This document shows, one piece after another, positions 1-64,000 of a stretch of DNA of 64,000 bases. The notes beneath the pieces are model-generated. The model was given only the letters and a program-made list of their open reading frames with translations. It was not told the origin of the DNA and ran no database searches. Source of the stretch: Candidatus Poribacteria bacterium (GTDB taxonomy: Bacteria > Poribacteria > WGA-4E > WGA-3G). The stretch covers positions 6,505,657 to 6,569,656 of the forward strand of contig OZ251998.1 of NCBI GenBank assembly GCA_965246985.1, read 5' to 3'. The translations under genes and the position numbers were made by a program. Positions within the stretch are counted from its first letter, which is position 1, and each line of letters starts with the position of its first letter.

Positions 1-711
1 TTGTGGATTCTGTCTATGAAGTTCTCGTCTGCGTATAGGGATAGGCGATATACAGAATATATCCGTGTTATCTACAATAGGATTACCCCCGATAGTGTGA
101 TATGCCAAACACCAAGAATCTACACAATGTGCCTCAAAGGTTTCTGATAACTTGTTAGACGATTTCTTGAGACCGAGCCTATCACGTATCTCTTTGGTTT
201 CCCAACCTTGAAGGGTTAGCAACTTCCACCGCTTTTCTATTTCTGTGTAGAACCACTGCTTACCGACTTCCAATGGACTAAAGGATTTATTCCACTTCTT
301 AGCATGCTGTAGCGTCCGTGCCTTCATGTCTTCTACACAAACGTATGTGATTGGGTAAAGTTTGGACAACCAATCAAGCACCCGTAGTTTCCAATCCCAT
401 CTTGCACGTGTGCCTGCGGGTATCCGCTCTCTGTTGGCAAGGCGATTAGTGCGGTTCTTGCGATTTGGACACTTCCGTGAACGCCTACCTCTACGCAACT
501 CACGACGCTTTTGAACTTTTTTGCCCACATTGCTATGAGCATCTGCTTGAACATTGAAGTAGGTATGTGTTTCCGATTTGACGGTAAAGCCTTCTTTCTG
601 ACTACCGGGGTCAACACCTACACAAATCTCTTGTGTATCTCTATCAGACGGTTCTTTGTTGAGACGGATACAATATATGCCGTTATCCCAATAATACCCA
701 ATTAACCCCAT
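1..711 (-). CDS. IscB/IsrB-like (OMEGA-family) RuvC-fold nuclease, C-terminally truncated by the window edge; lacks an HNH insert
   Basis: Open minus-strand frame of 237 codons from ATG at 711 to the window start with no stop; it is absent from the ORF track because it has no stop in the window. My translation is MGLIGYYWDNGIYCIRLNKEPSDRDTQEICVGVDPGSQKEGFTV...KKVQKRRELRRGRRSRKCPNRKNRTNRLANRERIPAGTRARWDWKLRVLDWLSKLYPITYVCVEDMKA...ETFEAHCVDSWCLAYH.... It shows a RuvC-I-like motif (VGVDPGS), an Arg-rich bridge-helix-like segment, a RuvC-II-like motif (VCVED) and a RuvC-III-like motif (H-x2-D-S-x2-LA). About 65 aa lie between motifs II and III, with no Cys/His HNH pattern. In-frame stops lie just upstream of the ATG, so a PLMP-type N-terminal domain is either absent or lost. 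Confidence 0.4.
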   Translation of the reverse strand, partial: MGLIGYYWDNGIYCIRLNKEPSDRDTQEICVGVDPGSQKEGFTVKSETHTYFNVQADAHSNVGKKVQKRRELRRGRRSRKCPNRKNRTNRLANRERIPAGTRARWDWKLRVLDWLSKLYPITYVCVEDMKARTLQHAKKWNKSFSPLEVGKQWFYTEIEKRWKLLTLQGWETKEIRDRLGLKKSSNKLSETFEAHCVDSWCLAYHTIGGNPIVDNTDIFCISPIPIRRRELHRQNPQ

Positions 712-1098
712 TTGTAGCGCGAGGTCCCTGTGCCTCGCAATGCTGACTTGATCAAAAGACTTCTAATCACGTTAATTGGGTATAAGGTGTCGCTGCGCTA
801 CGTTGGACGAGTTTCCTCGCACGTGCAGCATGCATTGGCATAAGGTGTTGTCCATCTTTTGTCTTTACAGGTACAAACATAAGTTTGTATTCTCCTTTTC
901 AGGGTTTATGTTTCCCCATCCAGATCACAGTGTCCAAGAAGAATCAGACTTGGGGAGCATCCGAAACATTGCTCTAACTGCCACGCTAGGACACCGCGAT
1001 ATATTACTGTAGAAAACTGTTTAACTTGTGGAGTGGACGCTGGCTACGCTTCGCACAAGCCTCGCCTTTTAAGGCGAGGTAGTTGACTTTTAGTACAT

Positions 1099-1548
1099 TC
1101 ATTTCTGGTTATCTCCTGTCTGTAGCCAATTATAGGGGTTTTCGACTCGGACGTGCAATTTGGAACTGAGCCTTTTTGCCCTTCTGAGGAGCCGGTCATC
1201 TGTTGTGAGAAAGACATCCGCATTGCCTCTTTCTGCACACGCAAGGTGCAAAGCATCTAATCGCTTGAACCCTAACTTTTCAAGATCTCTACCCCTTGCT
1301 CTTTCTATCTCACGAATCGAAACGTTTATGTATGCATCGGCCATCTGAGATTTTATTTGGATGCGTTGACTCACATCTCGGTTATTGTCAACTTCAAGCG
1401 TTAGAACTCCGCTAACAATCCAGTGCCAATCGCCTGTACTGAAATTTTTGAGGATTATTTCAATAGCTTCCGTTTCTCGACGAATCCTTGCTGGTGTCTG
1501 ATCATTAAATGGTCGACTCAAACAACACGTATCAAGATAAATTTTCAA
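1099..1548 (-). CDS. PIN-domain protein (VapC-like ribonuclease); no antitoxin partner detected
   Basis: 149 aa with the N-terminal MKIYLDTCCL motif and conserved acidic residues typical of the PIN fold. It lies directly downstream of thiG on the same strand. The 60-nt gap before it holds no recognisable antitoxin ORF. Confidence 0.55.
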   Translation of the reverse strand: MKIYLDTCCLSRPFNDQTPARIRRETEAIEIILKNFSTGDWHWIVSGVLTLEVDNNRDVSQRIQIKSQMADAYINVSIREIERARGRDLEKLGFKRLDALHLACAERGNADVFLTTDDRLLRRAKRLSSKLHVRVENPYNWLQTGDNQK

Positions 1549-1608
1549 GTTGTAAGTGTGTCTTCACTCAGTTACGCGTATCTTTTGTTGACAAAAGCGG
1601 CTTTGTTT

Positions 1609-2379
1609 TTATTCAATCATTCCCGTTTGTGGGCTTGAGGCAGTCGCGTAGAGTTTCCGAGGGATACGTCCTGCTAAAAATGCTGCTCTACCTGCTTCAA
1701 CCGCTTTCTTCATCGCCTCCGCCATCAGTACGGGACGATGTGCTTTCGCGACTGCTGTGTTGAGCAGTACACCGTCACACCCTAACTCCATCGCTATCGC
1801 TGCATCCGATGCTGTCCCGACACCGGCATCCACAATGAGCGGCACTTGTACGAGATCTCGGATAATCTGGATGTTATACGGATTACGGATCCCCATCCCT
1901 GAGCCAATCGGCGCACCCAGTGGCATCACCGCTGCACAACCGATGTTTTCCAATTTCTTACAAGTAATCGGATCATCATTACAATATGGAAGCACAGTGA
2001 AACCGTCTTTGACCAATGTTTCCGCTGCACTGAGCAGCTGCTCCACATCCGGGAATAGCGTCTGTTCATCCCCAATAACTTCGAGTTTGATAAGCGATGT
2101 CTCAAGTGCTTCGCGCGCAAGGTTCGCAGTTAGGATCGCGTCCTTCGCTGTGAAACAGCCAGCGGTATTCGGGAGGATCGTCATACCACGTTCACGTAGG
2201 AGCGCGAACAGGTTTTCACCGGAGGTGTCCGTAAATTTCACACGGCGCATCGACACCGTCGCGATTTCGGCACCACTCGCGGCGATAGCCTCCGTCATTA
2301 TATGGAAACTCGGGTAACCTGCTGTTCCAATAAGTAGCCTTGATGTATAAGTTTGGTCTGCGATTTTGAATTCTTGCAT
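1609..2379 (-). CDS. thiG: thiazole synthase ThiG
   Basis: 256 aa, the ThiG length. Shows the characteristic LIGTAGY..., KLEVIGD and [11 protein letters not shown]...[10 protein letters not shown] motifs. Confidence 0.9.
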
Positions 2380-2432
2380 ATTTTTAATGATTGGGTTTGC
2401 TCAGTTATTTCCGAGACCTACTGGCTAAAACC

Positions 2433-2738
2433 CTATTTTTTGTAGAGTGGTACGCCGATACGTTCAATCTGTTCAACCATTTCAGGGTTACGGATGTTCT
2501 CGAAGATAGACAAATCGATGGTATAAGGTAGCAGCTGATCATCCAGATCATTCGCGATTCGGGAGAGGATTGTGTGTGTCAGCGCATCCCCACCGCGAAG
2601 CGTTAGGTCAATATCAGATCCGTTTTTATAGTCACCTCTGGCGCGCGAACCGTACAACACCACCTCTTCTACCTGCGGATATTGAACGAAAACATCGCGG
2701 ATTTTTTGGAGCGTCTGGTTAGATAAGCCGTATTTCAT
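2433..2738 (-). CDS. minimal nucleotidyltransferase (MNT/MntA-like antitoxin)
   Basis: 101 aa with the GSRARGDY...SDIDL nucleotidyltransferase motif (GS-x9-D-x-D). Its start lies 2 nt after the stop of the upstream HEPN-family gene. Confidence 0.75.
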   Translation of the reverse strand: MKYGLSNQTLQKIRDVFVQYPQVEEVVLYGSRARGDYKNGSDIDLTLRGGDALTHTILSRIANDLDDQLLPYTIDLSIFENIRNPEMVEQIERIGVPLYKK

Positions 2739-2740
2739 TT

Positions 2741-3190
2741 TTAAAGGTTTCCTGCCTCTTTCAACTGTTCCAAGTGAACGAGGAACCTTTCAAATTCAGG
2801 AAAATAAGTAGTGCAGATAGCAGTGACAACTTGGGCTGCGGTTTCCTCATCGTAAGTATGAGAGGTTAAGTTGCGTTTGTCAACCATGTCCATCCAAGCT
2901 TCGCCGTTTTCAATCAGACCGTTCCTAAAAGCCTCTCGGGTTGTGTCGCGCGAACCGTACAGATTCACTGTACCTTGCGCTTCAAGGAAGTTCTTCAGCG
3001 TCTTCCAAGCAAGTTCATGCGTGTATTCAAAGCCTTGTATCAATCCTTGTGCTTCTAAGTCTGAGAGTTCCCGTTGTTCCGCAAGCTTGACTGCTGCCTT
3101 TAATCGAGCGAAAGCCCTCTCAAAACTATTCGCGCGTTGAATCCAACGAATCTCTTGGCTTTTCATGGTGTTCTGCCTACAGTTATCCAC
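2741..3190 (-). CDS. HEPN-superfamily 'nucleotidyltransferase substrate-binding' protein (HI0074/HepT-like toxin partner of MNT)
   Basis: 149 aa. Contains an R-x4-H motif (RNLTSH), the HEPN Rx4-6H signature. Forms a two-gene module with the MNT gene. A likely true start is the internal ATG at 3166 (MKSQEIRW...). Confidence 0.7.
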   Translation of the reverse strand: MDNCRQNTMKSQEIRWIQRANSFERAFARLKAAVKLAEQRELSDLEAQGLIQGFEYTHELAWKTLKNFLEAQGTVNLYGSRDTTREAFRNGLIENGEAWMDMVDKRNLTSHTYDEETAAQVVTAICTTYFPEFERFLVHLEQLKEAGNL

Positions 3191-3200
3191 GAGAAATTTT

Positions 3201-3300
3201 TAAATTAGTCAGGACTTACGCAATTTTTCCATGAAACGCTACATATTGCGCCATTGACGAGGTTAGGAAACCTCGCCAGCAAGGGGGACTGCGTAAGTCC
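3201..3300. repeat. palindromic extragenic element at the toxin-antitoxin/thiS boundary
   Basis: An inverted repeat, ggacttacgcaa ... ttgcgtaagtcc, encloses an inner hairpin cgaggttaggaaacctcg followed by ccagcaaggggg. Related cgaggtt...aacctcg + ccagcRaggg units occur at 56893-56967, and ccccgccagcgaagg occurs at 46139-46153. Confidence 0.4.
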
Positions 3301-3383
3301 TATTAGTATAACACCTGCAAGACCGCTATATCAAGCGATAAAATTATGTCTGTCCGTCTTTGTTGGTTGGCTTTGTAGACGCA

Positions 3384-3590
3384 CTAACCCCCTTGGACGG
3401 GACGGATAATCTCTACATCACTGTTTTCGCGAAGGGGCGTTCCGCGCCACTCCGTTTTCGGGATAACCTCCCGGTCCACAGCCACAGCGATGCCTGCCTG
3501 CATCGGATTCAGTTCTAAAGCGATGAGCAGTTCGTAAATGTTTAAATTCGGATGAACTGTTTTTTCTTCGCCATTCACGCGTATTTTCAT
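3384..3590 (-). CDS. thiS: sulfur-carrier protein ThiS
   Basis: Internal ATG at 3590 gives MKIRVNGEEK...IIRPVQGG, a 68-aa ubiquitin-like protein with a C-terminal GG. The ORF-track ORF is over-extended at its N-terminus. Confidence 0.8.
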   Translation of the reverse strand: MKIRVNGEEKTVHPNLNIYELLIALELNPMQAGIAVAVDREVIPKTEWRGTPLRENSDVEIIRPVQGG

Positions 3591-3629
3591 TGTTTTCCAA
3601 GAGTGGTTACGGCACACGGCGTGTGCCTA

Positions 3630-4769
3630 CTACCTTAAAAACCTGTCTAACTGGAAGGGAGCGATTGTCTCTGAAGTTTCACCTGTCAAAATTAGTTTGG
3701 CTATCTCGTAAGCCGTAACAGGCGTAAGTAGAATACCGTTGCGATAATGCCCCGTTGCATATATCAGATTTTCAACAGGTGTTTTGCCGAGTATAGGTGC
3801 GTTGTCTCTGCTACCGGGACGTAAACCCGTCCATGTCTCCAGAATCGGCAGTTCGTAAACACCCGGCACCGCTTCCCACGCCCCACGAAGGAGTTCAAAC
3901 ATACCGCCAGCGGTTAGACGCATGTCAAATCCCATCTCCTCGCTCGTGGCACCAACGATAAGTCTGCCATCCGCTCTCGGCACCAGATATACCGATGTCG
4001 GATACCTTGCTCTGACGGTGCGGATGACGTTTTTGACCGTAATCCCGGCTTCCATCTGCAATGCCAACATTTGCCCTTTCACGGGACGCACTGGCGGACG
4101 GATGGCAGCTGGAAGTCCGTCAATCTGTGCCGATTCGCATCCGGCTGACAGCACAATAACATCAGCGTTTTGTGTTCCGCTGTCTTGTGTCTGGACACCG
4201 GTCGCAACACCGTTTTCAATATGGATATTTTCGGCCGCGTTGTTTTCATGCAACACACCGCCGCATCTCTGGTAAGCACGTTGCAATGCTGTTACCATCA
4301 GCCGATTGTCAACCTGATGGTCGGTCGCACAGCGGATGGCTGCAGTTATGCGAGGCGAAAGGACCGGTTCAATTTCACGCGCTTCTCGTCCGGTCAACCA
4401 CTGGACATCTAATCCTAAATCTTGTTGTGCAGTGTAGAGGTGCCGAAGTTGATGTGTATCATCAGTCTCTAATCCAACGATGAGCGTGCCTTCCACCCGA
4501 TAGCCGACAGACATCTGCGCGTCTGCCTCTAATTCGACGACCCATTGCGAATAACGTTCTAAGCTTTGGCAGCCGAGTTTAAGGAGTTCTGGTTCTTCGC
4601 TATGTGCTTCAGCGAGTGGCGCGAGCATACCAGCGGCTGCCCAAGAAGCAGCACGCCCGGCTTCAGCGCGATCATAAATGGTGACGGCAGCACCCGCTTT
4701 CGCAAGCTGCCACCCGACACCGAGTCCAATCACACCACCCCCGATGATAAGAATCTTTTTATTTGCCAT
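3630..4769 (-). CDS. thiO: glycine oxidase ThiO (FAD-dependent)
   Basis: Start chosen at MANKKILIIGGGVIGLGVGWQLA (ATG at 4769), a GxGxxG FAD-binding motif. Adjacent to thiS. The ORF-track ORF is extended to 4841. Confidence 0.85.
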   Translation of the reverse strand: MANKKILIIGGGVIGLGVGWQLAKAGAAVTIYDRAEAGRAASWAAAGMLAPLAEAHSEEPELLKLGCQSLERYSQWVVELEADAQMSVGYRVEGTLIVGLETDDTHQLRHLYTAQQDLGLDVQWLTGREAREIEPVLSPRITAAIRCATDHQVDNRLMVTALQRAYQRCGGVLHENNAAENIHIENGVATGVQTQDSGTQNADVIVLSAGCESAQIDGLPAAIRPPVRPVKGQMLALQMEAGITVKNVIRTVRARYPTSVYLVPRADGRLIVGATSEEMGFDMRLTAGGMFELLRGAWEAVPGVYELPILETWTGLRPGSRDNAPILGKTPVENLIYATGHYRNGILLTPVTAYEIAKLILTGETSETIAPFQLDRFLR

Positions 4770-4813
4770 TTTTTTATTATGGCGTTTTCGCTCCCGATCA
4801 ATGTAAGCTAAAA

Positions 4814-5800
4814 CTATTCTCCTAAAACATTCACGAAACAATCTTTTGCTTCAACTGCTTTAGAGATCAACCCTTTTTGATATGCGAATTTTGCGAACGC
4901 AGCCCACTTTTCTTCAGATTGCACCTGCGTTGTTGCGAATAGATCCAACGTATCCCGAAAAGCGAGTTTTTCTAATTCTTTGCTGGCATCCGGATTTGCC
5001 TTAAAAAAGAGTTGTAGCGCATCATCTGGTTTTTCTTTCGTGAACTGAATTGCTTCCTGAATCGCCATCATCAGTTTTTTAGCAGTTTCTGGATGTTCTT
5101 CCAAATAAGCGTCATTAGTGATGATGACTAATTCATAATAGTCCGGAATACCGTGCTTTTCAAGTGCCAAATAATCGGCTTCTGCTCCTTCAAGCTTCAA
5201 CAAGTTAATCTCATAATTCCGAAAGGGCCCGATAACTGCGTCAATTTGACCGCTTAGGAGAGGTGCCAAAATATTCGTGCCTACGTTTATCAATTCATAG
5301 TCATCTTCCGTTAATCCGGCGTTCGCAGCGATTGCATTAAATAGAAGCACATCCAAAGGTGCAACTGTATATCCGATTTTCTTCCCTTTGAAATCTGCTG
5401 GTGTTTTAATGCCTGTTTTCTTCAAGAAGCTAATCGTGTTGAGCGGATGTTCCACGAGTAAACCGATGGATTTGACCGGCAAAGTTTCTTCACTTGCCCG
5501 CGCAATTGTCACACTCTGTTGATAACTAACAGCAAACGGGTATTTCCCTGCCGCTATCAGTTTGAGCGGGGCATCCGGGTCGCCACCCCAACGTAATTCG
5601 ACTTCTAATCCGTGTTTGGCAAAAATCTTGTGCTCCTGTGCAACATAAAGTGGTGCATGATCTATGTTGGGAAACCAATCGAGAAGCAACGTGACCTTCT
5701 CCATTTCAGATTTTTCATGGCTGTCCGCGTTGCTGTTAATGTGTCCTGTTAAGAGTATACCACAACCGATAAGAAACATTAAGCAAATTGCTGTCTTCAT
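4814..5800 (-). CDS. NMT1/THI5-like (ThiY-type) substrate-binding protein of an ABC transporter for a thiamine pyrimidine precursor
   Basis: 328 aa with an N-terminal signal/lipoprotein-like region (LIGCGILL). The family assignment (NMT1/THI5-like, ThiY-type) rests on the signal-peptide/size profile and its place in a riboswitch-controlled operon with a permease and thiO. Confidence 0.7.
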   Translation of the reverse strand: MKTAICLMFLIGCGILLTGHINSNADSHEKSEMEKVTLLLDWFPNIDHAPLYVAQEHKIFAKHGLEVELRWGGDPDAPLKLIAAGKYPFAVSYQQSVTIARASEETLPVKSIGLLVEHPLNTISFLKKTGIKTPADFKGKKIGYTVAPLDVLLFNAIAANAGLTEDDYELINVGTNILAPLLSGQIDAVIGPFRNYEINLLKLEGAEADYLALEKHGIPDYYELVIITNDAYLEEHPETAKKLMMAIQEAIQFTKEKPDDALQLFFKANPDASKELEKLAFRDTLDLFATTQVQSEEKWAAFAKFAYQKGLISKAVEAKDCFVNVLGE

Positions 5801-5842
5801 GAGAATTTTCCTTCCTTATGCTCCGATATGCGTGAGGCACGC

Positions 5843-6685
5843 CTACCGAATATCTAATGTGTTGTGCTGATGTCGCCACGGCATTGCGTAACGCTCCAAC
5901 AGCGTCATCAATCCAAAGAGACTTAAACCTAAAAGTGTTAAACAGAAAATGGCGGCAAATACGAGTGAAATCTGCATCCGTCCATTCGCATACAACATCA
6001 GGAAGCCGAGTCCTGCCTCTGCTCCCACCCATTCACCGATGACCGCGCCAATCGTAGAAATTGATATACCGATCTTCGCGCCGGAAAAAATAAACGGCAA
6101 TGCCGACGGGATACGCACTTTCCAAAGTATCTGCCACCGAGTCGCCCGCAAAATCCGAAACAGGTTTACCGTGTCCGGATCGGTGGACTTCAAACCGTCT
6201 AATGTGTTCAGCACGATCGCAAAAAACACAATCAGTGCCGCCATGACTACTTTTGAGGCAATCCCGAATCCGAACCACAGTACTAACAATGGCGCGATAG
6301 CAAACACCGGCACCGTTTGTGAACCGATAACATACGGATAGAAGGCTTTCTCCAGCATCGGAAACTCAAACATCAGCACGGCTAACGGAATGCCGATGCT
6401 AATCGCGAGGACAAACCCAAGGAGCATCTCTTCCAAGGTTACAAGCGTATGTCTCAGTAATTGCGAATGTTCCACAAATAGCGTCACCACAATTTTCGAG
6501 GGTGCTGGCAAAATGTAGCGCGGTATCTCGAAAAAATGCACGGCTCCTTCCCATACCCCTAATACTGCGAATAGGATAGCCACAGGGACCGCGAATTTGC
6601 TGAACATTATGTATCCACTCCTTAACGCAAAAAAGCCGTCTTCCGTTTTGGGTATATGCCAAAAGGAAGCGGCTCCGCGTCTCAT
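5843..6685 (-). CDS. ABC transporter permease (NitT/TauT family, ThiX-like)
   Basis: Polytopic membrane protein with a binding-protein-dependent transport signature region. Probable true start is the internal Met at about 6607 (MFSKFAVPVAILF...). The ATPase gene is not in the operon. Confidence 0.7.
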   Translation of the reverse strand: MRRGAASFWHIPKTEDGFFALRSGYIMFSKFAVPVAILFAVLGVWEGAVHFFEIPRYILPAPSKIVVTLFVEHSQLLRHTLVTLEEMLLGFVLAISIGIPLAVLMFEFPMLEKAFYPYVIGSQTVPVFAIAPLLVLWFGFGIASKVVMAALIVFFAIVLNTLDGLKSTDPDTVNLFRILRATRWQILWKVRIPSALPFIFSGAKIGISISTIGAVIGEWVGAEAGLGFLMLYANGRMQISLVFAAIFCLTLLGLSLFGLMTLLERYAMPWRHQHNTLDIR

Positions 6686-6739
6686 CGCAAGAGGTTAGCA
6701 ATCGAAGGTGTAACCTGTGGATACTCCAATTGCTAAAGT

Positions 6740-6860
6740 CGCTTAAGAAGGGATGAAATTTGCCCTTCTTCCTATTTCCCTACGCTGGCATGACCCAGAT
6801 CAGGTTCAATGGGTGTTTTCTCAGCTCTTAAGCAGATAAGAGCACCCCATGATGTTGTTC
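6740..6860 (-). promoter_or_regulatory. TPP (thi-box) riboswitch controlling the thiXY-thiOS-thiG operon
   Basis: The minus strand reads ...GGGGUGCU-[P3 hairpin gcucuua/uaagagc]-CUGAGA-aaACACCC-auuGAACCUGAUCUGGGUCAUGCCAGCGUAGGGAA.... This carries all the conserved thi-box blocks. It sits 60-170 nt upstream of the first transporter gene, followed by an expression-platform hairpin (gaagaaggg...cccttcttaa). Confidence 0.8.
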
Positions 6861-6984
6861 AAATATTATTATACCTTATTCTGACTTTTAATGCAAATAT
6901 TTCGGTATATTCAACACCAGGGTCATTTAGTTTTAAACAAATTCTCGGATTGTCTAAATTTTTGGATCCTCTTTTTCAAGCTCG

Positions 6985-8265
6985 GCGCGGTTCCATGAAG
7001 ATTAAATAATTAATTCGGTAATAATCCGACATAGTGTAGCAACTCCTGTGACCCGCCTTTGAACTGTTCCATGAAGTCGCTGACTTTCTCCTGAAGGGCT
7101 GTCCAGTCATTGCTGAGACGATGCAGATGTATGACAGCTTGACGCGCCCAGCGCCACAACTTCTCAATCGGATTCGTCCAACAGGCATACGTTGGGAGCT
7201 GCAATATCTCAATAGGGAGTTTCTCAAGTTTGCCTATTTTCTTTGACGGTTTCTCGCTCCAATTCGGTGGGGTCGGTCTAACAAACCTCGTCGTCTGTGG
7301 CAGAAGTGCTGCCATAAGATTCGCGTGAAAGTGGATCGCCCGATTGTCCTGGATCAAATAGATGCGTTCAGCGTTTGGGTAGCGTTGGCAAATCTGGGTG
7401 TAAAATGTATGGAGTGCGACAACCGTGCAGCTTTTGACTTGCTGATAAACAACATCTCCGGTGTGTGGGTTGAGCGCCCCGATGCCATAGCAGGTCTCCT
7501 CTGGGAGATAACTCTGGCGTGCCAAAGGACATTTCGTCCCTGTCTCCGCCCAGTCTTTTGCGACTCTCGGTTGTAGATTGAAACTAAACTCGTCTTGGTA
7601 AACGACAACGCAAGTTTCTGGGTTTTCACGGGCTTCTTCTAACGCTTGCTTGATGCGAGAAAGTTTTTCAGCATAATCGGTATCAGGACTCCGCAGATAT
7701 TCTCTGGCACGCTTATAGCTGAGACCCAAGCGTGAGAAGATCTGATGAATGCCGGGGAGCGATAGACCCTCAAGCCACGGCACGACCTGACCGAGACTGC
7801 GGAGCGTCCAGCGCGTTTGATGCTCATTGACGCTTCCCGGATCCTGACCGATTGCCACTAAGAGTTCCGACCCGGCTTCTTCGGGCGACTTAGGTGAAAA
7901 AGCAGGTTTGCGACCTCGACCAGGTTTATTAGACAACCCGCTAATACCGTGTTCGCGATACCGACGCAGCCAAGCATAAACGGTATCGGGGTCGCGTTTT
8001 TTCAACAAACCTCTGCGGGCGACTTCATGTGGAGAAAAGCCTTCATGGATTTTCAACAACGCTGTCGCACGCTCTCGAAGATAAGCCGGTTCGCCTTTAT
8101 CCCGAAGATCAACGAGGGCTTGTATTTCGCCTTCAGTTAACTCCAACTTATGGTGTTTTGCCATCAGAGAATACCTCCTTTGGCAATAGGATAACACGAA
8201 TAACAATATTACCGAATTAATATTTTAATCTTCATCAAACCGCGCCTACCGGGCCTGGGGGGTCC
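6985..8265 (-). mobile_element. IS630-family insertion sequence, intact, with about 39-bp imperfect terminal inverted repeats
   Basis: Left inverted repeat 6985-7023 is ggcgcggttccatgaagattaaataattaattcggtaat. Right inverted repeat 8227-8265 in reverse complement is ggcgcggtttgatgaagattaaaatattaattcggtaat. They enclose one DDE transposase gene. The exact ends and target-site duplication were not resolved. Confidence 0.8.
7010..8164 (-). CDS. IS630/Tc1-mariner family DDE transposase
   Basis: An N-terminal helix-turn-helix region (…LRDKGEP…WLRRYREHGISGL) is followed by a DDE_3 core (VVYQDEFSF…, IYLIQDNRAIH…, PTYACWTNPIEKLW). Start taken at MAKHHKLELTEGE (ATG at 8164). Confidence 0.85.
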   Translation of the reverse strand: MAKHHKLELTEGEIQALVDLRDKGEPAYLRERATALLKIHEGFSPHEVARRGLLKKRDPDTVYAWLRRYREHGISGLSNKPGRGRKPAFSPKSPEEAGSELLVAIGQDPGSVNEHQTRWTLRSLGQVVPWLEGLSLPGIHQIFSRLGLSYKRAREYLRSPDTDYAEKLSRIKQALEEARENPETCVVVYQDEFSFNLQPRVAKDWAETGTKCPLARQSYLPEETCYGIGALNPHTGDVVYQQVKSCTVVALHTFYTQICQRYPNAERIYLIQDNRAIHFHANLMAALLPQTTRFVRPTPPNWSEKPSKKIGKLEKLPIEILQLPTYACWTNPIEKLWRWARQAVIHLHRLSNDWTALQEKVSDFMEQFKGGSQELLHYVGLLPN

Positions 8266-8384
8266 AAAATCGGGCTAAAAACCGAAAACTAAATAGCCCT
8301 GATTCAACACTTCTTTGCATATTGGTTTCTTTTATGTTATACTATAAAAGTCCCATACAAATTACAATACATAGGAACTCAATA

Positions 8385-9593
8385 ATGCGAATTATCCTTT
8401 ATACGGGTAAAGGTGGGGTCGGCAAAACCACTATCGCCGCTGCCACGGGTATCAAACTCTCTCAGCTCGGCTATAAGACGATCGTAATCTCACTTGATGT
8501 AGCGCATTCACTCCGTGACGCTTTTGATAACCAGGAAAAACTCGTCCACCAGCGAAAAGAAAAACAGATCCAAATCAATGACAATCTCTGGATACAGGAG
8601 ATTAACGTTCAAGAAGCAATTGTCGAATACTGGGACGACGTTTACAACTATATCCGTTCGTTACTAAATCGTTCGGGACTTGACAGTCTCGTTGCCGAGG
8701 AGATCGCAGTGTTTCCGGGAATGGAGGAGATTTGCGCACTTCTCTATATCAACCAATATGTCCGAGAAAAGAGTTACGATGTAATTATCCTCGACTGTGC
8801 ACCCACCGGGGAGTCGCTCCGGTTCGTTAGTATCCCGACGACGTTGGAGTGGTACATGAGCCACATTTTCAAGTTGGAGCGTAGCTTAGCAAAGATCGCT
8901 GGTCCTATAATCGAAAAAGTGAGTTCGGTTCCCATTCCTCGAGATAACTATTTCCAAAATATCCAAGACCTTTTCAATAAATTGGAAGGGATTGACAATG
9001 TCCTGACAGACCCGAAGATAACAACAGTGCGCTTGGTAACGAACCCAGAAAAAATTGTTATCAAAGAGACACAACGAGCGTTTATGTACTTTTGCCTTTA
9101 TGGACTCTGTATTGACGCAGTGATTATCAATCGCATCTTTCCCGATGGCGTTGATGTGGCATACTTTGAAGCTTGGAAACAGGCGCAGCAGCACTATATT
9201 AAAGAGGCAATGGACTACTTCTCGGACGTGCCAATCTGGAAGGTGAACCTCTTCGCAGAAGAAATTGTGGGAGAAGATGGGCTGCACCGATTAGCAGAGG
9301 CACTCTATTCCGAGATTAATCCGGCAGATCAGTTTTCTCAAGAAAAACCGTATCAATTCAAAAAAACAGCAAATACTTATCAATTGTCTATACGTCTGCC
9401 TTTTCTAAGTAAAGAGGAAATTGGATTGACAAAACATGGCGATGAATTGATTGTCACAGTCGGTAGCTTCAAGCAACACGTCGCATTGCCACGAACCCTT
9501 TCTAATAAAAAAACCACCGGGGCGAAATTGACTGGCGACCAACTCGTGATTACGTTTGAGGGAGAAAATCAGGAATCAGGAAAGATTCGCTGA
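8385..9593 (+). CDS. ArsA/GET3-family P-loop ATPase with a C-terminal Hsp20/CS-like extension
   Basis: MRIILYTGKGGVGKTT Walker A at the N-terminus (deviant Walker A of the ArsA/ParA/MinD clade). About 400 aa. The C-terminal roughly 90 aa (…IRLPFLSKEEIGLTKHGDELIVTVGSFKQHVALP…) resemble an alpha-crystallin/CS beta-sandwich. Plausible promoter TTGCAT-17-TATACT at about 8306-8334. Confidence 0.65.
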   Translation: MRIILYTGKGGVGKTTIAAATGIKLSQLGYKTIVISLDVAHSLRDAFDNQEKLVHQRKEKQIQINDNLWIQEINVQEAIVEYWDDVYNYIRSLLNRSGLDSLVAEEIAVFPGMEEICALLYINQYVREKSYDVIILDCAPTGESLRFVSIPTTLEWYMSHIFKLERSLAKIAGPIIEKVSSVPIPRDNYFQNIQDLFNKLEGIDNVLTDPKITTVRLVTNPEKIVIKETQRAFMYFCLYGLCIDAVIINRIFPDGVDVAYFEAWKQAQQHYIKEAMDYFSDVPIWKVNLFAEEIVGEDGLHRLAEALYSEINPADQFSQEKPYQFKKTANTYQLSIRLPFLSKEEIGLTKHGDELIVTVGSFKQHVALPRTLSNKKTTGAKLTGDQLVITFEGENQESGKIR

Positions 9594-10332
9594 AAAGTGT
9601 ATGGGAACCAAAACCGACAAAGCGGTTTTCACTGTAACAGGTACAACGCTTTTAACGTTCTTAATAGCAAGCCGTATTGGAACTATTTGGATTCTCTATC
9701 CGAATGTGTTGCTTGCGGTCTCTTTATTGTTTTACTGTATCTCACAAACTGATGAAGATGTGTCACTGCTCTCCAGCAGTTCTATTTTTGGGCTCGCAAC
9801 GGTGTTAACCTACGCACCGATGGACTGGTTATTTTCTCGGAAGGCGCGCCTCATCTTCTATCTGCGTTCAGATTTTTTGGCGAATACAACGACACCGATT
9901 GCGATAATTTTAAACTGGGTGGTGTTCGTGACCCTTGCAGCCTACTGTTATCAAAGGCTCACAGCGATTTGCCAAACCCGTTTCGCATCGGATTCTGAAA
10001 ATCGGAGGGGCGGTTTGATAGGAACTGCGATGTTGGCGGCGGGTGTCACGGGCATCGGTGCTGCGGTTGGAAGTATCGTAATTTACGCGCTTGGTGCATC
10101 ACATCTATGGCTATGGAATGCAACGCAGATAGATCGGATACCACAGATTGCATCCGTACCAATTTTTGTGCCCCTCGCTTTTCTATTCACGTTTCTGTTG
10201 TGTCCGTACTTCTTTGGCGTCGCTAATCGTTTTCTGAGGGCGCAACACGCAGGTGTGGCAGGGATACGGTGTGGCATCTTTATGGGGGCACTGCAGTTTC
10301 TCAGTTTTCTGCTGTTTTACGCATGGAAATAG
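9556..10332 (+). CDS. hypothetical polytopic membrane protein
   Basis: Multiple hydrophobic segments and no recognisable family motif. The start may be the internal Met at about 9601. Confidence 0.35.
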   Translation: MREKIRNQERFAEKCMGTKTDKAVFTVTGTTLLTFLIASRIGTIWILYPNVLLAVSLLFYCISQTDEDVSLLSSSSIFGLATVLTYAPMDWLFSRKARLIFYLRSDFLANTTTPIAIILNWVVFVTLAAYCYQRLTAICQTRFASDSENRRGGLIGTAMLAAGVTGIGAAVGSIVIYALGASHLWLWNATQIDRIPQIASVPIFVPLAFLFTFLLCPYFFGVANRFLRAQHAGVAGIRCGIFMGALQFLSFLLFYAWK

Positions 10333-10406
10333 GTGCGGATTGATAAGAAGTTGATTCGTTTGGCAACAAGAGCTTTTAACAACCGCAGGAAAAGGAAATC
10401 ACAAGT

Positions 10407-10943
10407 ATGCGAATTCGTTCAACAACGATTTTAGCCGTTCGGCGCGATGCGCAAGTCGCTATTGCAGGCGATGGTCAAGTCACTTTAGGCGATACAGCGA
10501 TTAAACATGGCGCCCGCAAAATTCGCAAAATCCATAACGACAAAGTGCTGATCGGTTTCGCAGGTTCCGCATCGGATGCAATCACACTCTATGAAAATTT
10601 GGAGAAAAAACTTGAGCAGTACCGTGGGAATCTTCAGAAATCAGCGGTAGAACTTGCACGGGAATGGCGCAGCGATAGGATCCTTAGGCAAGTAGACGCG
10701 CTAATGATCGCTGTAGATGCCAACGACAGTTACCTCATCTCTGGGAACGGCGATGTAATTGCCCCGGACGACGATGTTCTCGCCATCGGGTCAGGTTCAT
10801 CTATGGCACTTGCAGCGGCAAAAGCCATGCTCAAATACTCAGACTTGACCGCAAAAGAGATTGTTTCGGAGGCACTCCAACTCACAAGTGAAATTTGTAT
10901 CTATACCAATGCACGAATTGAAATTGATACAATAGAGATGTAG
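10407..10943 (+). CDS. hslV: ATP-dependent protease subunit HslV
   Basis: 178 aa. TTILAVRRD near the N-terminus (Thr active site after processing). GSGS and AAAKAM motifs. Immediately followed by hslU. Confidence 0.9.
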   Translation: MRIRSTTILAVRRDAQVAIAGDGQVTLGDTAIKHGARKIRKIHNDKVLIGFAGSASDAITLYENLEKKLEQYRGNLQKSAVELAREWRSDRILRQVDALMIAVDANDSYLISGNGDVIAPDDDVLAIGSGSSMALAAAKAMLKYSDLTAKEIVSEALQLTSEICIYTNARIEIDTIEM

Positions 10944-11074
10944 CGCGGTGCTATCCGAGTCGCATCGCCTAACCTATCTCATACACCTAATTGTACGGAA
11001 GCTGCCGGGCATTATCCATACAAAGCGGTTATGAAACAACTGATAGGGTTAATAATTTTTCGGGAGGTTTAACC

Positions 11075-12562
11075 TTGGAGAAATCAAATACAACGCGTGA
11101 AAAGAGCACTTTAGCAGATGCACTCACGCCGCGGCAGATTGTTGAGGAATTGGATAAATATATTATCGGGCAGTTTGAGGCAAAACGTTGTGTCGCTATT
11201 GCCCTCCGCAATCGCGCCCGGCGACAGATGTTAGAAGAAGATATACAAGACGAGGTATCGCCTAAGAACATTATCATGATAGGTTCAACAGGTGTCGGCA
11301 AAACGGAAATTGCACGCAGGCTTGCACGTCTTGTTGACGCGCCTTTCATCAAGGTAGAAGCGTCAAAATATACCGAAATTGGCTACGTTGGTCGCGACGT
11401 TGAATCCATGATTCGTGATCTCACTGAGACAGCCATTAGCCGCGTCAAAGCCGAACAGACCGAGGCAGTTGAGGAAAAAGCACGGGAATTCACTGAAGAA
11501 CGCCTCCTTGATTGTATCTTTCCTATTCCACGCTCTTTGCAGGAGCGTCCTCGTTTAGAAAAGGATATGCTTGACGAACCCGAAGAAGAGGATGATGACG
11601 TGGTCCTCCAGCTGCCTTTCGACCTTGGACCCGATGCGGAAACCGAAGCCGAAGAAGACCGAGATAAAGAGCGAGAACGGCACCTCAAAACCCGCGAGAA
11701 ATTTAGAGAGTGGCTACGCGAAGGTAGGCTTGAGGATAAACCCGTTGAAATCAATGTCAAGGATCAGAGTATGCCTTTTGTTGAAATCTTCTCGCCCGGC
11801 GGCATTGAGGAGATGGATATCAATTTTAAGGATATGTTTAGTAACATCCTCCCGAATCAGACCAAGAAACGACGGATTCCGGTCTCCGAGGCACGCACCA
11901 TCCTGATGCAAGAGGAAGCCGAAAAACTCATTGATATGGATGCTGTTATCAGCGAAGCCATTCAGCGCGTTGAAAACTCCGGTATTGTCTTCTTGGACGA
12001 AATTGACAAGATCGCAGGTAGAGAATCTCGACACGGACCCGATATCTCGCGGGAAGGTGTGCAACGCGATATCCTGCCCATCATTGAAGGTAGCACGGTG
12101 ACATCGAAATACGGCGCAGTGCGCACACACCACATTCTGTTCATCGCCGCCGGTGCGTTTCATGTTTCAAGTCCGTCTGACCTCATCCCAGAGCTACAGG
12201 GTAGATTTCCGATTCGAGTAGAACTGAAAAGCCTCAATAAGGATGACTTCAAATCTATCCTAACGGAACCGAAAAACGCGTTAGTGAAACAGTACGTAGC
12301 ACTCCTTAAAACTGAAGGGATAGAAGCGACTATCACCGACGACGCGATTGACAAAATCGCCGCGCTCGCTTTCCAAGTTAATGAATCGGTTGAAGACATC
12401 GGCGCACGCCGCTTGCACACCATCATGGAGAAACTCTTTGAAAATCTCTTTTTCGACGCACCTGACCTCGATAAAGAAGAAGTTACCATTGATGCCGACC
12501 ATGTCCAATCAGAGTTGGCTGAAATCGTCAAAGACCAGGATTTGAGTAGATATATCCTTTAA
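11075..12562 (+). CDS. hslU: ATP-dependent protease ATPase subunit HslU
   Basis: [32 protein letters not shown] (Walker A) and an I-domain insertion rich in acidic residues. Start proposed at TTG 11075, preceded by GGGAGG 7 nt upstream. The ORF-track start at 10991 looks over-extended. Confidence 0.9.
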
Positions 12563-12675
12563 TCAGATTGTCGCGGTGATGTTTCCCTCGTACGTATGTG
12601 GTGCAATCGGCGAAGGAATGCTAAGCTCTATCAGGAACCCGCTTGCCCATCCGGTAAGCGGGAGGGAAATTCAAC

Positions 12676-13878
12676 GTGCGACAGTTCCTAATTTTTACCC
12701 TTCTATTCATCTATGCCGCGTTCCTACCCAGCAGCTCTGCCCAAAATGGAACGCAATGGCGCGTACCAGAAGTCGACGCGGCACCCTTTGATGATACAAT
12801 GGTGCCAAATGCCATAGCCTTCTCCGCTGATGGCGCGAAACTCGCTGTTGCAACCGAAAGTGGTATTACCCTTTATGATACCTATACCGGGAAAGAACTG
12901 GCACTGTTTTCTGCACCGCTGGATAATGTGGTAGCGTTGGCGTTCTCACCCGATAATCAGACAATTGCAAGCGCGAGCGAAGATACTACTCTCCACCTCT
13001 GGGACACACGCACCGGTGAACACAGAAAAGATTTCATAGGGCATACCTATCCTGTTGTCGCGTTGGCATTCTCACCCGATGGTAATGCCCTCGCCAGTGG
13101 AAGTTTCAGAGAAACTCGTCTCTGGGACTTAACAACAGACCAGTCTATCCGTGTCTCAGTTCTTAAAGGACACCGGGATATGGTCACCACATTAGCATTC
13201 TCACCTGATAGCAAAACACTTGCCAGTACAAGTTTTTATGGCACGATCTTGTTATGGGATGTAGAAACAGTTCAACTCCGACACAACCTCTCCGCACATA
13301 CAGATTCAATCACAGCACTCGCCTTCTCGCCTGATAATCAAACTTTAGCGAGCGGCGGATATTGGAGTCCAGACGCAGAAAGCACAATTCGTATATGGAA
13401 TGTACACACCGGTCAACTCCTGACAACCGTTGACGGATATACCGATCCAGTTTTCGCCTTAGCATTCTCACCGGGGGCCCCGCCCGTTAACGGGGAAGGG
13501 GAATCGGACAGTATCTATGGAAACACACTCGCAAGCGCGGGTTGGGATAGCGCAATTCGTATGTGGCACCCGCAAACAGGAGAATTGCAAGCAATTTTTG
13601 AAGGTGATTCCGCGCCAATCCTTGCTTTAGCGTTTCTACCAGATAGCCACGGCACCTATAGGAACACACTCGCAAGTGCCAGCCTTGATGGCACAATCCA
13701 GTTGTGGCCCCTAACATCTATACCAAGACCGTGGGATGTCAACGCAGATGGTGTTGTAAACGTTTTAGATTTAACTTTCGTCGCCTCACGCTTCGGGCAG
13801 AAAACACCAGATATCAACGGTGACGGCATTGTAAATATTTTGGATTTGACGTTGGTAGCACAACACATTGGAGAATAG
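12676..13878 (+). CDS. secreted WD40-repeat beta-propeller protein with a C-terminal type-I dockerin module
   Basis: Signal peptide (…FLPSSSAQ). Seven or more WD repeats (LAFSPD…LWD). The C-terminal 46 aa, DVNADGVVNVLDLTFVASRFGQKTPDINGDGIVNILDLTLVAQHIGE, form two Ca-binding D-x-N-x-DG-x-VN-x-LDL segments, which is a dockerin I duplication. Confidence 0.8.
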   Translation: MRQFLIFTLLFIYAAFLPSSSAQNGTQWRVPEVDAAPFDDTMVPNAIAFSADGAKLAVATESGITLYDTYTGKELALFSAPLDNVVALAFSPDNQTIASASEDTTLHLWDTRTGEHRKDFIGHTYPVVALAFSPDGNALASGSFRETRLWDLTTDQSIRVSVLKGHRDMVTTLAFSPDSKTLASTSFYGTILLWDVETVQLRHNLSAHTDSITALAFSPDNQTLASGGYWSPDAESTIRIWNVHTGQLLTTVDGYTDPVFALAFSPGAPPVNGEGESDSIYGNTLASAGWDSAIRMWHPQTGELQAIFEGDSAPILALAFLPDSHGTYRNTLASASLDGTIQLWPLTSIPRPWDVNADGVVNVLDLTFVASRFGQKTPDINGDGIVNILDLTLVAQHIGE

Positions 13879-13888
13879 GAGGTGACCT

Positions 13889-16021
13889 ATGAAGTCTAAG
13901 CAACTCCGTTTCCGTGTAGTCATACCTTCCACGAGCGTTCGCCTTTGCAGCACTATCCAGACGCGATTTTTTAGTTTGGTGGCGTTTTCAATTATCGCCC
14001 TATTTCTGTCGAACACTTATGCCCAAGAATACACCCAAATGGGTTTACCCGAAGGCGCGAAACACCGCATAGGCAAAGGAGGAATAAACGGCGGTATAGC
14101 GTATTCACCGGACGGCACTCGACTCGCTGTTGGAAGTTCTATCGGTGTCTGGATATACGATGCGCACACCGGCGAAGAACTCGCGTTGTTCACTGGACAT
14201 ACGGAAACGGTTTTGTCTGTTGCATTTTCGCCCGATGGAAAAATTCTCGCAAGCGGTGCAGGTAGAAAATGGAATTGGTGGCGAGAAGATAGCGAGATTC
14301 GGTTGTGGGATGCGGATACCGGAGAGCACCTTACTACCTTGACAAGACCCCCAGAAATCGCGTTAGTGTTAGCAGAAACAGGGCAGCTTGAAGTCTGGGA
14401 ACTGGCGTTCTCACCGGATGGTAAAACACTCGCAAGTGCAAGTGGTGATGGGTCAATACGACTCTGGGATATAGAAACTGGACAGTATAGATCTATTCTT
14501 GAAGGAGGGCCTTTTATTTCGTCAGTGGCGTTTTCGCCGGATGGGAATACCCTCGTTAGCGGTGATTGGAACAACATGATTCAGTTGTGGGACGTAGCCA
14601 CCGGACAGCACCGTGCGACTCTCAAAGGACACATGGATCGCGTCTCATCTGTTGCGTTTTCGTCGGATGGTAAAACACTCGTGAGTGGGGGCTGGGACAA
14701 AACGGTTCTGTTATGGAATATAGACACCCGTTCCGTACGCGAGATCCTCACTGAACATACGAGAATTGTCTCATCTGTGGCGTTTTCGCCGGATGGTAAA
14801 ACCTTCGCAAGTGGGGGCTATGACCAGACCATCCGATTATGGGAAGCAGATACAGGAAAACTGCGTACTACCCTCTGGAAACATACAGATTCTGTTGATT
14901 GGATCGTGTTTTCACCGGATGGCAAAACTTTTGCAAGTGCAAGTTACGACGACGAGACAATTCGTTTTTGGGAGACGGATACAGGAGAACAACACATTAC
15001 TATCACAGGGCATTGGCGTTTGGGACCCGCGGCATTCTCGCCGGATAAGAGAACTATTGCAATTGGGAACAAGTCAGATACAATCTGGCTATGGGATGTC
15101 GTTGTAGATCAAAAACTCGCTACGCTCGTTGGGCATTCGAGAGATGTTACTGCTTTAGCATTTTCACCTAACGGTAGCACCCTTGCAAGTGGGAGCTGGG
15201 ACAGAACAGTCCGGTTGTGGGATGTGGCTACTGGAAAACTACGTGTTACCCTTGAAGGACATTCGGACATGGTTAATGCTATTTCCTTCTCCCCAGATGG
15301 CAAGATTTTGGCGAGCGGCGGGAATGCTAATAGGCTAATTTATTTGTGGGATACAGAGACCGGGACCAGACGATCTACCCTCAATACTCACACAACTGGT
15401 GTATCACTGGCATTTTCGCCGGGCGGTCAAACCCTTATGGGAGGAGGAGACGATGGCAAGATTCAGTTGTGGGATGTGAACACCAGCGAACTCCGCACGA
15501 CTATTCAAGATGACGATGGTTCAATTGGTGATGTGACGTTTTCACCTGACGGAAAAACAATCGCTAGTATAAACGGTCACGGTGTCTATTTGTGGGATGC
15601 AGATACCGGTCAACGCCGCACGACGCTTTGGGGGCGTACGGGGTACTATGCTATGTCAGCGTTCTCCACAGATGGCGCAATCGTTGCTGCACCTTGCATG
15701 GGCCACGGCATCTATGTGTGGGATATTCACACCGAAGAGCTATTCACAATCTTAGGTGGACCTACGTCTGAAACCGTTGCCTTAGCGTTTTGGCCCGATA
15801 GCCGTAGCCTTGTCAGCTCAAATTATGCCAGCATTCTCTTATGGGACCTCGCGCCGTATCTTGCCCAAACGCCTTGGGATATCAATGAAGACGGTGTCGT
15901 GAATATCTTGGATTTGACTGCTGTTGCTTCACGTTTTGGAGAGAGTTCACCAGATCTCAACGGTGACGGCATCGTCAACATCTTGGATTTAACACTCGTC
16001 GCACAGCACATCGGAGAATAG
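13889..16021 (+). CDS. secreted WD40-repeat protein (about 14 repeats) with a C-terminal type-I dockerin module
   Basis: Signal-anchor/signal peptide, many AFSPDGKTLASG…LWD repeats, and a C-terminal DINEDGVVNILDLTAVASRFGESSPDLNGDGIVNILDLTLVAQHIGE. Confidence 0.8.
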   Translation: MKSKQLRFRVVIPSTSVRLCSTIQTRFFSLVAFSIIALFLSNTYAQEYTQMGLPEGAKHRIGKGGINGGIAYSPDGTRLAVGSSIGVWIYDAHTGEELALFTGHTETVLSVAFSPDGKILASGAGRKWNWWREDSEIRLWDADTGEHLTTLTRPPEIALVLAETGQLEVWELAFSPDGKTLASASGDGSIRLWDIETGQYRSILEGGPFISSVAFSPDGNTLVSGDWNNMIQLWDVATGQHRATLKGHMDRVSSVAFSSDGKTLVSGGWDKTVLLWNIDTRSVREILTEHTRIVSSVAFSPDGKTFASGGYDQTIRLWEADTGKLRTTLWKHTDSVDWIVFSPDGKTFASASYDDETIRFWETDTGEQHITITGHWRLGPAAFSPDKRTIAIGNKSDTIWLWDVVVDQKLATLVGHSRDVTALAFSPNGSTLASGSWDRTVRLWDVATGKLRVTLEGHSDMVNAISFSPDGKILASGGNANRLIYLWDTETGTRRSTLNTHTTGVSLAFSPGGQTLMGGGDDGKIQLWDVNTSELRTTIQDDDGSIGDVTFSPDGKTIASINGHGVYLWDADTGQRRTTLWGRTGYYAMSAFSTDGAIVAAPCMGHGIYVWDIHTEELFTILGGPTSETVALAFWPDSRSLVSSNYASILLWDLAPYLAQTPWDINEDGVVNILDLTAVASRFGESSPDLNGDGIVNILDLTLVAQHIGE

Positions 16022-16140
16022 AAAGCAGTCGCATGAACCAGCAGCAAAATTACACTACGCAAGAGAATTTACAACTTGACGCAGGACTTATTGTATGGTA
16101 AAATAGCAATGTTAAATCAGATACTAAAAAGAAGGATAGA

Positions 16141-17961
16141 TTGATGAAATTATTACGAATGTGCGCGTCTCTGCTGGTATTGCTTCTCCTCGTTTCTCCG
16201 ATATTTGCTGAGGAAGAGACGGAAACCGAGACAACGCTTCCTGTCAAAAAATACGCTGAGTTCACGCTGAGCGGCACCTACACTGACACCAAAACAGTCA
16301 GCACCTTTGGCACCTCCTCAATAAAGACGCTCCGGGGGCTTTTTAAGAAATTAGATGCGCTCAAAACAGATGATGATCTCGCTGGAGTTATCTTCAAAAT
16401 AGAAGGTGTCAGCTTAGGGTGGGCAACACTCCAAGAAATCCGTACCGAACTGCATGAATTCCGCGATGCAGGAAAAGAGACGATCAGTTATCTGGAAAGC
16501 GGTGGTAACGCCGAATATCTTCTCGCTGCGACAATGGATCGCATCGTTCTTATGCCTACCGGAAGTCTCAATCTAACAGGCTTACGCGCCGAAGTTCTCT
16601 TTTACAAAGGACTTTTGGACAAATTGGATATTGAGGCAGACATGTTGGCAATGGGGAAATACAAATCTGGCGTTGAACCCTATATGCGCGATGGCATGTC
16701 GGATGAATTCCGTGAGTCAATGACTGCGCTGCTTGACGATCTGTACGCCCAATTGCTGAACCACATTGCTGAGAGTCGAGACGGTATTTCCACGGAAACG
16801 GCATCGGATTTGATAAACCGCGGTCCTTTCACAGCAGAAGAGGCAAAGCAGGAAAAATTAGTTGACGCTTTGCAATACTACGACGAATTAGTGACGGCGC
16901 TAAAAGCTGCATCTGAAGACGAAGAGGTACAGGTCGTCAAGCCGAGTTTTGAACGTAAGCGGACGGTCCCCGATATGAATAGTTTAGCTGGACTTATGCA
17001 GCTGTTCAGTATGTTGAATCCACCTCAGCGTGCGCGTGCTGCTGGCGAGAATCAGATCGCGCTTATCTATGCCAGCGGCCCCATTTTACCCGATATTGAT
17101 TCGCCTTTCATCTTAATGTCAGCGATTACGCCGGACGCATTAAAGAAGGCATTTCAGAAAGCACGCACCGACGATTCCGTTCGGGCAGTCGTGCTACGTA
17201 TAGACAGTCCTGGCGGTTCTGCACTCGCTTCTGACTTGATTTGGCGAGAGGTGATGCTCACACAACGCGAGAAACCGGTTGTGGTTTCGATGGGGAATGT
17301 TGCTGCCTCTGGCGGTTACTATATAGCGATGGCAGCCGGAACGATTGTTGCACACCCCAGTACACTGACGGGTTCAATCGGTGTATTCGGCGGTAAACTG
17401 AATCTGAAGGGACTTTATAACAAAGCCGGTTTGACCAAGGAGATTATCTCACACGGGCAGAACGCCACCCTCTATTCGGACTACGGCGGTTTTACACCGA
17501 CCGAGCGGGAACGCGTCGGAAAGATGATGAAAACCGTCTATGAAGATTTTGTCAGCAAGGCGGCAGCGGGCAGAGGTAAGTCCTTTGACGAAATTGATGA
17601 GATCGCACAAGGACGTGTCTGGACGGGAAAACAGGCGAAGGAGATCGGGCTCGTTGATAAACTCGGGGGGCTTGATACGGCACTGTCTATTGCCAAGGAA
17701 CAGGCAGGGTTCGCTGAGGACGACAAAGTTAATCTTATCATTTTACCAAAGCAGCGTCCCCTTTTTGAACAGCTAATGGAGCAGATACTTGAAGATACGG
17801 AGGGTTCAATTCAGCTTCCGCTACAATTGGCATCAAATCATCCTCTGCTGTCTATGTTAGGGACGCAGTCGCAGCATATCATTACGTGGCTGAGCCTGTT
17901 TGGTTTTGAAGATGGAACACAAATCGTGACAATCTTACCTTATGATATTTTAATTCGGTGA
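16141..17961 (+). CDS. sppA: signal peptide peptidase SppA (67K type, protease IV)
   Basis: 606 aa with a signal peptide. Tandem ClpP/crotonase-like S49 domains with …RIDSPGGSALASD… and …MGNVAASGGYYIA… motifs. Confidence 0.85.
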   Translation: MMKLLRMCASLLVLLLLVSPIFAEEETETETTLPVKKYAEFTLSGTYTDTKTVSTFGTSSIKTLRGLFKKLDALKTDDDLAGVIFKIEGVSLGWATLQEIRTELHEFRDAGKETISYLESGGNAEYLLAATMDRIVLMPTGSLNLTGLRAEVLFYKGLLDKLDIEADMLAMGKYKSGVEPYMRDGMSDEFRESMTALLDDLYAQLLNHIAESRDGISTETASDLINRGPFTAEEAKQEKLVDALQYYDELVTALKAASEDEEVQVVKPSFERKRTVPDMNSLAGLMQLFSMLNPPQRARAAGENQIALIYASGPILPDIDSPFILMSAITPDALKKAFQKARTDDSVRAVVLRIDSPGGSALASDLIWREVMLTQREKPVVVSMGNVAASGGYYIAMAAGTIVAHPSTLTGSIGVFGGKLNLKGLYNKAGLTKEIISHGQNATLYSDYGGFTPTERERVGKMMKTVYEDFVSKAAAGRGKSFDEIDEIAQGRVWTGKQAKEIGLVDKLGGLDTALSIAKEQAGFAEDDKVNLIILPKQRPLFEQLMEQILEDTEGSIQLPLQLASNHPLLSMLGTQSQHIITWLSLFGFEDGTQIVTILPYDILIR

Positions 17962-17965
17962 TCTT

Positions 17966-18772
17966 ATGAAATCCAAGACTGACTTTCATGTTGACTTAAC
18001 TGACGAACAAATCGCCTTCTTTCAAGAGAACGGATACCTGAGCATCCCGCGTATCACAACAGATGAAGAGGTTGAATGGCTCAAGGGCATTTACGATGAA
18101 CTCTTTACGGATCGCACTGGTGAAGCACAGGGTCGCTATTTTGATCTTGCGGGTCCACGGGCACACAACGGACAGGAAACTTTGCCACAAGTATTGGGTC
18201 CAGAGGCGCAATACCCTGAACTTCGCGAGACTGTCTATTTCCAAAATGCGCAGCGGCTCGCCGCGAAATTGCTCAGTGTAGAGACTGAAAAGGTTAGCGG
18301 CGGCGGACACATGATTTTGAAACCCGCACACTACGGCAATGAAACCCCGTGGCATCAAGATGAAGCGTACTGGAACCCCGAAGTCTTGCCGCATAGTCTG
18401 AGTGTCTGGCTTCCGCTTGATAAAGCGACGCTTGAGAGTGGGTGTCTCCAATTCATCCCGAAATCGCACAAGGGTGATGTGCGTTGGCATCGGCACATCG
18501 ACAATGATCCGCTCGTACACGGCTTAGTGACAGATGATGTTGATGTATCAGAGGCAGCTGCTTGTCCGATACCTGCGGGTGGCGCGACTTTCCATCACTG
18601 TCGGACTCTGCACCATTCCGCACCGAATAGCACAGCAGAAGCACGTAGAGCGTATATCCTCGTCTTCAGTGGACCCCCACAAAAACTGGATAAACCGGCG
18701 AAGCGTCCGTGGCAGACTGAGGAGCAAGAAGCACTCGCGGCACTGAAATCGTTAGCGGCAAAGCGAGTATAA
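17966..18772 (+). CDS. phytanoyl-CoA dioxygenase (PhyH) family Fe(II)/2-oxoglutarate oxygenase
   Basis: WHQDEAYW (H-x-D) plus a distal His (…TFHHCRTLHHS…). 268 aa. Confidence 0.75.
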   Translation: MKSKTDFHVDLTDEQIAFFQENGYLSIPRITTDEEVEWLKGIYDELFTDRTGEAQGRYFDLAGPRAHNGQETLPQVLGPEAQYPELRETVYFQNAQRLAAKLLSVETEKVSGGGHMILKPAHYGNETPWHQDEAYWNPEVLPHSLSVWLPLDKATLESGCLQFIPKSHKGDVRWHRHIDNDPLVHGLVTDDVDVSEAAACPIPAGGATFHHCRTLHHSAPNSTAEARRAYILVFSGPPQKLDKPAKRPWQTEEQEALAALKSLAAKRV

Positions 18773-18861
18773 GACGCATCCGTTTACGTAAGGCGATGTC
18801 TCAGTGTCTTTCCAGTTCCTTGTATTTGTCTACAGTCAACCAAAAGGTGGTATTTGAAATT

Positions 18862-19896
18862 ATGAAAATTGTCTGTACCGGCATCAGCTGTTCGGGTCGC
18901 AAAGAGTTGATGGCGAATTTTAAGATACTCTGCATGAAAAGAAAGTTGAGCATCGGATTCTTCAGCGTCGGTGATGTTATGCACCGCGCCGCTGCGGAAG
19001 CCCGTGTCCATTTTACAGACAAAGTTCTGGATTCGGATCCTGCGGTTTTATCTTTAGCGCGACGCACCGCTTTCTATGAAATCGCGCTACGCGCCGAATC
19101 CTATGAACATGCCATCATCGGGTTACACGGCTGCTTTCGATGGCGCGGGAGCCTCATTGAAGGGTTTTCTTTCAAAGATATTGAAATTCTTCTACCCGAC
19201 CTCTTGATTAACGTCGTTGACAATATCGCCGATATATCGGAACGGATGCAAGAAAGTTCACAATGGTCAGGGATGGGTAATGCGACACTCAATGTCTGGT
19301 TGGACGAGGAGGAGTTCCTGACGCGGCAAATCGCAAATCTCACGGAAAAGCCATACTACACTGTCGCAAGGCAACACAATCTTGAGAATTTTTATGAGCT
19401 GCTCTTTTCGTCAAAACCGAAATTTTACCTCAGTTACCCGATTACACTTTTAAGAGATACGCCCAAGGAAATTGAGAAAATCCGAGAGATCGGCGAAAAA
19501 CTGAGCCGTTCCTTTATTGTCTTTGATCCGCTCACAATTAAAGATATGGCACTGGTGACCGCTGGCGGAGAAGGGAGTAGTGGCACAGAGGATATACCTC
19601 CAACTATGAGTGAGATGGGTGAAGACGTGATCCAACAGATTAAGACGCGAACAATCTCCCGGGATTATCAATTCGTCCATCAAAGCGATTTTGTAGTTGT
19701 CATCTATCCTACGGACAAATTATCTCCCGGTGTCCTCAGTGAGATGAACTACGCTTCTCGCCATAACAAACCGGTGTATGCAGTTTACACTGGCACGCGG
19801 AGTATCTTCTTTGAGAACTTGTGTGACCGGATTTTTGACACCTTTGAGGAATTAGCAGACTTTCTGACGACTACGTATAAGGTAGACGAAAGTTGA
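18862..19896 (+). CDS. hypothetical protein; the C-terminal region resembles the SLOG / nucleoside 2-deoxyribosyltransferase-like Rossmann fold
   Basis: Start taken at MKIVCTGISCSGRKE, 8 nt after AAAGGTGG. The C-terminal …FVVVIYPTDKLSPGVLSEMNYASRHNKPVYAVYTG… resembles LOG/SLOG-family motifs. The N-terminal domain is unassigned. Confidence 0.35.
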   Translation: MKIVCTGISCSGRKELMANFKILCMKRKLSIGFFSVGDVMHRAAAEARVHFTDKVLDSDPAVLSLARRTAFYEIALRAESYEHAIIGLHGCFRWRGSLIEGFSFKDIEILLPDLLINVVDNIADISERMQESSQWSGMGNATLNVWLDEEEFLTRQIANLTEKPYYTVARQHNLENFYELLFSSKPKFYLSYPITLLRDTPKEIEKIREIGEKLSRSFIVFDPLTIKDMALVTAGGEGSSGTEDIPPTMSEMGEDVIQQIKTRTISRDYQFVHQSDFVVVIYPTDKLSPGVLSEMNYASRHNKPVYAVYTGTRSIFFENLCDRIFDTFEELADFLTTTYKVDES

Positions 19897-19966
19897 TACC
19901 CAATTAAGAAGATAATGTTCTAAATTCTGACCGAGTGGTGCGTCGGAGCATCACCCCCCACTATAG

Positions 19967-20518
19967 TTGAAAGGTTTATATCCTATGGTTGATGCGTATT
20001 ACACAACTGACGAATCTCATTATAATGAGTGTATTGAGAAGGGCACTATTGTTCCGACGAAAGATTGGTATGGTAAAAGGTTTTACGTTGAGGATTTTTT
20101 AGCAGGCGATCACAAGTATATTTTTATGTTTGTCAATGATCGCTATAGTATTTTTGACGAGGACGGAAAGGATAACACTTTCGGTTTTGTCTTGAATGCC
20201 GAGTTGTTGGTCACAGAGAGCAATGCCCTTGTAGGACCCGACTTACTAAACGAATATCGCTCTCTGATCAACGAATGCGCAACGTTTTCTGTTCAACAAA
20301 ACCCCGCACTAAAAAATGTCCAATTGATTGTTCGAGGCGTGCTAGCCGGTGCTGTCACCGAGCCGGGGGTTGCTGAGACGATGCTGCTTTTCAGAACACG
20401 TGTATCTGAACTTCAAAACGAACGCCGCTGTCAAGGAGAGGTGGCACTGAAACGTTTGCGAGAATCAACGGAGCCGTTGGAGCTGCTTGTCGGTGGGTCT
20501 TCACCGTCACCGAGATAG
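19967..20518 (+). CDS. hypothetical protein (183 aa)
   Basis: Clean ORF between two same-strand genes with no recognisable motifs. Sits immediately upstream of the RimK-like ligase. Confidence 0.35.
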   Translation: MKGLYPMVDAYYTTDESHYNECIEKGTIVPTKDWYGKRFYVEDFLAGDHKYIFMFVNDRYSIFDEDGKDNTFGFVLNAELLVTESNALVGPDLLNEYRSLINECATFSVQQNPALKNVQLIVRGVLAGAVTEPGVAETMLLFRTRVSELQNERRCQGEVALKRLRESTEPLELLVGGSSPSPR

Positions 20519-20553
20519 GATAGTGCCTTGATGCTATGTCCCGACACAATACT

Positions 20554-21435
20554 ATGAAAATCGGTATCCTCTCTCGGGGACCTCAAAACCACTCTACACG
20601 CAGCCTCACCGAAGCTGCCCTCAATGCCGGACACACCGCAGAAATTTTAGACCCTTTCGGTTTTTATCTCTATGTCGGTGGCACCCGGAACCGCATCACA
20701 TATCACGGAAAACCAGTAGGGGATTTTGATGTTATCATGCCACGTCTCAGTCGCACGACAGCGCAATACGGCGAAGAGGTCGTAGCACACTTTGAATGGA
20801 TCGGCACCCCTGTAATCAATCGCGCAAAACCGATCGCTGCAGCACGGCACAAATTCCACTCCCTACGTATCCTCGCACAGCACGACTTACCCATCCCACC
20901 GAGTCTCACTGTCGGTTCCGCTGCATTTTTAGAGGACACCGTAGCCGAAATGGGAGATTATCCGTTTATTTTAAAACCGTTTTACGGAACACACGGTAGA
21001 GGTATTATGTTGTTAGATACACCGACATCGCTCACGTCGGCAGTGGGCGCGTTGTGTGATCTCCATCACGATTATGTGATTCAGTCTTTCGTTACGGAAG
21101 CAGACGGGGTTGACATCCGTGTCCTCGTCGTAGGCGGTGAAGCAGTCGCGGCGATGAAAAGAAGCGCACCGCCGGGAGAATTCCGTGCGAATATTCACAA
21201 AGGCGCGTCAGGAAAAGCCTTCATGCTACCGGATGAATACAACCGCCTCGCTATAAAAGCCGCAGCTGCGCTCGAATTAGAAATAGCCGGTGTCGATTTA
21301 CTTGAAACGAACGACGGACCTGTTGTTCTGGAGGTCAATCCGTCTCCCGGTTTTGAGGAGCTGGAATCGGTCACTGGACTTGATATTGCAGATGCGATTA
21401 TCGAATTTGCAACGACGTTTGCACAAAACCGTTGA
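20554..21435 (+). CDS. RimK-family ATP-grasp ligase (alpha-L-glutamate ligase-like)
   Basis: MKIGILSR… pre-ATP-grasp domain. ATP-grasp motifs (…FILKPFYGTHGRGIML…, …DIRVLVVGGEAVAAMKR…, …GVDLLETNDGPVVLEVNPSPG…). Confidence 0.8.
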   Translation: MKIGILSRGPQNHSTRSLTEAALNAGHTAEILDPFGFYLYVGGTRNRITYHGKPVGDFDVIMPRLSRTTAQYGEEVVAHFEWIGTPVINRAKPIAAARHKFHSLRILAQHDLPIPPSLTVGSAAFLEDTVAEMGDYPFILKPFYGTHGRGIMLLDTPTSLTSAVGALCDLHHDYVIQSFVTEADGVDIRVLVVGGEAVAAMKRSAPPGEFRANIHKGASGKAFMLPDEYNRLAIKAAAALELEIAGVDLLETNDGPVVLEVNPSPGFEELESVTGLDIADAIIEFATTFAQNR

Positions 21436-21590
21436 TGCACGCGAATCCTTTTTAAATGATCGGTTTTCGCGCTGCCCTCTATTACATTTCGGGCAGGTTT
21501 CTGGTTTATTCGGTTTCCTTAATCAAAAACCATCGTGAAACGTAGTGGAACGATGTACAACGGCCGATCATTAGAAAAACGGTTGTATGT

Positions 21591-22808
21591 ATGGATGATA
21601 CCCCGAAAAAAATATTAATGTTCAATCACGAATTTCCACCGATCGGTGGCGGTGGCGGCTGGGTCAGCTACTTTTTAGGCAAACACTTCGCGGCGGCAGG
21701 ACACGATGTGCACCTGATTACTTCGCAATTTCGCGATTGCCCGAAAGACGAGAAGGTGGAAGGCTTTCACGTGCATCGCGTACGTGCACTTCGGAAAAAT
21801 CCTGATGTATGTGCCGTACACGAAATGCTGACTTACGCGGTAAGCTCAAGTCTCTATGGATTGCGGTTCGCTAAACAGTTTCAACCCGATATCGTCCAAG
21901 TCTTTTTCGGTATTCCTGCCGGTGGCGGCGCATATCTTCTGCAAAAACGTCGCAACGTGCCGTATGTCGTATTTCTGGGGGGACGGGACGTACCGAGCCG
22001 CAACCCGGATCCGCCGTATTATCGGTGGTTATATCTGCTCCTAAAACCGGCCATCCGAGCGATTTGGCGCAACGCGTCAGTCGTTGTCGCTTGCAGCGAA
22101 GGCTTACGCGAACTTGCACAGGAAACGGATACGGATGTGAAAATGGATGTGATTCCTGACGGTTTAGACTTAGCGCGTTTTAAGCCGAGGTCCCCACCCG
22201 TTACTGCGGAGCGGGAACAACGCAATGCCTGTCCAAAAAAAGTCCAGATTCTCACAATCGGGCGGCTCATTCCACGCAAAGGGTTCCAATTTCTAATTCG
22301 CGCGCTGCCTCAGATTATTGAAAAAGCAGCACACAACTTTGAAATTGAAATTGTCGGCGATGGACCCTATCACGGAGAACTCCTGAAATTGGCGGAAAAA
22401 CTCGGCGTAGCCGTACACATCCACTTTGCGGGTTCAGTACCGTATTCGGAATTGCCACAAAAATACCAAGATGCGGATATCTTCATTTTACCCTCACTCG
22501 CGGAGGGGATGCCACTCGTCGTTTTAGAAGCGATGGGGACAGGACTCCCGATTGTTGCCAGCCGCGTTCAAGGCATTGATGAACTTGTCGTAGATGGCGT
22601 TAACGGCGCGCTGTTCGATCCGGGAGATGTTGACGGGCTTGCGAGCTCTCTTATCAAACTAATTAACGCCGGTGAAGGCCGCGTTGAGATGGGCAAGGCG
22701 AGCATTGAACGTGTTGAACCGTACGATTGGAAAAACATAGCCGACGCTTATTTAGCCCTCTATGCTGATATTCTGTCTAAAGGAGAAAATACACATGCTC
22801 CCAACTAA
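21591..22808 (+). CDS. family 4 glycosyltransferase (GT-B)
   Basis: …FPPIGGGGGWV… at the N-terminus. A C-terminal …EGMPLVVLEAMGTGLPIVASRV… E-x7-E-like motif typical of GT4. Confidence 0.8.
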   Translation: MDDTPKKILMFNHEFPPIGGGGGWVSYFLGKHFAAAGHDVHLITSQFRDCPKDEKVEGFHVHRVRALRKNPDVCAVHEMLTYAVSSSLYGLRFAKQFQPDIVQVFFGIPAGGGAYLLQKRRNVPYVVFLGGRDVPSRNPDPPYYRWLYLLLKPAIRAIWRNASVVVACSEGLRELAQETDTDVKMDVIPDGLDLARFKPRSPPVTAEREQRNACPKKVQILTIGRLIPRKGFQFLIRALPQIIEKAAHNFEIEIVGDGPYHGELLKLAEKLGVAVHIHFAGSVPYSELPQKYQDADIFILPSLAEGMPLVVLEAMGTGLPIVASRVQGIDELVVDGVNGALFDPGDVDGLASSLIKLINAGEGRVEMGKASIERVEPYDWKNIADAYLALYADILSKGENTHAPN

Positions 22809-24249
22809 AATTCTTGCTATCGGTGCGGGTGGTTTACAACGCGCCTTAACCCATGAATTTGTCCATATCCTCAACGAACGGAATCTCTATAACGGCGGTA
22901 TCTTCGTCGGACAGCCACGTGGCACTGAGAAAGCCGATGCCTTTAACCAACAAAACGGAATATATCATGTCGTCACGTTTGACCTAAGTGGTATCCACGA
23001 TATCCGACAGGTTTCGAGCGTTGTCGGTGCGACTACGCTCGCTACAGAAGCCGGTCGTGAGCAGTTCTATGCCCAAGCCGAAAATCCGCTTGACCTTATC
23101 CTTATCGGTGTAACCGAAGCTGGGATCGCTAAGGGTGAACTGGCGATGGATGTGCTGGATGAGACCCTCTACCGCTATTTTTGCCACCACGGTACAGACG
23201 CGACACTCTGTGTCATCAATACAGATAACCTCCGAAATAATGGCGATGTTATTCGCGATATTCTTTGCAACGAATATCCAAGACGGAGCGATGATTACGC
23301 GAAGTGGTTGGAGACAAATGTCGGCTTTCTTAACGAAATGGGCGACCGACTCGTACCACAAGTCTATGCCGTTCCTGATGAAATTCAGGCATCCGCACGC
23401 GCACAAATTGAGCATTCTGATGAATTAATAACATACGCGGAGACACTATCTGCAACACCGCTTATTCTGGAAGATTTAGACGACATGCTACGCGTCCCGT
23501 TCGGTGAACTTCAGGACTCCGGCGTTATTGTTAGTCAGGAGAGTATTGAATCGTATCACGACTGGAAACTCCTTTTGGTGAATTCTGTTCATGTACCGGG
23601 GATTACGCACAAAGGGGCACTCTCCGGCATCGAATATGTCAACGAAGCAGCGTCACACCCAACATTCGCACCACATCTGGAACGTCTGATGAACGGATAT
23701 GCCGAGATTGTAGAAGCGGACATCCCGATAACGGGTAAAAGTGCAAGAGAATACACACTGGAATTCGTTAATCGCATTCGTCGAGTCAAAGACGACAATG
23801 CTCGGATTAACATCATTGAAACCGTGAAACTCCGCGAACGTGCCGCTGATATCGTCCGCTCACCGAACTATAATGCCAGCACAGAGCTCTTCAAATCCGA
23901 TTTCGCCTATTCCTTCGCAACGGTGCTCCGATTTCTAACACCACACGCAATCTCGTCTCTTGATGACTACAAGAGTATCACCGATACCGGTACAGCGTAT
24001 GAAATCCGAGACCCTGACCGGACGATACAGGACATTCTGAGGGGGGCATTTGGCGCGAGCCGAACAGACCTGGAAGAACGGATTGAGACTATTTTCTCAA
24101 ATGCAGCACTGTGGTCTCCAGCTGGGGCAACATCACCAAGCGGTTTGAATAAGAACCAAGACTTTATGGAACGGATTGTCCAATATTATCATCGGTTGGT
24201 TAACGGAGAGACGTGTCTTGCGGTTTTGGAGGGTATCTCCACAAAGTAG
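22795..24249 (+). CDS. mannitol dehydrogenase-family oxidoreductase (UxaB/UxuB/MtlD-like)
   Basis: N-terminal Rossmann KILAIGAGGLQRALTHEF is consistent with the mannitol-dehydrogenase family. Start ATG at 22795, preceded by AAAGGAGAAAAT. Overlaps the glycosyltransferase stop by 14 nt. Exact substrate unknown. Confidence 0.5.
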   Translation: MLPTKILAIGAGGLQRALTHEFVHILNERNLYNGGIFVGQPRGTEKADAFNQQNGIYHVVTFDLSGIHDIRQVSSVVGATTLATEAGREQFYAQAENPLDLILIGVTEAGIAKGELAMDVLDETLYRYFCHHGTDATLCVINTDNLRNNGDVIRDILCNEYPRRSDDYAKWLETNVGFLNEMGDRLVPQVYAVPDEIQASARAQIEHSDELITYAETLSATPLILEDLDDMLRVPFGELQDSGVIVSQESIESYHDWKLLLVNSVHVPGITHKGALSGIEYVNEAASHPTFAPHLERLMNGYAEIVEADIPITGKSAREYTLEFVNRIRRVKDDNARINIIETVKLRERAADIVRSPNYNASTELFKSDFAYSFATVLRFLTPHAISSLDDYKSITDTGTAYEIRDPDRTIQDILRGAFGASRTDLEERIETIFSNAALWSPAGATSPSGLNKNQDFMERIVQYYHRLVNGETCLAVLEGISTK

Positions 24250-25492
24250 AAGGGGAAGGATGGCGGTATGTGTTATCAGAATCACAGAAAGCGCGGTGGG
24301 TGACATCCATGCAGCACGTATTGCCGGGTAAACACCAAAAATGACCCCCATGAAAATAGAAAAGATGACAGATATAACCTATACTCCGCACTTCTAATTT
24401 CGGATTTTTGGTATTTATTTTTTAAACCCACGTGGTTCCAACGTTCAACAAGCAATTTCAGGTGAATCAGAGAAGATATACGTGCGAAATGAAATCTTAT
24501 TTACCATCTCTAAATTTTATTATACTGTTTGGATCCTTTCGTGACGTGGGTTTGTCTAAAAATACCAAAATGTGTCAAAACAAGTGCGGAGTGTAGGATA
24601 TAAGTATCCACTGCACGGATAATACCACAGGTCACTCCTCCACAATCGGAACAATACGAACTGCGATGCGTGCCATGCCGTGGGCGAAGAGCCAGCCCCC
24701 GGCAATACCGAGTCTGTGTCTTTTGCGGAGTACCTCCTTGGCAGAGTTAATGACAGTATAGACATCTGTGCCTTTTTGAAAAAAGACGATGAGTCTTTCA
24801 ACATAACGTTCTGAAGATATACGCTGTTGACGTGTTGTCAATGGAACAAAAATGATGTCATCCATTGACATGCCACGGCTGAGGCTTTCGCCTCTGGGCA
24901 CCATGATACCAACCACGCGGCACCTAACCCACCTTCTGCGCCTGAGGCGGATTTTCACCTCTTGTCCAAGTGGCGGAGTATTTCTGAATAACTCTGTAGC
25001 GGCGTTGACACTAAGGACACAAACCTGCTTTGCGTTGTCAACATCGTCTTCAGAAAGGAATCGCCCGTGTTGCACTTCCCATCCCATAATGTGGGCGTAG
25101 TCTGCTGTCACACCTTCAATAGTCGAACGTATTTGGACACCTTGGTTAGATGTAACCCATCTCGGATACTTTCGATTTTGTGGCAAGACATAGAGCACAT
25201 CGGGGCATTCTGCTTCAATGGCACGTGCATCAGCGAGAGAGTATCGCTCGGTTGTCCGCTTCTTCGGCTTTCCCCGTGGATACGTATAAGGGCGGACCCA
25301 GAATCGCACGTGGTTGGGGCCGCCAAGTTTTTCAATGTCGTCGGCTATAATTTTTTGGGTGCCGTCGCCAATGGCCATCATGCAGAGAACACTCGCGACC
25401 CCAATAAGGATACCGAGGATGGATAATCCAGAGCGGAGTCGGTTTTGCTGAAGGTGCGCAATGCCAGAGGTTATCGCATCATAGCACTTCAT
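24250..25492 (-). pseudogene. FtsX/MacB-type ABC permease, cassette copy 1, disrupted by an in-frame deletion and a MITE insertion
   Basis: The N-terminal 255 aa are nearly identical to the intact paralog at 36660-37922. Then an in-frame 258-bp deletion joins …RKRHR to LGIAGGW…. The extreme C-terminus (…GVIFGVYPAIRAAWMSP) lies at about 24290-24350, separated from the body by a 230-bp MITE. Confidence 0.65.
24372..24602. mobile_element. MITE with about 60-bp terminal inverted repeats inserted in permease copy 1
   Basis: Left end is atataacctatactccgcacttctaatttcggatttttggtatttattttttaaacccacgtggt. Right end in reverse complement is atatcctacactccgcacttgttttgacacattttggtatttttagacaaacccacgtcac. 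The interior is AT-rich and non-coding. Confidence 0.6.
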
Positions 25493-27551
25493 GGTATAAA
25501 TAAGGTTTCATGTCCCAAAGCAGAACGGTACCATCATAACTACCACTTGCCAGAAGTTCGCCATCCGGTGTAAAAGCTAAATCCTGTACATCCGTTGTAT
25601 GTCCCCAGAAAGTGTGTATATTTTCACCCGTTGCGACCTCCCATATCCTTATGGACACTCTGTCCACCCCCCTTATCCACCACGCCCCAGAGACGAGGTA
25701 TTTTCCGCAGGGTGAAAATGTAAGCGCAAACGGTTTGCGACAGGTTTCAGGTAGCAGGATAAGCATGCGCGTTTCCAAGGTTGTTGCATCCCGCAACCGA
25801 ATATGATCATATATCCCACAAGCGATTGTCGTGCCACAGGGCGAGAAAGCGAGTTTGTAAGGGTTACACTTATAGCGTCTCCCTATTTTTCTATTTTTTT
25901 CGATATATTGGTGTATCTGATCTGGATCCCCTCTATAGAGGGACCTATCTTCTGGTAGTTCTGTAGGGAACAATCCGATCTGTTCACCACTGACTATATC
26001 CCAGAGTCTTACTGTGCGATCTTTGGCGACGGTTGCGAGGTGTTTACCGCTTGGATGGAAAGCGACTGTTAGAATATAATTTGTATGTCCTGTAAGCATA
26101 TTGACTTTCTTCCCAGACTGTGTGTCCCATACACCAATGTCTCCTGTACCGCCTGTAGGTGCTGTACCAATGAGATGTTCACTCGTAGGTGAAAAACACA
26201 TTGCAGCGTCAAATCCTTTACTGTCTGAGAGTTTTATAATGAGGGTTTCAGACGCAATATCCCAGATTTCAATTGAACCCCTCGGAAGTTTGCAAAGTGC
26301 CAGTCGTTCTCCACAAGTAGACAATGTGCTGACTCGGAATAACTGCTGTCTTTCTTCCGTTGTGAGATTTTTAGTTTGAGTCGTGTATTGTGCCTGCATC
26401 CGCTGCGTTGGGAAAACCTGTTCTGTTTGTCTCTGTGCCACATTCCAGCATACGAGCTGCGCACCAAACATTTCCCGACTTGTTAATGTCTTACCGTTTG
26501 TAAAAAAAGCAACTGAATGTACAACAGGTTGATGATCAGCGGCATTTGAAACTTTCGTTGACAGTGGCCCGACTGTCCATACACAGAGCTCGCTATGCGA
26601 CAGGATGGTCGCGATGTGTGCTCCATCGGTTGAAAAGTGATCATGCCTGCGGTTCTGACATTCAAAGGTATCTATTTTCTCTTTTCGGATAGCATCCCAA
26701 ATCACAACTTGATGATCGTAAATATCGGCAACGCGCAGTGTGCTATCAGGTGTATAGGCAGGGATTAACCTTCTCCCATCATAAATCGTGGGTTCCGTTT
26801 CCAAAGTGCCGTTGTAAACATTCCACACCAACACCTCAGTATTCTGATTGACAGCAGCAAGATATTGCCCACAAGGCGAAAAGATGAGACTACGGTACGC
26901 CAAGGGTGCTGAGCAGTGAAGGTCCGCAATGTGTTCACTTGTTTCTATATCGGAAATCGTGAGCGTGTGACGCGGGGTTCCAGCGGACACATATCCGAGT
27001 AAGTTCCCTATCGGAGAGAAACAAATTGGAAAGTGGTGTCCCCTCTCTTCTTCTGCTACGTCAATCGGAAAGTTTGTGATGGGTGCGTTCGTGTCTTTTT
27101 GCCAAGCGTAGACAACATTTTGCTTGTCAAAACAAGAGGCAGCTAAGTATTGGTTGTCTTGAGAAAAGCAGAGCTGCGAAAAACATCCTAACATTGCTTT
27201 TACATTCTTGCGATGGTCTATCTTTGCGAGGCACTGCAGACTTTGTGTATCCCATACCTTCACAACACCATCAAGATTGCTAGTGACAATCAACTGCGTG
27301 TCGTGTGAAAAGGCAATGGTATTAAGCATCCCGCGTTCTGTTTCAAATAAGGCAAGCGGTTTCAACGACAACCTATCATATAACCAACAGCCGATCGGCG
27401 TTGCTACAGCCAGATATTTACCATCAACCGAAAAGGACATATCCGACACGCGCCCCCTTGCTAATCTGCCGATCGCACCTTCAGGCAGGTGCCAGGTTGT
27501 CACATCCGTATCAACAGCACTTCGCATCAAATTAGACTTTTCTGATTGCAA
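25479..27551 (-). CDS. cytoplasmic WD40 beta-propeller protein, cassette copy 1 (690 aa)
   Basis: No signal peptide. N-terminal W-x-LPEGA-x-GRLARG module, then at least 12 WD repeats, ending …ASGSYDGTVLLWDMKPYLYHEVL. The stop overlaps the start of the permease. Confidence 0.8.
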   Translation of the reverse strand: MQSEKSNLMRSAVDTDVTTWHLPEGAIGRLARGRVSDMSFSVDGKYLAVATPIGCWLYDRLSLKPLALFETERGMLNTIAFSHDTQLIVTSNLDGVVKVWDTQSLQCLAKIDHRKNVKAMLGCFSQLCFSQDNQYLAASCFDKQNVVYAWQKDTNAPITNFPIDVAEEERGHHFPICFSPIGNLLGYVSAGTPRHTLTISDIETSEHIADLHCSAPLAYRSLIFSPCGQYLAAVNQNTEVLVWNVYNGTLETEPTIYDGRRLIPAYTPDSTLRVADIYDHQVVIWDAIRKEKIDTFECQNRRHDHFSTDGAHIATILSHSELCVWTVGPLSTKVSNAADHQPVVHSVAFFTNGKTLTSREMFGAQLVCWNVAQRQTEQVFPTQRMQAQYTTQTKNLTTEERQQLFRVSTLSTCGERLALCKLPRGSIEIWDIASETLIIKLSDSKGFDAAMCFSPTSEHLIGTAPTGGTGDIGVWDTQSGKKVNMLTGHTNYILTVAFHPSGKHLATVAKDRTVRLWDIVSGEQIGLFPTELPEDRSLYRGDPDQIHQYIEKNRKIGRRYKCNPYKLAFSPCGTTIACGIYDHIRLRDATTLETRMLILLPETCRKPFALTFSPCGKYLVSGAWWIRGVDRVSIRIWEVATGENIHTFWGHTTDVQDLAFTPDGELLASGSYDGTVLLWDMKPYLYHEVL

Positions 27552-27832
27552 AAAAATAGACCTCTAAGGATTGTGTGCACAGTAGGGTTGTAATTTGGGT
27601 TGTCTGAAACGTGCAGCACACATCGTAGTTTGCTCACACATTGTAGTTTGCTCACACATTTCAGACAATCCAGACATAAACATTTTGTGTTTAAAACAGT
27701 ATGATAACCTCTGATGAACCAAATGTTTCTACATTTCATCTAGGTTATTTGGTGCACTATCGGTTGTGACAATTGCCTTGACTATCAGCACCGTCACAAG
27801 TTACTGAACCATCGGGTACATTATTATTACAA

Positions 27833-28136
27833 TAGACATTATAATGGTTTAATTGTGTGTTTGTTCATCCATTTTTTTGGTAAAATCGCGGAGACCTACT
27901 CCTAAACGACAACCGTTAGGAGACCTCTCTTTGATAAAGGTTCTACGCGTCGCGCGAACTTTTAGTTTCCGCGGTATACGCCACAAACTAAAAGTTTGTG
28001 CTACAAGGTACGTCTTTGATAGACGAGAGACGAGAAACCTTTAGGGCGGACGAGAAGTCTCAACTGAACTGACGTTTATACCGATACCCCTAAAAGTTAA
28101 TTTACACAACATGTTCTTAAATCGTTATAACGTCTA
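27833..28136. mobile_element. MITE (family with TAGACATTATAA terminal inverted repeats) flanked by two degraded copies of the Cys-rich gene
   Basis: Ends are tagacattataatggtttaattgtgt… and …gttcttaaatcgttataacgtcta. The about-45-bp ends match the 35228-35419 element and the interior differs. One side (27752-27829, minus strand) reads …YCNNNVPDGSVTCDGADSQGNCHNR*, a Cys-rich tail fused directly to the 5' leader. The other side abuts the stop codon of copy B. Confidence 0.5.
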
Positions 28137-28529
28137 ATATGTATCACCTTTCTCATGACAAGGATTTTCAGTTCCTGTACCACAGCTGCTATCACTACAA
28201 CCACTGCCACAGCTATATGAGCCAGTCGAATTGTTACAGTTAGAATCTGCGACACAATCACAAGACGCGTCTGTTTGATCATCATTGTCTAAGCAGCTGC
28301 AACTATAAAAGTTAGATACTTGATCGGTGCTGCCACAACAGCCGCCTGTAGTTGCAGCGACTAAAGTTGCATCGCCGCCACCACAGCATCCTTTCGCTGC
28401 TTCAGACTCTGAGGTGTCCCAACTGCCTGTCAGGAAGAAAATACAACTACCAATTAAATCATACCAGCGGATGTTGTTTTTGTCAATTTTTTTAAGAGAA
28501 ATTAAAGTGTTTTCTTCGGAAACTTTACA
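28134..28529 (-). pseudogene. Cys/Gly-rich small secreted protein, cassette copy 1, lacking a start codon and part of the signal sequence
   Basis: Frame open from an upstream TGA: …KKIDKNNIRWYDLIGSCIFFLTGSWDTSESEAAKGCCGGGDATLVAATTGGCCGSTDQVSNFYSCSCLDNDDQTDASCDCVADSNCNNSTGSYSCGSGCSDSSCGTGTENPCHEKGDTY*. It has no in-frame ATG/GTG/TTG. Compare the intact paralogs at 34769-35227 and 40133-40621. Confidence 0.5.
28458..28486 (-). promoter_or_regulatory. near-consensus sigma-70-type promoter (TTGACA-17-TATGAT)
   Basis: The minus strand reads TTGACAaaaacaacatccgctggTATGAT. It lies within a block that recurs at 36240-36305. Confidence 0.4.
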
Positions 28530-28658
28530 TCATTGAGGCGCAAGGAGCCGGGAGAGCAAGTTTGGTGTAAGGGTTGGGTGACCCAACCCCTACGAGATCA
28601 GAAACTTCATCAAATCGCGCCTAAAAGAAGTAGGTATGGCGCAAAGAACGTAAGTCCG

Positions 28659-29003
28659 CTAATCCACTAAAGAGATAACCCCTTTCTTGCGTTGGAGTAC
28701 GGCATCGTAGAACCGCATCGTGCCAACGCAGTCTTGGATACTTGATACCGGTTCCCGGTTCTCACGAATGGCGTTAACAAACTCGGTGAGACTGATGCCG
28801 TCGCCGGTCAGTTCGCCGTTGCGTTCATCAGAGAAATTAGAGGTAAAGGTATTACCAGATTCGGTGAAATGCTGAGCACCCCACAACCCATCTAAAACAA
28901 TGTATTCGTGTTGTCCAGTAATTTCGATGTAATCGTAGTTACGCCGCCACAACCGTTGGCTGCTGAGTTGCCTGCTGTAATGCCAAGCAATGTTAGCCCC
29001 CAT
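28659..29003 (-). pseudogene. ectopic duplicated 3' fragment of the Gfo/Idh/MocA oxidoreductase gene (43256-43560)
   Basis: The 114-aa ORF is nearly identical to the last roughly 100 aa of the 43256-44203 protein (…SQRLWQRNYDYIEITGQHEYIVLDGLWGAQHFTESGNTF…LQRKKGVISL). The downstream hairpin gtaagggttgggtgacccaacccctac is copied too (28567-28595 vs 43222-43250). A solo IS630-like end (cttcatcaaatcgcgcc, 28602-28618) abuts it. Confidence 0.7.
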
Positions 29004-29872
29004 GCCAGCTTTCGTGCATAGCGGCGTAAGTGTTCTACGTAGGTCAGTAGCAGATATCTTATGCCACGCAATATAAGGACCATCAACGGTGGAAAAAGCA
29101 TAATCGCAGCAAGATGTGTATTAGAGCTGTATCCGCTTCGGTAGGCGGGGCTTATGAAATAGAGCCAGGGAACAAACATAAGCGTCCAGAGAACATACTC
29201 TATGAGACGATTTTCTGTGTCTGTGGTGCAAAACTTCCAAAGTTCTAAGGCAATTATAATGATGAGGAAGAAACCAAACCCTTCCCAACTCATTCCGCCA
29301 AGGAAAACAGTGGCACCGCAGAGCGCGGTTGTTATCCATCTCCGCCATCCCAGCTCCATACGCTCTTTCCAAAGGTAACTTATCACCGCAAGAATACCGA
29401 ACATCCAGCACCACGCGTCTCTGTCGCCGAAACCAACGGAACTACGCTCAATACTCCCCGGTAAAGTCGCAAGGAGTAGGATAATAGTAGCAGTGAAGTA
29501 GAATCCAAAGACACGGGCAAGAAATAGACAAAGCACACCGAGCCCGACAATGAAACAGATAGTAGGAAGATAAATTTGAATATGGTACAGTGTCAGTTCT
29601 GGAAAGATCCACCCGATGGACTTATGGATATAAGCAATACCATAAGCATAGAGATACAAACGTTGTCCATTTTCTCTACCTTCCGGCAACCAACGGCGCA
29701 TATCGCGTGCTGGAAGAACATTTTGCTCAGCGATCTCTTGTGCTTGTAGGGCGTAGAGATAGGCATCATTAGACGTAAACTGATTGTCAGGTAATCTTCC
29801 GACATCTTGAACGCGGATCCAGCAGGCAAGCAGCAGAATCGCACAGAGAAGAATTTTTTGATAGAACTTCAT
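29004..29872 (-). pseudogene. GT-C-fold membrane glycosyltransferase-like protein (ArnT/PMT/STT3-like), 3'-truncated by the inserted fragment
   Basis: N-terminal TM helix, then …TSNDAYLYALQ… (DxD-like) and many TM helices. The ORF-track ORF (28892-29872) reads out of frame into the duplicated oxidoreductase fragment, so the C-terminal half of the gene is missing. Confidence 0.4.
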
Positions 29873-29878
29873 AGTGTA

Positions 29879-31239
29879 TTACAAACGGAAGGCATATTGC
29901 CAACCGAGGGTGAGACTCCATACGTTTTTGAGTTGTGTCCCTGTAAGATTCTGATAAATAGGCAGAGTGAACTCAACTGCAATCCGCTGTCCTGCCAACG
30001 ATTTTCCTGCTGGCACCATCAGGTTGCTTGAAATAGCAACGTCAAGCCGAGTGCCGCCACGAAAATCAGGTCGATGGCTCGGACTCATGTTTGTATTTAA
30101 ATCGGGATGGCTACCGGTAATATGTCCACTGTGCGAAAATAGAAACCGTCCGCCGAGACTGAGCCAATCGCTGAGCTTTCGCGCGCCCCATGCAGTAGCG
30201 TTGACAGAATTCCCGTGTTGGTATTCACCGCTATTAGTATGCAGAGGAAACGTTCCGCGTAATTGACTACCATAAGACCAATTCCCGTAATACCCGAAAA
30301 GCGTTATGCCTGATCGTCCTTCAACGGAACCACTCCCAAGTTGCATCGGATAGGGTAAGATGTTTCCATCCAGCCCAGTCTGTTCAATAGAACCCGTCGG
30401 CAATGACATACCGATGTTTCCAATGAAATTGAGGTGGTCTGTTTTCCACAATGTGAGTAGAGACTCTAATTTGACATCGCCAAGTCCTGAACTTGTCATT
30501 TCGTGCGTGCCCACGGGATGCGCGTGATGACCTGTTGCGTGGTCGTGTGAACCTTCCATCTCCATGTAGCGTTGCTGATAGTTTCCTTGTTTTCGTCCAA
30601 GCATATGGGGATCCAGTTGATCAATGAAAGGCTATCAATCCCAGTCCATATCTGCTTTCAAGAGGGGTTAAAAGGTCTCAAATCACAACACCCTACCTTT
30701 GAAACCCTTATCATAACTGGGCATCAACTTTTTCAAGGCCTCTTTGGTGCCGGAAAAGCGATAAAAATCGTGGTTTTGGTTTCCTTTTTCTCTCAAAGGT
30801 GTGTAGAAGTTGTTTGCCACCTTTTGAGGTGTTGTTTTCTCAATGTGTGTGTAGGTTTGTGCGTGATTAGAGCAAGTATGGTTTCCTACACTTATTGGAC
30901 AAAAACAAGGTAGTTTGCCATTACCATGAGCGTGATTTTGTCGTGTGGTGCGAACATAACCCCGAAACTATGCATTTTCATGTCCATCTGTGTCGGCACC
31001 GTCATAAAATCTTTTAGCACGTCAGCAGTCTCAAGAGCTGTAGTGCCGGATTGTAGTCCCCGCATATCCATTGCCATGAATCTGTAGGATAGCATCCATT
31101 CGCGAGTTTTATGTGCATGTTCACCCATGACACCGATAGGCGCGTGACTATCGGGACGCGAACTTGGGGAATCTGCATAAGCAGCGTTGAGAGTCAGTAA
31201 AAGTAGCAAAACAGTTAAAACATTTATGTGTGATTTCAA
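29879..31239 (-). pseudogene. outer-membrane beta-barrel protein, split into two ORFs by about 290 bp of unreadable sequence
   Basis: The N-terminal piece (30892-31239) has a signal peptide plus …HAPIGVMGEHAHKTREWMLSYRFMAMDM…. The C-terminal piece (29879-30604) has alternating amphipathic beta-strands ending …WQYAFRL, an aromatic-x-aromatic C-terminus. The 30605-30891 gap has no continuous frame. Confidence 0.45.
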
Positions 31240-31302
31240 TCACTTCTCCTTATGAATGGTTATCGGTTATGAGAAAAAATGCTTCACCGATAACTATTTG
31301 TG

Positions 31303-32570
31303 TTATGTATCCGTTCGGAGGGCATCGATAGGGGCCATCTGCGATGCTCGGATAGCAGGATAGACACCAAAAATGATACCCATGAAGATTGAAAAGAGGA
31401 CAGAAATCACCATCCATCGCACAGACAGCACCACCGGCCACACCTCTACAATGGGTAGGATACGGACAGCAACGCGTGCCATACCGTGGGCGAAGAGCCA
31501 GCCACCAGCGATACCGAGCAGTGAACCACAAAAACAGAGGCTCATAGATTCGGTTAGAATTGATAGAAGATATCGATGCATCTTGCGCCGACGGCTTTTC
31601 GCAAACCGATCTCGCGCGTCTTCTCACCGACGGAGACAAGGCAGATATTCATAATCCCGATGCCACTGACAAGCAACGAGAAACCCGCAATGCCACCCAA
31701 GGCAATCTTTATCATTTTTTCAATGCGTTCAAGTTGTTTGACAGTTCGTTTGGGAATCCAATCATATACAAAGTTATCGGTACCCCGGTGTCTTTTACTA
31801 ATCACCTTCCGGGCGGATTTTACCACATCGGAAGCGTCTACGTCTTTTTGAAAAAAGATAATAAGCCTTTCAACATAGCGGATGCCCGTAATACGTTGTT
31901 GATACGTTGTTATCGGAACGCATATCATATCATCTAAACTCCCCCAGGTAATACTGAGGTTCCTCCCTTTCGGTGCCATGGTACCGACAACGCGCATCCG
32001 AACGGGTGTTTGCCGCCAATGATTCCGAAGTTTTATCTCTTGACCGATGGGGGAGACATTTCCGAACAACTCTTCAACTACGTTTGCACCCAAGACGCAG
32101 ACCTGTGTGGCGTTGTCTATATCGTTCTCGGAGAGAAATCTACCCGCTTGCAACTCGTACCGCAAGAGTTCGGCATAGTCTGCTGTTACGCCTTCCAGAT
32201 CAGCACCTCTGAATTGCCCGCCCAGGGGGCTGGTGACAAATGTATTATTTCTCCGATTCCGAGGTAGGACCCCTGTGACCTCCGGGCATTCTGCCTCAAT
32301 CGCAGGAGCGTCCTCCAAAGTATATCGCTCCGTTGTTGGATATCGTCGGCCGCGTCTCCAGCCAGATGTGTGTGTCCAGAATTGGATTTGATTTGCCCCC
32401 CCGATTTTTTCGATGTCATCGGCGATGATCTGTTTCGCGCCATCCCCGATGGCCATCATACAAAGGACACTTGCAATGCCAATGAAGATGCCGAGGATGG
32501 ATAATCCGGCACGGCTTTTATTTTCTTGGATATGCTTGATACCTGCAGCAATTGCCTCATGGAATTTCAT
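31303..32570 (-). pseudogene. FtsX/MacB-type ABC permease, cassette copy 3, split by a 1-nt deletion (frameshift)
   Basis: ORFs 31554-32570 and 31303-31581 overlap by 28 nt in different frames. Alignment to copy 2 shows caatttttgacagaatctat in copy 2 against caattctaaccgaatctat here, one base shorter. Confidence 0.65.
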
Positions 32571-32595
32571 GCGGCTCCACCCAATCTATGTTGGA

Positions 32596-34590
32596 TTAAG
32601 AACCCATCACGGATTTCAGGTCCCAGAGGAGGATGGTGCTGTCAAAACTCCCACTCGCTAAGAGGGTGCCGTCGGGTGAAAACGCGAGATCTTGGACATC
32701 GGTCGGGTGTCCCCAGAAGGTGGCGATGTTTTCGCCGGTGGCAACTTCCCACAAGCGAATAGGCACCTTTTCTGTTTCCACGGCCCTATTCCACCACGCG
32801 CCAGAAGCAAGATATTGCCCACAAGGTGAAAACGCCAAGGCACGCGGATTTCCATTGGTAGGTGCATGAGGAAGAGTCAAAAGAGTTCGACAATTATTGA
32901 CATCCCACAATCGGATTTCCGTTGCCATGCCACAAGCGATCTTATGACCGCAAGGTGAAAACGCGACAGTATAGACACGGTTGACACGGAACTCCGGATT
33001 TTCTTTCCCCGTATCGATGTCCCATAGATTTGCCATCGTGCCAGAAGAACTCGGAACACTTACAAGGTGTTTACCGTCGTGGCTGAATATAAGGCGGCTG
33101 ATACGATTATGATCATCATCCCAATTCCCTTCTAAGGGGAGAGTGTGTGTGAGCACACAGCGCACGTCACCACTTCTCATATCCCATACATACAGATGCC
33201 CTTTGCTATCCCCGCACGCGATGAGATGTCGTAGCGGGGCGTGTGCTGCGGCAGTCACCACTGCCTCTGGGTCGGGAAGTGTAAATGTCATAGGTGTCGT
33301 GTTTTCGTCGGCTTCCCCTATTTTAACGGTTATTTTAACAGTATTTTCATCATACGCAAATGCTGTCGAGTGAATTTTCTCTGAAGTGGACACAGAAACG
33401 GCTCGTGGGTCACCGGATATTTTGAAAAAAGTGGGCGGTTGCATGGGGTTGGCAATATCCCATAATAGCGTGCTTCCATACCTTACAAACCCGGCTGCCA
33501 CCTTTTTGCCATCTTGTGAGAACGCTACGGAATTCGGAAAACCGACATGTAAATGCGGCACCTTGCGGGGTTTGGTATCCCCGGGTGACCAGACTGCCCA
33601 TTCCTTTCCCCCAGCAACGACAAAATGCGAACTGCTTGAAAAAAGTGCTTTATCAATCTCCCATTCCTTTTCAACGTACGTGTAGCGTTTTTCATGACGT
33701 TCCACGTCCCACACGACGACAGTGTTTCTTTCCAGAGCATTTTCCAGAGTCTGAAGAACGCCTTCCTGTGAATAGCAGACGCTCATGCGAGAGGTGCCAT
33801 CATAGTTCTGATATACTCGCTGCTGTTCCCAAGTATTCACATTCCATACGTGCACTGTGCCTTTATCGCTGCCGATGGCCAGAGTTTGTCCACAAGGTGA
33901 AAAGCAGAGGCTGCGCACAAAGCTCGGTTGTTCGGTAAGACAGGCGATGCGCTCACCGGTTACGACATCCCACACCAAAACAACATCGGGGCCATCCGTT
34001 GTCCCGGCGGGAGCCGTACACGCCAGCAGGCGACTGTCTGGCGAAAAAGCAACGGGTCGAGGGAGGGAGGGGTAAGAACTGCGTGTTTCTCTTTGGGGGT
34101 CATGGAACGTAGCCAGCGGTGTGCCGGTTCTGGGGTCCCAGGTGTAGACAATCTCACAACGGCTACCTGTTGCGGCCAGGTGCTGGTTATCAGGTGAAAA
34201 GGCAAGAGACTTAATTGCAGTCGTCCTAGGGACTGGCTTTTTTAACCCTGGCCGCACAATTTTTGTAATGCAGGTGCTCCGCTGGATATCCCACACTTTG
34301 ATAACACCATCCCAGTTGCCGGTCGCAGCCAATCGCCCATCAAGAGAAATAGTAATGGCACCCAGCATTCCTCGTTCTGTTTCCCATAGAGCAACAGGTT
34401 GCATTGTCGCGAGTTCATACCACCAGAGCCCAATTTTGGTTGCGGCTGCGAGGTATGCTCCATCCGGCGATACTGCCATCGCCATCACAGTTCCACGCCC
34501 GAACCGAGAAATCGCACCATCCGGTAAAGCCCAGCTCATTGGATGACCTTTATCAGCGACAATGGGCGTGGACCCTGTTTTTTCTGACAT
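32596..34590 (-). CDS. cytoplasmic WD40 beta-propeller protein, cassette copy 2 (664 aa)
   Basis: AGGAGG sits 8 nt upstream of the ATG. N-terminal W-x-LPDGA-x-SRFGRG module, WD repeats, and a C-terminal …ASGSFDSTILLWDLKSVMGS. Confidence 0.8.
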   Translation of the reverse strand: MSEKTGSTPIVADKGHPMSWALPDGAISRFGRGTVMAMAVSPDGAYLAAATKIGLWWYELATMQPVALWETERGMLGAITISLDGRLAATGNWDGVIKVWDIQRSTCITKIVRPGLKKPVPRTTAIKSLAFSPDNQHLAATGSRCEIVYTWDPRTGTPLATFHDPQRETRSSYPSLPRPVAFSPDSRLLACTAPAGTTDGPDVVLVWDVVTGERIACLTEQPSFVRSLCFSPCGQTLAIGSDKGTVHVWNVNTWEQQRVYQNYDGTSRMSVCYSQEGVLQTLENALERNTVVVWDVERHEKRYTYVEKEWEIDKALFSSSSHFVVAGGKEWAVWSPGDTKPRKVPHLHVGFPNSVAFSQDGKKVAAGFVRYGSTLLWDIANPMQPPTFFKISGDPRAVSVSTSEKIHSTAFAYDENTVKITVKIGEADENTTPMTFTLPDPEAVVTAAAHAPLRHLIACGDSKGHLYVWDMRSGDVRCVLTHTLPLEGNWDDDHNRISRLIFSHDGKHLVSVPSSSGTMANLWDIDTGKENPEFRVNRVYTVAFSPCGHKIACGMATEIRLWDVNNCRTLLTLPHAPTNGNPRALAFSPCGQYLASGAWWNRAVETEKVPIRLWEVATGENIATFWGHPTDVQDLAFSPDGTLLASGSFDSTILLWDLKSVMGS

Positions 34591-34768
34591 TTCTTATGTT
34601 CCTCCTAAAAACTATCCGTTCTAATACCATTAGGGTTTCCCGCTACGTTCTGAATCCTAAAATGGTGTATATCATCACGTAGCCGAAAACCCTCATATTT
34701 TAGTATGACCTACGACAGACATGCACATCTGCAAGGGAGAATGAGGCTCCGGAGATCCATGCTGTTTT

Positions 34769-35227
34769 TCAGCAGTTCGAAGTACAAACGCTGCTGCTGG
34801 TATCATTTGGACACCGTTCCCCATCACATTCACACTCATTTTTGCTAGGAGAACAACTACTCCCCCCACAAACAGTATTCTCAGCACCTGAGCACGTGCC
34901 ATTATCACAGCTGGAACCACAAGATGTCCCAGCCTCAGAGAGACAAGTACATGCACTGTTGCTGCTTGAGGGGATAACTTTACCTTCGCCGCCGCAGCAT
35001 CCACCGGTGACTTCGGCATCCATTGGGATGTCACTGCCGAAATCCCCGCCGTTGTTCGCTGCAAAGGAAGTCAATGCTGCCCCGCCACCACCACAGCATC
35101 CTTTCGCTTCTTCAGCCTCTGAGGCATCCCAACTGCCTGTCAGCAAGAAAATACAGCCACCTACAAACAGCAAGGTGATCATTAAGTTACCGATAGTGTT
35201 CCGGTGGGTTTTCAACATTTTACTCAT
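34769..35227 (-). CDS. small Cys/Gly-rich secreted or membrane-anchored protein, cassette copy 2
   Basis: MSKMLKTHRNTIGNLMITLLFVGGCIFLLTGSWDAS is a signal/anchor segment. It is followed by the conserved GCCGGGGA…TGGCCGG motif pair and then a tail with about 20 Cys that differs from its paralogs. Confidence 0.6.
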   Translation of the reverse strand: MSKMLKTHRNTIGNLMITLLFVGGCIFLLTGSWDASEAEEAKGCCGGGGAALTSFAANNGGDFGSDIPMDAEVTGGCCGGEGKVIPSSSNSACTCLSEAGTSCGSSCDNGTCSGAENTVCGGSSCSPSKNECECDGERCPNDTSSSVCTSNC

Positions 35228-35419
35228 TAGACATTATAATGGTTTAATTGTGTACTTTTGTTCATCTATTTTTTCGCTATCCTACAAACACATTTTTCCT
35301 TAAAATGGCAAAAATGTGGGCAAACTCGTAAACGGCAATCGTTAAAAGACGACAACGTGAAATATACATCTACTAAAAGTTAATTTGATCAACAAGTTCT
35401 TAAATCGTTATAATGTCTA
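35228..35419. mobile_element. MITE (TAGACATTATAA inverted-repeat family) inserted between the RBS and ATG of the copy-2 Cys-rich gene
   Basis: Ends are tagacattataatggtttaattgtgtacttttgttcatc… and …caacaagttcttaaatcgttataatgtcta. The copy-3 paralog has GGGAAAGGAAAGaaaaATG contiguous. Here 192 bp separate GGGAAAGGAAAG from the ATG. Confidence 0.55.
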
Positions 35420-35479
35420 TTATTCTTTCCTTTCCCATATAGGGGTTGTAAAATACAAAAAGTTATACAAAGTTTTAAC

Positions 35480-35679
35480 TCAAAAACATAAAACACTTTA
35501 CCTTGTCACAACGCCTATTGCAAGGAGACAAGGCGCAAATGCATCGAAAGAACTCCCGATGCAACAAAACGATAACAAGAGACACCACAACCCCAACAAC
35601 GAGCAGAAACAAAACCGGTAGCCATTCTTTGAGTCGTTTAGATTTCTGTGAGTCGTTTAGATTTCTGTGAAATTATCAT
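35480..35679 (-). pseudogene. small single-pass membrane ORF in the cassette leader (copy 2), disrupted by a 19-bp tandem duplication
   Basis: GGAGGcgttATG begins MIISQKSKRL…. The repeat gagtcgtttagatttctgt occurs twice in tandem at 35631-35649 and 35650-35668, which brings in a stop after 13 codons. With one copy removed, the frame reads MIISQKSKRLKEWLPVLFLLVVGVVVSLVIVLL…, matching 40835-41017. Confidence 0.4.
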
Positions 35680-36134
35680 AACGCCTCCAATTTATGACGC
35701 TAAGAGGAGGGAGGTATTAGGATACACCATTCGCCTGTTATTGTCAAACAAAAAAGTCGCACGCCGCGGTAGCCGACACTGCGGCACCGGGCACTGCAAC
35801 ACCAAAAGCCCGCGATGCGCGTCTCCATGCAAGACGAAGGCGGCGCGCGGGCGCGAAGAAGATACAACCGTTAGAACGATTACATCTACTTTGTAAAGTA
35901 AATGAAGTAAAATACTTAATGTAAGTAAAGCGCGCGGGGTAAACTTCGTTATGTGAACCGAGTGCACAAGCGATGCTGACAGACATAGGGTACGCTCAGG
36001 CAAACTGTGCCTAAGACAAGCACTATGTAGCGTTGTTGTCCCAATGTGTCGGTTCTTCATCCTCAAGTTTCCTATGTGAAATGCAAGTGTGAAAATAGCG
36101 GTGGCATCATTTTTCGGTTCCACCACCCTACCTA

Positions 36135-36163
36135 TTTGTTGATAATTATATCACAGATCGCGA
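36135..36163 (-). promoter_or_regulatory. consensus sigma-70-type promoter (TTGACA-17-TATAAT)
   Basis: The minus strand reads TTGACAttgttcgcgatctgtgaTATAAT. It points toward cassette copy 2. Confidence 0.45.
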
Positions 36164-36216
36164 ACAATGTCAAATTTTTTCCTAAAAAGTTACAAAATCC
36201 TTAGAAAAACACACCA

Positions 36217-36245
36217 TTTTCACTCAATTATACACGCGGAGCCAA
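36217..36245 (-). promoter_or_regulatory. second consensus sigma-70-type promoter (TTGACA-17-TATAAT), 82 nt upstream of the first
   Basis: The minus strand reads TTGACAaaaattggctccgcgtgTATAAT. It sits in the block that is repeated at 28466-28525. Confidence 0.45.
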
Positions 36246-36529
36246 TTTTTGTCAATTTTTTTAAGAAAAATCAAAAAATTGTTTTCTTCGGAAACTTTAC
36301 ATCATTTCTAATATCATCTATCATCGGTTTATCATCGGTTTCGCCGAGGTACGGGAGTTGGGTGAACAATGTTTGGTGTAGGGGTCGGGGCCCCCCAACC
36401 CCATAGGTGTAAATTTAAGAAAAAAGTTATGCGCTAAGGCCCTCCGGACCGGTAGGTGCGGTTTTGCGGCGTACCATAGGTGTAAATTTAAGGGAAAGTC
36501 TGTGTATTTTTAGTGATTAAAAAAGTGTT

Positions 36530-36605
36530 GCGAAATAGAAACACCTCTTGCCTAATGTAGAAAAAGGATTCAAGTGATTCTACAAAAGAGGTGTTTCCAA
36601 TGTCC
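36530..36605 (-). terminator. rho-independent terminator-like hairpin downstream of permease copy 2 (end of cassette 3)
   Basis: A 13-bp perfect stem, ggaaacacctctt…aagaggtgtttcc, is followed on the minus strand by cacuuuuuuaa. Confidence 0.45.
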
Positions 36606-36659
36606 ATTTTACAACAAGTCAGTGATAAAATGCAAACGATTCTTAGGCCTCTTTTTGTG

Positions 36660-37922
36660 TTATGTATCCGTTCGGAGGGCATCAATCGGAGACATCCGCG
36701 ATGCTCGGATAGCAGGATAGACACCAAAAATGATACCCATGAAGATTGAAAAGAGGACAGAAATCACCATCCATCGCATAGATAGTACCACCGGCCACAC
36801 ATCCACAATCGGCAAGATGCGGACAGCAACGTGTGCCATGCCGTGGGCGAAGAGCCAGCCCCCGGCAATACCGAGAAGGGTACCACAGAGACAGAGGCAG
36901 ATAGATTCTGTCAAAAATTGATAGAAAATGTCGATTCGCTTTGCACCGACAGATTTACGTAGACCTATTTCTCGCGTCTTTTCACCAGCGGAAATGAGAC
37001 ACATATTCATAATACTGATGCCGCTCACAAAGAGCGAGAACCCAGCGATGCCACCCAGTGCGATTTTTATCACTTCTTCAATGCGTTCCAGCATCCTGAT
37101 TTTGCCTGTAGGTCTCCAGTAACCAATAAAATCCGTGACACCTCTGTGTCTTTTGCGGAGTACCTCCTTGACGGAGTTAATGACAGTATAGACATCTGTA
37201 CCTTTTTGAAAAAAGACGATGAGTCTTTCAACATAGCGTTCTGAAGATATACGCTGTTGACGTGTTGTCAATGGAACAAAAATGATGTCATCCATTGACA
37301 TGCCACGGCTGAGGCTTTCGCCTCTGGGCACCATGATACCAACCACGCGGCACCTAACCCACCTTCTGCGCCTGAGGCGGATTTTCACCTCTTGTCCAAG
37401 TGGCGGGGTATTCCTGAATAACTCTGTAGCGGCGTTGACACCAAGGACACAAACCTGCTTTGCGTTGTCAACATCGTCTTCAGAAAGGAATCGCCCGTGT
37501 TGTACGCCCCATCCCATAATGTGGGCGTAGTCTGCTGTCACACCTTCAATAGTCGAACGTATTTGGACACCTTGGTCAGATGTAACCCATCTCGGATACT
37601 TTCGATTTTGTGGCAAGACATAGAGCACATCGGGACATTCTGCTTCAATGGCACGTGCATCAGCGAGAGCGTATCGCTCGATTGTCCGCTTCTTCGGCTT
37701 TCCCCGTGGATACGTATAAGGGCGGACCCAGAATCGCACGTGGTTGGGGCCGCCAAGTTTTTCTATGTCGTCGGCTATAATTTTTTGGGTGCCGTCGCCG
37801 ATGGCTATCATGCAAAGAACACTCGCGACCCCAATAAGGATACCGAGGATGGATAATCCAGAGCGGAGGCGGTTTTGCTGAAGGTGCGCAATGCCAGAGG
37901 TTATCGCATCATAGAACTTCAT
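36660..37922 (-). CDS. FtsX/MacB-type ABC transporter permease, cassette copy 3, the only intact copy (420 aa)
   Basis: N-terminal TM1 (…RSGLSILGILIGVASVL…), a periplasmic MacB-like domain of about 200 aa, and C-terminal three-TM FtsX domain ending …GIIFGVYPAIRASRMSPIDALRTDT. No ATPase gene nearby. Confidence 0.85.
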   Translation of the reverse strand: MKFYDAITSGIAHLQQNRLRSGLSILGILIGVASVLCMIAIGDGTQKIIADDIEKLGGPNHVRFWVRPYTYPRGKPKKRTIERYALADARAIEAECPDVLYVLPQNRKYPRWVTSDQGVQIRSTIEGVTADYAHIMGWGVQHGRFLSEDDVDNAKQVCVLGVNAATELFRNTPPLGQEVKIRLRRRRWVRCRVVGIMVPRGESLSRGMSMDDIIFVPLTTRQQRISSERYVERLIVFFQKGTDVYTVINSVKEVLRKRHRGVTDFIGYWRPTGKIRMLERIEEVIKIALGGIAGFSLFVSGISIMNMCLISAGEKTREIGLRKSVGAKRIDIFYQFLTESICLCLCGTLLGIAGGWLFAHGMAHVAVRILPIVDVWPVVLSMRWMVISVLFSIFMGIIFGVYPAIRASRMSPIDALRTDT

Positions 37923-37923
37923 G

Positions 37924-47236: not shown

Positions 47237-47995
47237 ATGAAAATCATAATAGCGAATTTAATGCTTGCGAGTTTAATTGTTCTGGGTCTAATGTTTGCCG
47301 GTGTTAGCAGTGCCGAATTGGATCTGAAAACCGTTGTCGGGATGTGGCTCTTTGATGAGGGCAAGGGGGATACGGCAGTGGATTCCTCTGAAAATGGCAA
47401 TGACGGGGAACTTGTGAACGGTCCGAAATGGGTAAAGGATGGTAAGTTCGGATCCGCGCTGGAATTTGATGGAAATGAGAGTAAAGGACATGTCGTTGTC
47501 GGGGATTTGGGCTTGTCTGGAACGGTCACGTTAACTTTGTGGGCAAATCCGAGTGATGCCGCCGATGATGATCGGTTAATATCGAATCTCAGTGGGCCAA
47601 CGAATCCGGCTTTCTCAATTCGGTTCCAAAGTGGCGCGGTTGACATTTGGGGCAGGGCGTGGAAACCCGTCATCCCAAAATTTGATGACAATCAATGGGG
47701 ACACTATGCGTTTGTATTGGATGGCGAGGGAAACGCGACGGGCTATTACAATGGCAAAGAAGAGGACACAGTTGCCGATACCTATATTTTTACGGATATC
47801 GGTATTGGGGCAACTTTTTTGCATCAATGGGGACAATATTTTTCCGGTCAGTTCGACGGGATTGCATTTTTCGATGTCGCGCTGACTGAAGATGATATTA
47901 AAATCCTCATGACAAGAGGACTCAAGTCCGCGTTGGCGGTTTACTCGGCAGGTAAATTAGCCACTACATGGGGAAATATAAAAGTCAACCCATAA
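47237..47995 (+). CDS. secreted concanavalin-A-like lectin/LamG-type domain protein
   Basis: Signal peptide; …GNDGELVNGPKW…GSALEFDG… resembles the Laminin_G_3/DUF1080 fold. Confidence 0.55.
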   Translation: MKIIIANLMLASLIVLGLMFAGVSSAELDLKTVVGMWLFDEGKGDTAVDSSENGNDGELVNGPKWVKDGKFGSALEFDGNESKGHVVVGDLGLSGTVTLTLWANPSDAADDDRLISNLSGPTNPAFSIRFQSGAVDIWGRAWKPVIPKFDDNQWGHYAFVLDGEGNATGYYNGKEEDTVADTYIFTDIGIGATFLHQWGQYFSGQFDGIAFFDVALTEDDIKILMTRGLKSALAVYSAGKLATTWGNIKVNP

Positions 47996-48007
47996 GGATC
48001 AGGCTAA

Positions 48008-49453
48008 GTGCAAAGCAACCTTCATCAGCGTTTCCCGTTGCAGATAGAATCTGGTGTACTCAGGACACTCTTCGTCGTCATGGCAATAGTAGTGGTAGGT
48101 CTCTCGGCTTCCTACGCGGAAGACCGTGTTGCGGGGCATTGGGAGGGACAGATTGACATTCCCGGTCAACCCATTGCCGTGAAGATAGATCTCGCAATCG
48201 ATGACGGTGACTGGAGTGGAACGATCGACATTCCGACCCAAGGTGCGAACGGTTTACCCTTATCTGACATCCACGTTGTGGAAGAAGATGGTACGCGCGT
48301 CAAATTCTCAATTCGCGGCGTACCGGGGAATCCGACCTTCGATGGAAAACTACAAGATAGTGCCATCAGTGGCACATTCAGCCAAAGTGGTGCCACCTTC
48401 GGTTTCCGACTCTCTCGTGAGATTGTGAGTGGTCCCAAAAGGCCGCAAGAACCCAAACCCCCATTCCCCTATAAAATCGAAGAGGTCGCATTTCAGAACG
48501 GTGTTGTCAACCTTGCTGGCACTCTGACGTTACCACTTGGTGAGGGTCCGTTTCCTGCGGTGCTGCTCATCTCCGGCAGCGGTTTGCAAGACCGAGACGA
48601 GACTGTGTTCGACCACAAACCGTTTTGGGTGCTTGCCGATCACTTGAGCCGTGCAGGTATCGCCGTACTCCGCGTCGATGATCCGGGTATCGGTAAGTCA
48701 ACACCGCATCCGAAGCCGCCAACGACAGCGGATTTCGCAACTGACGTGGAGGCAGGTGTGGCGTTCCTCAAGCAGGATGACCGAATTGGTCGTGTCGGGT
48801 TGATCGGTCACAGCGAAGGTGGTCTCATCGCAGCCATCGTCGCCAGTCGCAGCAATGATGTCGGTTTCGTGGTGCTGATGGCGGGTCCTGGTGTGCCCGG
48901 TGCCGAGTTACTACGGAAACAGAACGAACGCATTTTTGATGCAGCGGGCATCGCGGGTGAGCGTAAACAGAATTTACTGACGCTCCTTGATCGGTTGTTT
49001 ACTATCTTGACTTCAGAAGATATGACGGAAGACGCACAGCGACAAGGGGTTGATGAAATTGTCCGCAAGCAGCTTGAAATTAACGGTGTTCCTCCGGCAC
49101 AACAGGACGAGGCGCAGGTACAGGCACTCGTAGAACAGTCACTTACGCCTTGGATGCGCTACTTCTTGACTTTCGATCCGCGGCCTGCCATTGAGACAAT
49201 TCAGGTGCCTGTCCTCGCACTCAACGGTGAACTTGATGTGCAAGTTGATGCCGAACAAAACCTTACCGCTATCGCTGAGTCTCTCAACAAAGGCGGGAAT
49301 CGCAACGTCACCGTGCATCGCTTGCTGGAACACAATCACCTGTTTCAACATGCTCGTACAGGTCTGATGAACGAGTACGGTGCGATTGAGGAGACGCTCT
49401 CACCGAAGGTGCTTGACCTTATCCGAGACTGGGTACTGTCTGTGAGACAATAA
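48008..49453 (+). CDS. secreted alpha/beta-hydrolase (S9/dienelactone-hydrolase-like)
   Basis: N-terminal hydrophobic segment. GHSEGG nucleophile elbow (GxSxG) and a downstream Asp/His. Probable start is the internal Met at about 48071. Confidence 0.65.
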   Translation: MQSNLHQRFPLQIESGVLRTLFVVMAIVVVGLSASYAEDRVAGHWEGQIDIPGQPIAVKIDLAIDDGDWSGTIDIPTQGANGLPLSDIHVVEEDGTRVKFSIRGVPGNPTFDGKLQDSAISGTFSQSGATFGFRLSREIVSGPKRPQEPKPPFPYKIEEVAFQNGVVNLAGTLTLPLGEGPFPAVLLISGSGLQDRDETVFDHKPFWVLADHLSRAGIAVLRVDDPGIGKSTPHPKPPTTADFATDVEAGVAFLKQDDRIGRVGLIGHSEGGLIAAIVASRSNDVGFVVLMAGPGVPGAELLRKQNERIFDAAGIAGERKQNLLTLLDRLFTILTSEDMTEDAQRQGVDEIVRKQLEINGVPPAQQDEAQVQALVEQSLTPWMRYFLTFDPRPAIETIQVPVLALNGELDVQVDAEQNLTAIAESLNKGGNRNVTVHRLLEHNHLFQHARTGLMNEYGAIEETLSPKVLDLIRDWVLSVRQ

Positions 49454-49481
49454 AGTGCCGTTTTTCGTTTTTTAAGGATGT

Positions 49482-51434
49482 ATGCTAAGACGCTTTTCAA
49501 GAATACTACATCTCCAAATAGGGATTACCGAAAAAAAACGAGAGTTCATGATGAAAAAAACGTTATTTTCCAACTTTTTGACGCTCCTTATTGTTTTTTC
49601 AATGCTCCACCTACTGCCCAACACCTTCGCCCAAGACAACACACAGTGGGGGGTACCTGAGGGGGCAAGAGCCCGACTCGGTAGAGGCGGAACAGGTGAG
49701 ATGCGGTATTCTCCCGACGGGACGCTCCTCGCGGTGTCAAGCGGCATCGGTATTTGGCTCTACGATACCGCAACCTATCAAGAAATTAGCCTGCTCACCG
49801 GGCAAAGCGAAGAAATCTTCAGCATCGCGTTTAGTCCTGACGGAAAAACAATTGCGAGTGGGTGTTATGATGGGACTATCCGTTTATGGGATCTCGGCAC
49901 AGGTACGCACAAGACAAGGCTCACAACGTATAAGGTTAGTGTCAATAGCGTGGCATTCAGCCCAGATGGGCGCACACTTGTGTGTGGAAGTGACGATGGC
50001 ACTGTCCACCTCTGGGATGCACACACCGGCGAACATCAGAAAACACTCACGGGACATACGGATAATGTCTACAGCGTGGCATTCAGCCCGGATGGACAGA
50101 CACTCGCCAGTGGGAGCGACGACACCGACACCATTCGCCTCTGGGATGCACACACCGGCGAACACAAGAAAACGCTCACAGGACATGCCGATGGGATTAT
50201 AAGTTTATCGTTCACGCCAAATGGGCGCACCCTTGCCAGTGGGAGCTACGATAGGACTATCCGCCTCTGGAATGTACATACCGGCGAACATCAGAAAACA
50301 CTCACGGGACATACGGATAATGTCTACAGCGTGGCATTCAGCCCGGATGGACGCACACTTGCCAGTGGAAGCGAAGACGGCACTGGCCGCCTCTGGGAAG
50401 CACACACCGGCGAACACAAGAAAACGCTCACAGGACATATAGGAGCGGTCTATAACGTAGCATTCAGTCCCGATGGACAGACACTCGCCAGTGGGGGTGG
50501 GAGAGAAGTCCGCCTCTGGAATGCCCACACCGCAGAACATCAAAAAACGCTCACGGGATATACCGAACAAGTCTCAAGTGTAGCGTTCAGCCCAGATGGA
50601 CAGATACTCGCAAGCGGAAGTGATCCTGGCGAGACCGTTGACTTCTGGGATGGAGACACGGGTGCTCACAAAAAAACGCTCACTGGAGATATAGGACGAG
50701 TTTTCAGTATAGCGTTCAGCCCCGATGGAAAAACGCTCGCCAGTGGGACTCTTAAAAATCCGCCCCACTTGTGGGACGTGCATACTGGCACGCACAAGCA
50801 GGCATTCAAAGGACCGGCCCCGGTCTATTGCGTAGCGTTCAGCCCCGATGGAAAAACACTTGCCAGTGGGGGTTGGGAGGATATCCACCTCTGGGATGCA
50901 CACACCGGTGAGCGCAAGAGAATACTTGAAGGACATACGTTGTGGGTGAGAAGCGTGGCATTCAGCCCAGATGGACAGACACTCGCAAGCGGAAGCGGCG
51001 ACGATACCATCCGCCTCTGGGAGGTGCACACTGGCAAGCTCACGAACATACTCATAGGACATGCAGACGGTGTCATAAGTGTGACGTTCAGCCCCGATGG
51101 AAAAACACTCGCCAGTGGGGGTGGGGACGGGACCCTCCGCCTCTGGAATGCACACACCGGCACATCCAAAATAACCCCCACCGGACATACAGATTGGGTT
51201 AATAGCGTGGCGTTCAGTCCCGATGGGAAAATACTCGCTAGCGGAAGCAGAGACGGCAATATCCACCTCTGGGATGCGGATACTGGTGAACACAAGAAAA
51301 CGCTCACAGGGCATACATTCTGGGTGGAAAGTCTCGCCTTCAGTCCCGATGGAAAAACACTCGCCAGTGGGAGTTTGGACAGCACAGTACTATTGTGGGA
51401 ACTATTCGAGACACCGCCACCAACGCCACGATGA
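49482..51434 (+). CDS. secreted WD40-repeat protein (about 14 repeats) without a dockerin
   Basis: Signal peptide (probable start MMKKTLFSN at about 49548). Repeats are nearly identical at the nucleotide level, for example LWDAHTGEHKKTLTGH four times. Ends …LWELFETPPPTPR. Confidence 0.8.
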   Translation: MLRRFSRILHLQIGITEKKREFMMKKTLFSNFLTLLIVFSMLHLLPNTFAQDNTQWGVPEGARARLGRGGTGEMRYSPDGTLLAVSSGIGIWLYDTATYQEISLLTGQSEEIFSIAFSPDGKTIASGCYDGTIRLWDLGTGTHKTRLTTYKVSVNSVAFSPDGRTLVCGSDDGTVHLWDAHTGEHQKTLTGHTDNVYSVAFSPDGQTLASGSDDTDTIRLWDAHTGEHKKTLTGHADGIISLSFTPNGRTLASGSYDRTIRLWNVHTGEHQKTLTGHTDNVYSVAFSPDGRTLASGSEDGTGRLWEAHTGEHKKTLTGHIGAVYNVAFSPDGQTLASGGGREVRLWNAHTAEHQKTLTGYTEQVSSVAFSPDGQILASGSDPGETVDFWDGDTGAHKKTLTGDIGRVFSIAFSPDGKTLASGTLKNPPHLWDVHTGTHKQAFKGPAPVYCVAFSPDGKTLASGGWEDIHLWDAHTGERKRILEGHTLWVRSVAFSPDGQTLASGSGDDTIRLWEVHTGKLTNILIGHADGVISVTFSPDGKTLASGGGDGTLRLWNAHTGTSKITPTGHTDWVNSVAFSPDGKILASGSRDGNIHLWDADTGEHKKTLTGHTFWVESLAFSPDGKTLASGSLDSTVLLWELFETPPPTPR

Positions 51435-51476
51435 CAGCCATTCAACTGATAACCTGAAATATAAGGAGAATCCGCT

Positions 51477-54400
51477 ATGGAGCACCAGGTCCTCATTACA
51501 ATTTCTGTAGTCGTCGTACTGATGTTAGCAAGTGAATTCAGTAGTATGATGGCAGCTGAACCCGAAGGGTTGATTGGTCGTTGGGATTTTGACGATGGAA
51601 CAGGCACTGACCTATCTGGTAACAACAACCATGCGGTACTCGGCGGAACACAGATCTACGCACTCGGTGAAGGACGTGCCTGCATCGAAATGATGCCGGA
51701 TACAGAACCGTTGCGGATTCCCGTGCCTGAGAACTCTCCGCTTGCGATGTCGCGCGGCACAATCTGCTTCTGGCTAAATACGGCGTGGGGTAAACCCAAC
51801 ATCCTCAAATACGATAACGGGGCAGTAGAACTCAACAACTATCGCGGCTGTTTTCAGGTGCGTTTCCAAGGTGAAAACGACTTCCGCTACTGGGACGGGA
51901 TTCTTGATTACGACTGGCCACAGTACGACATGCGCGAATGGGCGTTCTATCCACATCTAAAAGCCTCAGTCTGCGACTCCGAGTGGCATCTGTTCGCGGT
52001 TGCCTACGACGACAAAGCAAAGCAGATCGTAGGGTGGCGCGATGGAGAGCAAATTGCAACTATTGATCTGTCGAAAGTAGACATGGAACTACTACGCCGC
52101 GAAGGTCTAACAGAGATTCACACCGGTGAAGGGTTTGTCGGTTATCTCGACGATCTGCGTATCTACGACAAACCGCTGAACGACACAGAAATCCGCCAGA
52201 TTTATAATGCCACCAAAGCCATCTATGCAGGTAGGCAAGACACGAATCCGACCGATAAAGAGCAAAACATCTACAAATACCAAGAAGTAGACGGGACGCT
52301 TTACAAGGCGTGGCTGCAGTTCAATCCACCCTCCAAACAACACAATCAGGATTTATTTAAAAATATTGTTGCTGAAGGCGAAAATTCAACCGTACAGACA
52401 GCGGGCACTGAATTGGCGCAAGCGATAGAATCAATGTTCAGTTTCAAACCTTCTGTCTCGGCAACCCACCCTGTTTCTGGATCAACAAGGATTATCCTTG
52501 GCACAGTTGAAACCTCTAAATGGATCCGCAATTTTGCTGATGAACTCGGACTGGATCGGATCGAACGGGACGGATTCGTCATCAAGACGTTGAAAGAGGG
52601 CACAGACGTTGCAATTACCGTCGCTGGGAAAATTCCAGCAGGCGTTGTTTTCGGTGCGTTTGACCTAATGCGTCGTATTCAACTCGGGCAAGATCCGCTT
52701 ACATTTGATGTAGTTGAAAACCCACAGGTACCTATCCGCATGGTGGCGCACTGGTCCTACTTCCGTGGGTTTTTGGGAGATAAGTGGCGCGGCGGCGGTA
52801 GAGACGGTTCAATCTTCAGTTGGGAAGAGCTGCGCACCGGCGATACCCAATTGATTCGCGATTGGGTGCGTATGCTGGCATCGTGCGGTTGGAACGCGCT
52901 CTGTCCGAGTGAGATCAATTGGCACTACCGAAACAACTTCTTAGAACATCTTGATGAAGTCGAAAAACTTGGAAACATCTGCCGAGATTACGGGATCAAA
53001 CTCTATTGGAGTCCGAGTTATCTCCTTGCACTCGACCCAAAAACCGCCGACGCAATCTACGCCAGAGTCCCCGACTTCGGCGGATATATGATGAAACTCG
53101 GCTCAGAGAAACAGAACGGCGACCCGCGTCCGCCGATGGTGAACCGGATTGCTGACACGTTGAAACCACACGGTGGAACTGTCCTCGTCCGAGCATTCGT
53201 CTACGGCAACCTCCGATACACACCAGAACCCTACCGAAATCTAATCCCCTACGATCTGTTTGCGCATGAAGATGGCAACTTTCGAGATAACGTCGTTATA
53301 ATTCCCAAGGGCAGCCCTATGGATTGGGACCTTGCGGCACCTATCCCCGCACTTGATGGCGCGATTCAAAAAAACTTATCTGGAAGTGAACTCGTCATCG
53401 ACAAAAGCTGGCCCGTCTCTTGGGTCAAGAAATGGAAGTGGTGGTTTGAACAGGATACCTATCGGGACGGACCCGGAAGTCTGAACAAATCCAGTGTAGA
53501 CTGCATCATGGGTGTGTCTATGATTGAACCTTCGCCAGCATGGACAAAATGCCCACTGAACGCTGTAAACTATTACGGACTCGGACGACTCACTTGGAAC
53601 CCGGATCTAACAGTAGACGATATCTATACAGAATGGATCCGACAGACATTCGGCGATGATCCAGAGGTACTTACGACAACCAAGACCCTCTTGATGATGC
53701 TTGAAGAAGTTACGCGCAAGTGCTACAACTATCGCGGGTATCGCGGCGTGTGGCTCGATTCCAGCGACGACGGTATGACCCAAAACAAGACCCCCTATAT
53801 CGTGAATAAGAAAGGCATGGGCGTTCTAACACCTACGTTGCAAGAACGGGTACTGGCACAGTACGCACCGGGATTGCGCAAGATATATGGAGACCCGTTA
53901 CGTGGGGAGGCGCACCTTACTACCTTCCATTTCGCAGCACATGACCAACCTCTCTCCATCGGCAGAACCCTCATACAAGACATCTACGCCAACATGGAAG
54001 AAGGGGTCGAAATGGCTTCGCAAGCAGCCGAACTCTGGAAAACACTTCAGGGAAAAATAGATCCACACAGATACGAATACACCCTAAAGACCTTGGCAGA
54101 CTATGCCACATCCGTACGCAGCCTTACTCTTAAGAAATGGGTAACGAACTTTGAAGCACATACCGGCAGGACCCGTCTGAACACACTCGCAGAACTGACG
54201 CAAGAGGCACTTGCGAAAGTTGGCACGTATAATGTCCGGCATTTCGGTACTGTTGCCGATGGCAAATCGGACGATGCAGACGCAATCAACCGAGCCATTG
54301 ATGCCTGCAACGCCGCTGGGGGTGGCACCGTCTTTGTGCCATCTGGGGTTTATGCAACGGGCTCCATCTACCTGAAAAGCAACGTCTCCTTTGCCCTTGA

Positions 54401-54920
54401 TACTGGTGCTGCACTCAAATTTTCCTCGTCAGATACTGATGTTTCGCTGCTTATCGGAAAAGACTTAGAAAACGTGAAAATCTACGGTCCTGGCACCCTC
54501 AACGGAGTAGGCAATAACGGCATTACGCTACTACACTGCAAGAATGTAGGAATCCGAAACTTGAATGTCCATAACGGTGGCAATTCTGCCGTCTTTGTGA
54601 TGGAGTGCGATGGCGTGCTGGTGGACAACATCAACATCCGAACAGATCAGGATGGACTCAACCTCTCCGAATGCTGTAACGTAACGGTTAGCGACTGTCG
54701 CATTGACGCAGTACACCGCGAGTACGGAAGACCTGTAGATGGTGGTGCCGCAATAAAATTTGATGGCGAAGTCTCCGCGTCCGATAACATCACTGTTCAA
54801 AATTGCTTTCTTGCCAACGGTGGGAGTGTGGTTGAAACCGACACAGAGAGTAGTCCCCGCAATATCCGTTATGAGAACGTTCGGGTTCTCCATGGTTTAC
54901 CTATAGCGCACACGCACTAA
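51477..54920 (+). CDS. 1147-aa secreted multidomain carbohydrate-active protein: LamG-like N-terminus + GH67 (alpha-glucuronidase)-like catalytic core + C-terminal pectin-lyase-fold beta-helix (GH28-related)
   Basis: N-terminal signal peptide and …GLIGRWDFDDGTGTD…NNHAVLGG… (LamG). A central block, …MVAHWSYFRGFLGD…VRMLASCGWNALCPSEIN…YGIKLYWSPSYLL…VPDFGGYMMKLGSEKQNGDP…VLVRAFVYGN…, matches GH67 TIM-barrel motifs. C-terminal …YNVRHFGTVADGKSDDADAINRAIDACNAAGGGTVFVPSGVYATGSIYL… matches the polygalacturonase / pectate-lyase-like beta-helix. Confidence 0.65.
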   Translation: MEHQVLITISVVVVLMLASEFSSMMAAEPEGLIGRWDFDDGTGTDLSGNNNHAVLGGTQIYALGEGRACIEMMPDTEPLRIPVPENSPLAMSRGTICFWLNTAWGKPNILKYDNGAVELNNYRGCFQVRFQGENDFRYWDGILDYDWPQYDMREWAFYPHLKASVCDSEWHLFAVAYDDKAKQIVGWRDGEQIATIDLSKVDMELLRREGLTEIHTGEGFVGYLDDLRIYDKPLNDTEIRQIYNATKAIYAGRQDTNPTDKEQNIYKYQEVDGTLYKAWLQFNPPSKQHNQDLFKNIVAEGENSTVQTAGTELAQAIESMFSFKPSVSATHPVSGSTRIILGTVETSKWIRNFADELGLDRIERDGFVIKTLKEGTDVAITVAGKIPAGVVFGAFDLMRRIQLGQDPLTFDVVENPQVPIRMVAHWSYFRGFLGDKWRGGGRDGSIFSWEELRTGDTQLIRDWVRMLASCGWNALCPSEINWHYRNNFLEHLDEVEKLGNICRDYGIKLYWSPSYLLALDPKTADAIYARVPDFGGYMMKLGSEKQNGDPRPPMVNRIADTLKPHGGTVLVRAFVYGNLRYTPEPYRNLIPYDLFAHEDGNFRDNVVIIPKGSPMDWDLAAPIPALDGAIQKNLSGSELVIDKSWPVSWVKKWKWWFEQDTYRDGPGSLNKSSVDCIMGVSMIEPSPAWTKCPLNAVNYYGLGRLTWNPDLTVDDIYTEWIRQTFGDDPEVLTTTKTLLMMLEEVTRKCYNYRGYRGVWLDSSDDGMTQNKTPYIVNKKGMGVLTPTLQERVLAQYAPGLRKIYGDPLRGEAHLTTFHFAAHDQPLSIGRTLIQDIYANMEEGVEMASQAAELWKTLQGKIDPHRYEYTLKTLADYATSVRSLTLKKWVTNFEAHTGRTRLNTLAELTQEALAKVGTYNVRHFGTVADGKSDDADAINRAIDACNAAGGGTVFVPSGVYATGSIYLKSNVSFALDTGAALKFSSSDTDVSLLIGKDLENVKIYGPGTLNGVGNNGITLLHCKNVGIRNLNVHNGGNSAVFVMECDGVLVDNINIRTDQDGLNLSECCNVTVSDCRIDAVHREYGRPVDGGAAIKFDGEVSASDNITVQNCFLANGGSVVETDTESSPRNIRYENVRVLHGLPIAHTH

Positions 54921-54988
54921 AGACGTAACGCTCTGCTGGATTGGAATATCAGAGGTAAATTCTCAGTGCCTTAACGAGGTTATAGACA

Positions 54989-56419
54989 ATGTATCTCAAT
55001 AAAAAAATTATACCTCTGCTATTAGGCGGTTTTCTGTTATCCATAGCAATAGGTTGTATCACGGATACCCCCGGCCAATCTAAGCAATCTAAAAACACGT
55101 ATGTCTTTAACCGTGCTAATACCGAAAATGCCCTAGATCGCACCGAGGCATTTACATCAAATCTACCGATTGTGATTATTGATACGTCTGGACAATGGAT
55201 TCGCGACGAACCTAAAATTCCGGCGCGGATGAAGATTATTTACGATCAATCTGGCGGTAGGAACGCATTGGATAGTTCCCATGTTGATTTTGAGGGGGAG
55301 ATCGGTATAGAGATTCGGGGGAAAACTTCGCAAGGGTTTAGGAAAAAACAGTACGGCATTGAAACTCAGGACGAACAAGGTAATGACAAAGATGTTTCGT
55401 TGTTGCAATTGCCAGCGGAATCGGATTGGGTTTTAAATGGACCCTATTCGGATAAAACGCTCATGCGAAATTACTTGGCGTACGAGTTCAGCAATCGAAT
55501 CGGCAGATACGCAAGTAGAACAAAGTTTGTTGAAATGTTTCTGAATGACAGGGGGGATGCGACAATCGGAAACAGACATTATGTTGGTGTCTATCTACTG
55601 ATAGAGAAGATTAAGCGAGGGAAAAACCGCGTCGATATTCAACCGCTAAAACCCGCGGACAGCACGGGTGGTTATATCCTGAAAATTGACAAGATGGACC
55701 GCTATGAAACCTATTTCTCCACTCGTTACGGGACACGGTTGTTTCATGTATATCCGAAAGGATACGAGATGTCTGATGCCCAAAAGGCATGGATTCAGAA
55801 CTATATGAGCGAATTTGAAGCAGCATTAGCTGGCAAGGATTTTAAGGACCCGGAACACGGATATGCCAAGTACATTGATATTGACGCTTTTATCGACCAT
55901 TTCATCATCAATGAGCTTTTCAGAAATATAGATGGATTTCGGAACAGCACATACATGTACAAAGACAGAGACGGCAAACTGACAATGGGACCCGTCTGGG
56001 ATTTCAACTTATCAATGGGCAATTCAAGTTTCAGTGAGGGTTGGAAAACGGATGGATGGCTCATTTATACAAACCGTGTCCCCTTTTGGTGGGATAGACT
56101 CCTAAAAGACAGGAACTTCAGGCAAAAACTCGTCAAGAGATGGCAGGCACTTCGGAGAGATGAACTCGCCACTTCTAAACTCCTTGACGAGATTAATCGA
56201 ACTGCTAAGTATCTGTCCGAGGCACAAAAACGAAATTTCCAGAGATGGCCCGTGCTGGGTCGCCGTGTTTTCGGTAATCCCAATTCTGGTCTGCCTACAT
56301 ACCAACAAGAGGTCCAACAAATGAAAAATTGGGTACAGGCTCGGCTGAAGTGGATAGATAAACATATTGAAGCACCACGTCCATCGCCTTTCAGCAGGCG
56401 GAGGCTAAGAGATTTCTAA
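54989..56419 (+). CDS. CotH-family lipoprotein (atypical kinase fold)
   Basis: Lipobox …SIAIGC. …YLAYEFSNRIGRYASRTKFVEMFLNDRGD…HYVGVYLLIEKIKRGKNRVDI…GGYILKIDK… resembles CotH. Confidence 0.55.
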   Translation: MYLNKKIIPLLLGGFLLSIAIGCITDTPGQSKQSKNTYVFNRANTENALDRTEAFTSNLPIVIIDTSGQWIRDEPKIPARMKIIYDQSGGRNALDSSHVDFEGEIGIEIRGKTSQGFRKKQYGIETQDEQGNDKDVSLLQLPAESDWVLNGPYSDKTLMRNYLAYEFSNRIGRYASRTKFVEMFLNDRGDATIGNRHYVGVYLLIEKIKRGKNRVDIQPLKPADSTGGYILKIDKMDRYETYFSTRYGTRLFHVYPKGYEMSDAQKAWIQNYMSEFEAALAGKDFKDPEHGYAKYIDIDAFIDHFIINELFRNIDGFRNSTYMYKDRDGKLTMGPVWDFNLSMGNSSFSEGWKTDGWLIYTNRVPFWWDRLLKDRNFRQKLVKRWQALRRDELATSKLLDEINRTAKYLSEAQKRNFQRWPVLGRRVFGNPNSGLPTYQQEVQQMKNWVQARLKWIDKHIEAPRPSPFSRRRLRDF

Positions 56420-57051
56420 GAAAAAACATAACCGAACACACCAAAAACCCGTTTTGGTTCTCACTGCGAAGCAGGACAAAACGGAGCAGAAACCCAATAT
56501 ACAAAAAATCTAAGATTATGCACCTTTTTGGCATACAAATTGCGTCATTAATAATTGAAACCTTCAGTCCACCTATATGCTATCGGTGAATAAATTTTGC
56601 CCGATTTCGTGCAATTAGGTATAAAACATGCCCGATTATGTGCAGTTCTTCTGGGATTTTTGCAAAAAGTAGAGCAGGACTGTATTGTTCAAATCGGCAC
56701 AGAATTTGCTGATGTTAGTTGTATAGAGTGATAAGGTTTTCATTCGGTACGGAAAAAGAAGCATTTTTACTGTCTTTTCAAGAATCGGTGTCTCTATAAG
56801 GCAGAGGCATTCAATCTTTCGCTTTCTGGAAATTTCCTATTTTCAAGAAAATCGAAGTAACTTTCAACAAAGATATGGTAAAACCCACAATTACCTATAC
56901 ATTGGCGAGGTTAGGAATGCAGATCGCATTTGGGCGCGTACGCCGCAAAACCTCGCCAGCGAGGGAGAGTGCGGAATTGTTATTCATTGAAATGTAAACA
57001 TATTTTCGGGTTTTACTATAATAAGTATTAAGCACCTGTTGTACAGTCGAG

Positions 57052-64000: not shown

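Follow-up and report, generated by a model that had tools for sequence, protein, structure and literature searches.

A non-autonomous IsrB element of Candidatus Poribacteria, carrying its candidate omega-RNA and very probably broken by a recent MITE insertion

The IsrB OMEGA nickase has reportedly been the subject of studies by Altae-Tran in 2021 and Hirano in 2022. The family is known, with structure and mechanism solved for one ortholog, DtIsrB from Desulfovirgula thermocuniculi (PDB 8DMB), which works with an NTGA TAM and a 20-nt guide; in its structure, the terminal hairpin and the Shine-Dalgarno site are both touched by the PLMP domain, and deletion of this domain abolishes nicking (PMC9581776). 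For IscB elements, Meers et al. described a guide that lies outside the transposon end and transcription that must enter the element from outside; the genes upstream of these elements tend to be co-oriented with them, iscB adjoins tnpA in just ~1.5% of cases, and HEARO matches of at least 15 bits were accepted where position supports them (bioRxiv 10.1101/2023.03.14.532601).

Here we describe a locus that falls within this set of systems, located at the left edge of a 64,000-nt stretch of Candidatus Poribacteria DNA (the whole of which we refer to as the window). A first-pass annotation of the window had pointed out a 237-codon minus-strand ORF with the order RuvC-I, Arg-rich helix, RuvC-II, RuvC-III and with no HNH domain, had placed it in the IscB/IsrB lineage as IsrB-like, and had suggested a compact or degenerate nuclease or, instead, a different RuvC-fold protein. 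The ORF was found as described, with VGVDPGS (RuvC-I) followed by RRELRRGRRSRK (Arg-rich), CVEDM (RuvC-II) and HCVDS (RuvC-III). As set out below, we consider it very probable that the left window edge holds one non-autonomous IS200/IS605-type OMEGA element, made up of an IsrB gene and an omega-RNA, and that a MITE recently disrupted this copy, leaving a protein that is most likely non-functional. The element type, an IsrB OMEGA element, is already known; the Poribacteria clade and the disruption by a MITE are what set this case apart. Features and their coordinates are collected in Table 1.

Table 1. Features of the IsrB element at the left edge of the window and of its relatives; positions are those of the window
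Feature	Position	Strand	Description
237-codon ORF	711-1	minus	ATG at 711; runs off the left window edge
isrB 5' segment	783..880	minus	start codon (880-878), codons 1-32 and two bases; PLMP domain (MFVPVKTKDGQHLMPMHAARARKLVQRSAATPY)
isrB 3' segment	1..691	minus	codons 34-263 of a ~340-codon gene; from Pfam and from the DtIsrB and P0001 alignments
RuvC-I D	612-610	minus	in isrB 3' segment
RuvC-II E	333-331	minus	in isrB 3' segment
RuvC-III H and D	129-127 and 120-118	minus	in isrB 3' segment
Insertion	692..782	minus	91 nt: 88-nt MITE plus duplicated TTA
MITE	782-695	minus	12-bp terminal inverted repeats TACCCAATTAAC / GTTAATTGGGTA
TTA target duplication	694-692; other copy 785-783	minus	flanks the MITE
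Omega-RNA scaffold, putative (HEARO-like)	887..1087	minus	from HEARO match, 70-copy boundary and covariation; equals the 'RE' transposon end in the IS200/IS605 convention as applied to IscB elements
First scaffold stem-loop	1060..1079	minus	CCUCGCC-UUAAAA-GGCGAGG; covariation; twin at the other element end
Shine-Dalgarno GGAG	895-892	minus	inside the last small scaffold hairpin
Putative guide	1088..1107	minus	5'-CAGAAAUGAAUGUACUAAAA-3'; in host DNA, immediately beyond the transposon end; overlaps the PIN stop codon (1101-1099)
PIN-domain gene	1099..1548	minus	co-oriented; Pfam PIN, E=2.5e-6; ends 11 nt before the scaffold
Element-end hairpin pattern			CCCCAAGC-TAAA-GCATGGGG
Predicted MITE-free isrB junction pattern			ACACCTTATTGGGATAAC; linked flank CAGAAATGAATGTACTAAAAGTCAAC

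By sequence, the 237-codon ORF belongs to an IsrB, that is, a RuvC nuclease without an HNH domain. Pfam returned RRXRR (PF14239, E=3.6e-22) and no other credible family, HNH included, while the top PDB sequence match was DtIsrB (8dmb, E=1.3e-21), covering residues 11-237 of the ORF. The RuvC motifs and the Arg-rich stretch fall on the corresponding segments of DtIsrB. Between E153 and H221 there are 67 residues, and over this stretch the alignment with DtIsrB is collinear, with gaps of just 1-3 residues. The remaining PDB sequence matches were likewise to IsrB or IscB, those to IscB being much weaker (E of 1e-4 to 1e-8). A protein database search yielded 2,470 homologs, the closest of which are ~340 aa long and, where they carry a source name, come from Candidatus Poribacteria; residues D60, E153, H221 and D224 are invariant among 47 homologs. 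P0001, an intact homolog of 340 aa that is 98% identical to the window protein, matches DtIsrB over residues 3-281 at E=7.4e-35. The proposed IscB/IsrB lineage, and within it the likeness to IsrB, was therefore upheld both for the ORF and for a full-length homolog.

The Poribacteria proteins share with DtIsrB the succession of PLMP, RuvC-I, bridge helix, RuvC-II, a short linker in place of HNH, RuvC-III and phosphate-lock/WED, and are of similar size (340 aa versus ~350 aa). They differ from it in that identity is ~27-30% and in that the last ~60 residues of P0001 (the TI-domain region) have no sequence alignment to DtIsrB; in addition, the host is a Poribacteria, the family is highly multi-copy and the window copy is interrupted by a MITE. 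They share a split RuvC and a PLMP/RRXRR N-terminus with the IscB/HEARO systems (OgeuIscB, GstIscB), as well as an omega-RNA encoded upstream of the gene. Unlike IscB, they have no HNH, so that a nick would be expected instead of a double-strand break.

According to the first-pass annotation, the protein has no PLMP domain and positions 712-1098 are non-coding. Neither statement holds. Codons for the PLMP domain (MFVPVKTKDGQHLMPMHAARARKLVQR..) are present at 880-783, in a frame that differs from that of the rest of isrB: residues 1-33 of P0001 match window positions 880-782 at 94% identity (tblastn), and the segment ..GQHLMPMHAARARKL.. aligns with the PLMP domain of DtIsrB. The domain is apparently missing from the ORF because a MITE insertion of 91 nt in all cuts its codons off. 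Aligning the locus with L001 and L002, both of them intact, showed that neither has these 91 bases between codons 32 and 34. In the window, the insertion shifts the frame that begins at 880, which stops after ..PYTQLT, four codons into the MITE; the 237-codon ORF, for its part, takes its ATG at 711 and its first six codons (MGLIGY) from the MITE and the target duplication. When the 91 nt were removed in silico, 263 uninterrupted codons were obtained. The insertion appears to be recent, because the gene restored in this way differs from L001 at 4 of 789 nucleotides and from P0001 at 3 residues. Of the stretch that had been taken as non-coding, ~1087-881 alone is so, 880-783 being part of isrB and 782-695 the MITE.

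These results bear directly on the idea of a naturally compact, PLMP-less IsrB-like nuclease that starts at 711 and is preceded by ~390 nt of RNA. We regard such a protein as very improbable, even though its 237 codons are open from 711 with intact catalytic motifs and the MITE happens to provide an in-frame ATG. Besides the presence of the PLMP codons themselves, each of the seven full-length homologs that were looked at opens with MFVPVKTKDGQxLMP.. (PLMP domain), and PLMP likewise comes first in the consensus built from 47 homologs; what intervenes in the window is a multi-copy MITE with its target duplication; the ATG at 711 has no Shine-Dalgarno-like sequence before it; and a PLMP-deleted DtIsrB is inactive (PMC9581776). 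In place of a compact nuclease, the locus appears to hold a normal IsrB of the 340-aa type cut by a MITE.

The 88-nt insert is a MITE, because it is multi-copy, is bounded by inverted repeats and, as a family, is flanked by TNA duplications. Across 1.55 Mb of Poribacteria DNA that had been fetched for other reasons, it has 44 matches at E<=1e-6 and 52 at E<=1e-2, and a matching 3-bp TNA duplication flanks 22 of the 26 full-length copies (TAA in 11, TTA in 9). A blastn search found no second copy within the window. Some of the MITE copies lie in tandem or are inserted side by side. Target duplications of 3 bp with the sequence TNA are typical of IS5-group or PIF/Harbinger-type transposases, and from the type of duplication we tentatively assign the MITE to the TNA-duplicating class, whose members it resembles in its length, its 12-bp terminal inverted repeats, its TTA/TAA duplications and its many copies.

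Directly 5' of isrB, position and covariation support a candidate omega-RNA. Here the first-pass annotation was right about the location, immediately upstream of the gene, and wrong about the extent, which is ~200 nt (1087 to ~887) and not ~390 nt. It was also borne out in part on its supposition of a HEARO-type RNA (RF02033): a permissive Rfam scan over positions 1-1700 gave HEARO as the single match, on the minus strand from 1087 to 887 and spanning model positions 1-211 of 211, but at 21.5 bits (E=0.077) this match lies below the Rfam gathering score of 83. Two divergent copies, L008 (26.2 bits) and L019 (24.6 bits), have a full-length HEARO match at the homologous place, also below 83. By the Rfam threshold the scaffold falls outside the HEARO family, to whose seed it is distantly related. 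Because the score is so far under that threshold, we base the omega-RNA assignment on position and covariation.

With regard to position, an alignment of 70 distinct Poribacteria copies revealed that similarity starts exactly at the base that matches window position 1087 (GTCA..), which is also HEARO model position 1. The flanks 5' of this base are unrelated to one another and merely A-rich, and no motif common to them was found. From the scaffold the conserved block runs on to the ATG at 880, and a block of ~207 nt homologous to 1087-881 precedes the start codon in all 80 of the 80 best loci, at 70-98% identity. The anticipated further copies with conserved RNA and ORF boundaries thus exist, in the form of these 70 aligned copies with their sharp start at 1087. 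The Poribacteria scaffold has in common with IscB omega-RNA the HEARO 5' consensus (GUCAACUACC.. hairpin ..UAAA..), its HEARO scores being just 21-26 bits, and is like that of DtIsrB in lying directly upstream of the gene and in having a Shine-Dalgarno sequence in its 3' hairpin, although it is shorter (~200 nt versus 262 nt).

With regard to structure, RNAalifold predicted 29 pairs, 17 of them compensatory. An extended structure comprises 49 pairs in 10 helices, within which 92.1% of cells are paired, as against 31-46% when the partners are slid by 1-3 columns, and both sides change in 32 of the pairs. The covariation score is 0.339, compared with no more than 0.083 when the partners are slid, and none of 500 shuffles reached the observed values. 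The stem at 1079-1060 (helix 3) has changes on both sides in six of its seven pairs. This is the hairpin CCTCGCC-TTAAAA-GGCGAGG that had been picked out beforehand; it is indeed present, as the first omega-RNA stem, but ends at 1079 instead of 1082. Many G-U and U-G pairs, such as 162-235, 198-214 and 201-211, are tolerated, and solely on the strand that carries the scaffold.

Ten covarying helices across the whole 200 nt, together with this strand-specific tolerance of wobble pairs, sit poorly with a reading of the conserved block as mere transposon-end DNA (a TnpA-type binding site) plus a 5' UTR, with no functional guide RNA. We give this reading very little credence: in its favour are the sub-threshold HEARO score and the first hairpin, whose counterpart at the far end recalls IS200/IS605 ends recognised as single-stranded DNA, but divergent copies too match HEARO over the full model and the same arrangement has been established experimentally for both IsrB and IscB (PMC9581776; bioRxiv 10.1101/2023.03.14.532601). 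A role at the transposon end and a role as guide RNA are not mutually exclusive.

Structural modelling of the protein was of limited use. The AlphaFold model of P0001, built from an alignment of 47 close homologs that was too shallow, has a mean pLDDT of 51 and a pTM of 0.30, with a pLDDT of ~85 in the C-terminal ~60 residues. When this poor model was used in Foldseek, 8dmb came first (E=6e-11, TM 0.26, 27% identity) and IscBs next, an order in line with the sequence matches; given such a model, with TM ~0.26, matches at E<=0.001 were nevertheless to IsrB or IscB without exception. A RuvC-fold protein from outside OMEGA, whether a RuvC resolvase, YqgF or an IS110 DEDD transposase, has a negligible probability in our estimate, as the one thing in its favour is a generic order of RNase H-like motifs, whereas RRXRR alone exceeds the Pfam threshold and the PDB matches and the Foldseek matches at E<=0.001 all lead to IsrB or IscB. 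Such a family is ruled out for the window ORF by the Pfam and PDB sequence matches. The outcome that the first-pass annotation had itself set against an IsrB, namely a profile match to a RuvC family outside OMEGA with no RNA upstream, did not occur, since the Pfam profile found was RRXRR.

A genome scan detected 183 related loci, and the best 80 of the 183 all lie in Poribacteria MAGs; one chromosome, OZ244616.1, carries at least 17 copies. The Poribacteria IsrBs form a large, multi-copy clade with a scaffold shorter than that of DtIsrB. No further isrB copy was found in the window (tblastn with P0001; blastn with positions 1-1200), and no paper linking Poribacteria with IscB or IsrB was found in the searchable library.

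An intact related unit measures ~1.26 kb. In intact relatives, homology stops ~33 nt past the stop codon at a conserved ..(T)TGATGA, beyond which the DNA is unrelated. We infer that the terminal ATGA is the TAM of the Poribacteria elements, because it is conserved at the end of related copies and fits the NTGA of DtIsrB. In the transposon's own orientation, this terminal ATGA resembles the TTCAT motif common to GstTnpA and GstIscB. The window stops short of the ~77 last isrB codons of this copy, and likewise of its far transposon end and its TAM; the missing codons are predicted to end in ..NFNYRSG... An RLCQ motif near residue 310 of P0001 may correspond to R323 and Q326, the residues that read the TAM.

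End features of the IS200/IS605 type were tested on related intact copies, the window copy showing the omega-RNA end alone. In these relatives a subterminal hairpin sits at each end, terminal inverted repeats are lacking, a short conserved motif adjoins one end, and no target duplication was seen in the flanks. The isrB stop codon falls within the far-end hairpin, which is of the same type as the first omega-RNA stem, with a C-rich arm, a loop of TAAA and a G-rich arm. The two end hairpins of the same element are alike at 16.0 of 20 positions, versus 14.2 of 20 across elements, a value that none of 2000 permutations reached, among copies that are not phylogenetically independent. With same-strand subterminal hairpins at both ends, sharp boundaries and no internal transposase, the elements resemble non-autonomous IS200/IS605 elements (PATE-like). 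A tblastn search with an approximate IS608 TnpA query found no tnpA beside the 80 loci. In the 1.55 Mb, it showed one Y1_Tnp gene (L049, Pfam E=9e-28), which lies in a copy-rich genome, adjoins a tandem-repeat array and is not linked to an element. As in IscB elements, tnpA is seldom adjacent and the guide would lie outside the transposon end. A blastn comparison of the PIN/thiG flank with the 1.55 Mb of related loci, made in search of an empty site, returned one irrelevant 67-nt match.

Upstream of the PIN-domain gene that precedes the scaffold come thiG, thiS, thiO and genes for transporters, which follow a same-strand TPP riboswitch. This riboswitch was the only Rfam match in the whole window at gathering thresholds, and no tRNAs were found there. 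A promoter and terminator scan of positions 600-1700 gave nothing above chance, including no minus-strand site between the PIN gene and the scaffold. The sole terminator-like match was the hairpin of the omega-RNA as it reads on the opposite strand. Read-through transcription of guide and scaffold probably originates from the PIN gene.

Taken on the minus strand, the proposed layout would run from host DNA, up to 1088 and including a guide of ~20 nt, through the scaffold (1087 to ~887) to isrB, from 880. The 20 nt before 1087 are predicted to act as the guide, a length borrowed from DtIsrB (PMC9581776) and a placement outside the boundary that follows Meers et al. (bioRxiv 10.1101/2023.03.14.532601). 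By analogy with DtIsrB and GstIscB, transcription entering from the upstream PIN and thi genes would generate an RNA consisting of guide plus scaffold. An intact IsrB would bind this RNA, whose guide would match the flank of the insertion site, and the complex may then recognise the rejoined, empty site left by excision beside an NTGA-type motif (here ATGA). There, the RuvC site would nick the non-target strand, an event that may favour re-copying of the element.

In the window copy, the 88-nt MITE and the TTA placed between codons 32 and 34 detach PLMP and shift the frame. Most likely no working protein is left in this copy, because PLMP deletion abolishes nicking in DtIsrB, the frame from 880 stops in the MITE and no ribosome-binding site precedes 711; for the truncated protein, this loss of function is extrapolated from a different ortholog, DtIsrB. 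Its omega-RNA is intact in sequence and could be usable at most in trans. A more far-reaching reading, which we hold to be unlikely, combines two claims. In it, the Poribacteria IsrBs would constitute a distinct and strongly expanded clade (>2,400 distinct proteins, at least 17 copies per genome, an unusually short omega-RNA of ~200 nt and no linked transposase), and the omega-RNA of the broken copy would still be made by read-through from the thi operon (TPP riboswitch) and the PIN gene and be used in trans by sister IsrBs. If this were true, the 'dead' element could go on shielding the site where it is inserted, and the supply of guide RNA would be tied to thiamine status.

On the reading that we prefer, an IsrB OMEGA element recently broken by a MITE, what looked like a PLMP-less mini-IsrB is corrected to a normal IsrB with a MITE-disrupted gene, and the 237-codon ORF is not worth pursuing as a miniature editor. 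The locus itself is a case of one mobile element inactivating another and opens no new biological question. At the level of the family, the analysis defines a large and well-sampled IsrB clade of sponge symbionts, with exact boundaries, a putative omega-RNA of ~200 nt backed by covariation and a predicted ATGA TAM, the intact members of which, such as P0001 and P0002, are candidate compact nickases.

In related Poribacteria loci (for example L022, positions 11010-11060), the terminal hairpin of the transposon, ..CCCCAACC-TAAA-GGATGGGG.., holds the isrB stop codon TAA within its loop, so that the end of the coding sequence overlaps the transposon-end structure. Close to the C-terminus of P0001, the intact 340-aa IsrB homologue of the window copy, we noted an R-L-C-Q motif (residues ~309-312, in a region beyond the window) with the same i, i+3 spacing as R323 and Q326, the TAM-reading residues of the structurally solved relative DtIsrB. 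The Q position is occupied by R or T in some homologues, and the motif is a candidate lead on TAM specificity.

The insertion site of the IsrB element lies 11 nt past the stop codon of a solitary PIN-domain gene, for which no obvious antitoxin partner ORF was found between the PIN gene and thiG. Upstream lies a minus-strand run of thiamine genes, which starts with a TPP riboswitch scoring above the gathering score and, in its reading direction, leads to the PIN gene and then the omega-RNA; the DAO-family oxidase within this run is probably ThiO. Between thiS and thiG, the run also contains a nucleotidyltransferase and an NTase_sub_bind protein, which together (2433-3190) look like an MNT/HEPN-type toxin-antitoxin pair.

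Features flanking the IsrB element in the window and features noted at related Poribacteria loci
Feature	Location	Strand	Support or context
PIN-domain gene, solitary	window 1099-1548	-	Pfam E=2.5e-6
ThiG	window 1609-2379	-	in run behind TPP riboswitch
Nucleotidyltransferase (Polbeta/NTP_transf_2)	window 2433-2738	-	
NTase_sub_bind protein	window 2741-3190	-	
ThiS	window 3384-3617	-	in run behind TPP riboswitch
DAO-family oxidase	window 3630-4841	-	in run behind TPP riboswitch
NMT1/THI5-like binding protein	window 4814-5800	-	in run behind TPP riboswitch
ABC permease	window 5843-6685	-	in run behind TPP riboswitch
TPP riboswitch	window 6760-6859	-	RF00059, 67.7 bits
MITE head-to-tail runs	L046 2047-2405; L058 17769-18199; L052 873-1052		
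Y1_Tnp (IS200-like) gene, 156 aa, and adjoining tandem repeats	L049 1698-3506 and 3438-3908	-	Pfam E=9e-28

At three of the related loci the 88-nt MITE was also found head-to-tail, each run consisting of 2-4 copies with 3-nt spacers between neighbours, an arrangement which suggests repeated insertion at a TNA site made beside an earlier copy. At L049, a locus on the Poribacteria chromosome OZ244616.1, the Y1_Tnp gene adjoins ~1.7 kb of 51-nt tandem repeats and resembles a RAYT/REP pair in layout; an isrB copy lies ~6 kb away, and the two are unlinked.

In a few of the related copies the omega-RNA region contains additional inserted sequence, with ~45 nt added ahead of the Shine-Dalgarno site in L018 (about 9940-10000) and ~11 nt in the upstream region of L044, and several related isrB ORFs are truncated to 177-201 codons. 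Copy decay is therefore common in the Poribacteria IsrB family.

Follow-up and report, generated by a model that had tools for sequence, protein, structure and literature searches.

Toxin-antitoxin modules are usually seen as mobile, patchily distributed and soon lost. How then does a HEPN/MNT toxin-antitoxin pair come to lie between thiS and thiG of a thiamine operon, is it a recent arrival or a long-standing part of the locus, and which promoter would express it? We addressed these questions in a stretch of 64,000 nucleotides from contig OZ251998.1 of a Candidatus Poribacteria genome (hereafter the window, to which all positions refer). A first-pass annotation of this DNA had described the pair as a hitch-hiker that is bounded by a palindrome, co-transcribed under riboswitch control and accompanied by an orphan PIN gene.

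Organization of the thiamine operon

The operon is located entirely on the minus strand in the order TPP riboswitch, ABC permease, NMT1 binding protein, thiO, thiS, HEPN, MNT, thiG and PIN. This is the order given by the first-pass annotation and it is borne out by Rfam, Pfam and NCBIfam matches. The riboswitch aptamer (6760..6859) matches RF00059 over its full length with 67.7 bits against a gathering score of 54.3, and a TPP riboswitch is found at the equivalent position in six relatives (L162, L163, L165, L167, L168 and L171). Immediately 5' of it a consensus scan predicted a promoter-like site, P1 (TTTGCA-18-TATAAT, 6868..6897, 10/12 matches). Just 5' of the permease start, sequence and fold point to a terminator-like hairpin followed by U6 (6629..6675), and the region of this expression platform (6775-6595) folds with -59.2 kcal/mol (z -4.5). 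The hairpin suggests that the riboswitch may act by transcription termination. With a THI-box aptamer and a predicted expression platform both present, the operon is predicted to be of the TPP riboswitch-controlled type.

The riboswitch is followed by the permease (5843..6607; BPD_transp_1 PF00528, E 9e-33), whose start was picked by orthologue comparison, an NMT1/THI5-like substrate-binding protein (4814..5800; PF09084, E 4e-64), the glycine oxidase gene thiO (3630..4769; TIGR02352, 357.8 bits against a cut-off of 250.8) and thiS, encoding the sulfur carrier with GG at its end (3384..3590; TIGR01683, 62.4 bits; PF02597). The thiazole synthase gene thiG (1609..2379; PF05690, E 5e-112) is located behind the HEPN/MNT pair. 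E-values lie far past chance, and in this Candidatus Poribacteria genome the locus represents the thiamine (thiazole-branch) operon. Just upstream of P1 we found an IS630-family insertion sequence on the minus strand (6996..8235) with terminal inverted repeats and a DDE_3 transposase (8206-7010; PF13358 and HTH domains). It is missing in the sister strain L001, where its flanks are contiguous.

Identity of the HEPN/MNT pair

The HEPN toxin (2741..3166, minus strand, 141 aa) belongs to the HI0074/NTase_sub_bind family (PF08780, E 3e-45; TIGR01987); its start at 3166 agrees better with homologues than that of the 149-aa ORF at 3190. The RX4HXY motif is present as RNLTSHTY at residues 98-105 (R98-N-L-T-S-H103-T-Y105), including the putative AMPylation acceptor Tyr105, and is unbroken in 116 of the 120 listed clusters of HEPN homologues. 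The co-oriented MNT antitoxin, a minimal nucleotidyltransferase of 101 aa (2433..2738, minus strand; Polbeta PF18765, E 1e-15; NTP_transf_2 PF01909), starts 2 nt past the HEPN stop codon and carries the GS-x(9-13)-DxD motif (GSRARG...DIDL: YGSRARGDYKNGSDIDL).

A type VII HEPN-MNT pair with the HEPN gene preceding a short MNT, and with R98/H103/Y105 in the toxin, has been described as lpg2920/lpg2921 of Legionella pneumophila (PDB 8XDJ, 8XEH; PMC11586414). The window HEPN is about 55% identical to the Legionella toxin 8XDJ (E 1e-40) with R98/H103/Y105 aligned, and MNT is about 50% identical to 8XEH_E (E 3e-23). Gene order and tight packing are common to both pairs, although the Legionella genes overlap by 8 bp whereas those in Poribacteria are 2 nt apart. 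Also shared are an MNT of about 100 aa that lacks the C-terminal alpha4 helix, the GS...DxD motif and the position of RX4HXY. Judged by homology and motifs, the predicted products form a genuine type VII pair of the lpg2920/lpg2921 kind; the first-pass annotation had proposed a HEPN/MNT toxin-antitoxin pair for these genes between thiS and thiG.

The two proteins miss the NCBIfam equivalog cut-off of 60 bits (HepT_toxin 24.5, MntA_antitoxin 38.1) and HEPN passes the HI0074 subfamily model (101.7 against 55.8), which places the pair in the HI0074/Legionella branch and not with the Shewanella-type equivalog. Its two-domain logic is common to Haemophilus HI0073/HI0074, whose TIGR01987 family includes the window HEPN, and to MntA/HepT (SO_3165/SO_3166) of Shewanella oneidensis, in which the HEPN RNase is neutralized by the cognate MNT adenylyltransferase (PMC7641770). 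The Shewanella genes are arranged in the order MNT then HEPN, the reverse of that observed here, and in Shewanella MNT acts as a repressor that binds its own promoter (PMC4621449). By analogy, the Poribacteria HEPN would be an RNase that MNT neutralizes through binding and AMPylation of Y105.

An 18-nt direct repeat in MNT and HEPN (2639-2656 and 2944-2961) was considered as a trace of gene conversion and ruled out: it reflects a common LYGSR motif, and how well the two sites agree in DNA differs from genome to genome, the stretches of exact identity measuring 5-15 nt.

Conservation of the module between thiS and thiG

If the pair were a recent strain-level hitch-hiker, that is a mobile, palindrome-bounded cassette expressed only as a passenger of the riboswitch transcript, its position should vary among relatives. 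Homologues of HEPN fall into more than 120 clusters (at 90% identity) that are 74-99% identical to the window protein, and the named ones all derive from Candidatus Poribacteria. Starting from six looked-up homologues of 74-86% identity, we found the order permease, substrate-binding protein, thiO, thiS, HEPN, MNT, thiG in 10 of the 10 loci with enough flanking sequence; since these loci were sampled through HEPN, the count gives no fraction of Poribacteria without the module. The close strains L001 and L177 likewise show thiS, HEPN, MNT and thiG in this arrangement. The synteny comparison suggested by the first-pass annotation thus returned the same intervening genes throughout, which contradicts its hitch-hiker reading, and the only variation detected was decay.

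Outside this group the two thi genes are commonly neighbors, in agreement with the expectation of the first-pass annotation: among 134 further thiG loci that include upstream sequence, thiS lies within 300 nt in 81, and HEPN/MNT is present in none. That adjacency is the usual state would fit a recent insertion, as would the general mobility of toxin-antitoxin modules. A metagenome scan with ThiG returned a best match of 71% identity and no Poribacteria, and serves as background for thiS-thiG spacing only. In the outgroup L004 (ThiG 79% identical) thiS and thiG are separated by 253 nt and the module is absent. The genome scan with ThiG had 2-3 Poribacteria among the matches listed and is no measure of how frequent the arrangement is; the only two species representatives reached in this way among these matches, L002 and L003, both carry a decayed module. 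In L002 HEPN is deleted and the 3' part of MNT is kept ahead of an intact thiG. L003 contains an in-frame fusion HEPN(1-83)::MNT(28-101) that lacks RX4HXY, again with thiG intact; the 18-nt repeat probably served as microhomology for this fusion. In both species thiS adjacency is lost alongside HEPN.

We also determined the selection acting on the module. Between loci, for which dS ranges from 0.7 up to saturation, dN/dS was 0.055-0.13 for HEPN, 0.075-0.13 for MNT, 0.075-0.13 for thiO and 0.11-0.19 for thiS, so by this estimate purifying selection on HEPN and MNT is as strong as on thiO. DNA identity rises and falls in HEPN and MNT as it does in the adjacent thi genes. Comparing the window with L163, dS of thiS-HEPN-MNT amounts to 0.7-1.1 and that of the flanking thiO and thiG to 0.24-0.28, a hint that descent was not strictly clonal but involved allelic recombination. 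An arrangement common to every relative sampled, even where HEPN identity falls to 74% and dS is saturated, and diverging in step with the thi genes, argues against a recent arrival.

The palindrome in the HEPN leader

The first-pass annotation had placed a palindromic element at 3201-3300 and taken it as the boundary of the module on the thiS side. The element is real, with slightly shifted coordinates: it spans 92 nt (3210..3301), is flanked by perfect 12-nt terminal inverted repeats (AGGACTTACGCA; arms 3301-3290 and 3222-3211) and contains an internal REP-like hairpin (3278-3255). A 6-bp target duplication, ACTAAT, is found at 3307-3302 and 3209-3204, and the RNA folds with -42.3 kcal/mol (z = -6.3). 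It does not delimit the module, being inserted within the 5' leader of HEPN just past the -10 box of the internal promoter described below. The element is missing in L162-L172, and L177, a strain of 96-99% identity, shows a precise empty site. A role as module boundary or operator is ruled out by its absence from every other locus and by the empty site in the 98%-identical L177, and the reading of the pair as a palindrome-bounded cassette loses its support here.

Being short and non-coding, with terminal inverted repeats, a target duplication and a relative that shows the empty site, the palindrome is a recent, strain-level MITE-like insertion. Like MITEs and REP-type repeats it has arm sequences that recur elsewhere, namely at other places in L169 and L171; unlike in a typical MITE case, no autonomous parent element was found and copies are few in the sequence available. 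The hairpin GGTTTCCTAACC was considered as an abundant repeat and dismissed, with only 2-3 copies within the window.

A predicted internal promoter and its probable link to thiG

Upstream of HEPN-MNT-thiG a consensus scan predicted an internal promoter, P2 (TTGATA-18-(TG)TATACT, 3305..3334, minus strand). Across loci it reads TTGA(T/A)A-17/18-TGyTATACT: in 11 diverged Poribacteria loci neither the hexamers nor the TG of the extended -10 vary, the rest of the thiS-HEPN spacer is unconserved, and P2 is kept in L002 as well. Poribacteria are uncultured and their own promoters uncharacterized, and it is only through its conservation that P2 becomes convincing as a predicted sigma-70-type promoter. 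The window scan detected no terminator-like site between thiS and HEPN, nor between MNT and thiG. Since no terminator separates thiS from HEPN, read-through of the riboswitch transcript into HEPN is possible. The proposed co-transcription under TPP riboswitch control may hold in this respect, but the module also has a conserved predicted promoter of its own. The first-pass annotation had named an own promoter and terminator as grounds for giving up its view; such a promoter was found, an own terminator was not.

A conserved internal promoter does not fit a passenger of the riboswitch transcript either. The lack of a terminator ahead of HEPN and the several recent mobile-element insertions that the window strain does hold agree with a hitch-hiker; weighed against the conservation data and the empty palindrome site, we regard this origin as highly improbable.

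MNT abuts or overlaps thiG, the overlap with the thiG start being 14 nt in L168, L169 and L002. Because P2 is invariant and the genes are this closely joined, the promoter of the toxin-antitoxin pair probably contributes to thiG expression as well. L003 has lost P2, with tRNA genes directly upstream, and as thiG is still present there it has no strict need for P2.

A strictly conserved position between two proteins that act together could also mean that HEPN-MNT was co-opted into thiazole/thiamine biosynthesis or its regulation. The pair might be a built-in regulator of thiazole synthesis whose signals supply ThiG and whose AMPylation switch and RNase tie cofactor synthesis or growth to energy or TPP status. 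The RNase might instead process thi mRNA and set ThiS:ThiG ratios, an ATP-sensing switch might couple growth arrest to cofactor supply, or MNT might act on ThiS. If true, a regulatory role would explain the fixed position between thiS and thiG, the thiO-like purifying selection and why two species lost HEPN together with thiS adjacency. The tight or overlapping MNT-thiG junctions agree with it, as does the lack of a thiF in the operon and among 20 scanned ORFs (at least 220 aa, window positions 8,300-42,800), a search that spanned part of one 64-kb window. However, the correlation of HEPN loss with loss of thiS adjacency comes from two genomes, both proteins keep the exact motifs of a conventional type VII pair, and HEPN is dispensable for thiG, which is intact where HEPN is deleted or fused. 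Moreover, Pol-beta-type nucleotidyltransferases modify hydroxyl groups, not carboxylates. Altogether we consider co-option into the pathway or its control unlikely.

Purifying selection on the toxin demands a benefit beyond addiction, because under pure addiction toxin loss is neutral. The module might be kept purely for something unrelated, for example phage defence by abortive infection, and lie where it does as a frozen accident without effect on thiG expression. HEPN and MNT proteins do occur in defence contexts, MNT gave weak PADLOC matches to candidate systems, and thiG of L003 survives without P2. Defence islands turn over fast, however, yet this site is stable. In addition, L002 has kept P2 and the 3' part of MNT after loss of the toxin, with MNT overlapping the thiG start, which argues that the expression signals of the module matter for thiG. 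To a position that is purely accidental we assign a small though appreciable chance.

The PIN gene and its interrupted partner

The gene following thiG encodes a PIN-domain protein of 149 aa with a TTG start (1099..1548, minus strand; PF01850, 28.5 bits against a cut-off of 23.6) and a putative acidic quartet, D6/E52/D98/D117, as read from the sequence. There are 1121 homologues, the named ones from Candidatus Poribacteria and one called VapC by NCBI; the motifs are kept in 110-119 of 120 listed homologues. For the exact sequence of the window's PIN no record was found. The first-pass annotation had called this gene an orphan toxin. The 60-nt gap between thiG and PIN indeed contains no ORF and hence no upstream VapB-type antitoxin, but the gene is not an orphan by nature: a downstream partner is intact in six relatives (L001, L177, L178, L163, L168 and L169).

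In the window only a stub of this partner is left (1088..1102, minus strand), comprising the first 5 codons (MNVLK), with the ATG overlapping the PIN stop codon (ATGA). L001, L177 and L178 contain a partner ORF of 162 aa, and the window departs from these strains exactly at 1088. PIN thus looks like an orphan because a mobile element cut the partner gene after codon 5. In relatives the partner measures 150-165 aa with an internal duplication. As the conserved gene downstream of PIN in the thi locus it has 157-165 aa; in L173 it precedes PIN, and in L176 it is joined to TPR repeats in a fusion. Searches of Pfam, NCBIfam, PADLOC, PDB sequences and PDB folds returned no match. With the acidic residues typical of its domain and, in relatives, a small overlapping gene as partner, PIN resembles VapBC, in which, however, the antitoxin VapB is encoded upstream and not downstream as in the thi locus; the partner also lacks a recognizable VapB-like DNA-binding domain. 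Presumably it is the antitoxin of PIN. In the window strain the partner is broken while PIN stays intact, an observation that needs explaining if the partner is an essential antitoxin.

The inserted sequence is probably the left part of an IscB/IsrB-type (OMEGA, IS200/605-related) element (1..1087, minus strand), with a HEARO-like RNA followed by a PLMP/RuvC ORF that continues beyond the window edge. The RNA extends from the breakpoint (1087-887) and matches RF02033 over the full model length but weakly (21.5 against a gathering score of 83 bits, E 0.054). The translated ORF fragment matches RRXRR PF14239 above cut-off (73.2 bits), and PLMP and DPG motifs are seen with an apparent frameshift between them. 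A group II intron at the 1088 breakpoint, where GTGCG follows a hairpin, was considered and set aside: it is without Rfam support, and the RRXRR and HEARO matches favor the IscB/IsrB-type element.

Probable entrenchment of a toxin-antitoxin module

Taken as a whole, we think it likely that a type VII module was inserted in an ancestor of this group, was inherited vertically with its own promoter and became entrenched, and that only the surrounding mobile elements are recent. The ancestor would have gained HEPN-MNT between thiS and thiG and passed it on together with the operon. The module would be transcribed from P2, possibly also by read-through from the riboswitch-controlled P1, and P2 would have turned into a riboswitch-independent promoter for thiG and PIN. 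Three forces may jointly have caused the entrenchment: addiction to the antitoxin, coupling to thiG through promoter and translation, and probably a toxin function under selection, for example in defence or stress response. Three later insertions would have reshaped the locus in the window strain, namely the IS630 element upstream of P1, the 92-nt MITE in the HEPN leader and the IscB/IsrB-type element that cuts the PIN partner.

The system itself is already of a known kind; it is the context that is unusually entrenched. Unlike the Legionella pair, the predicted Poribacteria pair sits between thiS and thiG and is fixed across the lineage. Literature searches for Poribacteria with toxin-antitoxin and thiamine, or for HEPN with thiG, returned nothing relevant, the latter search being spoiled by matches of 'thiS' to 'this'. 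The case also cautions that an 'orphan toxin' or a 'boundary repeat' annotated in one genome alone may be an artefact left by insertions that happened very recently.

At this locus a toxin-antitoxin module is locked in an essential cofactor operon and co-inherited beyond synonymous saturation, with a promoter that probably feeds a downstream biosynthetic gene. This offers a natural case for how selfish modules entrench, with promoter capture, translational coupling, addiction and selected function as candidates; sister species with intact, fused or deleted states are ready at hand for comparison.

Conservation of the thiamine locus

All genes listed in the first-pass annotation were found on the minus strand, close to where it had placed them (Rfam, Pfam, NCBIfam). 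A TPP riboswitch (6859-6760; Rfam, full length, 67.7 bits) is followed by genes for an ABC permease (6607-5843) and an NMT1/THI5 binding protein (SBP, 5800-4814), thiO (4769-3630), thiS (3590-3384), a HEPN protein of the HI0074/NTase_sub_bind family (3166-2741; PF08780, E 3e-45), a minimal nucleotidyltransferase (MNT, 2738-2433), thiG (2379-1609) and a PIN-domain gene (1548-1099). Elsewhere in the window, at 24600-40100, genes for a WD40 beta-propeller protein (660-720 aa) and a MacB_PCD/FtsX-type protein form a pair that occurs as three tandem paralogous copies with 63-90% DNA identity, and the ORF at 49482-51434 is internally repetitive.

Loci anchored on ThiG assign the window to Candidatus Poribacteria. 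More than 120 clusters of HEPN homologues (clustered at 90% identity) were retrieved, 74-99% identical, and every named one is from Poribacteria. Genomic context was examined for six clusters (86, 84, 82, 76, 75 and 74% identity), which yielded 10 loci with enough flank (L162, L163 and L165-L172). The order permease-SBP-thiO-thiS-HEPN-MNT-thiG was present in all ten, usually with a gene for a beta-barrel-like protein of 400-420 aa next after thiG, and also in L177, a locus reached via PIN. The riboswitch lies upstream in every related locus whose sequence extends far enough. In L170, an IS1595 transposase on the opposite strand and several small ORFs (2972-5677) separate thiO from thiS-HEPN-MNT-thiG, a block still together though severed from the riboswitch. 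The sister strain L001 (GCA_030341885.1) is 97.6-99.2% identical to the window across the locus; single extra Ts in homopolymer runs break its thiS (8761-8966) and MNT (9641-9716) frames, through sequencing error or genuine pseudogenisation.

We determined dN/dS by Nei-Gojobori for the window, L162, L163 and L165. Values were 0.055-0.13 for HEPN, 0.075-0.13 for both MNT and thiO, 0.11-0.19 for thiS and about 0.03 for thiG, with dS from 0.7 to beyond saturation. Compared gene by gene, DNA identity of HEPN and MNT drops in parallel with that of the thi genes around them. The pair had been regarded as a hitch-hiker in the operon; the arrangement in relatives, the selection on the pair and its divergence in step with the thi genes argue instead for an old fixed arrangement and contradict a recent arrival, which we consider highly improbable. 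Insertion between thiS and thiG nevertheless describes the origin correctly, as an old event, since the L004 locus (ThiG 79% identical) consists of thiS, a 253-nt spacer without recognisable remnant, and thiG. Upstream sequence was available for a further 134 thiG loci, of which 81 have a ThiS-like ORF within 300 nt; tblastn detected HEPN or MNT in none of the 134.

The operon has diverged as a mosaic. In the comparison of the window with L163, thiS-HEPN-MNT have a dS of 0.7-1.1, against 0.24-0.36 for the genes on either side (thiG, thiO and permease); amid neighbors 98-100% identical to the window, the SBP gene of L001 and thiO of L177 are only 92% identical. This pattern suggests homologous recombination among strains.

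The HEPN/MNT pair belongs to a known toxin-antitoxin branch

The window HEPN shares about 55% identity with 8XDJ, the solved HEPN toxin of Legionella pneumophila (E 1e-40), and MNT about 50% with the cognate MNT, 8XEH_E (E 3e-23). In Legionella lpg2920/lpg2921 the HEPN gene precedes a short MNT without helix alpha4, and Y105 of the RX4HXY motif is AMPylated by MNT (PMC11586414). The window pair has the same gene order, R98, H103 and Y105 of its HEPN (RNLTSHTY) occupy the same positions, and its MNT carries YGSRARG...DIDL. HEPN passes the HI0074 subfamily model, while the pair falls below the Shewanella-type HepT and MntA equivalog cut-offs (NCBIfam). These identities, the gene order, the motifs and the HI0074 match make the pair an ordinary representative of the HI0074/Legionella branch of type VII toxin-antitoxin systems, and we infer its activity. 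RX4HXY is intact in 116 of the 120 HEPN homologue clusters listed, with R, H or Y substituted in four.

A predicted internal promoter and a strain-level insertion

A consensus scan found a promoter-like site (TTTGCA-18-TATAAT) upstream of the riboswitch. A hairpin followed by U6 between aptamer and permease start suggests that the riboswitch acts by transcription termination. The scan found no terminator-like site in thiS-HEPN or MNT-thiG in the window, and in the thiS-HEPN spacer it predicted an internal promoter, P2 (3334-3305; TTGATA-18-TATACT with an extended-10 TG). In an alignment of the spacers from 11 loci, every locus keeps TTGA(T/A)A, a 17-18 nt gap and TGyTATACTAA, and the remainder is barely alignable. 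Because this invariance persists despite saturated synonymous sites, P2 bears the footprint expected of a functional promoter. The MNT-thiG gap is 17-88 nt in most loci, with a 14-nt overlap in L168, L169 and L002. HEPN-MNT-thiG, with PIN, would thus be transcribed from P2 independently of TPP, with read-through from the riboswitch-controlled transcript as a possible second input. Co-transcription of the toxin genes under riboswitch control, as proposed earlier, is therefore no more than half the story.

The palindrome taken as the module boundary has perfect 12-nt arms (3301-3290 and 3222-3211) and a predicted fold of -42.3 kcal/mol (z = -6.3). It is absent from all other loci except L001. 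In L177 (96-99% identical to the window) the site is uninterrupted, TATACTAATTTAAAAAT; the window has 92 nt (3301-3210) and a second ACTAAT copy inserted directly after the -10 box. The arm AGGACTTACGCA recurs at unrelated positions in L169 and L171. The palindrome is a MITE-like, strain-level insertion common only to the window and L001, not a boundary, and is predicted to add a strong 5' hairpin to the leader.

Small hairpins of one family, with the loop TTTCCTAA (GGTGCGGtttcctaaCCGCACC) and compensatory changes in their stems occur in intergenic regions and within the MITE (window 3255-3278 and 46066-46087), and between MNT and thiG in L003 (5920-5945). Immediately upstream of the promoter of the thi operon, a REP-like hairpin (GGCGCGGTT..AACCGCGCC) carries in its loop an IS630-family element (6996-8235) that L001 lacks. 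The terminal repeat of this element also occurs on its own, beside similar hairpins, at about 46040 and at L169:120-240.

The PIN gene and its partner

PIN had been described as an orphan. In L001, L177 and L178 its stop codon and the start codon of a 162-aa ORF overlap as ATGA, and homologous ORFs of 157-165 aa follow PIN in L163, L168, L169 and L171. This partner (150-165 aa) carries an internal duplication with two copies of YxLGxxxLxxKLGxxGxxRF...TGDY. It had no match in Pfam, NCBIfam, PADLOC or PDB sequences, and its all-helical AlphaFold model (pLDDT 78.6) matched no PDB fold; the family is thus not described in these databases. Every named one of its 157 detectable homologues is from Poribacteria. 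Members lie at L001:11278-11766, L177:5447-5935, L163:8096-8569, L173:2520-2975 and L176:3464-3900. The two genes form a genuine module, since PIN paralogues have the same partner: it lies upstream in L173 (hhalign probability 99.2%) and is joined to TPR repeats in L176.

In the window the partner ends after codon 5, and identity to the sister strains stops exactly at 1088. At this strain-specific breakpoint begins a weak full-length HEARO (omega-RNA) match (1087-887; Rfam E 0.054). After it, ORF fragments with PLMP and RuvC DPG motifs and an apparent frameshift match Pfam RRXRR (73 bits) and run off the window. These signatures mark 1-1087 (minus strand) as a piece of a probable IscB/IsrB-type OMEGA element, whose recent insertion cut the partner gene and so orphaned PIN. 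The PIN module varies in presence and integrity between loci: PIN is intact in the window, L001 (early stop codon, 147 aa), L177, L178, L163, L168 and L169, a pseudogene with an in-frame stop in L171 and L172, and absent from L162, L165, L167, L170, L002 and L003. PIN is far more diverged than the genes around it.

Decay and probable entrenchment of the HEPN/MNT module

Among the matches listed, two Poribacteria species reached through ThiG (L002 and L003) have decayed modules. L002 has lost HEPN together with the first 19 codons of MNT and keeps the promoter and the remainder of MNT, which overlaps the start of thiG. In L003, which has tRNA genes and rpoD in place of thiS, an in-frame deletion joins HEPN residues 1-83 to MNT residues 28-101, removing RX4HXY and re-creating a GS...DxD-like site. 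The crossover lies inside LYGSR...(F/Y)(R/K)NG, a motif common to both proteins; in the window strain, 2639-2656 (MNT) and 2944-2961 (HEPN) share 17 of 18 bases. thiG is intact in both species, and true co-option of the pair into thiamine metabolism seems quite doubtful. L003 shows that thiG dependence on P2 is not absolute.

We think it likely that the pair is a working type VII module, acquired by the operon in a single event and since entrenched there. Its retention would then rest on three forces in combination: MNT loss would be barred while HEPN is active, the module promoter and MNT 3' end would now be part of thiG expression, and the toxin itself would be selected for some benefit, since pure addiction gives a toxin no protection from decay. 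A frozen accident, with the module kept for defence alone, appears unlikely. The original finding is thus real and correctly annotated, and its interpretation needs revising: this is a known type of toxin-antitoxin system whose genomic setting is unusually stable and integrated.

Follow-up and report, generated by a model that had tools for sequence, protein, structure and literature searches.

Results

An IS630-type element between two half-hairpins

The window, by which we mean the whole 64,000-nt stretch of DNA analysed here, derives from Candidatus Poribacteria (assembly GCA_965246985.1, contig OZ251998.1, positions 6,505,657–6,569,656); the Poribacteria in question are uncultured sponge symbionts. 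A transposase gene (7010–8164, minus strand) encodes 384 aa, and its stop codon (7010–7012) falls inside the left terminal repeat of a mobile unit located at 6995–8235 (minus strand). This 1241-bp core (ATGAAG...CTTCAT) is exactly what is missing from an orthologous allele, L119. The terminal inverted repeats proper (left, 6995–7023; right, 8207–8235) are 29 bp each, with 27/29 positions of one matching the reverse complement of the other. Such 29-bp repeats bounding a 1241-bp single-gene unit make up an IS630-type layout (1.1–1.3 kb expected). The core length recurs in 22 other full-length copies, the longest contig measures exactly 1241 bp in 11 homologue clusters, and near-identical copies of the window IS are numerous elsewhere.

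Immediately outside the core lie the two halves of a hairpin. The left half (6984–6994) consists of the arm GGCGCGGTT (6984–6992) and loop nucleotides CC, and the right half (8236–8250) of loop nucleotides CA, the arm AACCGCGCC (8238–8246) and TACC, corresponding on the other strand to the GTAG head of a REP; the C of the right-hand CA is a duplicated nucleotide. Arms, loop nucleotides and core repeats jointly form a 40-nt inverted repeat of 90% complementarity (6984–7023/8207–8246), which a first-pass annotation had taken as the ~39-bp ends of an element extending over 6985–8265. A repeat of about that length does exist; L119, which is empty, and the 22 other full-length copies, whose arms vary, show, however, that the true repeat stops at 29 bp and is followed by two loop nucleotides and a 9-nt target arm, and that the true mobile unit is 6995–8235. 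Across >100 elements the 29-bp core repeat is conserved and the outer nucleotides vary by copy. No TA target-site duplication borders the window IS either: the left flank is TC, and the TA on the right (8247–8248) is part of the REP's GTAG head, which lies on the opposite strand.

The encoded protein matches the NCBIfam profile NF033545 (transpos_IS630; 169.3 bits, cut-off 100; E 1.3e-49) and Pfam DDE_3 (70.6 bits, cut-off 28.6), and residues 29–126 match HTH_23, HTH_28, HTH_29 and HTH_32, giving the N-terminal bipartite helix-turn-helix of the family. With the transposase ORF, the profile match and the terminal repeats, the earlier call of an intact IS630-family element is upheld. Residues D191, D273 and E334 are invariant among 31 homologues and define a catalytic spacing of D-81-D-60-E, in which the 60 residues from the second D to E (usually ~34–36) result from a clade-specific 24-aa insert between them (residues 297–320), as seen by comparison with an annotated Alteromonas IS630 transposase. 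A fold search with a predicted model of moderate confidence (mean pLDDT 66) returned the Mos1 mariner and Sleeping Beauty transposases as best matches, and a sequence search of the PDB with the transposase profile returned only a spurious Sel1-repeat match. Annotated plasmid-borne IS630 transposases share <30% identity with the encoded protein. Judged from its sequence, the enzyme probably performs cut-and-paste transposition like ISY100, and the window IS is very probably one active-looking copy of a 1241-bp IS630/Tc1-mariner family resident in Candidatus Poribacteria.

Empty and filled alleles

At the same locus in a sister strain, L119 is 99.7–100% identical to the window flanks, lacks exactly 6995–8235 and carries an unoccupied hairpin, GGCGCGGTT-CCA-AACCGCGCC; the window reads ...GGTT-CC / core / CA-AACC..., against the uninterrupted hairpin of L119. 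The entered hairpin is carried by an older host MITE of 143 bp (6918–8301, comprising 6918–6994 and 8236–8301) whose terminal repeats are 17 nt long (CAGGGYYATTTAGTTTT) and which has the 9-bp direct repeat ATTCAACAC on either side (6909–6917 and 8302–8310). The intact 143-bp MITE with the same 9-bp repeats is present in L119, and other copies of it, with different 9-bp repeats, occur in L001, L126 and L129. The target of the window IS was a REP-like hairpin with a GTAG head inside a pre-existing MITE that had its own 9-bp duplication. Filled and empty alleles of this site coexist in one metagenome sample (L119, L121), which suggests ongoing activity of the IS in Poribacteria.

Since the 1384-bp composite of MITE and IS (6918–8301) is found elsewhere in L001, we considered movement of the composite as one unit with 9-bp duplications. 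The outer arms of the two composites differ at 7 positions in ~66 nt and the remaining ~1320 bp, IS included, at only 3; this arm divergence, together with the IS-free MITE of L119, favours independent IS insertions into different MITE copies. Two further candidates, a 2-nt duplication (CA or AT) and a hairpin arising by internal deletion from IS ends, were dropped in view of the variable arms across copies and the empty alleles.

A second empty/filled pair places the insertion within a gene. Compared with L139/L140, where a 293-aa gene is intact, L131 contains exactly 1241 bp more, inserted at CGGCGGCTG^CAGCCGC. There is no duplication at this site; removal of the 1241 bp alone, with no further nucleotide, is what restores the reading frame. 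(The empty allele, L139/L140, comes from another sample.) The interrupted palindrome encodes an Ala-run that shows no indels in homologues, down to 52% identity, and is therefore native to the gene. Joining the flanks rebuilds the target exactly in both cases (L119, L139); the two pairs record duplications of 1 nt (C) at the L119 site and of 0 nt at the L131/L139 site. As at L131, genes are occasionally disrupted by these elements, which also disrupt REPs.

Flanking stems across the family

The geometry of the window site was compared across 23 full-length copies, whose transposases are 77–100% identical to that of the window and whose cores all measure 1241 bp. All 23 sit at hairpin tips, and a stem of ≥5 bp with two nucleotides on each side was present in 22/23; the arms fall into several classes and two arms are unique. 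A relative with 64% identity, represented by two copies, exhibited the same geometry with other arms. When 83 miniature elements were included, 78 of 106 elements had a stem of ≥5 bp in the exact two-nucleotide geometry, and at least 32 distinct arm ends were in use, including unique palindromes inside coding sequence. Perfect flanking arms of ≥6 bp were found for 59 elements of a 79-element subset, compared to a mean of 7.7 (maximum 15) upon random re-pairing of left and right flanks. A clean stem was missing from 28/106, perhaps through decay, through recombination between copies or because ends were mis-paired.

TA stood on both sides in 0/23 full-length copies and in 1/106 elements overall; the IS630 hallmark of insertion at TA with TA duplication is thus absent from the Poribacteria clade. 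The behaviour known for REP-targeting ISs is found in part: the target is split at a fixed position and rebuilt upon joining, whereas specificity for a single REP consensus is lacking. For the common flanks TC/CT and AG/GA, a 3-nt loop with a 1-nt duplication is indistinguishable from a 4-nt loop (TCCT, AGGA) without duplication.

REP hairpins as landing sites

REPs are defined by a GTAG head and a hairpin architecture (Nunvar et al. 2010, PMC2817692), and the target hairpins, with their 5′ GTAG head, stem-loop and high copy number, conform to this definition. The motif GGTAGGYGCGGTT occurs three times in the window (0.1 expected), and 908 kb contained 105 unoccupied hairpins of class H1 and 26 of class H2, with 3- and 4-nt loops. 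At one locus (L145), H2 hairpins adjoin a fragment of a REP-associated tyrosine transposase (RAYT; 66-aa C-terminal fragment, NF047646, E 9.4e-13; no match in a Pfam scan of the fragment), which supports the identity of H2 as REPs.

Miniature relatives and remnants

The window holds a MITE of the same family at 46023–46138: 116 bp, non-coding, and bounded by IS-type terminal repeats (46023–46050 and 46111–46138) that match those of the IS at 27/29 and 23/29 positions. More than 80 similar small elements, among at least 117 matched stretches, were found in Poribacteria genomes; they are non-coding, ~100–330 bp long, share the terminal repeats and sit mostly at hairpin tips. The first-pass annotation had described 46021–46140 as a derivative of the IS. 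The element is real and has both terminal repeats, but it is not an internal-deletion product: only its ends are common to the IS, and its interior is a REP module without similarity to the IS interior. This module contains a hairpin, GGTGCGGTT-AGGA-AACCGCACC, followed by TACC (46066–46091). Such internal REP hairpins offer further landing sites, so the elements nest inside one another, and MITE-in-MITE insertions at hairpin loops were seen in L002, L009 and L013.

The flanks of the 46-kb MITE do not pair. To the left (46010–46022) lies half of an H2-type REP (TACCGCAAACTGT), and to the right (46139–46200) lie CA and an H1-type arm (AACCCCGCC), which represent the right half of another type of MITE (with ...ATATTTTACTATA at its end), an assignment made by comparison with L001 (1041–1155); L130 has the same right flank. 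The mismatched half-hairpins hint that two copies recombined in the past. No empty allele is on record according to exact-protein look-ups of three genes nearby (46370–47011, 44517–45884 and 47237–47992). A homologue search yielded a 97%-identical sigma factor (P0121) and, through it, the sister strain L135, where the MITE, its flanks and the gene order are identical, and which therefore reveals no ancestral state; P0122 was rejected as a source, being a paralogue in a different gene context.

Scored as a junction of element end and hairpin arm, the proposed single-end remnant near 28.6 kb proved significant against background. The pattern AAWCTTCATNNAACCGCGCC (≤2 mismatches) has four matches in the window against 0.01 expected: one at either end of the IS, one at the right end of the 46-kb MITE and one at 28602–28621. 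The junction (28600–28623, plus strand) comprises the last ~11 nt of a right core end (AGAAACTTCAT), CA, a hairpin arm (AATCGCGCC) and TA. It is located in the spacer 3′ of an oxidoreductase gene fragment, an old paralogue with 85% identity to the full gene, and the proposal that it ties the IS to a rearrangement is not supported here: lying ~350 bp from the truncation point, the remnant does not mark the breakpoint of the fragment. The match of the supposed solo end at 36440–36470 is confined to GGTAGGTGCGGTT, which represents the GTAG head and left arm of a REP-like hairpin; no IS core is present. We annotate 36449–36463 (plus strand; CCGGTAGGTGCGGTT) as a REP-type half site, a target-type rather than an IS sequence; the same half-site module also occurs inside MITEs (e.g. 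L046).

Alternative explanations of the palindromic flanks

We considered whether the transposase may instead recognise a short duplex motif, T-NNN-A, as a stretched TA, with palindromy a by-product of REPs commonly carrying that motif. This reading, improbable in our view, accounts for the closing pair of the stem, which is T·A in 69/78, and for the predominance of REP classes H1 and H2 among targets. A motif that occurs about once per 16 nt cannot, however, by itself produce flanking palindromes of 5–12 bp in 78/106 elements; moreover, unique non-REP palindromes are used too (L125, L131, L151, L152, L039, L073, L080, L103), the closing pair is C·G at eight sites, and even palindromes show a spacing of 4 nt instead of 3. 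A T-NNN-A sequence preference may coexist with structural recognition, or may merely reflect the REPs available.

Spread by homologous recombination or gene conversion through arm homology, with no transposition, appears very unlikely. Many copies do sit in the same REP classes, and the chimeric flanks of the 46-kb MITE, L062 and L097 indicate that recombination between copies occurs, but the arms are only 5–12 nt long, where a unique palindrome was entered no donor flank is homologous to it, and filled sites carry the loop nucleotides of the local empty hairpin rather than those of a donor.

Two readings that dispense with a hairpin target are scarcely credible. In the first, that of the earlier annotation, a conventional IS630 with ~39-bp inverted repeats (6985–8246) inserted at TA, gave rise to a MITE by deletion and left solo ends at breakpoints; the 40-nt inverted repeat, the TA after the right end and the significant 28.6-kb junction fit it, but the outer 11 nt on each side are retained in the empty allele and differ among copies around a constant core repeat, TA is missing on the left (and flanks none of the 23 full-length copies on both sides), and neither remnant behaves as supposed, the 36.4-kb motif having no IS core and the 28.6-kb junction lying away from the gene-fragment truncation point. 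In the second, the flanks are made by the element itself, as hypervariable tips of a long repeat or as an inverted duplication of one flank, and "empty" hairpins are excision scars, which would suit the private complementary arm pair of each copy and the presence of same-class hairpins inside MITEs but conflicts with the palindrome of L131/L139 in an intact gene whose Ala-run length is kept to 52% identity, with an H1/H2 GTAG head that stands on one side only while the element is found in both orientations relative to it, with the H2 hairpins that flank the RAYT gene fragment as genuine REPs do, and with the 131 unoccupied H1/H2 hairpins in 908 kb.

Discussion

TA targeting is regarded as a defining, mechanistically understood trait of the IS630/Tc1/mariner superfamily. 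Here, comparison of sequences leads us to conclude, with a probability of about 80%, that the window IS and its miniature relatives insert at the exact centre of hairpins or palindromes and not at TA. Hairpin-axis targeting is already known in other IS families; our literature search found no report of it for IS630/Tc1-mariner.

On this reading the element integrates precisely where a DNA hairpin or palindrome has its axis of symmetry, such that two former loop nucleotides come to sit between each element end and its stem arm. With this two-nucleotide geometry the central nucleotide of a 3-nt loop is duplicated, and 4-nt loops and even palindromes are left with no duplication. Because so many different arm sequences are used, we infer that the transposase recognises folded (hairpin/cruciform) or strongly distorted DNA, not sequence. 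Each transposon 3′ end would be joined two nucleotides upstream of the descending stem arm, presumably by standard DDE chemistry. If the targets were ordinary B-DNA, it would be difficult to see how one fixed transpososome could generate staggers of 0 nt as well as 1 nt. Severe distortion of the target DNA, with flipped-out target bases, is known from the Mos1 strand-transfer complex (PMC5481204). More speculatively, the 24-aa insert would be a likely determinant of hairpin target choice.

We are evenly divided over the broader proposition that a lineage of this superfamily abandoned its hallmark TA, its transposase reading the extruded tip of hairpins or cruciforms, whose sequence could be almost anything, and joining the ends two nucleotides from the descending arm, with the conserved 24-aa DD60E insert acting as a structural ruler. 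If this is true, the enzyme would be a naturally structure-directed DDE integrase, and its activity would explain the nested MITE arrays that accumulate in the REP-rich genomes of uncultured sponge symbionts, of which the family is a major repeat component. A clade inserting at hairpin axes with 0/1-nt duplications would imply that DNA shape can become the target of the same fold, and the 24-aa insert offers a testable candidate determinant of that retargeting. For annotation, the arms of a split target look like an extension of the inverted repeats, and IS boundaries, duplications and "solo ends" get miscalled as a result; this happened for the window IS and is to be expected in these genomes.

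Among known systems, the hairpins themselves resemble those of REP/REPIN-RAYT in that H1 and H2 are numerous, have a 5′ GTAG (or GTAC) head and a stem-loop and, for H2, lie by a RAYT fragment; they differ in that the REPs are landing sites rather than the IS itself and that the RAYT association was seen at one locus only. The miniature elements likewise recall Correia elements and RUP, being small, non-coding, present in many copies and furnished with IS630-type terminal repeats. Correia elements and RUP have been reported with TA duplications; the Poribacteria MITEs differ from them by lying in hairpin loops, by carrying an internal REP hairpin as a new target and by forming nested arrays. 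Both Correia elements and RUP are IS630-derived bacterial MITEs (cited in PMC2817692).

ISY100 and other IS630 elements share with the window IS a single transposase with N-terminal paired helix-turn-helix and DDE_3 domains, short inverted repeats, a length of ~1.2 kb and MITE derivatives. Insertion of ISY100 is nearly exclusively at TA, which is duplicated (34/39 products; Feng & Colloms 2007, PMC2170065), whereas the Poribacteria clade enters the hairpin axis with a 0/1-nt duplication, has TA on both sides in none of the 23 full-length copies and spaces its second D and E by 60 residues.

The closest parallel in behaviour comes from REP-targeting ISs, a class named also with ISPpu9/10 and ISRm22. 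Each copy of ISPsy8, IS1397 and ISKpn1 (IS3 family) splits a REP at a fixed position, which for ISPsy8 is the hairpin's axis of symmetry, with a 3-bp direct repeat (Tobes & Pareja 2006, PMC1525189). REP-targeting members also belong to the IS110, IS4, IS256 and IS5 families, which brings that survey to five families, IS630 not among them; the surveyed elements each use one REP sequence and generate direct repeats of 2–6 bp or none (PMC1525189). For these elements, too, the joined flanks rebuild the REP, REP halves are mistakable for extensions of the inverted repeats, and recombination between copies yields hybrid flanks (PMC1525189). The Poribacteria clade is alike in splitting REP hairpins at a fixed position such that joining rebuilds them, and unlike in using many unrelated arms, including palindromes within genes, in its duplication of 0 or 1 nt and in belonging to another transposase family.

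Boundaries of the IS630-family element

A 40-nt inverted repeat (6984–7023 and 8207–8246, 90% complementary) lies on either side of the transposase ORF (7010–8164, minus strand), the sole long ORF between the two repeats, which encodes 384 aa from its ATG. The first-pass annotation had placed an intact IS630-family element at 6985–8265, and both intactness and family were borne out: within the inverted repeats, the ORF scored 169 bits against the NCBIfam IS630 transposase profile (cut-off 100, E 1.3e-49) and matched Pfam DDE_3 as well as several N-terminal helix-turn-helix models. D191, D273 and E334 were invariant in an alignment of 31 homologues, and the best PDB fold matches of an AlphaFold model (mean pLDDT 66) were the Mos1 mariner transposase and the catalytic domain of Sleeping Beauty. 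Annotated plasmid-borne IS630 transposases shared <30% identity with the window's transposase; alignment with an Alteromonas IS630 transposase located a single 24-aa insert (residues 297–320) between the second D and the E, so that 60 residues separate the two. The left terminal inverted repeat also encodes the transposase end (last four codons and stop, ...LLPN*, 7010–7023).

An exact-protein look-up recovered the same transposase at another locus, L001, whose similarity to the window reaches past the 40-nt repeat, to 6918–8301, a stretch bounded by a second inverted repeat (17 nt) and 9-bp direct repeats. L001 also holds the outer unit without transposase, with a hairpin GGCGCGGTT-TGC-AACCGCGCC where the IS sits elsewhere. 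By looking up the ArsA-like protein encoded beside the IS, we found L119, a contig of a closely related strain with 99.7–100% identity on both flanks and exactly 6995–8235 missing. The empty allele in L119 reads ...CTCGGCGCGGTT-CCA-AACCGCGCCTACC..., and the filled allele in the window ...GGCGCGGTT-CC/ATGAAG...(1241 bp)...CTTCAT/CA-AACCGCGCC... (slashes mark the element ends). Thus, the mobile unit measures 1241 bp and ends in 29-bp terminal repeats; the 9 outermost nt at either side form the arms of a hairpin older than the IS; one loop nucleotide (C) was duplicated at this insertion; and the outer MITE (143 bp, flanked by the 9-bp duplication ATTCAACAC) predates the IS. The ~39-bp inverted repeats proposed earlier are therefore not the element boundary, as L119 keeps the outer arms. 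A suggested check for TA target-site duplication likewise came out negative: TA is absent on the left side, and the TA at 8247–8248 is part of the hairpin's GTAG head, read on the other strand. Eleven homologue clusters have a longest contig of exactly 1241 bp, as though assemblers break at the repeat boundary, lending independent support to the 1241-bp unit.

The outer MITE (6918–6994 and 8236–8301; direct repeats 6909–6917 and 8302–8310) belongs to a separate 143-bp family whose members have 17-nt terminal repeats (CAGGGYYATTTAGTTTT) and a 9-bp target duplication; further copies lie in L001 (914–1173 and 2864–4250) and contigs L126 and L129. The central REP-like hairpin of the family is a repeated target of the IS.

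Insertion at the hairpin axis

A second empty/filled pair came from L131, where the IS interrupts a gene whose 242-aa frame returns on joining the flanks only with zero nucleotides removed. Its intact counterpart, protein P0241, is found in contigs L139 and L140, where the site is a palindrome, ...CGGCGGCTG^CAGCCGC...; the filled allele has exactly 1241 bp extra and zero duplication. The Ala-run encoded by the palindrome shows no indels among homologues down to 52% identity, so the palindrome is native, rather than made by insertion or excision. Together, the two pairs yield a single rule, that two loop nucleotides are left on each side. A 3-nt loop acquires a 1-nt duplication, and a 4-nt loop or an even palindrome none. 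By standard DDE chemistry, each transposon 3′ end would be attached at a point 2 nt upstream of the descending arm. At sites with the frequent flanks TC and CT, or AG and GA, 3-nt and 4-nt loops are indistinguishable, as empty loops of either length are common.

Scanning the core repeat pattern against the sequence collection matched at least 117 DNA stretches; among the matches listed, almost all derive from Candidatus Poribacteria MAGs, and the copies keep the ATGAAG start and CTTCAT end of the conserved unit constant. The ~11 nt outside the core fall into several classes or are unique, yet are complementary to each other within each copy. Full-length copies were recovered at 10 more sites with a 99%-identical transposase, at 10 sites in another metagenome (77%) and in contig L010 (82%). 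The core was exactly 1241 bp in every full-length copy examined; 22/23 showed a stem of ≥5 bp whose arms each lie exactly two nucleotides from the core, and 0/23 had TA on both sides. Among the miniature and mixed copies listed with both ends found, 59 of 79 had perfectly matched flanking arms ≥6 bp long, compared to a mean of 7.7 (maximum 15) upon random left/right flank re-pairing. Two copies of a more distant relative (64% identical, with diverged terminal repeats) sit in GCACCCC/GGGGTGC-type arms and keep the two-nucleotide geometry. All together, 78 of the 106 elements examined fit this geometry; the 106 use at least 32 distinct arm ends, and only one has TA/TA flanks. T·A closes the stem at 69 of the 78 fitting sites, which possibly reflects some sequence bias in targeting. 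One MITE of the IS family (arms AACCGC/GCGGTT) lies in a Chloroflexota-labelled contig (L057 1483–1655, MAG DAOMOK010000006.1) and may stem either from horizontal transfer between sponge symbionts or from a binning error.

The commonest arms form two classes, H1 (GTAG-GGYGCGGTT...) and H2 (GTAG/GTAC-CACAAWCT...), whose layout, a GTAG head and a stem-loop, is that of REPs as described by Nunvar et al. (PMC2817692); 908 kb contained 105 empty H1 and 26 empty H2 hairpins. In contig L145 (1–202), 66 C-terminal aa match the NCBIfam REP-associated tyrosine transposase (NF047646, E 9.4e-13), and the gene adjoins H2 hairpins, one carrying an IS copy, which suggests a REPIN-RAYT system in Poribacteria. 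Since the element enters the abundant H1 and H2 classes with either orientation towards the GTAG head, and unique palindromes as well, we infer that target shape, rather than REP sequence, is recognised.

One metagenome sample contains the window site both with the IS (L121) and without it (L119), the interrupted and intact alleles of the L131 site come from different samples, and identical transposases are found in copies at many sites; these allele pairs and identical copies suggest recent transposition. At the window site in L120 (1657–3516; ENA ERZ25069191 ctg584848), the IS interior is scrambled, with forward and reverse-complement sequence mixed (88% identity, matches on both strands), either a long-read consensus artefact or both orientations in the population.

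Other repeats in the window

Three further sites had been ascribed to the IS in the first-pass annotation. The supposed derivative at 46 kb is a MITE (core 46023–46138, 116 bp) that has an internal REP hairpin and terminal repeats at both ends, and many Poribacteria MITEs match it; its interior is unrelated to that of the IS, so the element did not arise from the IS by deletion. The two flanks are not complementary to each other: on the left is an H2 half, and on the right an H1-type half that is the right part of another MITE type. They resemble the hybrid flanks that recombination between two copies is expected to leave (PMC1525189). Arrangement and gene order here are identical in a sister strain. 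That other type (terminal repeats TAGTAAAACCC...GGGTTTTACTA, TA flanks, GGCGAGGTT hairpin) occurs at ~56870–56995, at 46139–46200 (right half only) and in L001 (1041–1155); the 56.9-kb copy has a 30-nt insert (ATGCAGATCGCATTTGGGCGCGTACGCCGC) in its hairpin loop.

At 28.6 kb, the remnant AGAAACTTCAT-CA-AATCGCGCC-TA is a genuine junction of core end and hairpin arm (4 matches in the window vs 0.01 expected); the 74-nt spacer that contains it runs from a REP to the stop codon of an oxidoreductase fragment. The fragment is an old paralogue of 43256–43555 (85% identical), and its truncation point lies ~350 bp from the remnant, so the remnant gives no support to the proposed link of the IS with that truncation. 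Adjoining the remnant is a lone CGTAAGTCC end (28646–28654) of a fourth small element, seen at 3209–3302 with terminal repeats AGGACTTACGCA / TGCGTAAGTCC around a GACGAGGTT-AGGA-AACCTCGCC hairpin; the remnant may thus be the tail of such an element. Another REP class, GTAA/GTAG-GGGTTGGG-TGA-CCCAACCC-CTAC (28561–28593, 43212–43244; variant 36372–36404), is found downstream of the full oxidoreductase gene (43256–44203) and also of its 85%-identical 3′ fragment (28667–28964).

The motif at 36.4 kb, GGTAGGTGCGGTT, is a REP head and left arm only, with no IS core sequence present, and a like motif occurs inside MITEs; it is not a solo IS end. An 18-nt direct repeat, CATAGGTGTAAATTTAAG (36402–36419 and 36475–36492), surrounds the 55-nt segment with this REP half, and may be a long target duplication or part of a 73-nt tandem duplication.

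Comparison with known systems

In the IS630 family, the ISY100 transposase alone excises and integrates its element, almost exclusively at TA, duplicating TA (PMC2170065). REP-targeting IS are known from the IS3, IS110, IS4, IS256 and IS5 families, among them ISPsy8, which enters the hairpin at its symmetry axis and gives a 3-bp repeat; the survey that lists them warns that REP halves can pass for part of IS repeats (PMC1525189). Literature searches turned up no IS630-family element reported to target REPs or hairpins, and no account of Poribacteria MITEs. The window IS belongs to the IS630 family by protein and ends but lacks its TA duplication, and is like the REP-axis-targeting IS in behaviour, differing from them by its relaxed sequence specificity and its 0- or 1-nt duplication.

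Follow-up and report, generated by a model that had tools for sequence, protein, structure and literature searches.

Two adjacent genes in the genome of a sponge-associated member of Candidatus Poribacteria encode WD40 propeller proteins that end in a compact version of the dockerin module, and the first of them (ORF A) is, judged by gene order, a phylum-wide syntenic core gene of Poribacteria. Both lie in the window, by which we mean the whole 64,000-nucleotide stretch of DNA that was analyzed. Our best explanation, to which we give a probability of about one half, is that ORF A and its neighbor ORF B are exported WD40 scaffolds whose compact, Ca2+-binding dockerin would attach the propeller to a conserved receptor in the envelope. 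This explanation builds on what was observed of domain identity, sequence conservation, gene order, predicted fold, and passenger range, and it would involve export, Ca2+ binding, and a receptor located in the periplasm or at the cell surface. The features concerned are as follows.

12660–12666, + strand: Shine-Dalgarno-like GGGAGGG, 9 nt 5' of the GTG start of ORF A (direct sequence reading)
12676–13878, + strand: ORF A, a 400-aa WD40 propeller with a C-terminal dockerin and predicted export (ORF, PF00400, homologs)
12676–12741, + strand: predicted signal peptide of A, aa 1–22, cleavage between SSA and Q (inspection and 35-ortholog alignment)
13735–13875, + strand: dockerin of A, aa 354–400, consisting of DVNADGVVNVLDLTFVASRFG, the 4-aa linker QKTP, and DINGDGIVNILDLTLVAQHIG (PF00404, invariant ligands, model)
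13877–13882, + strand: AGGAGG, the Shine-Dalgarno site of ORF B, 6 nt before its ATG; it overlaps the stop codon TAG of A at 13876–13878 (direct reading)
13889–16021, + strand: ORF B, a 710-aa double WD40 propeller with a C-terminal dockerin and predicted export (ORF, PF00400)
13889–14023, + strand: predicted signal peptide of B, aa 1–45, with a long n-region, cleavage between TYA and Q (inspection)
15878–16018, + strand: dockerin of B, aa 664–710, consisting of DINEDGVVNILDLTAVASRFG, the linker ESSP, and DLNGDGIVNILDLTLVAQHIG (PF00404, tail-derived HMM)

The sequence-only reading had described two adjacent secreted WD40 proteins with duplicated dockerin ends, and both ORFs were confirmed, with Sec-like N-termini (by inspection) and strong PF00400 matches of 165 bits for A (E 1e-49) and 334 bits for B (E 4e-103) against a threshold of 27. 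ORF A contains ~7 WD40 repeat motifs, corresponding to one propeller that AF2 modeled with a pLDDT of 80–96. ORF B has about twice as many repeats (17 matches to a loose motif), and each of its halves aligns to A at 36–39% identity. The N-terminus of A consists of MRQ, FLIFTLLFIYAAFL, and PSSSA, followed by the cleavage site and Q; across 35 orthologs, the hydrophobic core was kept, A22 was invariant, and Q23 was at least 90% conserved. The N-terminus of B has a long n-region, then FFSLVAFSIIALFL and SNTYA, again followed by Q, and the B orthologs at two related loci (L001 and L006) share this N-terminus. Homologs of A fell into >110 full-length clusters at 59–84% identity, with PF00404 annotated on almost all of them, while an exact-match lookup of B found no record. 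The position of B's Shine-Dalgarno over the stop codon of A suggests that the two genes are translationally coupled.

Profile, motif, and predicted fold all identify the C-terminal segments of A and B as real dockerin modules, which are predicted to bind Ca2+. When the last ~50 residues were scanned alone, they scored 39.7 bits (A) and 40.0 bits (B) against PF00404 (Dockerin_1, gathering cutoff 22.9), with the match in B spanning profile positions 3–56 across 45 residues. Both tails thereby passed the significance test that had been set beforehand as a possible refutation of the dockerin claim. An HMM built in this analysis gave the B module 119 bits. The motif D-x-N-x-D-G-x-V-N-x-L-D occurs twice per protein (aa 354 and 379 in A, aa 664 and 689 in B) and was absent from the other 824 six-frame ORFs of at least 40 aa in the window, which argues against chance; together with the profile scores and the invariant ligands, this led us to reject a chance-motif reading. 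Each module is built of two tandem F-hand segments with ligands at loop positions 1, 3, 5, 9, and 12, followed by a helix. The Ca-loop segments are DVNADGVVNVLD and DINGDGIVNILD in A and DINEDGVVNILD and DLNGDGIVNILD in B, and the ten predicted ligand positions of A (D354, N356, D358, N362, and D365; D379, N381, D383, N387, and D390) were invariant in the 35 orthologs. Segments 1 and 2 were identical at 13 of 21 positions in A and 14 of 21 in B, an internal symmetry that fits the dual-binding design of dockerins.

Searches with the tails gave a similar picture. In the PDB, a profile of the tails matched nothing but genuine dockerins. Membership in the NCBIfam “GC-type dockerin” was rejected, as scores of 15.7 and 17.1 bits fell below the cutoff of 29. 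An exhaustive search with a profile of the compact dockerin returned 42,393 clusters (50% identity) at E <= 0.001, so the family is very large; its best matches were poly-dockerin proteins of unstated origin and therefore say nothing specific about WD40-dockerin proteins. The 57-aa tail alone matched only 24 short fragments in a collection of 5.8 billion proteins, at least one of which (P0124) derives from a B gene that is broken.

The predicted structure agrees with this assignment. Modeled alone, the dockerin module reached a pLDDT of 96 in a loop-helix-loop-helix layout and superposed on solved dockerins. The best 25 Foldseek matches in the PDB were all dockerins from solved cohesin-dockerin complexes, led by 2y3n_B (TM 0.87, rmsd 1.6 Å), from a complex annotated as type II, and 2ozn_B (TM 0.79, rmsd 1.7 Å). 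Against cellulosomal dockerins the predicted module gave TM 0.61–0.87, which places the model within the dockerin fold. It also shares with cellulosomal type I/II dockerins (B. cellulosolvens Cel48, 2y3n_B; C. thermocellum Xyn10B, 1ohz_B/2ccl_B) a duplicated ~21-residue segment, a 12-residue Ca loop (D1, N3, D5, N9, D12) followed by a helix, membership in PF00404, a C-terminal position on a secreted protein, and high internal symmetry.

In contrast to the sequence-only reading, however, these modules cannot be called canonical type I. By sequence they are a compact dockerin variant of 47–49 aa, whereas dockerins are usually about 60–70 aa long with an inter-segment linker. The Ca loops are 25 residues apart in both A and B, compared with 33–36 in solved dockerins (relative to which the A/B module is 8–11 residues shorter) and a mode of 33 among 146 representatives. 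The same 25-residue spacing was found in 126 of 156 loop pairs from related loci, nearly all of them Poribacteria. Since this spacing deletes the middle linker/helix found in every matched solved dockerin that binds a cohesin, cohesin binding cannot be assumed. In C. thermocellum type I dockerins, S-T at loop positions 10–11 and K-R at helix positions 17–18 contact type I cohesins. The A/B module instead has hydrophobic V-L or I-L at positions 10–11 and A-S or A-Q at 17–18, and so lacks the residues of a strict, C. thermocellum-like type I dockerin; its best structural match, as noted, comes from a type II complex.

The proteins that carry this dockerin also differ from those of cellulosomes. 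We sampled 69 related loci totaling 1.25 Mb, only three of which are not titled Poribacteria, and found 143 dockerin ORFs in them; the same dockerin occurred on WD40, WD40+LRR, cadherin+lamin-tail (LTD), DUF3108-like, and DppA-like binding (SBP) proteins rather than on carbohydrate-active enzymes. These passengers are binding and adhesion modules, not glycoside hydrolases, which indicates non-cellulosomal dockerin use and upholds that part of the earlier claim. One locus (L065) encodes both a lamin-tail-domain protein with a dockerin (7113–9968) and a binding protein (13743–15530) whose dockerin lies at the N-terminus, right behind the signal peptide. In 16 of the 143 ORFs, the dockerin was followed by a T9SS type A sorting domain (TIGR04183), with scores on paralogs of 32.7 and 30.2 bits (cutoff 23), while 124 had no T9SS tail. 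A ~155-aa extension after paralog dockerins was considered as a cohesin and rejected; it consists of a linker and this sorting domain. Because some paralogs have the T9SS tail, the dockerin is not needed there as an anchor. Proteins A and B have no ~80-aa T9SS sorting domain and end 0–1 residues past the dockerin. As they carry no outer-membrane translocation signal, they could be retained in the periplasm of a diderm cell.

Dockerins outside cellulosomes are already known, and Poribacteria are a new example. Non-cellulosomal dockerins have been surveyed (Peer et al. 2009, FEMS Microbiol Lett 291:1, as cited in PMC6487960), and a peptide-degrading complex, the “planctosome,” was proposed for freshwater Planctomycetes in 2019 (PMC6461901). 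As in these cases, the poribacterial dockerins sit on secreted non-cellulolytic proteins in a phylum without cellulosomes, and the planctosome is likewise proposed to be Ca2+-dependent and envelope-tethered; a lamin-tail dockerin protein also occurs in Poribacteria. The planctosome differs in its peptidase passengers and in having cohesins, whereas our sample contained repeat and adhesion passengers and no cohesin. The modules of the C. perfringens NagH/NagJ toxin complex (2ozn_B) provide an experimentally proven non-cellulosomal dockerin, but there the host is Gram-positive, the passengers are glycoside hydrolases, and the cohesin partner is known. The host of A and B, by contrast with cellulosomal hosts, belongs to a marine candidate phylum and is probably diderm. 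Within Poribacteria, Kamke et al. 2014 (PMC3909097) described abundant “eukaryote-like” WD40 proteins, of which many bear a C-terminal domain resembling TIGR04183, and abundant PhyH genes nearby. Our proteins belong to the same phylum and the same protein expansion, and the TIGR04183 tail was confirmed on paralogs, but A and B end at the dockerin without it. That paper contains no occurrence of dockerins and does not describe the HslU-A-B-SppA arrangement.

The sequence-only reading had proposed display through cohesin-dockerin pairing, and of this the dockerins and the non-cellulosomal passengers stood, while the type I label did not and no cohesin appeared in the sampled sequence. Cohesin (PF00963) was found in none of the window ORFs of at least 150 aa, nowhere in the related loci with Pfam annotation (L001–L003 and L070–L072, about 115 kb), and in none of 10 dockerin carriers and secreted neighbors at four others (L064–L067), a sampling of less than 1% of Poribacteria genome space. 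True cohesin-dockerin display (a “poribactosome”), with scaffoldins encoded elsewhere in the genome and assembly at the cell surface, is thus a tentative alternative that we consider possible but rather unlikely. It is the cohesin-specific version of our best explanation. The true dockerin fold and sequence would fit it, as would an internal symmetry typical of cohesin-binding dockerins, the surface exposure implied by T9SS-tailed paralogs, and the precedent of the planctosome proposal. So would the strong conservation of the tail: over 54 syntenic loci, median identity was 81% for the dockerin tail, 66% for the propeller, and 81% for SppA, and tail peptides were the most conserved stretches as chosen automatically during locus finding. 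Conservation of the tail above that of the propeller fits a conserved binding partner. Still, in its compact linker and its non-canonical contact residues the module differs from characterized cohesin binders, and our literature search found no work tying Poribacteria or sponge symbionts to bacterial cohesin or dockerin modules. Moreover, many non-cellulosomal genomes reportedly contain dockerins without any cohesin.

The absence of cohesin from the sampled sequence could also be read as favoring a dockerin without a dedicated partner. The module would then be a Ca2+-dependent folding or stability element, unfolded in the low-Ca2+ cytoplasm and snapping shut after export like RTX repeats, or would form part of a sorting signal in cooperation with the T9SS-type tail. 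The Ca-ligand residues are indeed the most conserved positions, the module directly precedes the T9SS tail in the 16 tailed paralogs, and the N-terminal dockerin of the L065 binding protein immediately follows its signal peptide. However, helix positions that are not ligands and would face a partner (LDLTxVA) are also highly conserved, both among species and when A is compared with B, and the large majority of dockerins carry no T9SS tail. Dockerins are not known to have a role in secretion. We regard this alternative as unlikely.

Across 54 related loci, all but one titled Poribacteria, the gene order was HslV-HslU-A-(0, 1, or 2 B-type genes)-SppA-PhyH, and ORF A was present in 54 of 54, each time between HslU and SppA. 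The number of B-type genes between A and SppA varied accordingly from 0 to 2, with a median identity of 45% among relatives; ORF B is, by copy number and similarity, a variable-copy paralog of A. The synteny spans the whole 20-kb region from ThiG to RimK, including unrelated housekeeping genes, so the neighbors are uninformative about the function of A and B. Promoter and terminator patterns in 10300–18900 were no more frequent than in shuffled sequence and provide no evidence either way on an operon. The possibility that A is a periplasmic housekeeping scaffold (in envelope upkeep or proteostasis), tethered by its dockerin to a component of the periplasm or of the inner face of the outer membrane, would suit its invariable position, its Sec signal without an outer-membrane translocation tag, and the putative coupling of B to A, but is very improbable given that unrelated genes are equally syntenic, that no patterns linking the genes exceeded chance, that paralogs with the same dockerin bear surface-sorting tails, and that A diverges faster than its housekeeping neighbors (66% vs. 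81–92% identity).

Docking onto an envelope receptor thus remains our preferred explanation. It is supported by the conserved signal-like N-termini, the reuse of the module, and the non-cellulosomal precedent; counting against it are the lack of a cohesin in the sampled sequence and a pLDDT of only 44–51 for the dockerin in the full-length AF2 model. Under the docking explanation, A (one seven-blade propeller) and B (two) would both be Sec-exported scaffolds. Once exported, the dockerin would fold with two bound Ca2+ ions, Ca2+ being abundant in both seawater and the sponge mesohyl, and would serve as a protein-protein plug. Through it, the propeller would attach to a conserved receptor in the cell envelope, which could be a cohesin or another module of equivalent function. 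This would leave the propeller face free to bind other proteins. ORF A would be the conserved founding member and the B-type genes its duplicated, fast-evolving, variable-copy paralogs, with the same plug probably serving “eukaryote-like” passengers (WD40, LRR, cadherin) across the phylum, sometimes alongside a T9SS-type C-terminal sorting domain. A more speculative extension, which we offer as a doubtful but possible idea, is that the compact dockerin is a phylum-specific address tag by which “eukaryote-like” proteins are plugged onto an envelope receptor (a divergent cohesin or a new module), giving a Ca2+-dependent display for interaction with the sponge with A at its core.

Poribacteria are dominant, uncultivated sponge symbionts, and the many eukaryote-like repeat proteins that they encode are suspected of mediating interaction with the host. 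A conserved docking module, predicted to be Ca2+-dependent and present on many of these repeat proteins, including a syntenic core gene and sometimes next to a T9SS-type tail, offers a testable handle on where the proteins go and how they are attached. The poribacterial WD40-dockerin proteins do not overturn current understanding, but they extend the dockerins known outside cellulosomes by a lineage that is well sampled and by a structurally compact variant.

Within the window, a GH67/GH28-like protein has no dockerin. The third secreted WD40 protein (49482–51434) begins with a signal-peptide-like sequence and, as originally described, lacks a dockerin. Three further WD40 ORFs without a signal peptide, which had been overlooked, lie on the minus strand (25479–27551, 32596–34590, and 37924–40080). 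In keeping with an extracytoplasmic role of the dockerin, two of the window's three WD40 proteins that have a signal peptide carry it, whereas the three that lack a signal peptide do not.

The two adjacent secreted WD40 genes that the sequence-only reading placed at 12676-16021 correspond exactly to two open reading frames, A and B, on the same strand.

12676-13878, same strand as B: ORF A, GTG start, 400 aa
12739-12744: predicted cleavage site A22/Q23 of A (inspection and ortholog alignment)
13889-16021, same strand as A: ORF B, ATG start, 710 aa
14021-14026: predicted cleavage site A45/Q46 of B (inspection)

Both start codons are supported by upstream motifs (GGGAGGG 9 nt upstream of the A start; AGGAGG 6 nt before the ATG of B), and the overlap of AGGAGG with the TAG stop of A suggests that the genes may be translationally coupled. 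The WD40 profile (PF00400) matched A at E 1e-49 and B at E 4e-103. A contains ~7 WD-type repeats, a loose WD motif matched B 17 times (~2-fold the number in A), and each half of B aligns with A at 36-39% identity; we take A to have one propeller and B two. The propeller in an AF2 model of A had a pLDDT of 80-96.

By inspection, both N-termini are signal-peptide-like, ending in SSA/Q in A and, after a long n-region, in TYA/Q in B. Orthologs of A keep the hydrophobic core, with A22 invariant and Q23 at least 90% conserved, and both proteins look like predicted Sec exports. Gln follows the predicted signal-peptidase site in A, B, the window's third secreted WD40 protein (49482-51434), and most relatives, resembling the “Q-rule” of pyroglutamate N-termini on Bacteroidetes signal peptidase I substrates.

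To establish what the C-terminal segments are, we scanned the last ~55 residues of A and B separately because WD40 matches fill the profile tables. These tails scored 39.7 and 40.0 bits against Pfam Dockerin_1 (PF00404; curated cutoff 22.9). Selection on the module is evident in ten Ca-ligand positions that are invariant across 35 full-length orthologs (D354, N356, D358, N362, and D365 in segment 1; D379, N381, D383, N387, and D390 in segment 2). In the PDB, every match to a profile of 27 tails was a genuine cellulosomal dockerin, 2y3n_B being the best (E 7e-10). A separate tail model, built with 24 homologous sequences, showed a loop-helix-loop-helix fold at pLDDT 96, and its best 25 Foldseek matches were all dockerins of solved cohesin-dockerin complexes, led by 2y3n_B (TM 0.87, rmsd 1.6 Å); the Clostridium perfringens NagH dockerin 2ozn_B reached TM 0.79. 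By profile and predicted fold, then, the tail module is a real dockerin, as first proposed.

The further designation as a canonical type I dockerin was not borne out. Calcium loop starts lie 25 residues apart in both A and B, with a 4-residue linker, compared to 33-36 in the solved dockerins aligned with the tails and a mode of 33 among 146 profile-selected dockerin representatives. The 25-residue spacing recurred in 126 of 156 loop pairs from the related loci fetched, nearly all Poribacteria, and the Pfam alignment of the B tail places 45 residues across 54 profile positions. The two segments share 13-14 of 21 residues. Where C. thermocellum type I dockerins carry S-T and K-R at characteristic positions, A and B have V/I-L and A-S/A-Q. 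Given this spacing and these replacements, “dockerin” is established and “canonical type I” is not; the module is a compact dockerin variant.

Within the window, a local HMM from both tails found no further match among 826 six-frame ORFs, confirming that the third secreted WD40 protein lacks a dockerin. A W-x-LPEGA-x-R-x-G motif is common to all six WD40 ORFs of the window. Of the three with a signal peptide (A, B, and 49482-51434), two carry the dockerin; it is absent from the three without one, all of which lie upstream of MacB/FtsX-type permease genes. The predicted context of the module is extracytoplasmic. The pairs are paralogous:

24632-27551, minus strand: WD40 and permease pair
31554-34590, minus strand: WD40 and permease pair
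36660-40080, minus strand: WD40 and permease pair

Their WD40 proteins (660-720 aa) are encoded directly upstream of a MacB_PCD/FtsX-type permease, of which ORF 24632-25492 comprises the periplasmic core domain only.

The dockerin is also strongly conserved. Among the matches listed, >110 homolog clusters span A at full length (59-84% identity), with PF00404 shown for almost all; the named homologs are each a “hypothetical protein [Candidatus Poribacteria bacterium]”. Scanning a single genome for each species gave 66 loci (three of them not titled Poribacteria); the scan itself chose the two dockerin-tail motifs as the most conserved peptides, and 291 of >595 matching stretches adjoin a WD40 relative. 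Gene order in 54 loci was HslV-HslU-A-(B-type genes)-SppA-PhyH. SppA is also present in 44 of these loci; among them, B-type copies numbered 0 in 12, 1 in 14, and 2 in 17, and one locus had two A-type and no B-type genes.

Median identity to the window's sequences
HslU: 92%
PhyH: 90%
SppA: 81%
A dockerin: 81%
A propeller: 66%
B: 45%

With the A dockerin at 81% and its propeller at 66%, the plug is more constant than its cargo. Because synteny continues across unrelated genes, from ThiG to RimK, and promoter and terminator patterns around A/B were at chance level, the neighbors do not indicate function.

Passengers of the module are diverse. Across 1.25 Mb (69 related loci, all but three titled Poribacteria), 143 ORFs carried a dockerin, C-terminal in 124 and followed by ~155 aa in 16. 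This extension, considered as a cohesin and rejected, comprises a linker and then a T9SS type A sorting domain (TIGR04183, 32.7 and 30.2 bits vs 23). Genes with this tail form tandem arrays encoding proteins of 850-1240 aa (signal peptide, WD40, dockerin, linker, T9SS type A sorting domain):

L054 2-14229: six tandem genes
L057 4217-12178: array
L064 9968-12280: array
L065 7113-13411 and 18927-21485: arrays
L067 2564-6283: array

One 952-aa protein (L065 7113-9968) has a lamin-tail domain together with four cadherin domains, and it also bears a dockerin and a T9SS tail; in the “planctosome” model (PMC6461901), the lamin-tail domain is proposed to serve as the anchor. A WD40+LRR protein and DUF3108-like small proteins also carry the module. 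No carbohydrate-active enzyme was found among these carriers, and the window's GH67/GH28-like protein has no dockerin. Kamke et al. 2014 (PMC3909097) had already described an abundance of WD40 proteins in Poribacteria that have a Por-secretion-like tail; they detected no T9SS genes in their partial genomes and did not mention dockerins.

The evidence best supports a reading in which the dockerin would act as a Ca2+-dependent protein-protein plug, docking exported binding proteins to a conserved putative envelope receptor. Its closest rival is a true cohesin-based display system, as the sequence-only reading had suggested; a cohesin-dockerin “planctosome” has been proposed for Planctomycetes (PMC6461901). 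No cohesin was detected in window ORFs ≥150 aa, in the Pfam-annotated loci L001-L003 and L070-L072, or among ten proteins comprising dockerin carriers and secreted neighbors, a search covering much less than 1% of the genome space of Poribacteria. Neither A nor B has an outer-membrane translocation signal, and display at the surface is therefore not established for them. Less likely rivals are a scaffold with a housekeeping role in the periplasm and an element for folding or sorting that has no partner. In line with the latter, a DppA-like ABC substrate-binding protein (L065 13743-15530; NF043070, E 1e-113 but below model cutoff) has its dockerin at the N-terminus, directly after the signal peptide, whereas the module is usually C-terminal.

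Non-cellulosomal dockerins were already established (Peer et al. 2009, as cited in PMC6487960), and the family is very large (42,393 clusters by profile search). No relevant paper on dockerins or cohesins in Poribacteria turned up in our literature search. The present case adds a new lineage, a WD40 passenger encoded by a syntenic core gene, a compact loop spacing, and a connection between dockerins and the eukaryote-like proteins already known from Poribacteria.

Several further features were observed. In L070 4646-12048, from a long-contig assembly, the A/B region is broken into many short ORFs, one of which encodes a “dockerin-only” protein of 72 aa (P0124); these are probably frameshift errors or pseudogenes, and short dockerin-only database entries should therefore be treated with caution. 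The HslU ORF (10991-12562, TTG start) encodes 523 aa, 28 more than the 495-aa genes of relatives, and translation probably begins at an internal codon. A DDE_3/HTH transposase (7010-8206, minus strand) is flanked by BPD_transp_1 and ArsA-like genes; the intergenic gap at this place is just ~400 bp in relatives L001 and L002, and the transposase looks like a strain-specific IS insertion. The 46370-56419 cluster includes an ECF sigma factor, a LamG-like protein, an alpha/beta hydrolase, WD40 49482-51434, a 1147-aa LamG + GH67 + GH28/beta-helix protein, and a CotH kinase-like protein. Finally, MoxR AAA+ ATPase, DUF58/VWA, and BatA-like genes, consecutive at 57602-61750, form a Bat/aerotolerance-type operon.

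Follow-up and report, generated by a model that had tools for sequence, protein, structure and literature searches.

Cassette layout and the intact copy

The window, a stretch of 64,000 nucleotides from the genome of a sponge symbiont (Candidatus Poribacteria), carries three versions of one lineage-specific operon arranged head-to-tail, with all genes of the locus on the minus strand (Table 1). They occupy a strain-variable island of Candidatus Poribacteria, flanked by a gfo-type oxidoreductase gene on one side and a mannitol-dehydrogenase gene on the other. There are three cassettes, as a preliminary description of this DNA had proposed, and each comprises genes for a small Cys-rich protein, a WD40 protein and a MacB/FtsX-type permease, the core pair being the lipobox-bearing Cys-rich protein and the double-propeller WD40 protein. 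The canonical order, taken from strain L011, begins with a sigma-54 activator and continues with the “leader”, a membrane protein of 60 aa, followed by an exported small Cys-rich protein, a double-propeller WD40 protein of the cytoplasm, a MacB-type permease without an ATPase, an outer-membrane-like protein and, last, an STT3-like membrane protein. Because the permease is the final gene of the cassette in this order, and because only 1 nt separates the WD40 stop from the permease start, the permease closes the cassette; the boundaries drawn at first, with the permease as the opening gene, were misplaced.

Table 1. Features of the three-cassette locus (positions within the window)
Feature	Position	Strand	Remarks
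Cassette A	36660-41017	-	Order A, B, C head to tail
Cassette B	31303-36402	-	
Cassette C	24250-28970	-	
Sigma-54-dependent activator, 440 aa	41502..42824	-	Intact; no receiver domain; Pfam Sigma54_activat 5.5e-65, AAA_lid_14, HTH_8
Sigma-54 (-24/-12) promoter-like site	41386..41401	-	TGGCATGATATTTGCT; 1 mismatch vs TGGCAC-N5-TTGCW
Leader A, 60-aa single-pass membrane protein	40835..41017	-	Intact ORF; GGAGG Shine-Dalgarno
Conserved non-coding block, leader to Cys-rich gene (cassette A copy)	40620..40787	-	97.6% identical to 35419-35586
Cys-rich protein A, 162-168 aa	40133..40639	-	Intact ORF
WD40 protein A, 718 aa	37924..40080	-	Intact; Pfam WD40 and beta-propeller families
Permease A, 420 aa, MacB-type	36660..37922	-	Sole intact permease; no ATPase domain; MacB_PCD 1.2e-39, FtsX 3e-18
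Cassette B upstream region	35699..36402	-	Two perfect sigma-70 consensus promoters (36227-36255, 36145-36173), 12/12 matches
Leader B stub	35587..35679	-	19-bp tandem duplication and 156-bp deletion
MITE, 190 bp	35229..35418	.	Inverted ends (TA)GACATTATAA...; TA target duplication
Cys-rich protein B, 152 aa	34769..35227	-	ORF intact; severed from ribosome-binding site and 5' UTR
WD40 protein B, 664 aa	32596..34590	-	Intact; 86% aa identity to L011
Permease B	31303..32570	-	Split into 338-aa and 92-aa ORFs by 1-nt deletion
His/Met-rich outer-membrane-like gene (342 aa in L011)	29879..31239	-	Split by MITE
MITE, 326 bp, in outer-membrane-like gene	30585-30910		Inverted ends CCTTGTTTTyGTCCAA; target duplication TAGTTT
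STT3-like membrane protein, first 301 codons of 800 aa	28971..29872	-	Truncated at illegitimate junction
Duplicated 3' fragment of Gfo/Idh/MocA oxidoreductase gene	28659..28970	-	Start mark of cassette C unit; 85% identical to 43256-43555
Cys-rich gene C, broken	27760..28486	-	Body 28141-28457; displaced 24-codon tail 27760-27834
MITE, 301 bp, in Cys-rich gene C	27835-28135		TA family shared with cassette B MITE
WD40 protein C, 690 aa	25479..27551	-	Intact; 5 mismatches in 2073 bp vs L017
Permease C, broken	24250..25492	-	267-bp deletion, TGA codon, 220-bp MITE, diverged 3' remnant 24250-24377
MITE, 220 bp, in 3' part of permease C	24378-24597		16-bp inverted ends CCTAtACTCCGCACTT; 6-bp target duplication ATATAA

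The ORFs are complete in one cassette only, cassette A, which together with its sigma-54 promoter and activator extends up to 42824; a full copy of the Gfo/Idh/MocA oxidoreductase gene lies at 43256-44203. This intact cassette fell mostly outside the coordinates of the preliminary description, whose end preceded its leader, Cys-rich and WD40 genes (37924-41017). The activator is found before cassette A only; its translation shows the GAFTGA motif and is 88% identical to that of L001 and 81% to that of L011, and its N-terminal 116 aa matched no family. Homology to L001 starts at the promoter-like site, and no comparable sigma-54 site was found upstream of cassettes B and C. Leader A is 75-92% identical to its copies in L001, L009, L011 and L016, and the non-coding block that follows it is 92-99% identical to other strains, with no match in an Rfam search. 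Cys-rich protein A begins with an invariant N-terminal signal bearing a lipobox-like LLFVGGC, a motif present in 36/39 family members, and continues into a variable region with 17 Cys. WD40 protein A has an orthologue of the same length in L014, and the alignment of permease A covers MacB residues 273-662 of 5LIL.

Lesions in cassettes B and C

Each disabling lesion outside cassette A is distinct and real. Cassette B opens with an upstream region 92% identical to DNA downstream of gfo in L013, L017 and L018. An exact 19-bp tandem duplication at 35633-35670 (TRF array 35625-35670), already reported for the leader, introduces a stop that cuts the leader B ORF from 60 to 13 codons, and a 156-bp deletion (junction 35578-35586) has removed its C-terminal half. 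As the duplication recurs in three independent assemblies (L013, L017 and L018), it is a real allele. The 190-bp MITE separates the ATG of the Cys-rich gene from its ribosome-binding site; the product of this gene is 76% identical in amino acids to its L011 orthologue over its full length. Permease B carries the 1-nt deletion described previously, TTT to TT at about 31558-31560, which holds against both its paralogue in cassette A and its true orthologue in L011; relative to the latter it is the sole lesion.

Between cassettes B and C, the outer-membrane-like gene is split by a MITE for which L001, L009 and L011 have an empty site, and the STT3-like gene is matched by tblastn over residues 1-301 only, the remaining residues being found nowhere in the window. 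The STT3-like protein hits TIGR04154 at 1.3e-13, under the curated cut-off. L011 retains an intact permease together with outer-membrane and STT3-like genes of 342 and 800 aa. In total, the locus holds four MITE insertions from three families; the preliminary description had missed those at 35229-35418, 27835-28135 and 30585-30910, as well as the STT3-like truncation at 28971.

In cassette C, approximately the first 24 codons of the Cys-rich gene have been replaced by DNA that brings in a fused copy of the sigma-70 promoter (TTGACA-17-TATGAT, 28458-28486), so that start and signal peptide are lost; a search for an in-frame ATG, GTG or TTG found none, as had been claimed. The claim of a second Cys-rich copy, present as 26 tail codons joined to the leader, does not stand; no second Cys-rich gene is involved. 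Two features might have been intended: the conserved leader-to-Cys intergenic block, joined to the leader stub by the 156-bp deletion, and the displaced 24-codon 3' end of the cassette C gene, severed by the 301-bp MITE. The cassette C permease ORF (24632-25492) does contain a clean in-frame deletion (...RKRHR|LGIAGGW..., junction 24712/24713), which measures 267 bp (89 codons) and not the 258 bp first given; orthologues in L016 and L017 retain the segment. A MITE does lie in the 3' part of the gene, an insertion shared by strain L014, but the ORF ends 35 nt before it at a TGG to TGA nonsense codon (24632-24634; TGG in L014). The permease is the most frequently lost part of the cassette, both here and in other strains.

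Cassette B may remain functional, and to speak of two dead cassettes may overstate the loss: both its Cys-rich and its WD40 ORF are complete, strong promoters precede them, and long arrays of Cys/WD40 pairs lacking a permease occur in relatives. A rival account of the locus is streamlining rather than death: the functional unit would be the Cys-rich/WD40 pair, with permease, leader and sigma-54 module dispensable, B and WD40 C in use via their own sigma-70 promoters, and the 19-bp duplication a tolerated or regulatory allele. Consistent with this, relatives L002-L004 hold arrays of at least 12 Cys/WD40 pairs with neither permease nor leader, neither activator nor leader is present in L014 and L015, L001 has its permease reduced to a 35-aa remnant, and L017 and L018 combine the duplication with intact Cys-rich, WD40 and permease ORFs; all three WD40 ORFs are intact here, and the promoters upstream of B are perfect. 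However, Cys-rich gene B is parted from its ribosome-binding site, Cys-rich gene C has neither start nor signal peptide, and the outer-membrane and STT3-like genes are broken too, although they are the most strongly constrained genes of the locus (dN/dS 0.12-0.16). We regard streamlining as a rather unlikely account. By the same measure, values of 0.40-0.57 point to relaxed constraint on the cassette genes, with gfo at 0.05.

Relationships with sister strains and origin of the locus

Each cassette has a close orthologue that stands alone in a sister strain. Identity reaches 99.9% between cassette A and L014 (2/2916 sites differ) and 99.8% between the WD40 gene of C and its counterpart in L017 (5/2073 sites differ); between cassette B and L011 it is 90% across 4.4 kb. 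Among single-cassette strains, L014 and L015 have A only and L017 and L018 have C only. The near-identity of A to one strain and of C to another is also how a strain-chimeric contig would look. Compared with orthologues that are intact in sister Poribacteria, most of the lesions are derived; L016 has fragmented WD40 and permease genes.

The cassettes had been interpreted as products of recent duplication within the genome, two of three copies being rapidly inactivated thereafter. The near-identity of the permeases of cassettes A and C that prompted this reading stands in part: high identity (96-99%) begins at the permease start codon and spans about 1 kb, with 97.6% confined to the initial 780 bp and to 43 nt past the deletion, and falls to about 77% at the 3' end. 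The many lesions on a very low background divergence would also suit such a history. In contrast, the WD40 genes are only 59-68% identical in nucleotides (the value for A versus C as well) and about 30-45% in amino acids, the Cys-rich C-terminal regions only 32-36%, and permeases A and B only 67% in amino acids. Every cassette is far closer to its orthologue in another strain than to any of its paralogues here, and permease A is equally near-identical to the permease of L017, a different, one-cassette strain. As the WD40 genes are divergent, the tract extends to L017 and the cassettes have single-strain orthologues, the shared permease tract reflects recombination or gene conversion among cassettes that are old and divergent and is not a fresh duplicate, and recent duplication is highly improbable. 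The other half of the earlier interpretation, rapid inactivation, is upheld: just 5 of 2073 sites separate WD40 C from L017, whereas cassette C has, by comparison with that strain, gained a 5' deletion and a MITE in the Cys-rich gene (the MITE being missing in L017) and a 267-bp deletion, a nonsense codon and a MITE in the permease.

A second possibility is that the contig joins A-, B- and C-type loci of co-occurring strains, such that the stack and some lesions would exist in no single cell. The strains to which A and WD40 C are nearly identical differ in flanking genes, the relatives derive from sponge metagenome assemblies with neighbouring ENA accessions, and the 1-kb permease tract might mislead an assembly graph. 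This one assembly is the source for the 1-nt frameshift, the 267-bp deletion and the junctions at 28971 and about 36400-36660, and exact-protein look-ups and a metagenome scan returned nothing for the frameshift alleles. However, the two joins, which link the stop of permease A with the cassette B upstream region and codon 301 of STT3 with the gfo 3' fragment, share only a few bases and so would not be produced by a repeat-induced misjoin, other genomes, including the chromosome-level L009, show similar truncated outer-membrane and STT3 fragments along with multiple cassettes, and two lesions, the 19-bp duplication and the permease MITE, reappear in independent assemblies. An assembly artefact is thus unlikely.

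The lesions, their polarity relative to the orthologues and the allelic relationships are established; how the cassettes were stacked, and that the lesions abolish function, is what we infer. The explanation we consider probable is that recombination stacked allelic cassettes of a strain-variable island, after which the redundant copies decayed rapidly. Three divergent allelic cassettes, each single in a sister strain, would have been brought together by unequal or illegitimate recombination, with the STT3/gfo junction at 28971 as one putative scar and, as another, the copy in cassette B of the stretch usually found after gfo. Cassette A alone would have kept the sigma-54 promoter, activator and all four ORFs, and the redundant downstream copies would then have been struck rapidly by ordinary mutational processes: the four MITE transpositions, the loss of 1 nt from a T3 run, a nonsense substitution, the 267-bp and 156-bp deletions, and a further deletion that fused a promoter into Cys-rich gene C. 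The slipped 19-bp duplication would have come with the B-type upstream allele by inheritance. The broken cassettes are ordinary gene decay in an unusually variable, uncharacterised locus. The preliminary description is confirmed in part as an observation and supported in part as an interpretation.

Comparison with known systems

The export substrates of MacAB-TolC include a small disulfide-rich peptide, enterotoxin STII, and LolCDE acts by extracting lipoproteins; both roles fit the neighbouring lipobox-bearing Cys-rich protein and outer-membrane gene. No ATPase partner for the permease was found in the window or in 18 related loci. As a working guess, and a weak one given the low confidence of the structure predicted for it (pLDDT 43), the Cys-rich protein may be a Sec-exported, possibly lipidated envelope protein that the MacB/LolCE-like permease and outer-membrane protein would release or export with an ATPase acting in trans. 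Like the type VII ABC-transporter permeases of the MacB/LolCE/FtsX group (MacB 5LIL, 5NIK), the permease here has a MacB periplasmic core and an FtsX transmembrane domain; unlike them, it has no fused or neighbouring ATPase domain or membrane-fusion adaptor and is tightly coupled to a WD40 gene.

The sigma-54 module resembles PspF-like enhancer-binding-protein regulons in its AAA+ domain with GAFTGA, its HTH_8 domain, the lack of a receiver domain, the -24/-12 promoter and the small membrane proteins downstream, but differs in the unmatched N-terminal region of the activator, in having no PspA-like partner here, and in being missing from many strains, where sigma-70 promoters are used. The Cys-rich family is reminiscent of polymorphic secreted families (conotoxin-like; bacterial polymorphic toxin/immunity arrays), with about 33 invariant N-terminal residues, a highly variable C-terminal Cys framework, a co-varying partner gene after each Cys-rich gene, tandem arrays and between-strain exchange. 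In contrast to polymorphic toxin/immunity arrays, no toxin or immunity domain was detected here and the partner, a WD40 protein, measures 660-720 aa; linkage alone can account for the co-variation of the pair. Finally, the lesion types are those of pseudogene formation in redundant genes of host-associated bacteria (MITE/IS insertion, small indels, deletional bias), likewise with one copy left intact, whereas the copies here are divergent alleles of a strain-variable island, probably stacked by recombination, and their decay has been very fast, with 5 SNPs in 2 kb against at least four large lesions in cassette C.

Organisation and control of the locus

Cassettes A (36660-41017), B (31303-36402) and C (24250-28970) are three head-to-tail versions of one operon of leader, Cys-rich, WD40 and permease genes, and together with the genes upstream of them they all lie on the minus strand. 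The preliminary description had closed the locus at 37922, which cuts off most of cassette A, the sole intact one.

Features of the stacked locus, in order of transcription (gfo, Gfo/Idh/MocA oxidoreductase gene; mannitol-DH, mannitol-dehydrogenase gene)
Feature	Position	Strand	State
gfo, upstream	43256-44203	-	intact
Sigma-54 activator, 440 aa, GAFTGA, without receiver domain, upstream	41502-42824	-	intact
-24/-12 site TGGCATGATATTTGCT, upstream	41386-41401	-	present
Cassette A leader, 60-aa membrane protein	40835-41017	-	intact
Cassette A Cys-rich protein	40133-40639	-	intact
Cassette A WD40 protein, 718 aa	37924-40080	-	intact
Cassette A MacB-type permease, 420 aa	36660-37922	-	intact
Cassette B upstream region	35699-36402	-	two consensus sigma-70 promoters
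Cassette B leader stub	35587-35679	-	broken
Cassette B MITE	35229-35418		insertion
Cassette B Cys-rich protein	34769-35227	-	ORF intact
Cassette B WD40 protein, 664 aa	32596-34590	-	intact
Cassette B permease	31303-32570	-	frameshifted
Outer-membrane-like gene, downstream of B	29879-31239	-	MITE-split
STT3-like gene, first 301 codons, downstream of B	28971-29872	-	truncated
gfo 3' fragment, unit C	28659-28970	-	fragment
Cassette C Cys-rich gene	27760-28486	-	broken
Cassette C WD40 protein, 690 aa	25479-27551	-	intact
Cassette C permease	24250-25492	-	broken
mannitol-DH, beyond cassette C	22762-24249	opposite to cassettes	

The two hallmarks of a sigma-54-dependent operon, a GAFTGA enhancer-binding protein and a -24/-12 promoter, were found together for cassette A only, and no sigma-54 promoter was detected at up to two mismatches upstream of the Cys-rich gene or of cassettes B and C. 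Upstream of cassette B there are perfect 12/12 sigma-70 promoters (TTGACA-17-TATAAT) in tandem (36227-36255 and 36145-36173, minus strand), and an 11/12 copy (28458-28486, minus strand) is fused straight into the truncated Cys-rich gene C. Where strains lack the sigma-54 activator (L013, L017 and L018, among 18 related loci from sister Poribacteria genomes), they carry the B-type sigma-70 promoter region instead. Control of the operon appears to be modular, with a sigma-54 activator and its promoter in some alleles and two perfect sigma-70 promoters in others.

The 168-nt non-coding block between the leader and Cys-rich genes (40620-40787 and 35419-35586) shares 97.6% identity between cassettes A and B and 92-99% with its counterparts in other strains, exceeds the coding DNA on its flanks in conservation, and carries the palindrome TGCATCG-N10-CGATGCA. 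An RNA element in this block was considered and dropped as unsupported, as the folding energy was unremarkable (z = -1.9) and Rfam returned no match across 24000-43500, this block included, with a single chance-level match elsewhere in the stretch. Behind the gfo stop codon comes a GC-rich, REP-like palindrome, GGGGTTGGGTCACCCAACCC (copies at 28561-28593, 43212-43244 and ~36375-36400), which is repeated at the start of each stacked unit and recurs elsewhere in related genomes; spurious "KGWVTQPL" ORFs are its translation.

Lesions and their reliability

The in-frame deletion reported for permease C, between ...AAAAGACACAGA and CTCGGTATT..., is indeed in frame, although relative to permease A it measures 267 bp (89 codons) and not 258 bp. 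Because the orthologues in L016 and L017 keep this segment, the deletion is derived; it takes residues 262-350, partly inside the FtsX domain (residues 292-412 by Pfam). The reading frame ends at a TGA (24632-24634) that is TGG in permease A and L014 and that had been missed previously, and 35 nt past it lies the MITE that had been noticed (220 bp, 24378-24597, with 16-bp inverted ends and a 6-bp ATATAA target duplication), an insertion also present in L014, a strain from another sample. The Cys-rich gene C was correctly described as having no start: its first ~24 codons are replaced by B-upstream-like DNA including a TTGACA-17-TATGAT promoter, and no in-frame start codon is left. At its 3' end, a 301-bp MITE of the same TA family as in cassette B, absent from L017, detaches the last 24 codons. 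Between the Cys-rich tail and WD40 gene C there is an 18-bp tandem repeat (2.4 copies, 27617-27660) whose copy number differs from L017.

In cassette B, the 19-bp tandem duplication previously seen in the leader gene is exact, lies at 35633-35670 and cuts the ORF short at 13 codons. L013, L017 and L018 have it in identical form, and since these are three independent assemblies it is not a consensus error. In addition, 156 bp of the leader are deleted between imperfect 9-nt repeats, with the N-terminal half fused to the conserved leader-to-Cys block; what had been taken for the "26-codon" remnant of a second Cys-rich gene is probably this fusion ORF, which is not a Cys-rich gene. The Cys-rich gene B itself has an intact ORF, with a 190-bp MITE (TA target duplication) between the ribosome-binding site and the ATG. 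Comparison with the true orthologue of permease B in L011, the canonical single operon (92-94% at the amino acid level), bore out the reported frameshift, a single T being gone from a TTT run to give FYQF*.

The damage extends to the genes downstream of cassette B. A 326-bp MITE with a TAGTTT duplication splits the outer-membrane-like gene, whose L011 orthologue is intact at 342 aa. The STT3-like gene, 800 aa in L011, ends in the window at codon 301, where it is joined to the gfo fragment, and its remainder is absent from the window. The L011 orthologue of this gene matches TIGR04154 at 1.3e-13 and 50 bits, under the cut-off of 450, and is without a Pfam match; no N-x-S/T sequon occurs in Cys-rich protein A.

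All four insertions carry terminal inverted repeats, of 16 bp (15/16) at 24378-24597 and 30585-30910 and of ~20 bp at 35229-35418 and 27835-28135, and target-site duplications (ATATAA, TAGTTT and, twice, TA). The corresponding empty sites are found in permease A and L016, in L001/L009/L011, in L017 and, for the insertion ahead of Cys-rich gene B, in cassette A. These MITEs span 190-326 bp without a transposase ORF; the TA-type family occurs twice in the window, and the other two families are single-copy across the window and the 18 loci. An IS630-like transposase gene (7010-8206, DDE_3 and HTH domains) is bounded by 40-bp inverted repeats at 6984-7023 and 8207-8246, and these ends recur on a MITE of ~110 bp at a distance of 38 kb (~46023-46130). 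The cassette MITEs were rejected as relatives of this element, as their inverted ends differ. An IS1595-family element occupies essentially the same spot as the MITE upstream of Cys-rich gene B in L013 (2836-3982) and L017 (8802-10000), and this position, immediately 5' of the Cys-rich start codon, may be a preferred target for insertion.

Independent assemblies bear out only two of these lesions, namely the permease C MITE and the 19-bp duplication; the frameshift, the 267-bp deletion and two novel junctions are seen in this assembly alone. No exact-product matches to the truncated permeases were found, and a scan of JGI metagenomes recovered neither frameshift allele. A contig assembled as a chimera of strains could in principle give such a picture, and we consider it unlikely because the stack junctions are without shared sequence able to mislead an assembler and similar scars are found in other genomes. 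The preliminary description was largely right in substance, with errors in several details, and its reading of the copies as a recent duplication was wrong.

Sister strains, origin of the stack and tempo of decay

Across the 18 related loci, the interval from gfo to mannitol-DH differs from strain to strain. L011 has the canonical single operon of activator, leader, Cys-rich, WD40, permease, outer-membrane gene, STT3-like gene and two GT2 genes. L014 and L015 carry cassette A only, without activator or leader and with a decayed permease, and L017 and L018 carry the IS1595 element and cassette C only, with an intact permease. In L001, cassette A is accompanied by a second leader and Cys-rich gene and there is no permease; in L016 the WD40 and permease genes are fragmented; and L009 has truncated outer-membrane and STT3 fragments followed by intact copies. 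L002-L004, on one 171-kb contig (CBDBEI010000008.1), form a run of at least 12 tandem Cys-rich/WD40 pairs without a permease; this array holds several WD40 types and no leader genes, and has the outer-membrane-like gene at its end.

Cassette A (37923-40837) is 99.9% identical to L014, with 2 of 2916 sites differing, WD40 gene C (25479-27551) is 99.8% identical to L017 (5/2073 sites), and cassette B matches L011 at 90% identity over 4.4 kb. For the mannitol-DH gene on the flank, identity is 98.1% with L014 and ~90% with L017. Near-identical cassettes beside a more divergent flank suggest recent exchange between co-occurring strains. The near-identity of two permease copies had previously been read as a recent duplication, and this reading does not stand: WD40 genes A and C of the window share only 59-68% nucleotide identity, with identity rising to 96-99% at the permease start and persisting for ~1 kb. 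As the same tract links permease A to the L017 permease, the near-identity marks where old, divergent cassettes recombined or underwent conversion and is no evidence of a fresh duplicate. Unit B opens with its own copy of the region normally found after gfo, and unit C opens inside a gfo 3' fragment, both of which point to a stack of whole-locus alleles that would have been brought together by unequal or illegitimate recombination.

The claim of rapid inactivation holds for cassette C, in which several large lesions accumulated at almost no point divergence from L017: there are at least five lesions in the cassette versus only five point changes in WD40 gene C relative to the other strain's counterpart. 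Against L011, dN/dS was 0.40-0.44 for the permease, 0.41 for WD40, 0.57 for the Cys-rich gene, 0.55 for the sigma-54 activator, 0.16 for the outer-membrane-like gene, 0.12 for the STT3-like gene and 0.05 for gfo. Constraint on the cassette genes is weak or diversifying, also where they are intact. Across strains, no component is lost as often as the permease. Permease pseudogenes in L015 (12685-14000) and L014 (13480-13670) show many indels of 1-8 nt and few substitutions, with clean WD40 ORFs adjacent; they could reflect decay with a strong bias towards deletion or, in these two assemblies, a local problem of the consensus.

The decay is ordinary: in an accessory island prone to recombination, MITEs, indels and deletions have disrupted redundant symbiont genes. 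Its value lies in cassette C as a clean, datable example, and in showing that seeming "paralogues" of a metagenome-derived genome can turn out to be alleles that were stacked from the strain pool.

The Cys-rich/WD40 module and a possible export route

The more useful lead is that the locus holds an uncharacterised, Poribacteria-specific Cys-rich/WD40 module. Homologues of the Cys-rich protein number 46 among 5.8 billion clusters, and 42 were recovered when 1.84 billion representatives were searched with a profile. Every Cys-rich locus fetched from the genome collection with an organism title belongs to Candidatus Poribacteria, and the family is always paired with WD40 proteins. All full-length members share an invariant N-terminus (...LLFVGGCIFLLTGSWD), and a lipobox expression modelled on the PROSITE rule fits 36 of 39 members at Cys25, with a hydrophobic stretch that atypically runs past the Cys. 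The region that follows is acidic, rich in Gly/Asn/Asp/Ser/Thr, contains ~17 Cys and varies greatly in sequence between cassettes; an AlphaFold2 prediction of the Cys-rich protein from a 39-sequence alignment reached a pLDDT of only 43. Pfam, NCBIfam and PADLOC gave no match for the Cys-rich, leader or outer-membrane-like proteins, and a PDB profile search gave none for the Cys-rich family. Searches of the same three collections for toxin, immunity or defence domains returned only generic domains, none of them recognisable as part of a polymorphic toxin/immunity or known anti-phage defence system. Other WD40 genes of the window lie at 12676-16021 and 49482-51434; the product of the latter has the cassette-type opening motif W-x-[LV]-P-x-G-A-x-A-R-L-G-R-G and an N-terminal hydrophobic, signal-peptide-like segment missing from the cassette WD40 proteins.

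The permease gene starts 1 nt past the WD40 stop codon and encodes a MacB periplasmic core and an FtsX transmembrane domain (PF12704, 1.2e-39; PF02687, 3e-18; 5LIL, 8e-44). Unlike a MacB-type ABC transporter, it begins at the equivalent of MacB residue 273 and is without the ATPase domain. A search for Walker A...LSGGQ ORFs brought up no ABC ATPase, fused or adjacent, in the window or the 18 related loci, and no HlyD-type Pfam domain of a membrane-fusion adaptor (MacA/HlyD family) was found among the called neighbours in L001 and L014-L018 or the scanned cassette ORFs. Judged by homology, the permease would supply the transmembrane and periplasmic portions of a MacB/LolCE-type transporter. Tentatively, Sec may export the Cys-rich protein, possibly lipidated, after which the Lol/MacB-like permease and the outer-membrane protein might release or export it.

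Cys-rich and WD40 types co-vary (Mantel r = 0.79, p = 2e-4); this was rejected as a sign of physical interaction, as joint inheritance of adjacent genes suffices. WD40 is one of the "eukaryote-like" repeat classes long suspected to mediate sponge-symbiont interaction (PMC3909097), and a full-text literature search returned only general accounts of Poribacterial WD40 abundance. The locus is a hot spot of recombination in which sigma-54 and sigma-70 control are interchangeable, and it offers a testable entry to the role of at least some Poribacterial WD40 proteins. Speculatively, and with more doubt than confidence, the pair may form a new, Poribacteria-restricted, diversifying two-gene module, in which an exported, possibly lipidated Cys-rich protein, its targeting sequence invariant and its mature domain hypervariable, would act with a cognate double-propeller WD40 protein in strain-to-strain competition or sponge-symbiont recognition, the pairs being multiplied into arrays of at least 12 and swapped between co-resident strains at ~100% identity. 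If so, the stacked, decaying cassettes would be the debris of module turnover, and the module would resemble polymorphic toxin/immunity or variable-surface systems.

Follow-up and report, generated by a model that had tools for sequence, protein, structure and literature searches.

A probable MITE of an apparently undescribed Poribacteria family within a decayed permease paralog

The window (the whole stretch of 64,000 nucleotides that was analysed) carries three paralogous cassettes, each consisting of a WD40-repeat gene followed by a MacB/FtsX-type permease gene whose start overlaps the WD40 stop. Only permease copy 2 is intact among the three; copy 3 is frameshifted near position 31555, and copy 1 is represented by a truncated 5' part and a short 3' remnant with an insert between them. 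The genes and gene fragments of the cassettes are as follows.

24133-27551, 31294-34590 and 36660-40080: the three WD40 plus permease cassettes
36660-37922, minus strand: permease copy 2, intact, 420 aa, with MacB_PCD and FtsX domains
24632-25492, minus strand: 5' part of permease copy 1, an ORF of 286 aa whose one domain is the MacB periplasmic core
24712/24713, minus strand: junction of a 267-bp in-frame deletion in copy 1 relative to copy 2 (BLASTN of copy 1 against copy 2)
24294-24371, minus strand: 3' remnant of permease copy 1 (VISVIFSIFMGVIFGVYPAIRAAWMSP...), degenerate, with the normal stop codon lost

The 286-aa ORF of copy 1 matches Pfam MacB_PCD (E=2.7e-41), has no FtsX domain and ends at a premature TGA (24632-24634) at a position where copy 2 has TGG. 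Because BLASTN identity to copy 2 shifts from 97% upstream of the 24712/24713 junction to 85% downstream of it, copy 1 looks like a chimera or recombinant, its 5' part being recent and its 3' part older. The 3' remnant is 76% identical to copy 2 and 74% identical to copy 3. Copy 1 is a decayed pseudogene with at least three lesions besides the insertion, and the inserted element accounts for one of several lesions in a decaying permease paralog. The element may have helped to inactivate the gene or may have arrived in one that was already dead.

The sequence-only reading had proposed a non-coding MITE at 24372-24602 that separates the main part of permease copy 1 from its C-terminal codons. 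This location is confirmed when copy 1 is aligned to intact copy 2 (36660-37922), the insertion point falling between codons ...W-I-L-I-S and V-I-F... in the last transmembrane segment of the FtsX-domain permease paralog. A discrete insert does lie at the proposed place, but the proposed span takes in both the element and its flanking duplications, and the element proper is confined to 24378-24597, which matches the family profile described below over its full length (E=3.5e-59). Its components, and the corresponding uninterrupted sites in the other two permease copies, are listed here.

24372-24377: left copy of the target-site duplication, ATATAA, identical to 24598-24603
24378-24597, minus strand in the family orientation (A arm to B arm): the MITE, 220 bp, 36% GC, starting with CCTATACTCCGCACTT and finishing with AAGTGCGGAGTGTAGG
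24378-24433, plus strand: B arm, with terminal CCTATACTCCGCACTT (24378-24393), block TTTTTGGTATTT (24405-24416) and block AAACCCACGT (24424-24433), from the arm alignment
24544-24597, minus strand: A arm, with terminal CCTACACTCCGCACTT (reverse complement of 24582-24597), block TTTTGGTATTT (24560-24570) and block AAACCCACGT (24544-24553)
24598-24603: right copy of the target-site duplication, ATATAA
36761-36766, minus strand: paralogous empty site in permease copy 2, hexamer AAATCA, to which both element flanks align
31404-31409, minus strand: paralogous empty site in permease copy 3, to which both element flanks align

The comparison of filled and empty sites with the two paralogs is clean and shows the ATATAA repeat to be a target-site duplication of 6 bp. 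The gap between the flanking homology blocks is 12 nt in copy 2 and 238 nt (12 + 226) in copy 1, and excising 226 bp (the element plus one ATATAA) restores codon-by-codon colinearity with both paralogs, the restored copy 1 reading SVQWILISVI versus SMRWMVISVL in copy 2. The duplication that the earlier reading had wished to define from filled and empty sites could thus be read within the window itself, where two paralogs serve as empty sites.

The non-coding nature of the insert was also borne out. The insert at 24372-24603 is AT-rich (35-38% GC versus 45-50% in the surroundings), and the 220-bp element has no coding capacity, with stops in all six frames, no long ORF and no Pfam-bearing ORF. 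Its inverted symmetry is far above chance, as the arm-versus-arm local score is 26 compared with 8.1 ± 1.6 (maximum 14) for 1000 shuffles, and the DNA fold z-score is -4.7. The inverted repeats of about 60 bp had been called nearly perfect; the repeat is real, but it is not perfect and the left and right ends differ. The terminal 16 nt of the two arms, with the sequence CCTAYACTCCGCACTT, match at 15 of 16 positions, the first 60 nt match at 44 of 60 with small gaps (~73%), and an ungapped repeat finder returns 36 nt at 75%. What the arms have in common is a series of blocks, namely the 16-nt terminus CCTAYACTCCGCACTT, TTTTGGTATTT and AAACCCACGT, separated by spacers that are unlike one another. 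Neither a second copy nor a solo end was found elsewhere in the 64-kb window.

We then searched collections holding one genome per GTDB species with an exact two-block pattern of 20 bases, ACTCCGCACTT-N(8-15)-TTTTGGTAT. The window's own genome lies outside these collections (its locus did not come up in the scan), so that for this genome the count is one copy in 64 kb; exact look-ups of three window proteins, meant to reach strain variants with an empty site, likewise gave no record. The scan returned 39 loci, of which 37 are true family members and two are chance matches. Six Candidatus Poribacteria assemblies supplied 35 of the 39 (18 in OZ250160.1, 13 in OZ244616.1, and one each in OX638352.1, CBDANF01, CBDAUI01 and OX639973.1), and two of the 39 are small contigs in MAGs labelled other than Poribacteria. 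Every true match proved to be either an element of 219-223 bp bounded by these two ends or an A arm belonging to such an element. The complete copies besides the window's number 36, all 219-223 bp long; five Candidatus Poribacteria MAG assemblies account for 33, and the sixth holds one cut-off copy; the other copies that the earlier reading had made its test do exist, in other genomes. This restrictive exact pattern gives minimum counts of 19 copies for OZ250160.1 and 13 for OZ244616.1, and since further copies missed by the pattern adjoin the matches (for example L015:1963-2185), the true copy numbers are higher.

Beyond these genome collections, no true copies were found in viral contigs, JGI metagenome contigs or plasmids. 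A scan of viral contigs with the 16-nt end gave 12 matches, all by chance and none with an extended arm (11 inside one phage gene family and one unrelated); the general two-block pattern gave nine matches in JGI metagenome contigs, again all by chance, and BLASTN against plasmids gave nothing meaningful. The chance matches to the two-block pattern in Chitinophagaceae-type contigs (L021, L052, L054, L057, L059 and L060) all lie in one conserved coding stretch, which by eye resembles the first membrane-spanning segment of a MacB/FtsX-type permease; we regard this as a coincidence with no link to the MITE. In line with the proposal that the family is undescribed, Rfam gave no match, and the full-text literature searched contained no description of Poribacteria MITEs or insertion sequences or of the end sequence. 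The family is thus apparently undescribed and apparently limited to Candidatus Poribacteria.

The copies differ widely in their apparent age. Thirty copies from OZ250160.1, OZ244616.1 and CBDANF01 have a mean pairwise identity of 96.4%, some being identical, which, judged by this similarity, implies a recent transposition burst in these three assemblies. The window copy is 79-83% identical to the others (32 compared), its closest relative being the OX638352.1 copy, and this divergence of 17-21% from every other known copy suggests that it is old and probably no longer active, a fossil. In an alignment its A arm agrees with the A arms of the L001 and L033 copies at each of the first 41 nt, and its B-type spacers are found again in other copies. 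The window itself comes from a Poribacteria genome: its positions 1618-6902 are syntenic with L036 of Candidatus Poribacteria (OZ250160.1), with 78-86% identical nucleotides, and the permease cassettes match L033 (OX638352.1) at 74-80%. L033 also carries, within 620-858, a MITE of the window copy's subfamily with the duplication TTACAT. It follows a WD40 gene, whose stop is at 604, and ends 11 bp upstream of the ATG (858) of an intact permease of 420 aa. The two loci thus share the type of cassette and differ in the site of insertion.

To characterize the insertion sites, we used the 37 complete copies with both flanks, the window's counted in. Perfect 6-bp duplications flank 26 of the 37, compared with 16 of 1332 (1.2%) mismatched pairs of left and right flanks. 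As the base at the left end is always C and that at the right end always G across the family, we assign both to the element, which hence ends in CC...GG and makes a duplication of 6 bp; readings of 8 bp and 7 bp are ruled out. The target consensus N-T-W-W-A-N is AT-rich and weakly palindromic, with T at position 2 in 23 of 26 sites and A at position 5 in 22 of 26. When the element was removed in silico, only one of the 37 sites fell in a stop-free frame of at least 150 aa, versus 76% of random positions in the same loci, and the window copy is among the 36 that lie in no long open frame. The intergenic contexts are divergent in 12 cases and convergent in 2. No intact gene holds a copy, and the window copy is the one that lies inside recognisable gene sequence, that of a pseudogene.

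Altogether, we find a short non-coding unit (below 300-500 bp) present in multiple dispersed copies, with terminal inverted repeats conserved in 37 of 37 copies and a duplication of fixed length. We are highly confident that 24378-24597 represents a single old copy of a MITE, a non-autonomous DNA transposon of the cut/copy-and-paste type, and belongs to a Poribacteria-restricted family, in keeping with the original interpretation, which is further backed by the empty sites. Weighing against this reading are the single copy in the window and the lack of an autonomous element in the DNA searched.

DDE transposases are recognised by inverted repeats together with a duplication of fixed length at a target that is weakly palindromic, and it is from the repeats and the duplication only that we infer a DDE mechanism. 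The enzyme, probably a DDE transposase whose gene lies elsewhere in the genome, would act in trans and bind the 16-bp termini, and probably also the subterminal blocks TTTYGGTATTT and AAACCYRYGT. The target would then be cut with a 6-bp stagger at an AT-rich NTWWAN site and the element inserted, after which gap repair would create the 6-bp duplication. We know of no IS family in the ISfinder tables that combines CC...GG ends with a 6-bp duplication.

The earlier statement that the window holds no autonomous partner with these ends is correct, as the only transposase there (IS630-like, 7010-8206) has unrelated ends, for which reason its element was rejected as the partner. Neither the window nor the Poribacteria loci that were fetched (312 kb, 39 loci of 8 kb) contained a transposase bounded by the family's ends, whether the 16-nt end was sought with as many as three mismatches or a profile was used at E<=10. 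An autonomous copy sought in JGI metagenome contigs as an A arm followed by a non-MITE interior gave no matches, and no autonomous element with these ends was found in viral contigs, JGI metagenome contigs or plasmids. An IS982-type fragment beside the L010 copy and an IS1 in L032 were also rejected as partners, both having unrelated ends.

Three longer variants, all in OZ244616.1 (L008:2646-3605, L010:2224-3310 and L032 from 3312 onward), are built from a 59-nt A arm, the palindrome CCGCGTCACAAGTTGTGACGCGG, AT-rich DNA and nested small repeats (~700 bp), closed in L008 and L010 by a complete MITE. In L008 the 6-bp repeat TAGTAT stands at either end of the 960-bp unit, which therefore moved as a whole. 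These variants were rejected as autonomous elements, their interior having no transposase ORF; the longer form may be a remnant of the left end of the autonomous element. Two composites (M-X-M) occupy orthologous loci of two genomes, L015:1963-3015 in OZ250160.1 and L039:4715-6109 in OZ244616.1, and consist of two MITEs in direct orientation around 610-950 bp that contain an IS3 OrfA-like fragment and small repeats. Their outer flanks are GTCAAC/G(G|T)CAAC and their inner flanks GTATAA/GTATAA, which hints at composite or cointegrate-type events.

The composites, the 960-bp TAGTAT unit, which likewise resembles a cointegrate or composite product, and the missing partner could be taken to mean that the element does not depend on a classical trans-acting DDE transposase for its movement, or that it spreads replicatively by way of cointegrates. 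We consider this very unlikely, since the inverted repeats and fixed-length duplication are those of DDE elements and the composites can also be explained by two nearby copies moving together. It is tempting to speculate, as a rather doubtful but more specific proposal, that the responsible enzyme is an uncatalogued transposase confined to Poribacteria, which would recognize CC...GG asymmetric bipartite ends and two subterminal blocks, cut with a 6-bp NTWWAN stagger and act in part replicatively by forming cointegrates; the swapped M-X-M flanks of L015 and L039 are the hint of such a partly replicative pathway.

The architecture of the family bears on the question of whether these repeats might instead be a dispersed structured RNA gene or a regulatory repeat (an sRNA, or REP/BIME-like) selected for its hairpin. 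All copies share the ends CCTAYACTCCGCACTT...AAGTGCGGAGTRTAGG and a fixed unit of ~220 bp, in which the family alignment shows the A end conserved over ~68 nt, the B end over ~85 nt, and a variable centre. Arms A and B are each conserved across subfamilies and differ in their spacers, GTTTTGACACA in A and CTGATTTCCGA or CTAATTTCGGA in B, with the subterminal blocks TTTYGGTATTT and AAACCYRYGT kept in both arms and across subfamilies. Conservation of ~80% across subfamilies whose hosts differ by ~20% in coding DNA, the preference of the copies for intergenic, mostly divergent-promoter contexts and the position of the L033 copy just upstream of a permease start codon would all suit a regulatory role. 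However, the spacers of the two arms are conserved and yet not complementary to each other, and the RNAalifold covariation term is only -0.78 kcal/mol, with double changes in three of 51 pairs, so that the pattern of conservation does not fit selection for an RNA or DNA hairpin; it is in accord with selection on differentiated left and right ends that a transposase recognises. Rfam 15 has no match overlapping the element at E<=1, and the reading as a structured RNA was dropped on this and on the negligible covariation. A promoter or terminator function was likewise dropped, there being no such signal in the element above shuffles and no orientation bias of the copies relative to flanking genes. 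As REP-type repeats, in addition, make no target duplications, we give the RNA or regulatory explanation very little credence.

The window copy could also be the remnant of a full-length insertion sequence whose interior was deleted in place after insertion, as MITEs are known to arise in this way and another deletion lies nearby in the same gene. This is scarcely credible here: the 219-223-bp architecture and the internal junction are the same in 37 of 37 copies from at least six genomes, and hence the short form is the unit that moves. Lastly, a local palindrome or hairpin that arose in place, to which the single copy in the 64-kb window and the good folding of the single strand might point, is practically excluded by the 36 homologues of equal length that other genomes carry at unrelated sites, the perfect 6-bp duplication of the window copy and the paralogous empty sites without the 226 bp.

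Several other repeats occur in the window. An IS630-like insertion sequence at 6984-8246 encodes a transposase with DDE_3 and HTH domains (7010-8206, minus strand) between 40-nt inverted repeats of 90% identity, and a MITE-like derivative of ~125 bp at 46019-46144 shares its ends, ATGAAGATTAA..AATTAATTCGGTAAT, which enclose a hairpin, GGTGCGGTT..AACCGCACC; this short derivative has seven BLAST matches in five Poribacteria loci. A partial ORF at 1-762 (minus strand) has a homologue in L024 (6271-7314), a protein of 348 aa with an RRXRR domain (PF14239, E=1.7e-27) that looks IscB-like. Positions 1-1094 give 20 BLAST matches in 13 Poribacteria loci and are therefore part of another multicopy element. 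A GC-rich hairpin repeat, TTTGGTGTAAGGGTTGGGTGACCCAACCCCTAC, that looks REP-like or terminator-like is present three times (28561-28593, 36372-36404 and 43212-43244), downstream of paralogous gene blocks.

MITEs are routine in bacteria, and the element is of an ordinary kind; what is new is the family, which is apparently undescribed. Its value is local, in that it gives Candidatus Poribacteria, an uncultivated lineage of sponge symbionts, a defined repeat family with a recent burst (~96% identity) in long-read assemblies, a 6-bp target signature and a strong avoidance of genes. As the family produces spurious ORFs, it is useful as an annotation mask; filled versus empty sites are a possible strain-level marker, and the ends provide a handle for finding the responsible transposase.

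Bacterial MITEs include the Correia elements of Neisseria, RUP of Streptococcus pneumoniae and Nezha of cyanobacteria. Like bacterial MITEs in general, the present family has a length of 100-300 bp, terminal inverted repeats, a duplication, no ORF, an AT-rich composition and many, mostly intergenic copies, and it would likewise be moved in trans. REP/BIME repeats are imperfect palindromes of 20-40 nt that make no target duplication and are mobilised by a RAYT/TnpA-REP protein, and they differ from the 220-bp unit with differentiated ends and 6-bp duplications found here. In the IS1380 family (e.g., ISEcp1) the inverted repeats begin with CCTAG... and the duplications are 4-5 bp. The ends of the Poribacteria family similarly begin with CC(T) and finish with (A)GG, but the duplication is 6 bp, and no IS1380-type transposase was seen near any copy, so IS1380 is at most a lead and membership in it is not supported. 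MITEs derived from IS630/Tc1-mariner elements duplicate TA, in contrast to the 6 bp found here, and the ends of the window's IS630-like element, GGCGCGGTT.CATGAAGATTAA..., are unrelated to CCTAYACTCCGCACTT. The IS630-like system of the window nevertheless offers a parallel in that an autonomous insertion sequence and its short derivatives coexist, and both repeat families are shared with other Poribacteria MAGs. The present family is distinguished by ends that are unusually long (~60-85 nt), with the left end consistently unlike the right, and by its occurrence in Candidatus Poribacteria assemblies only.
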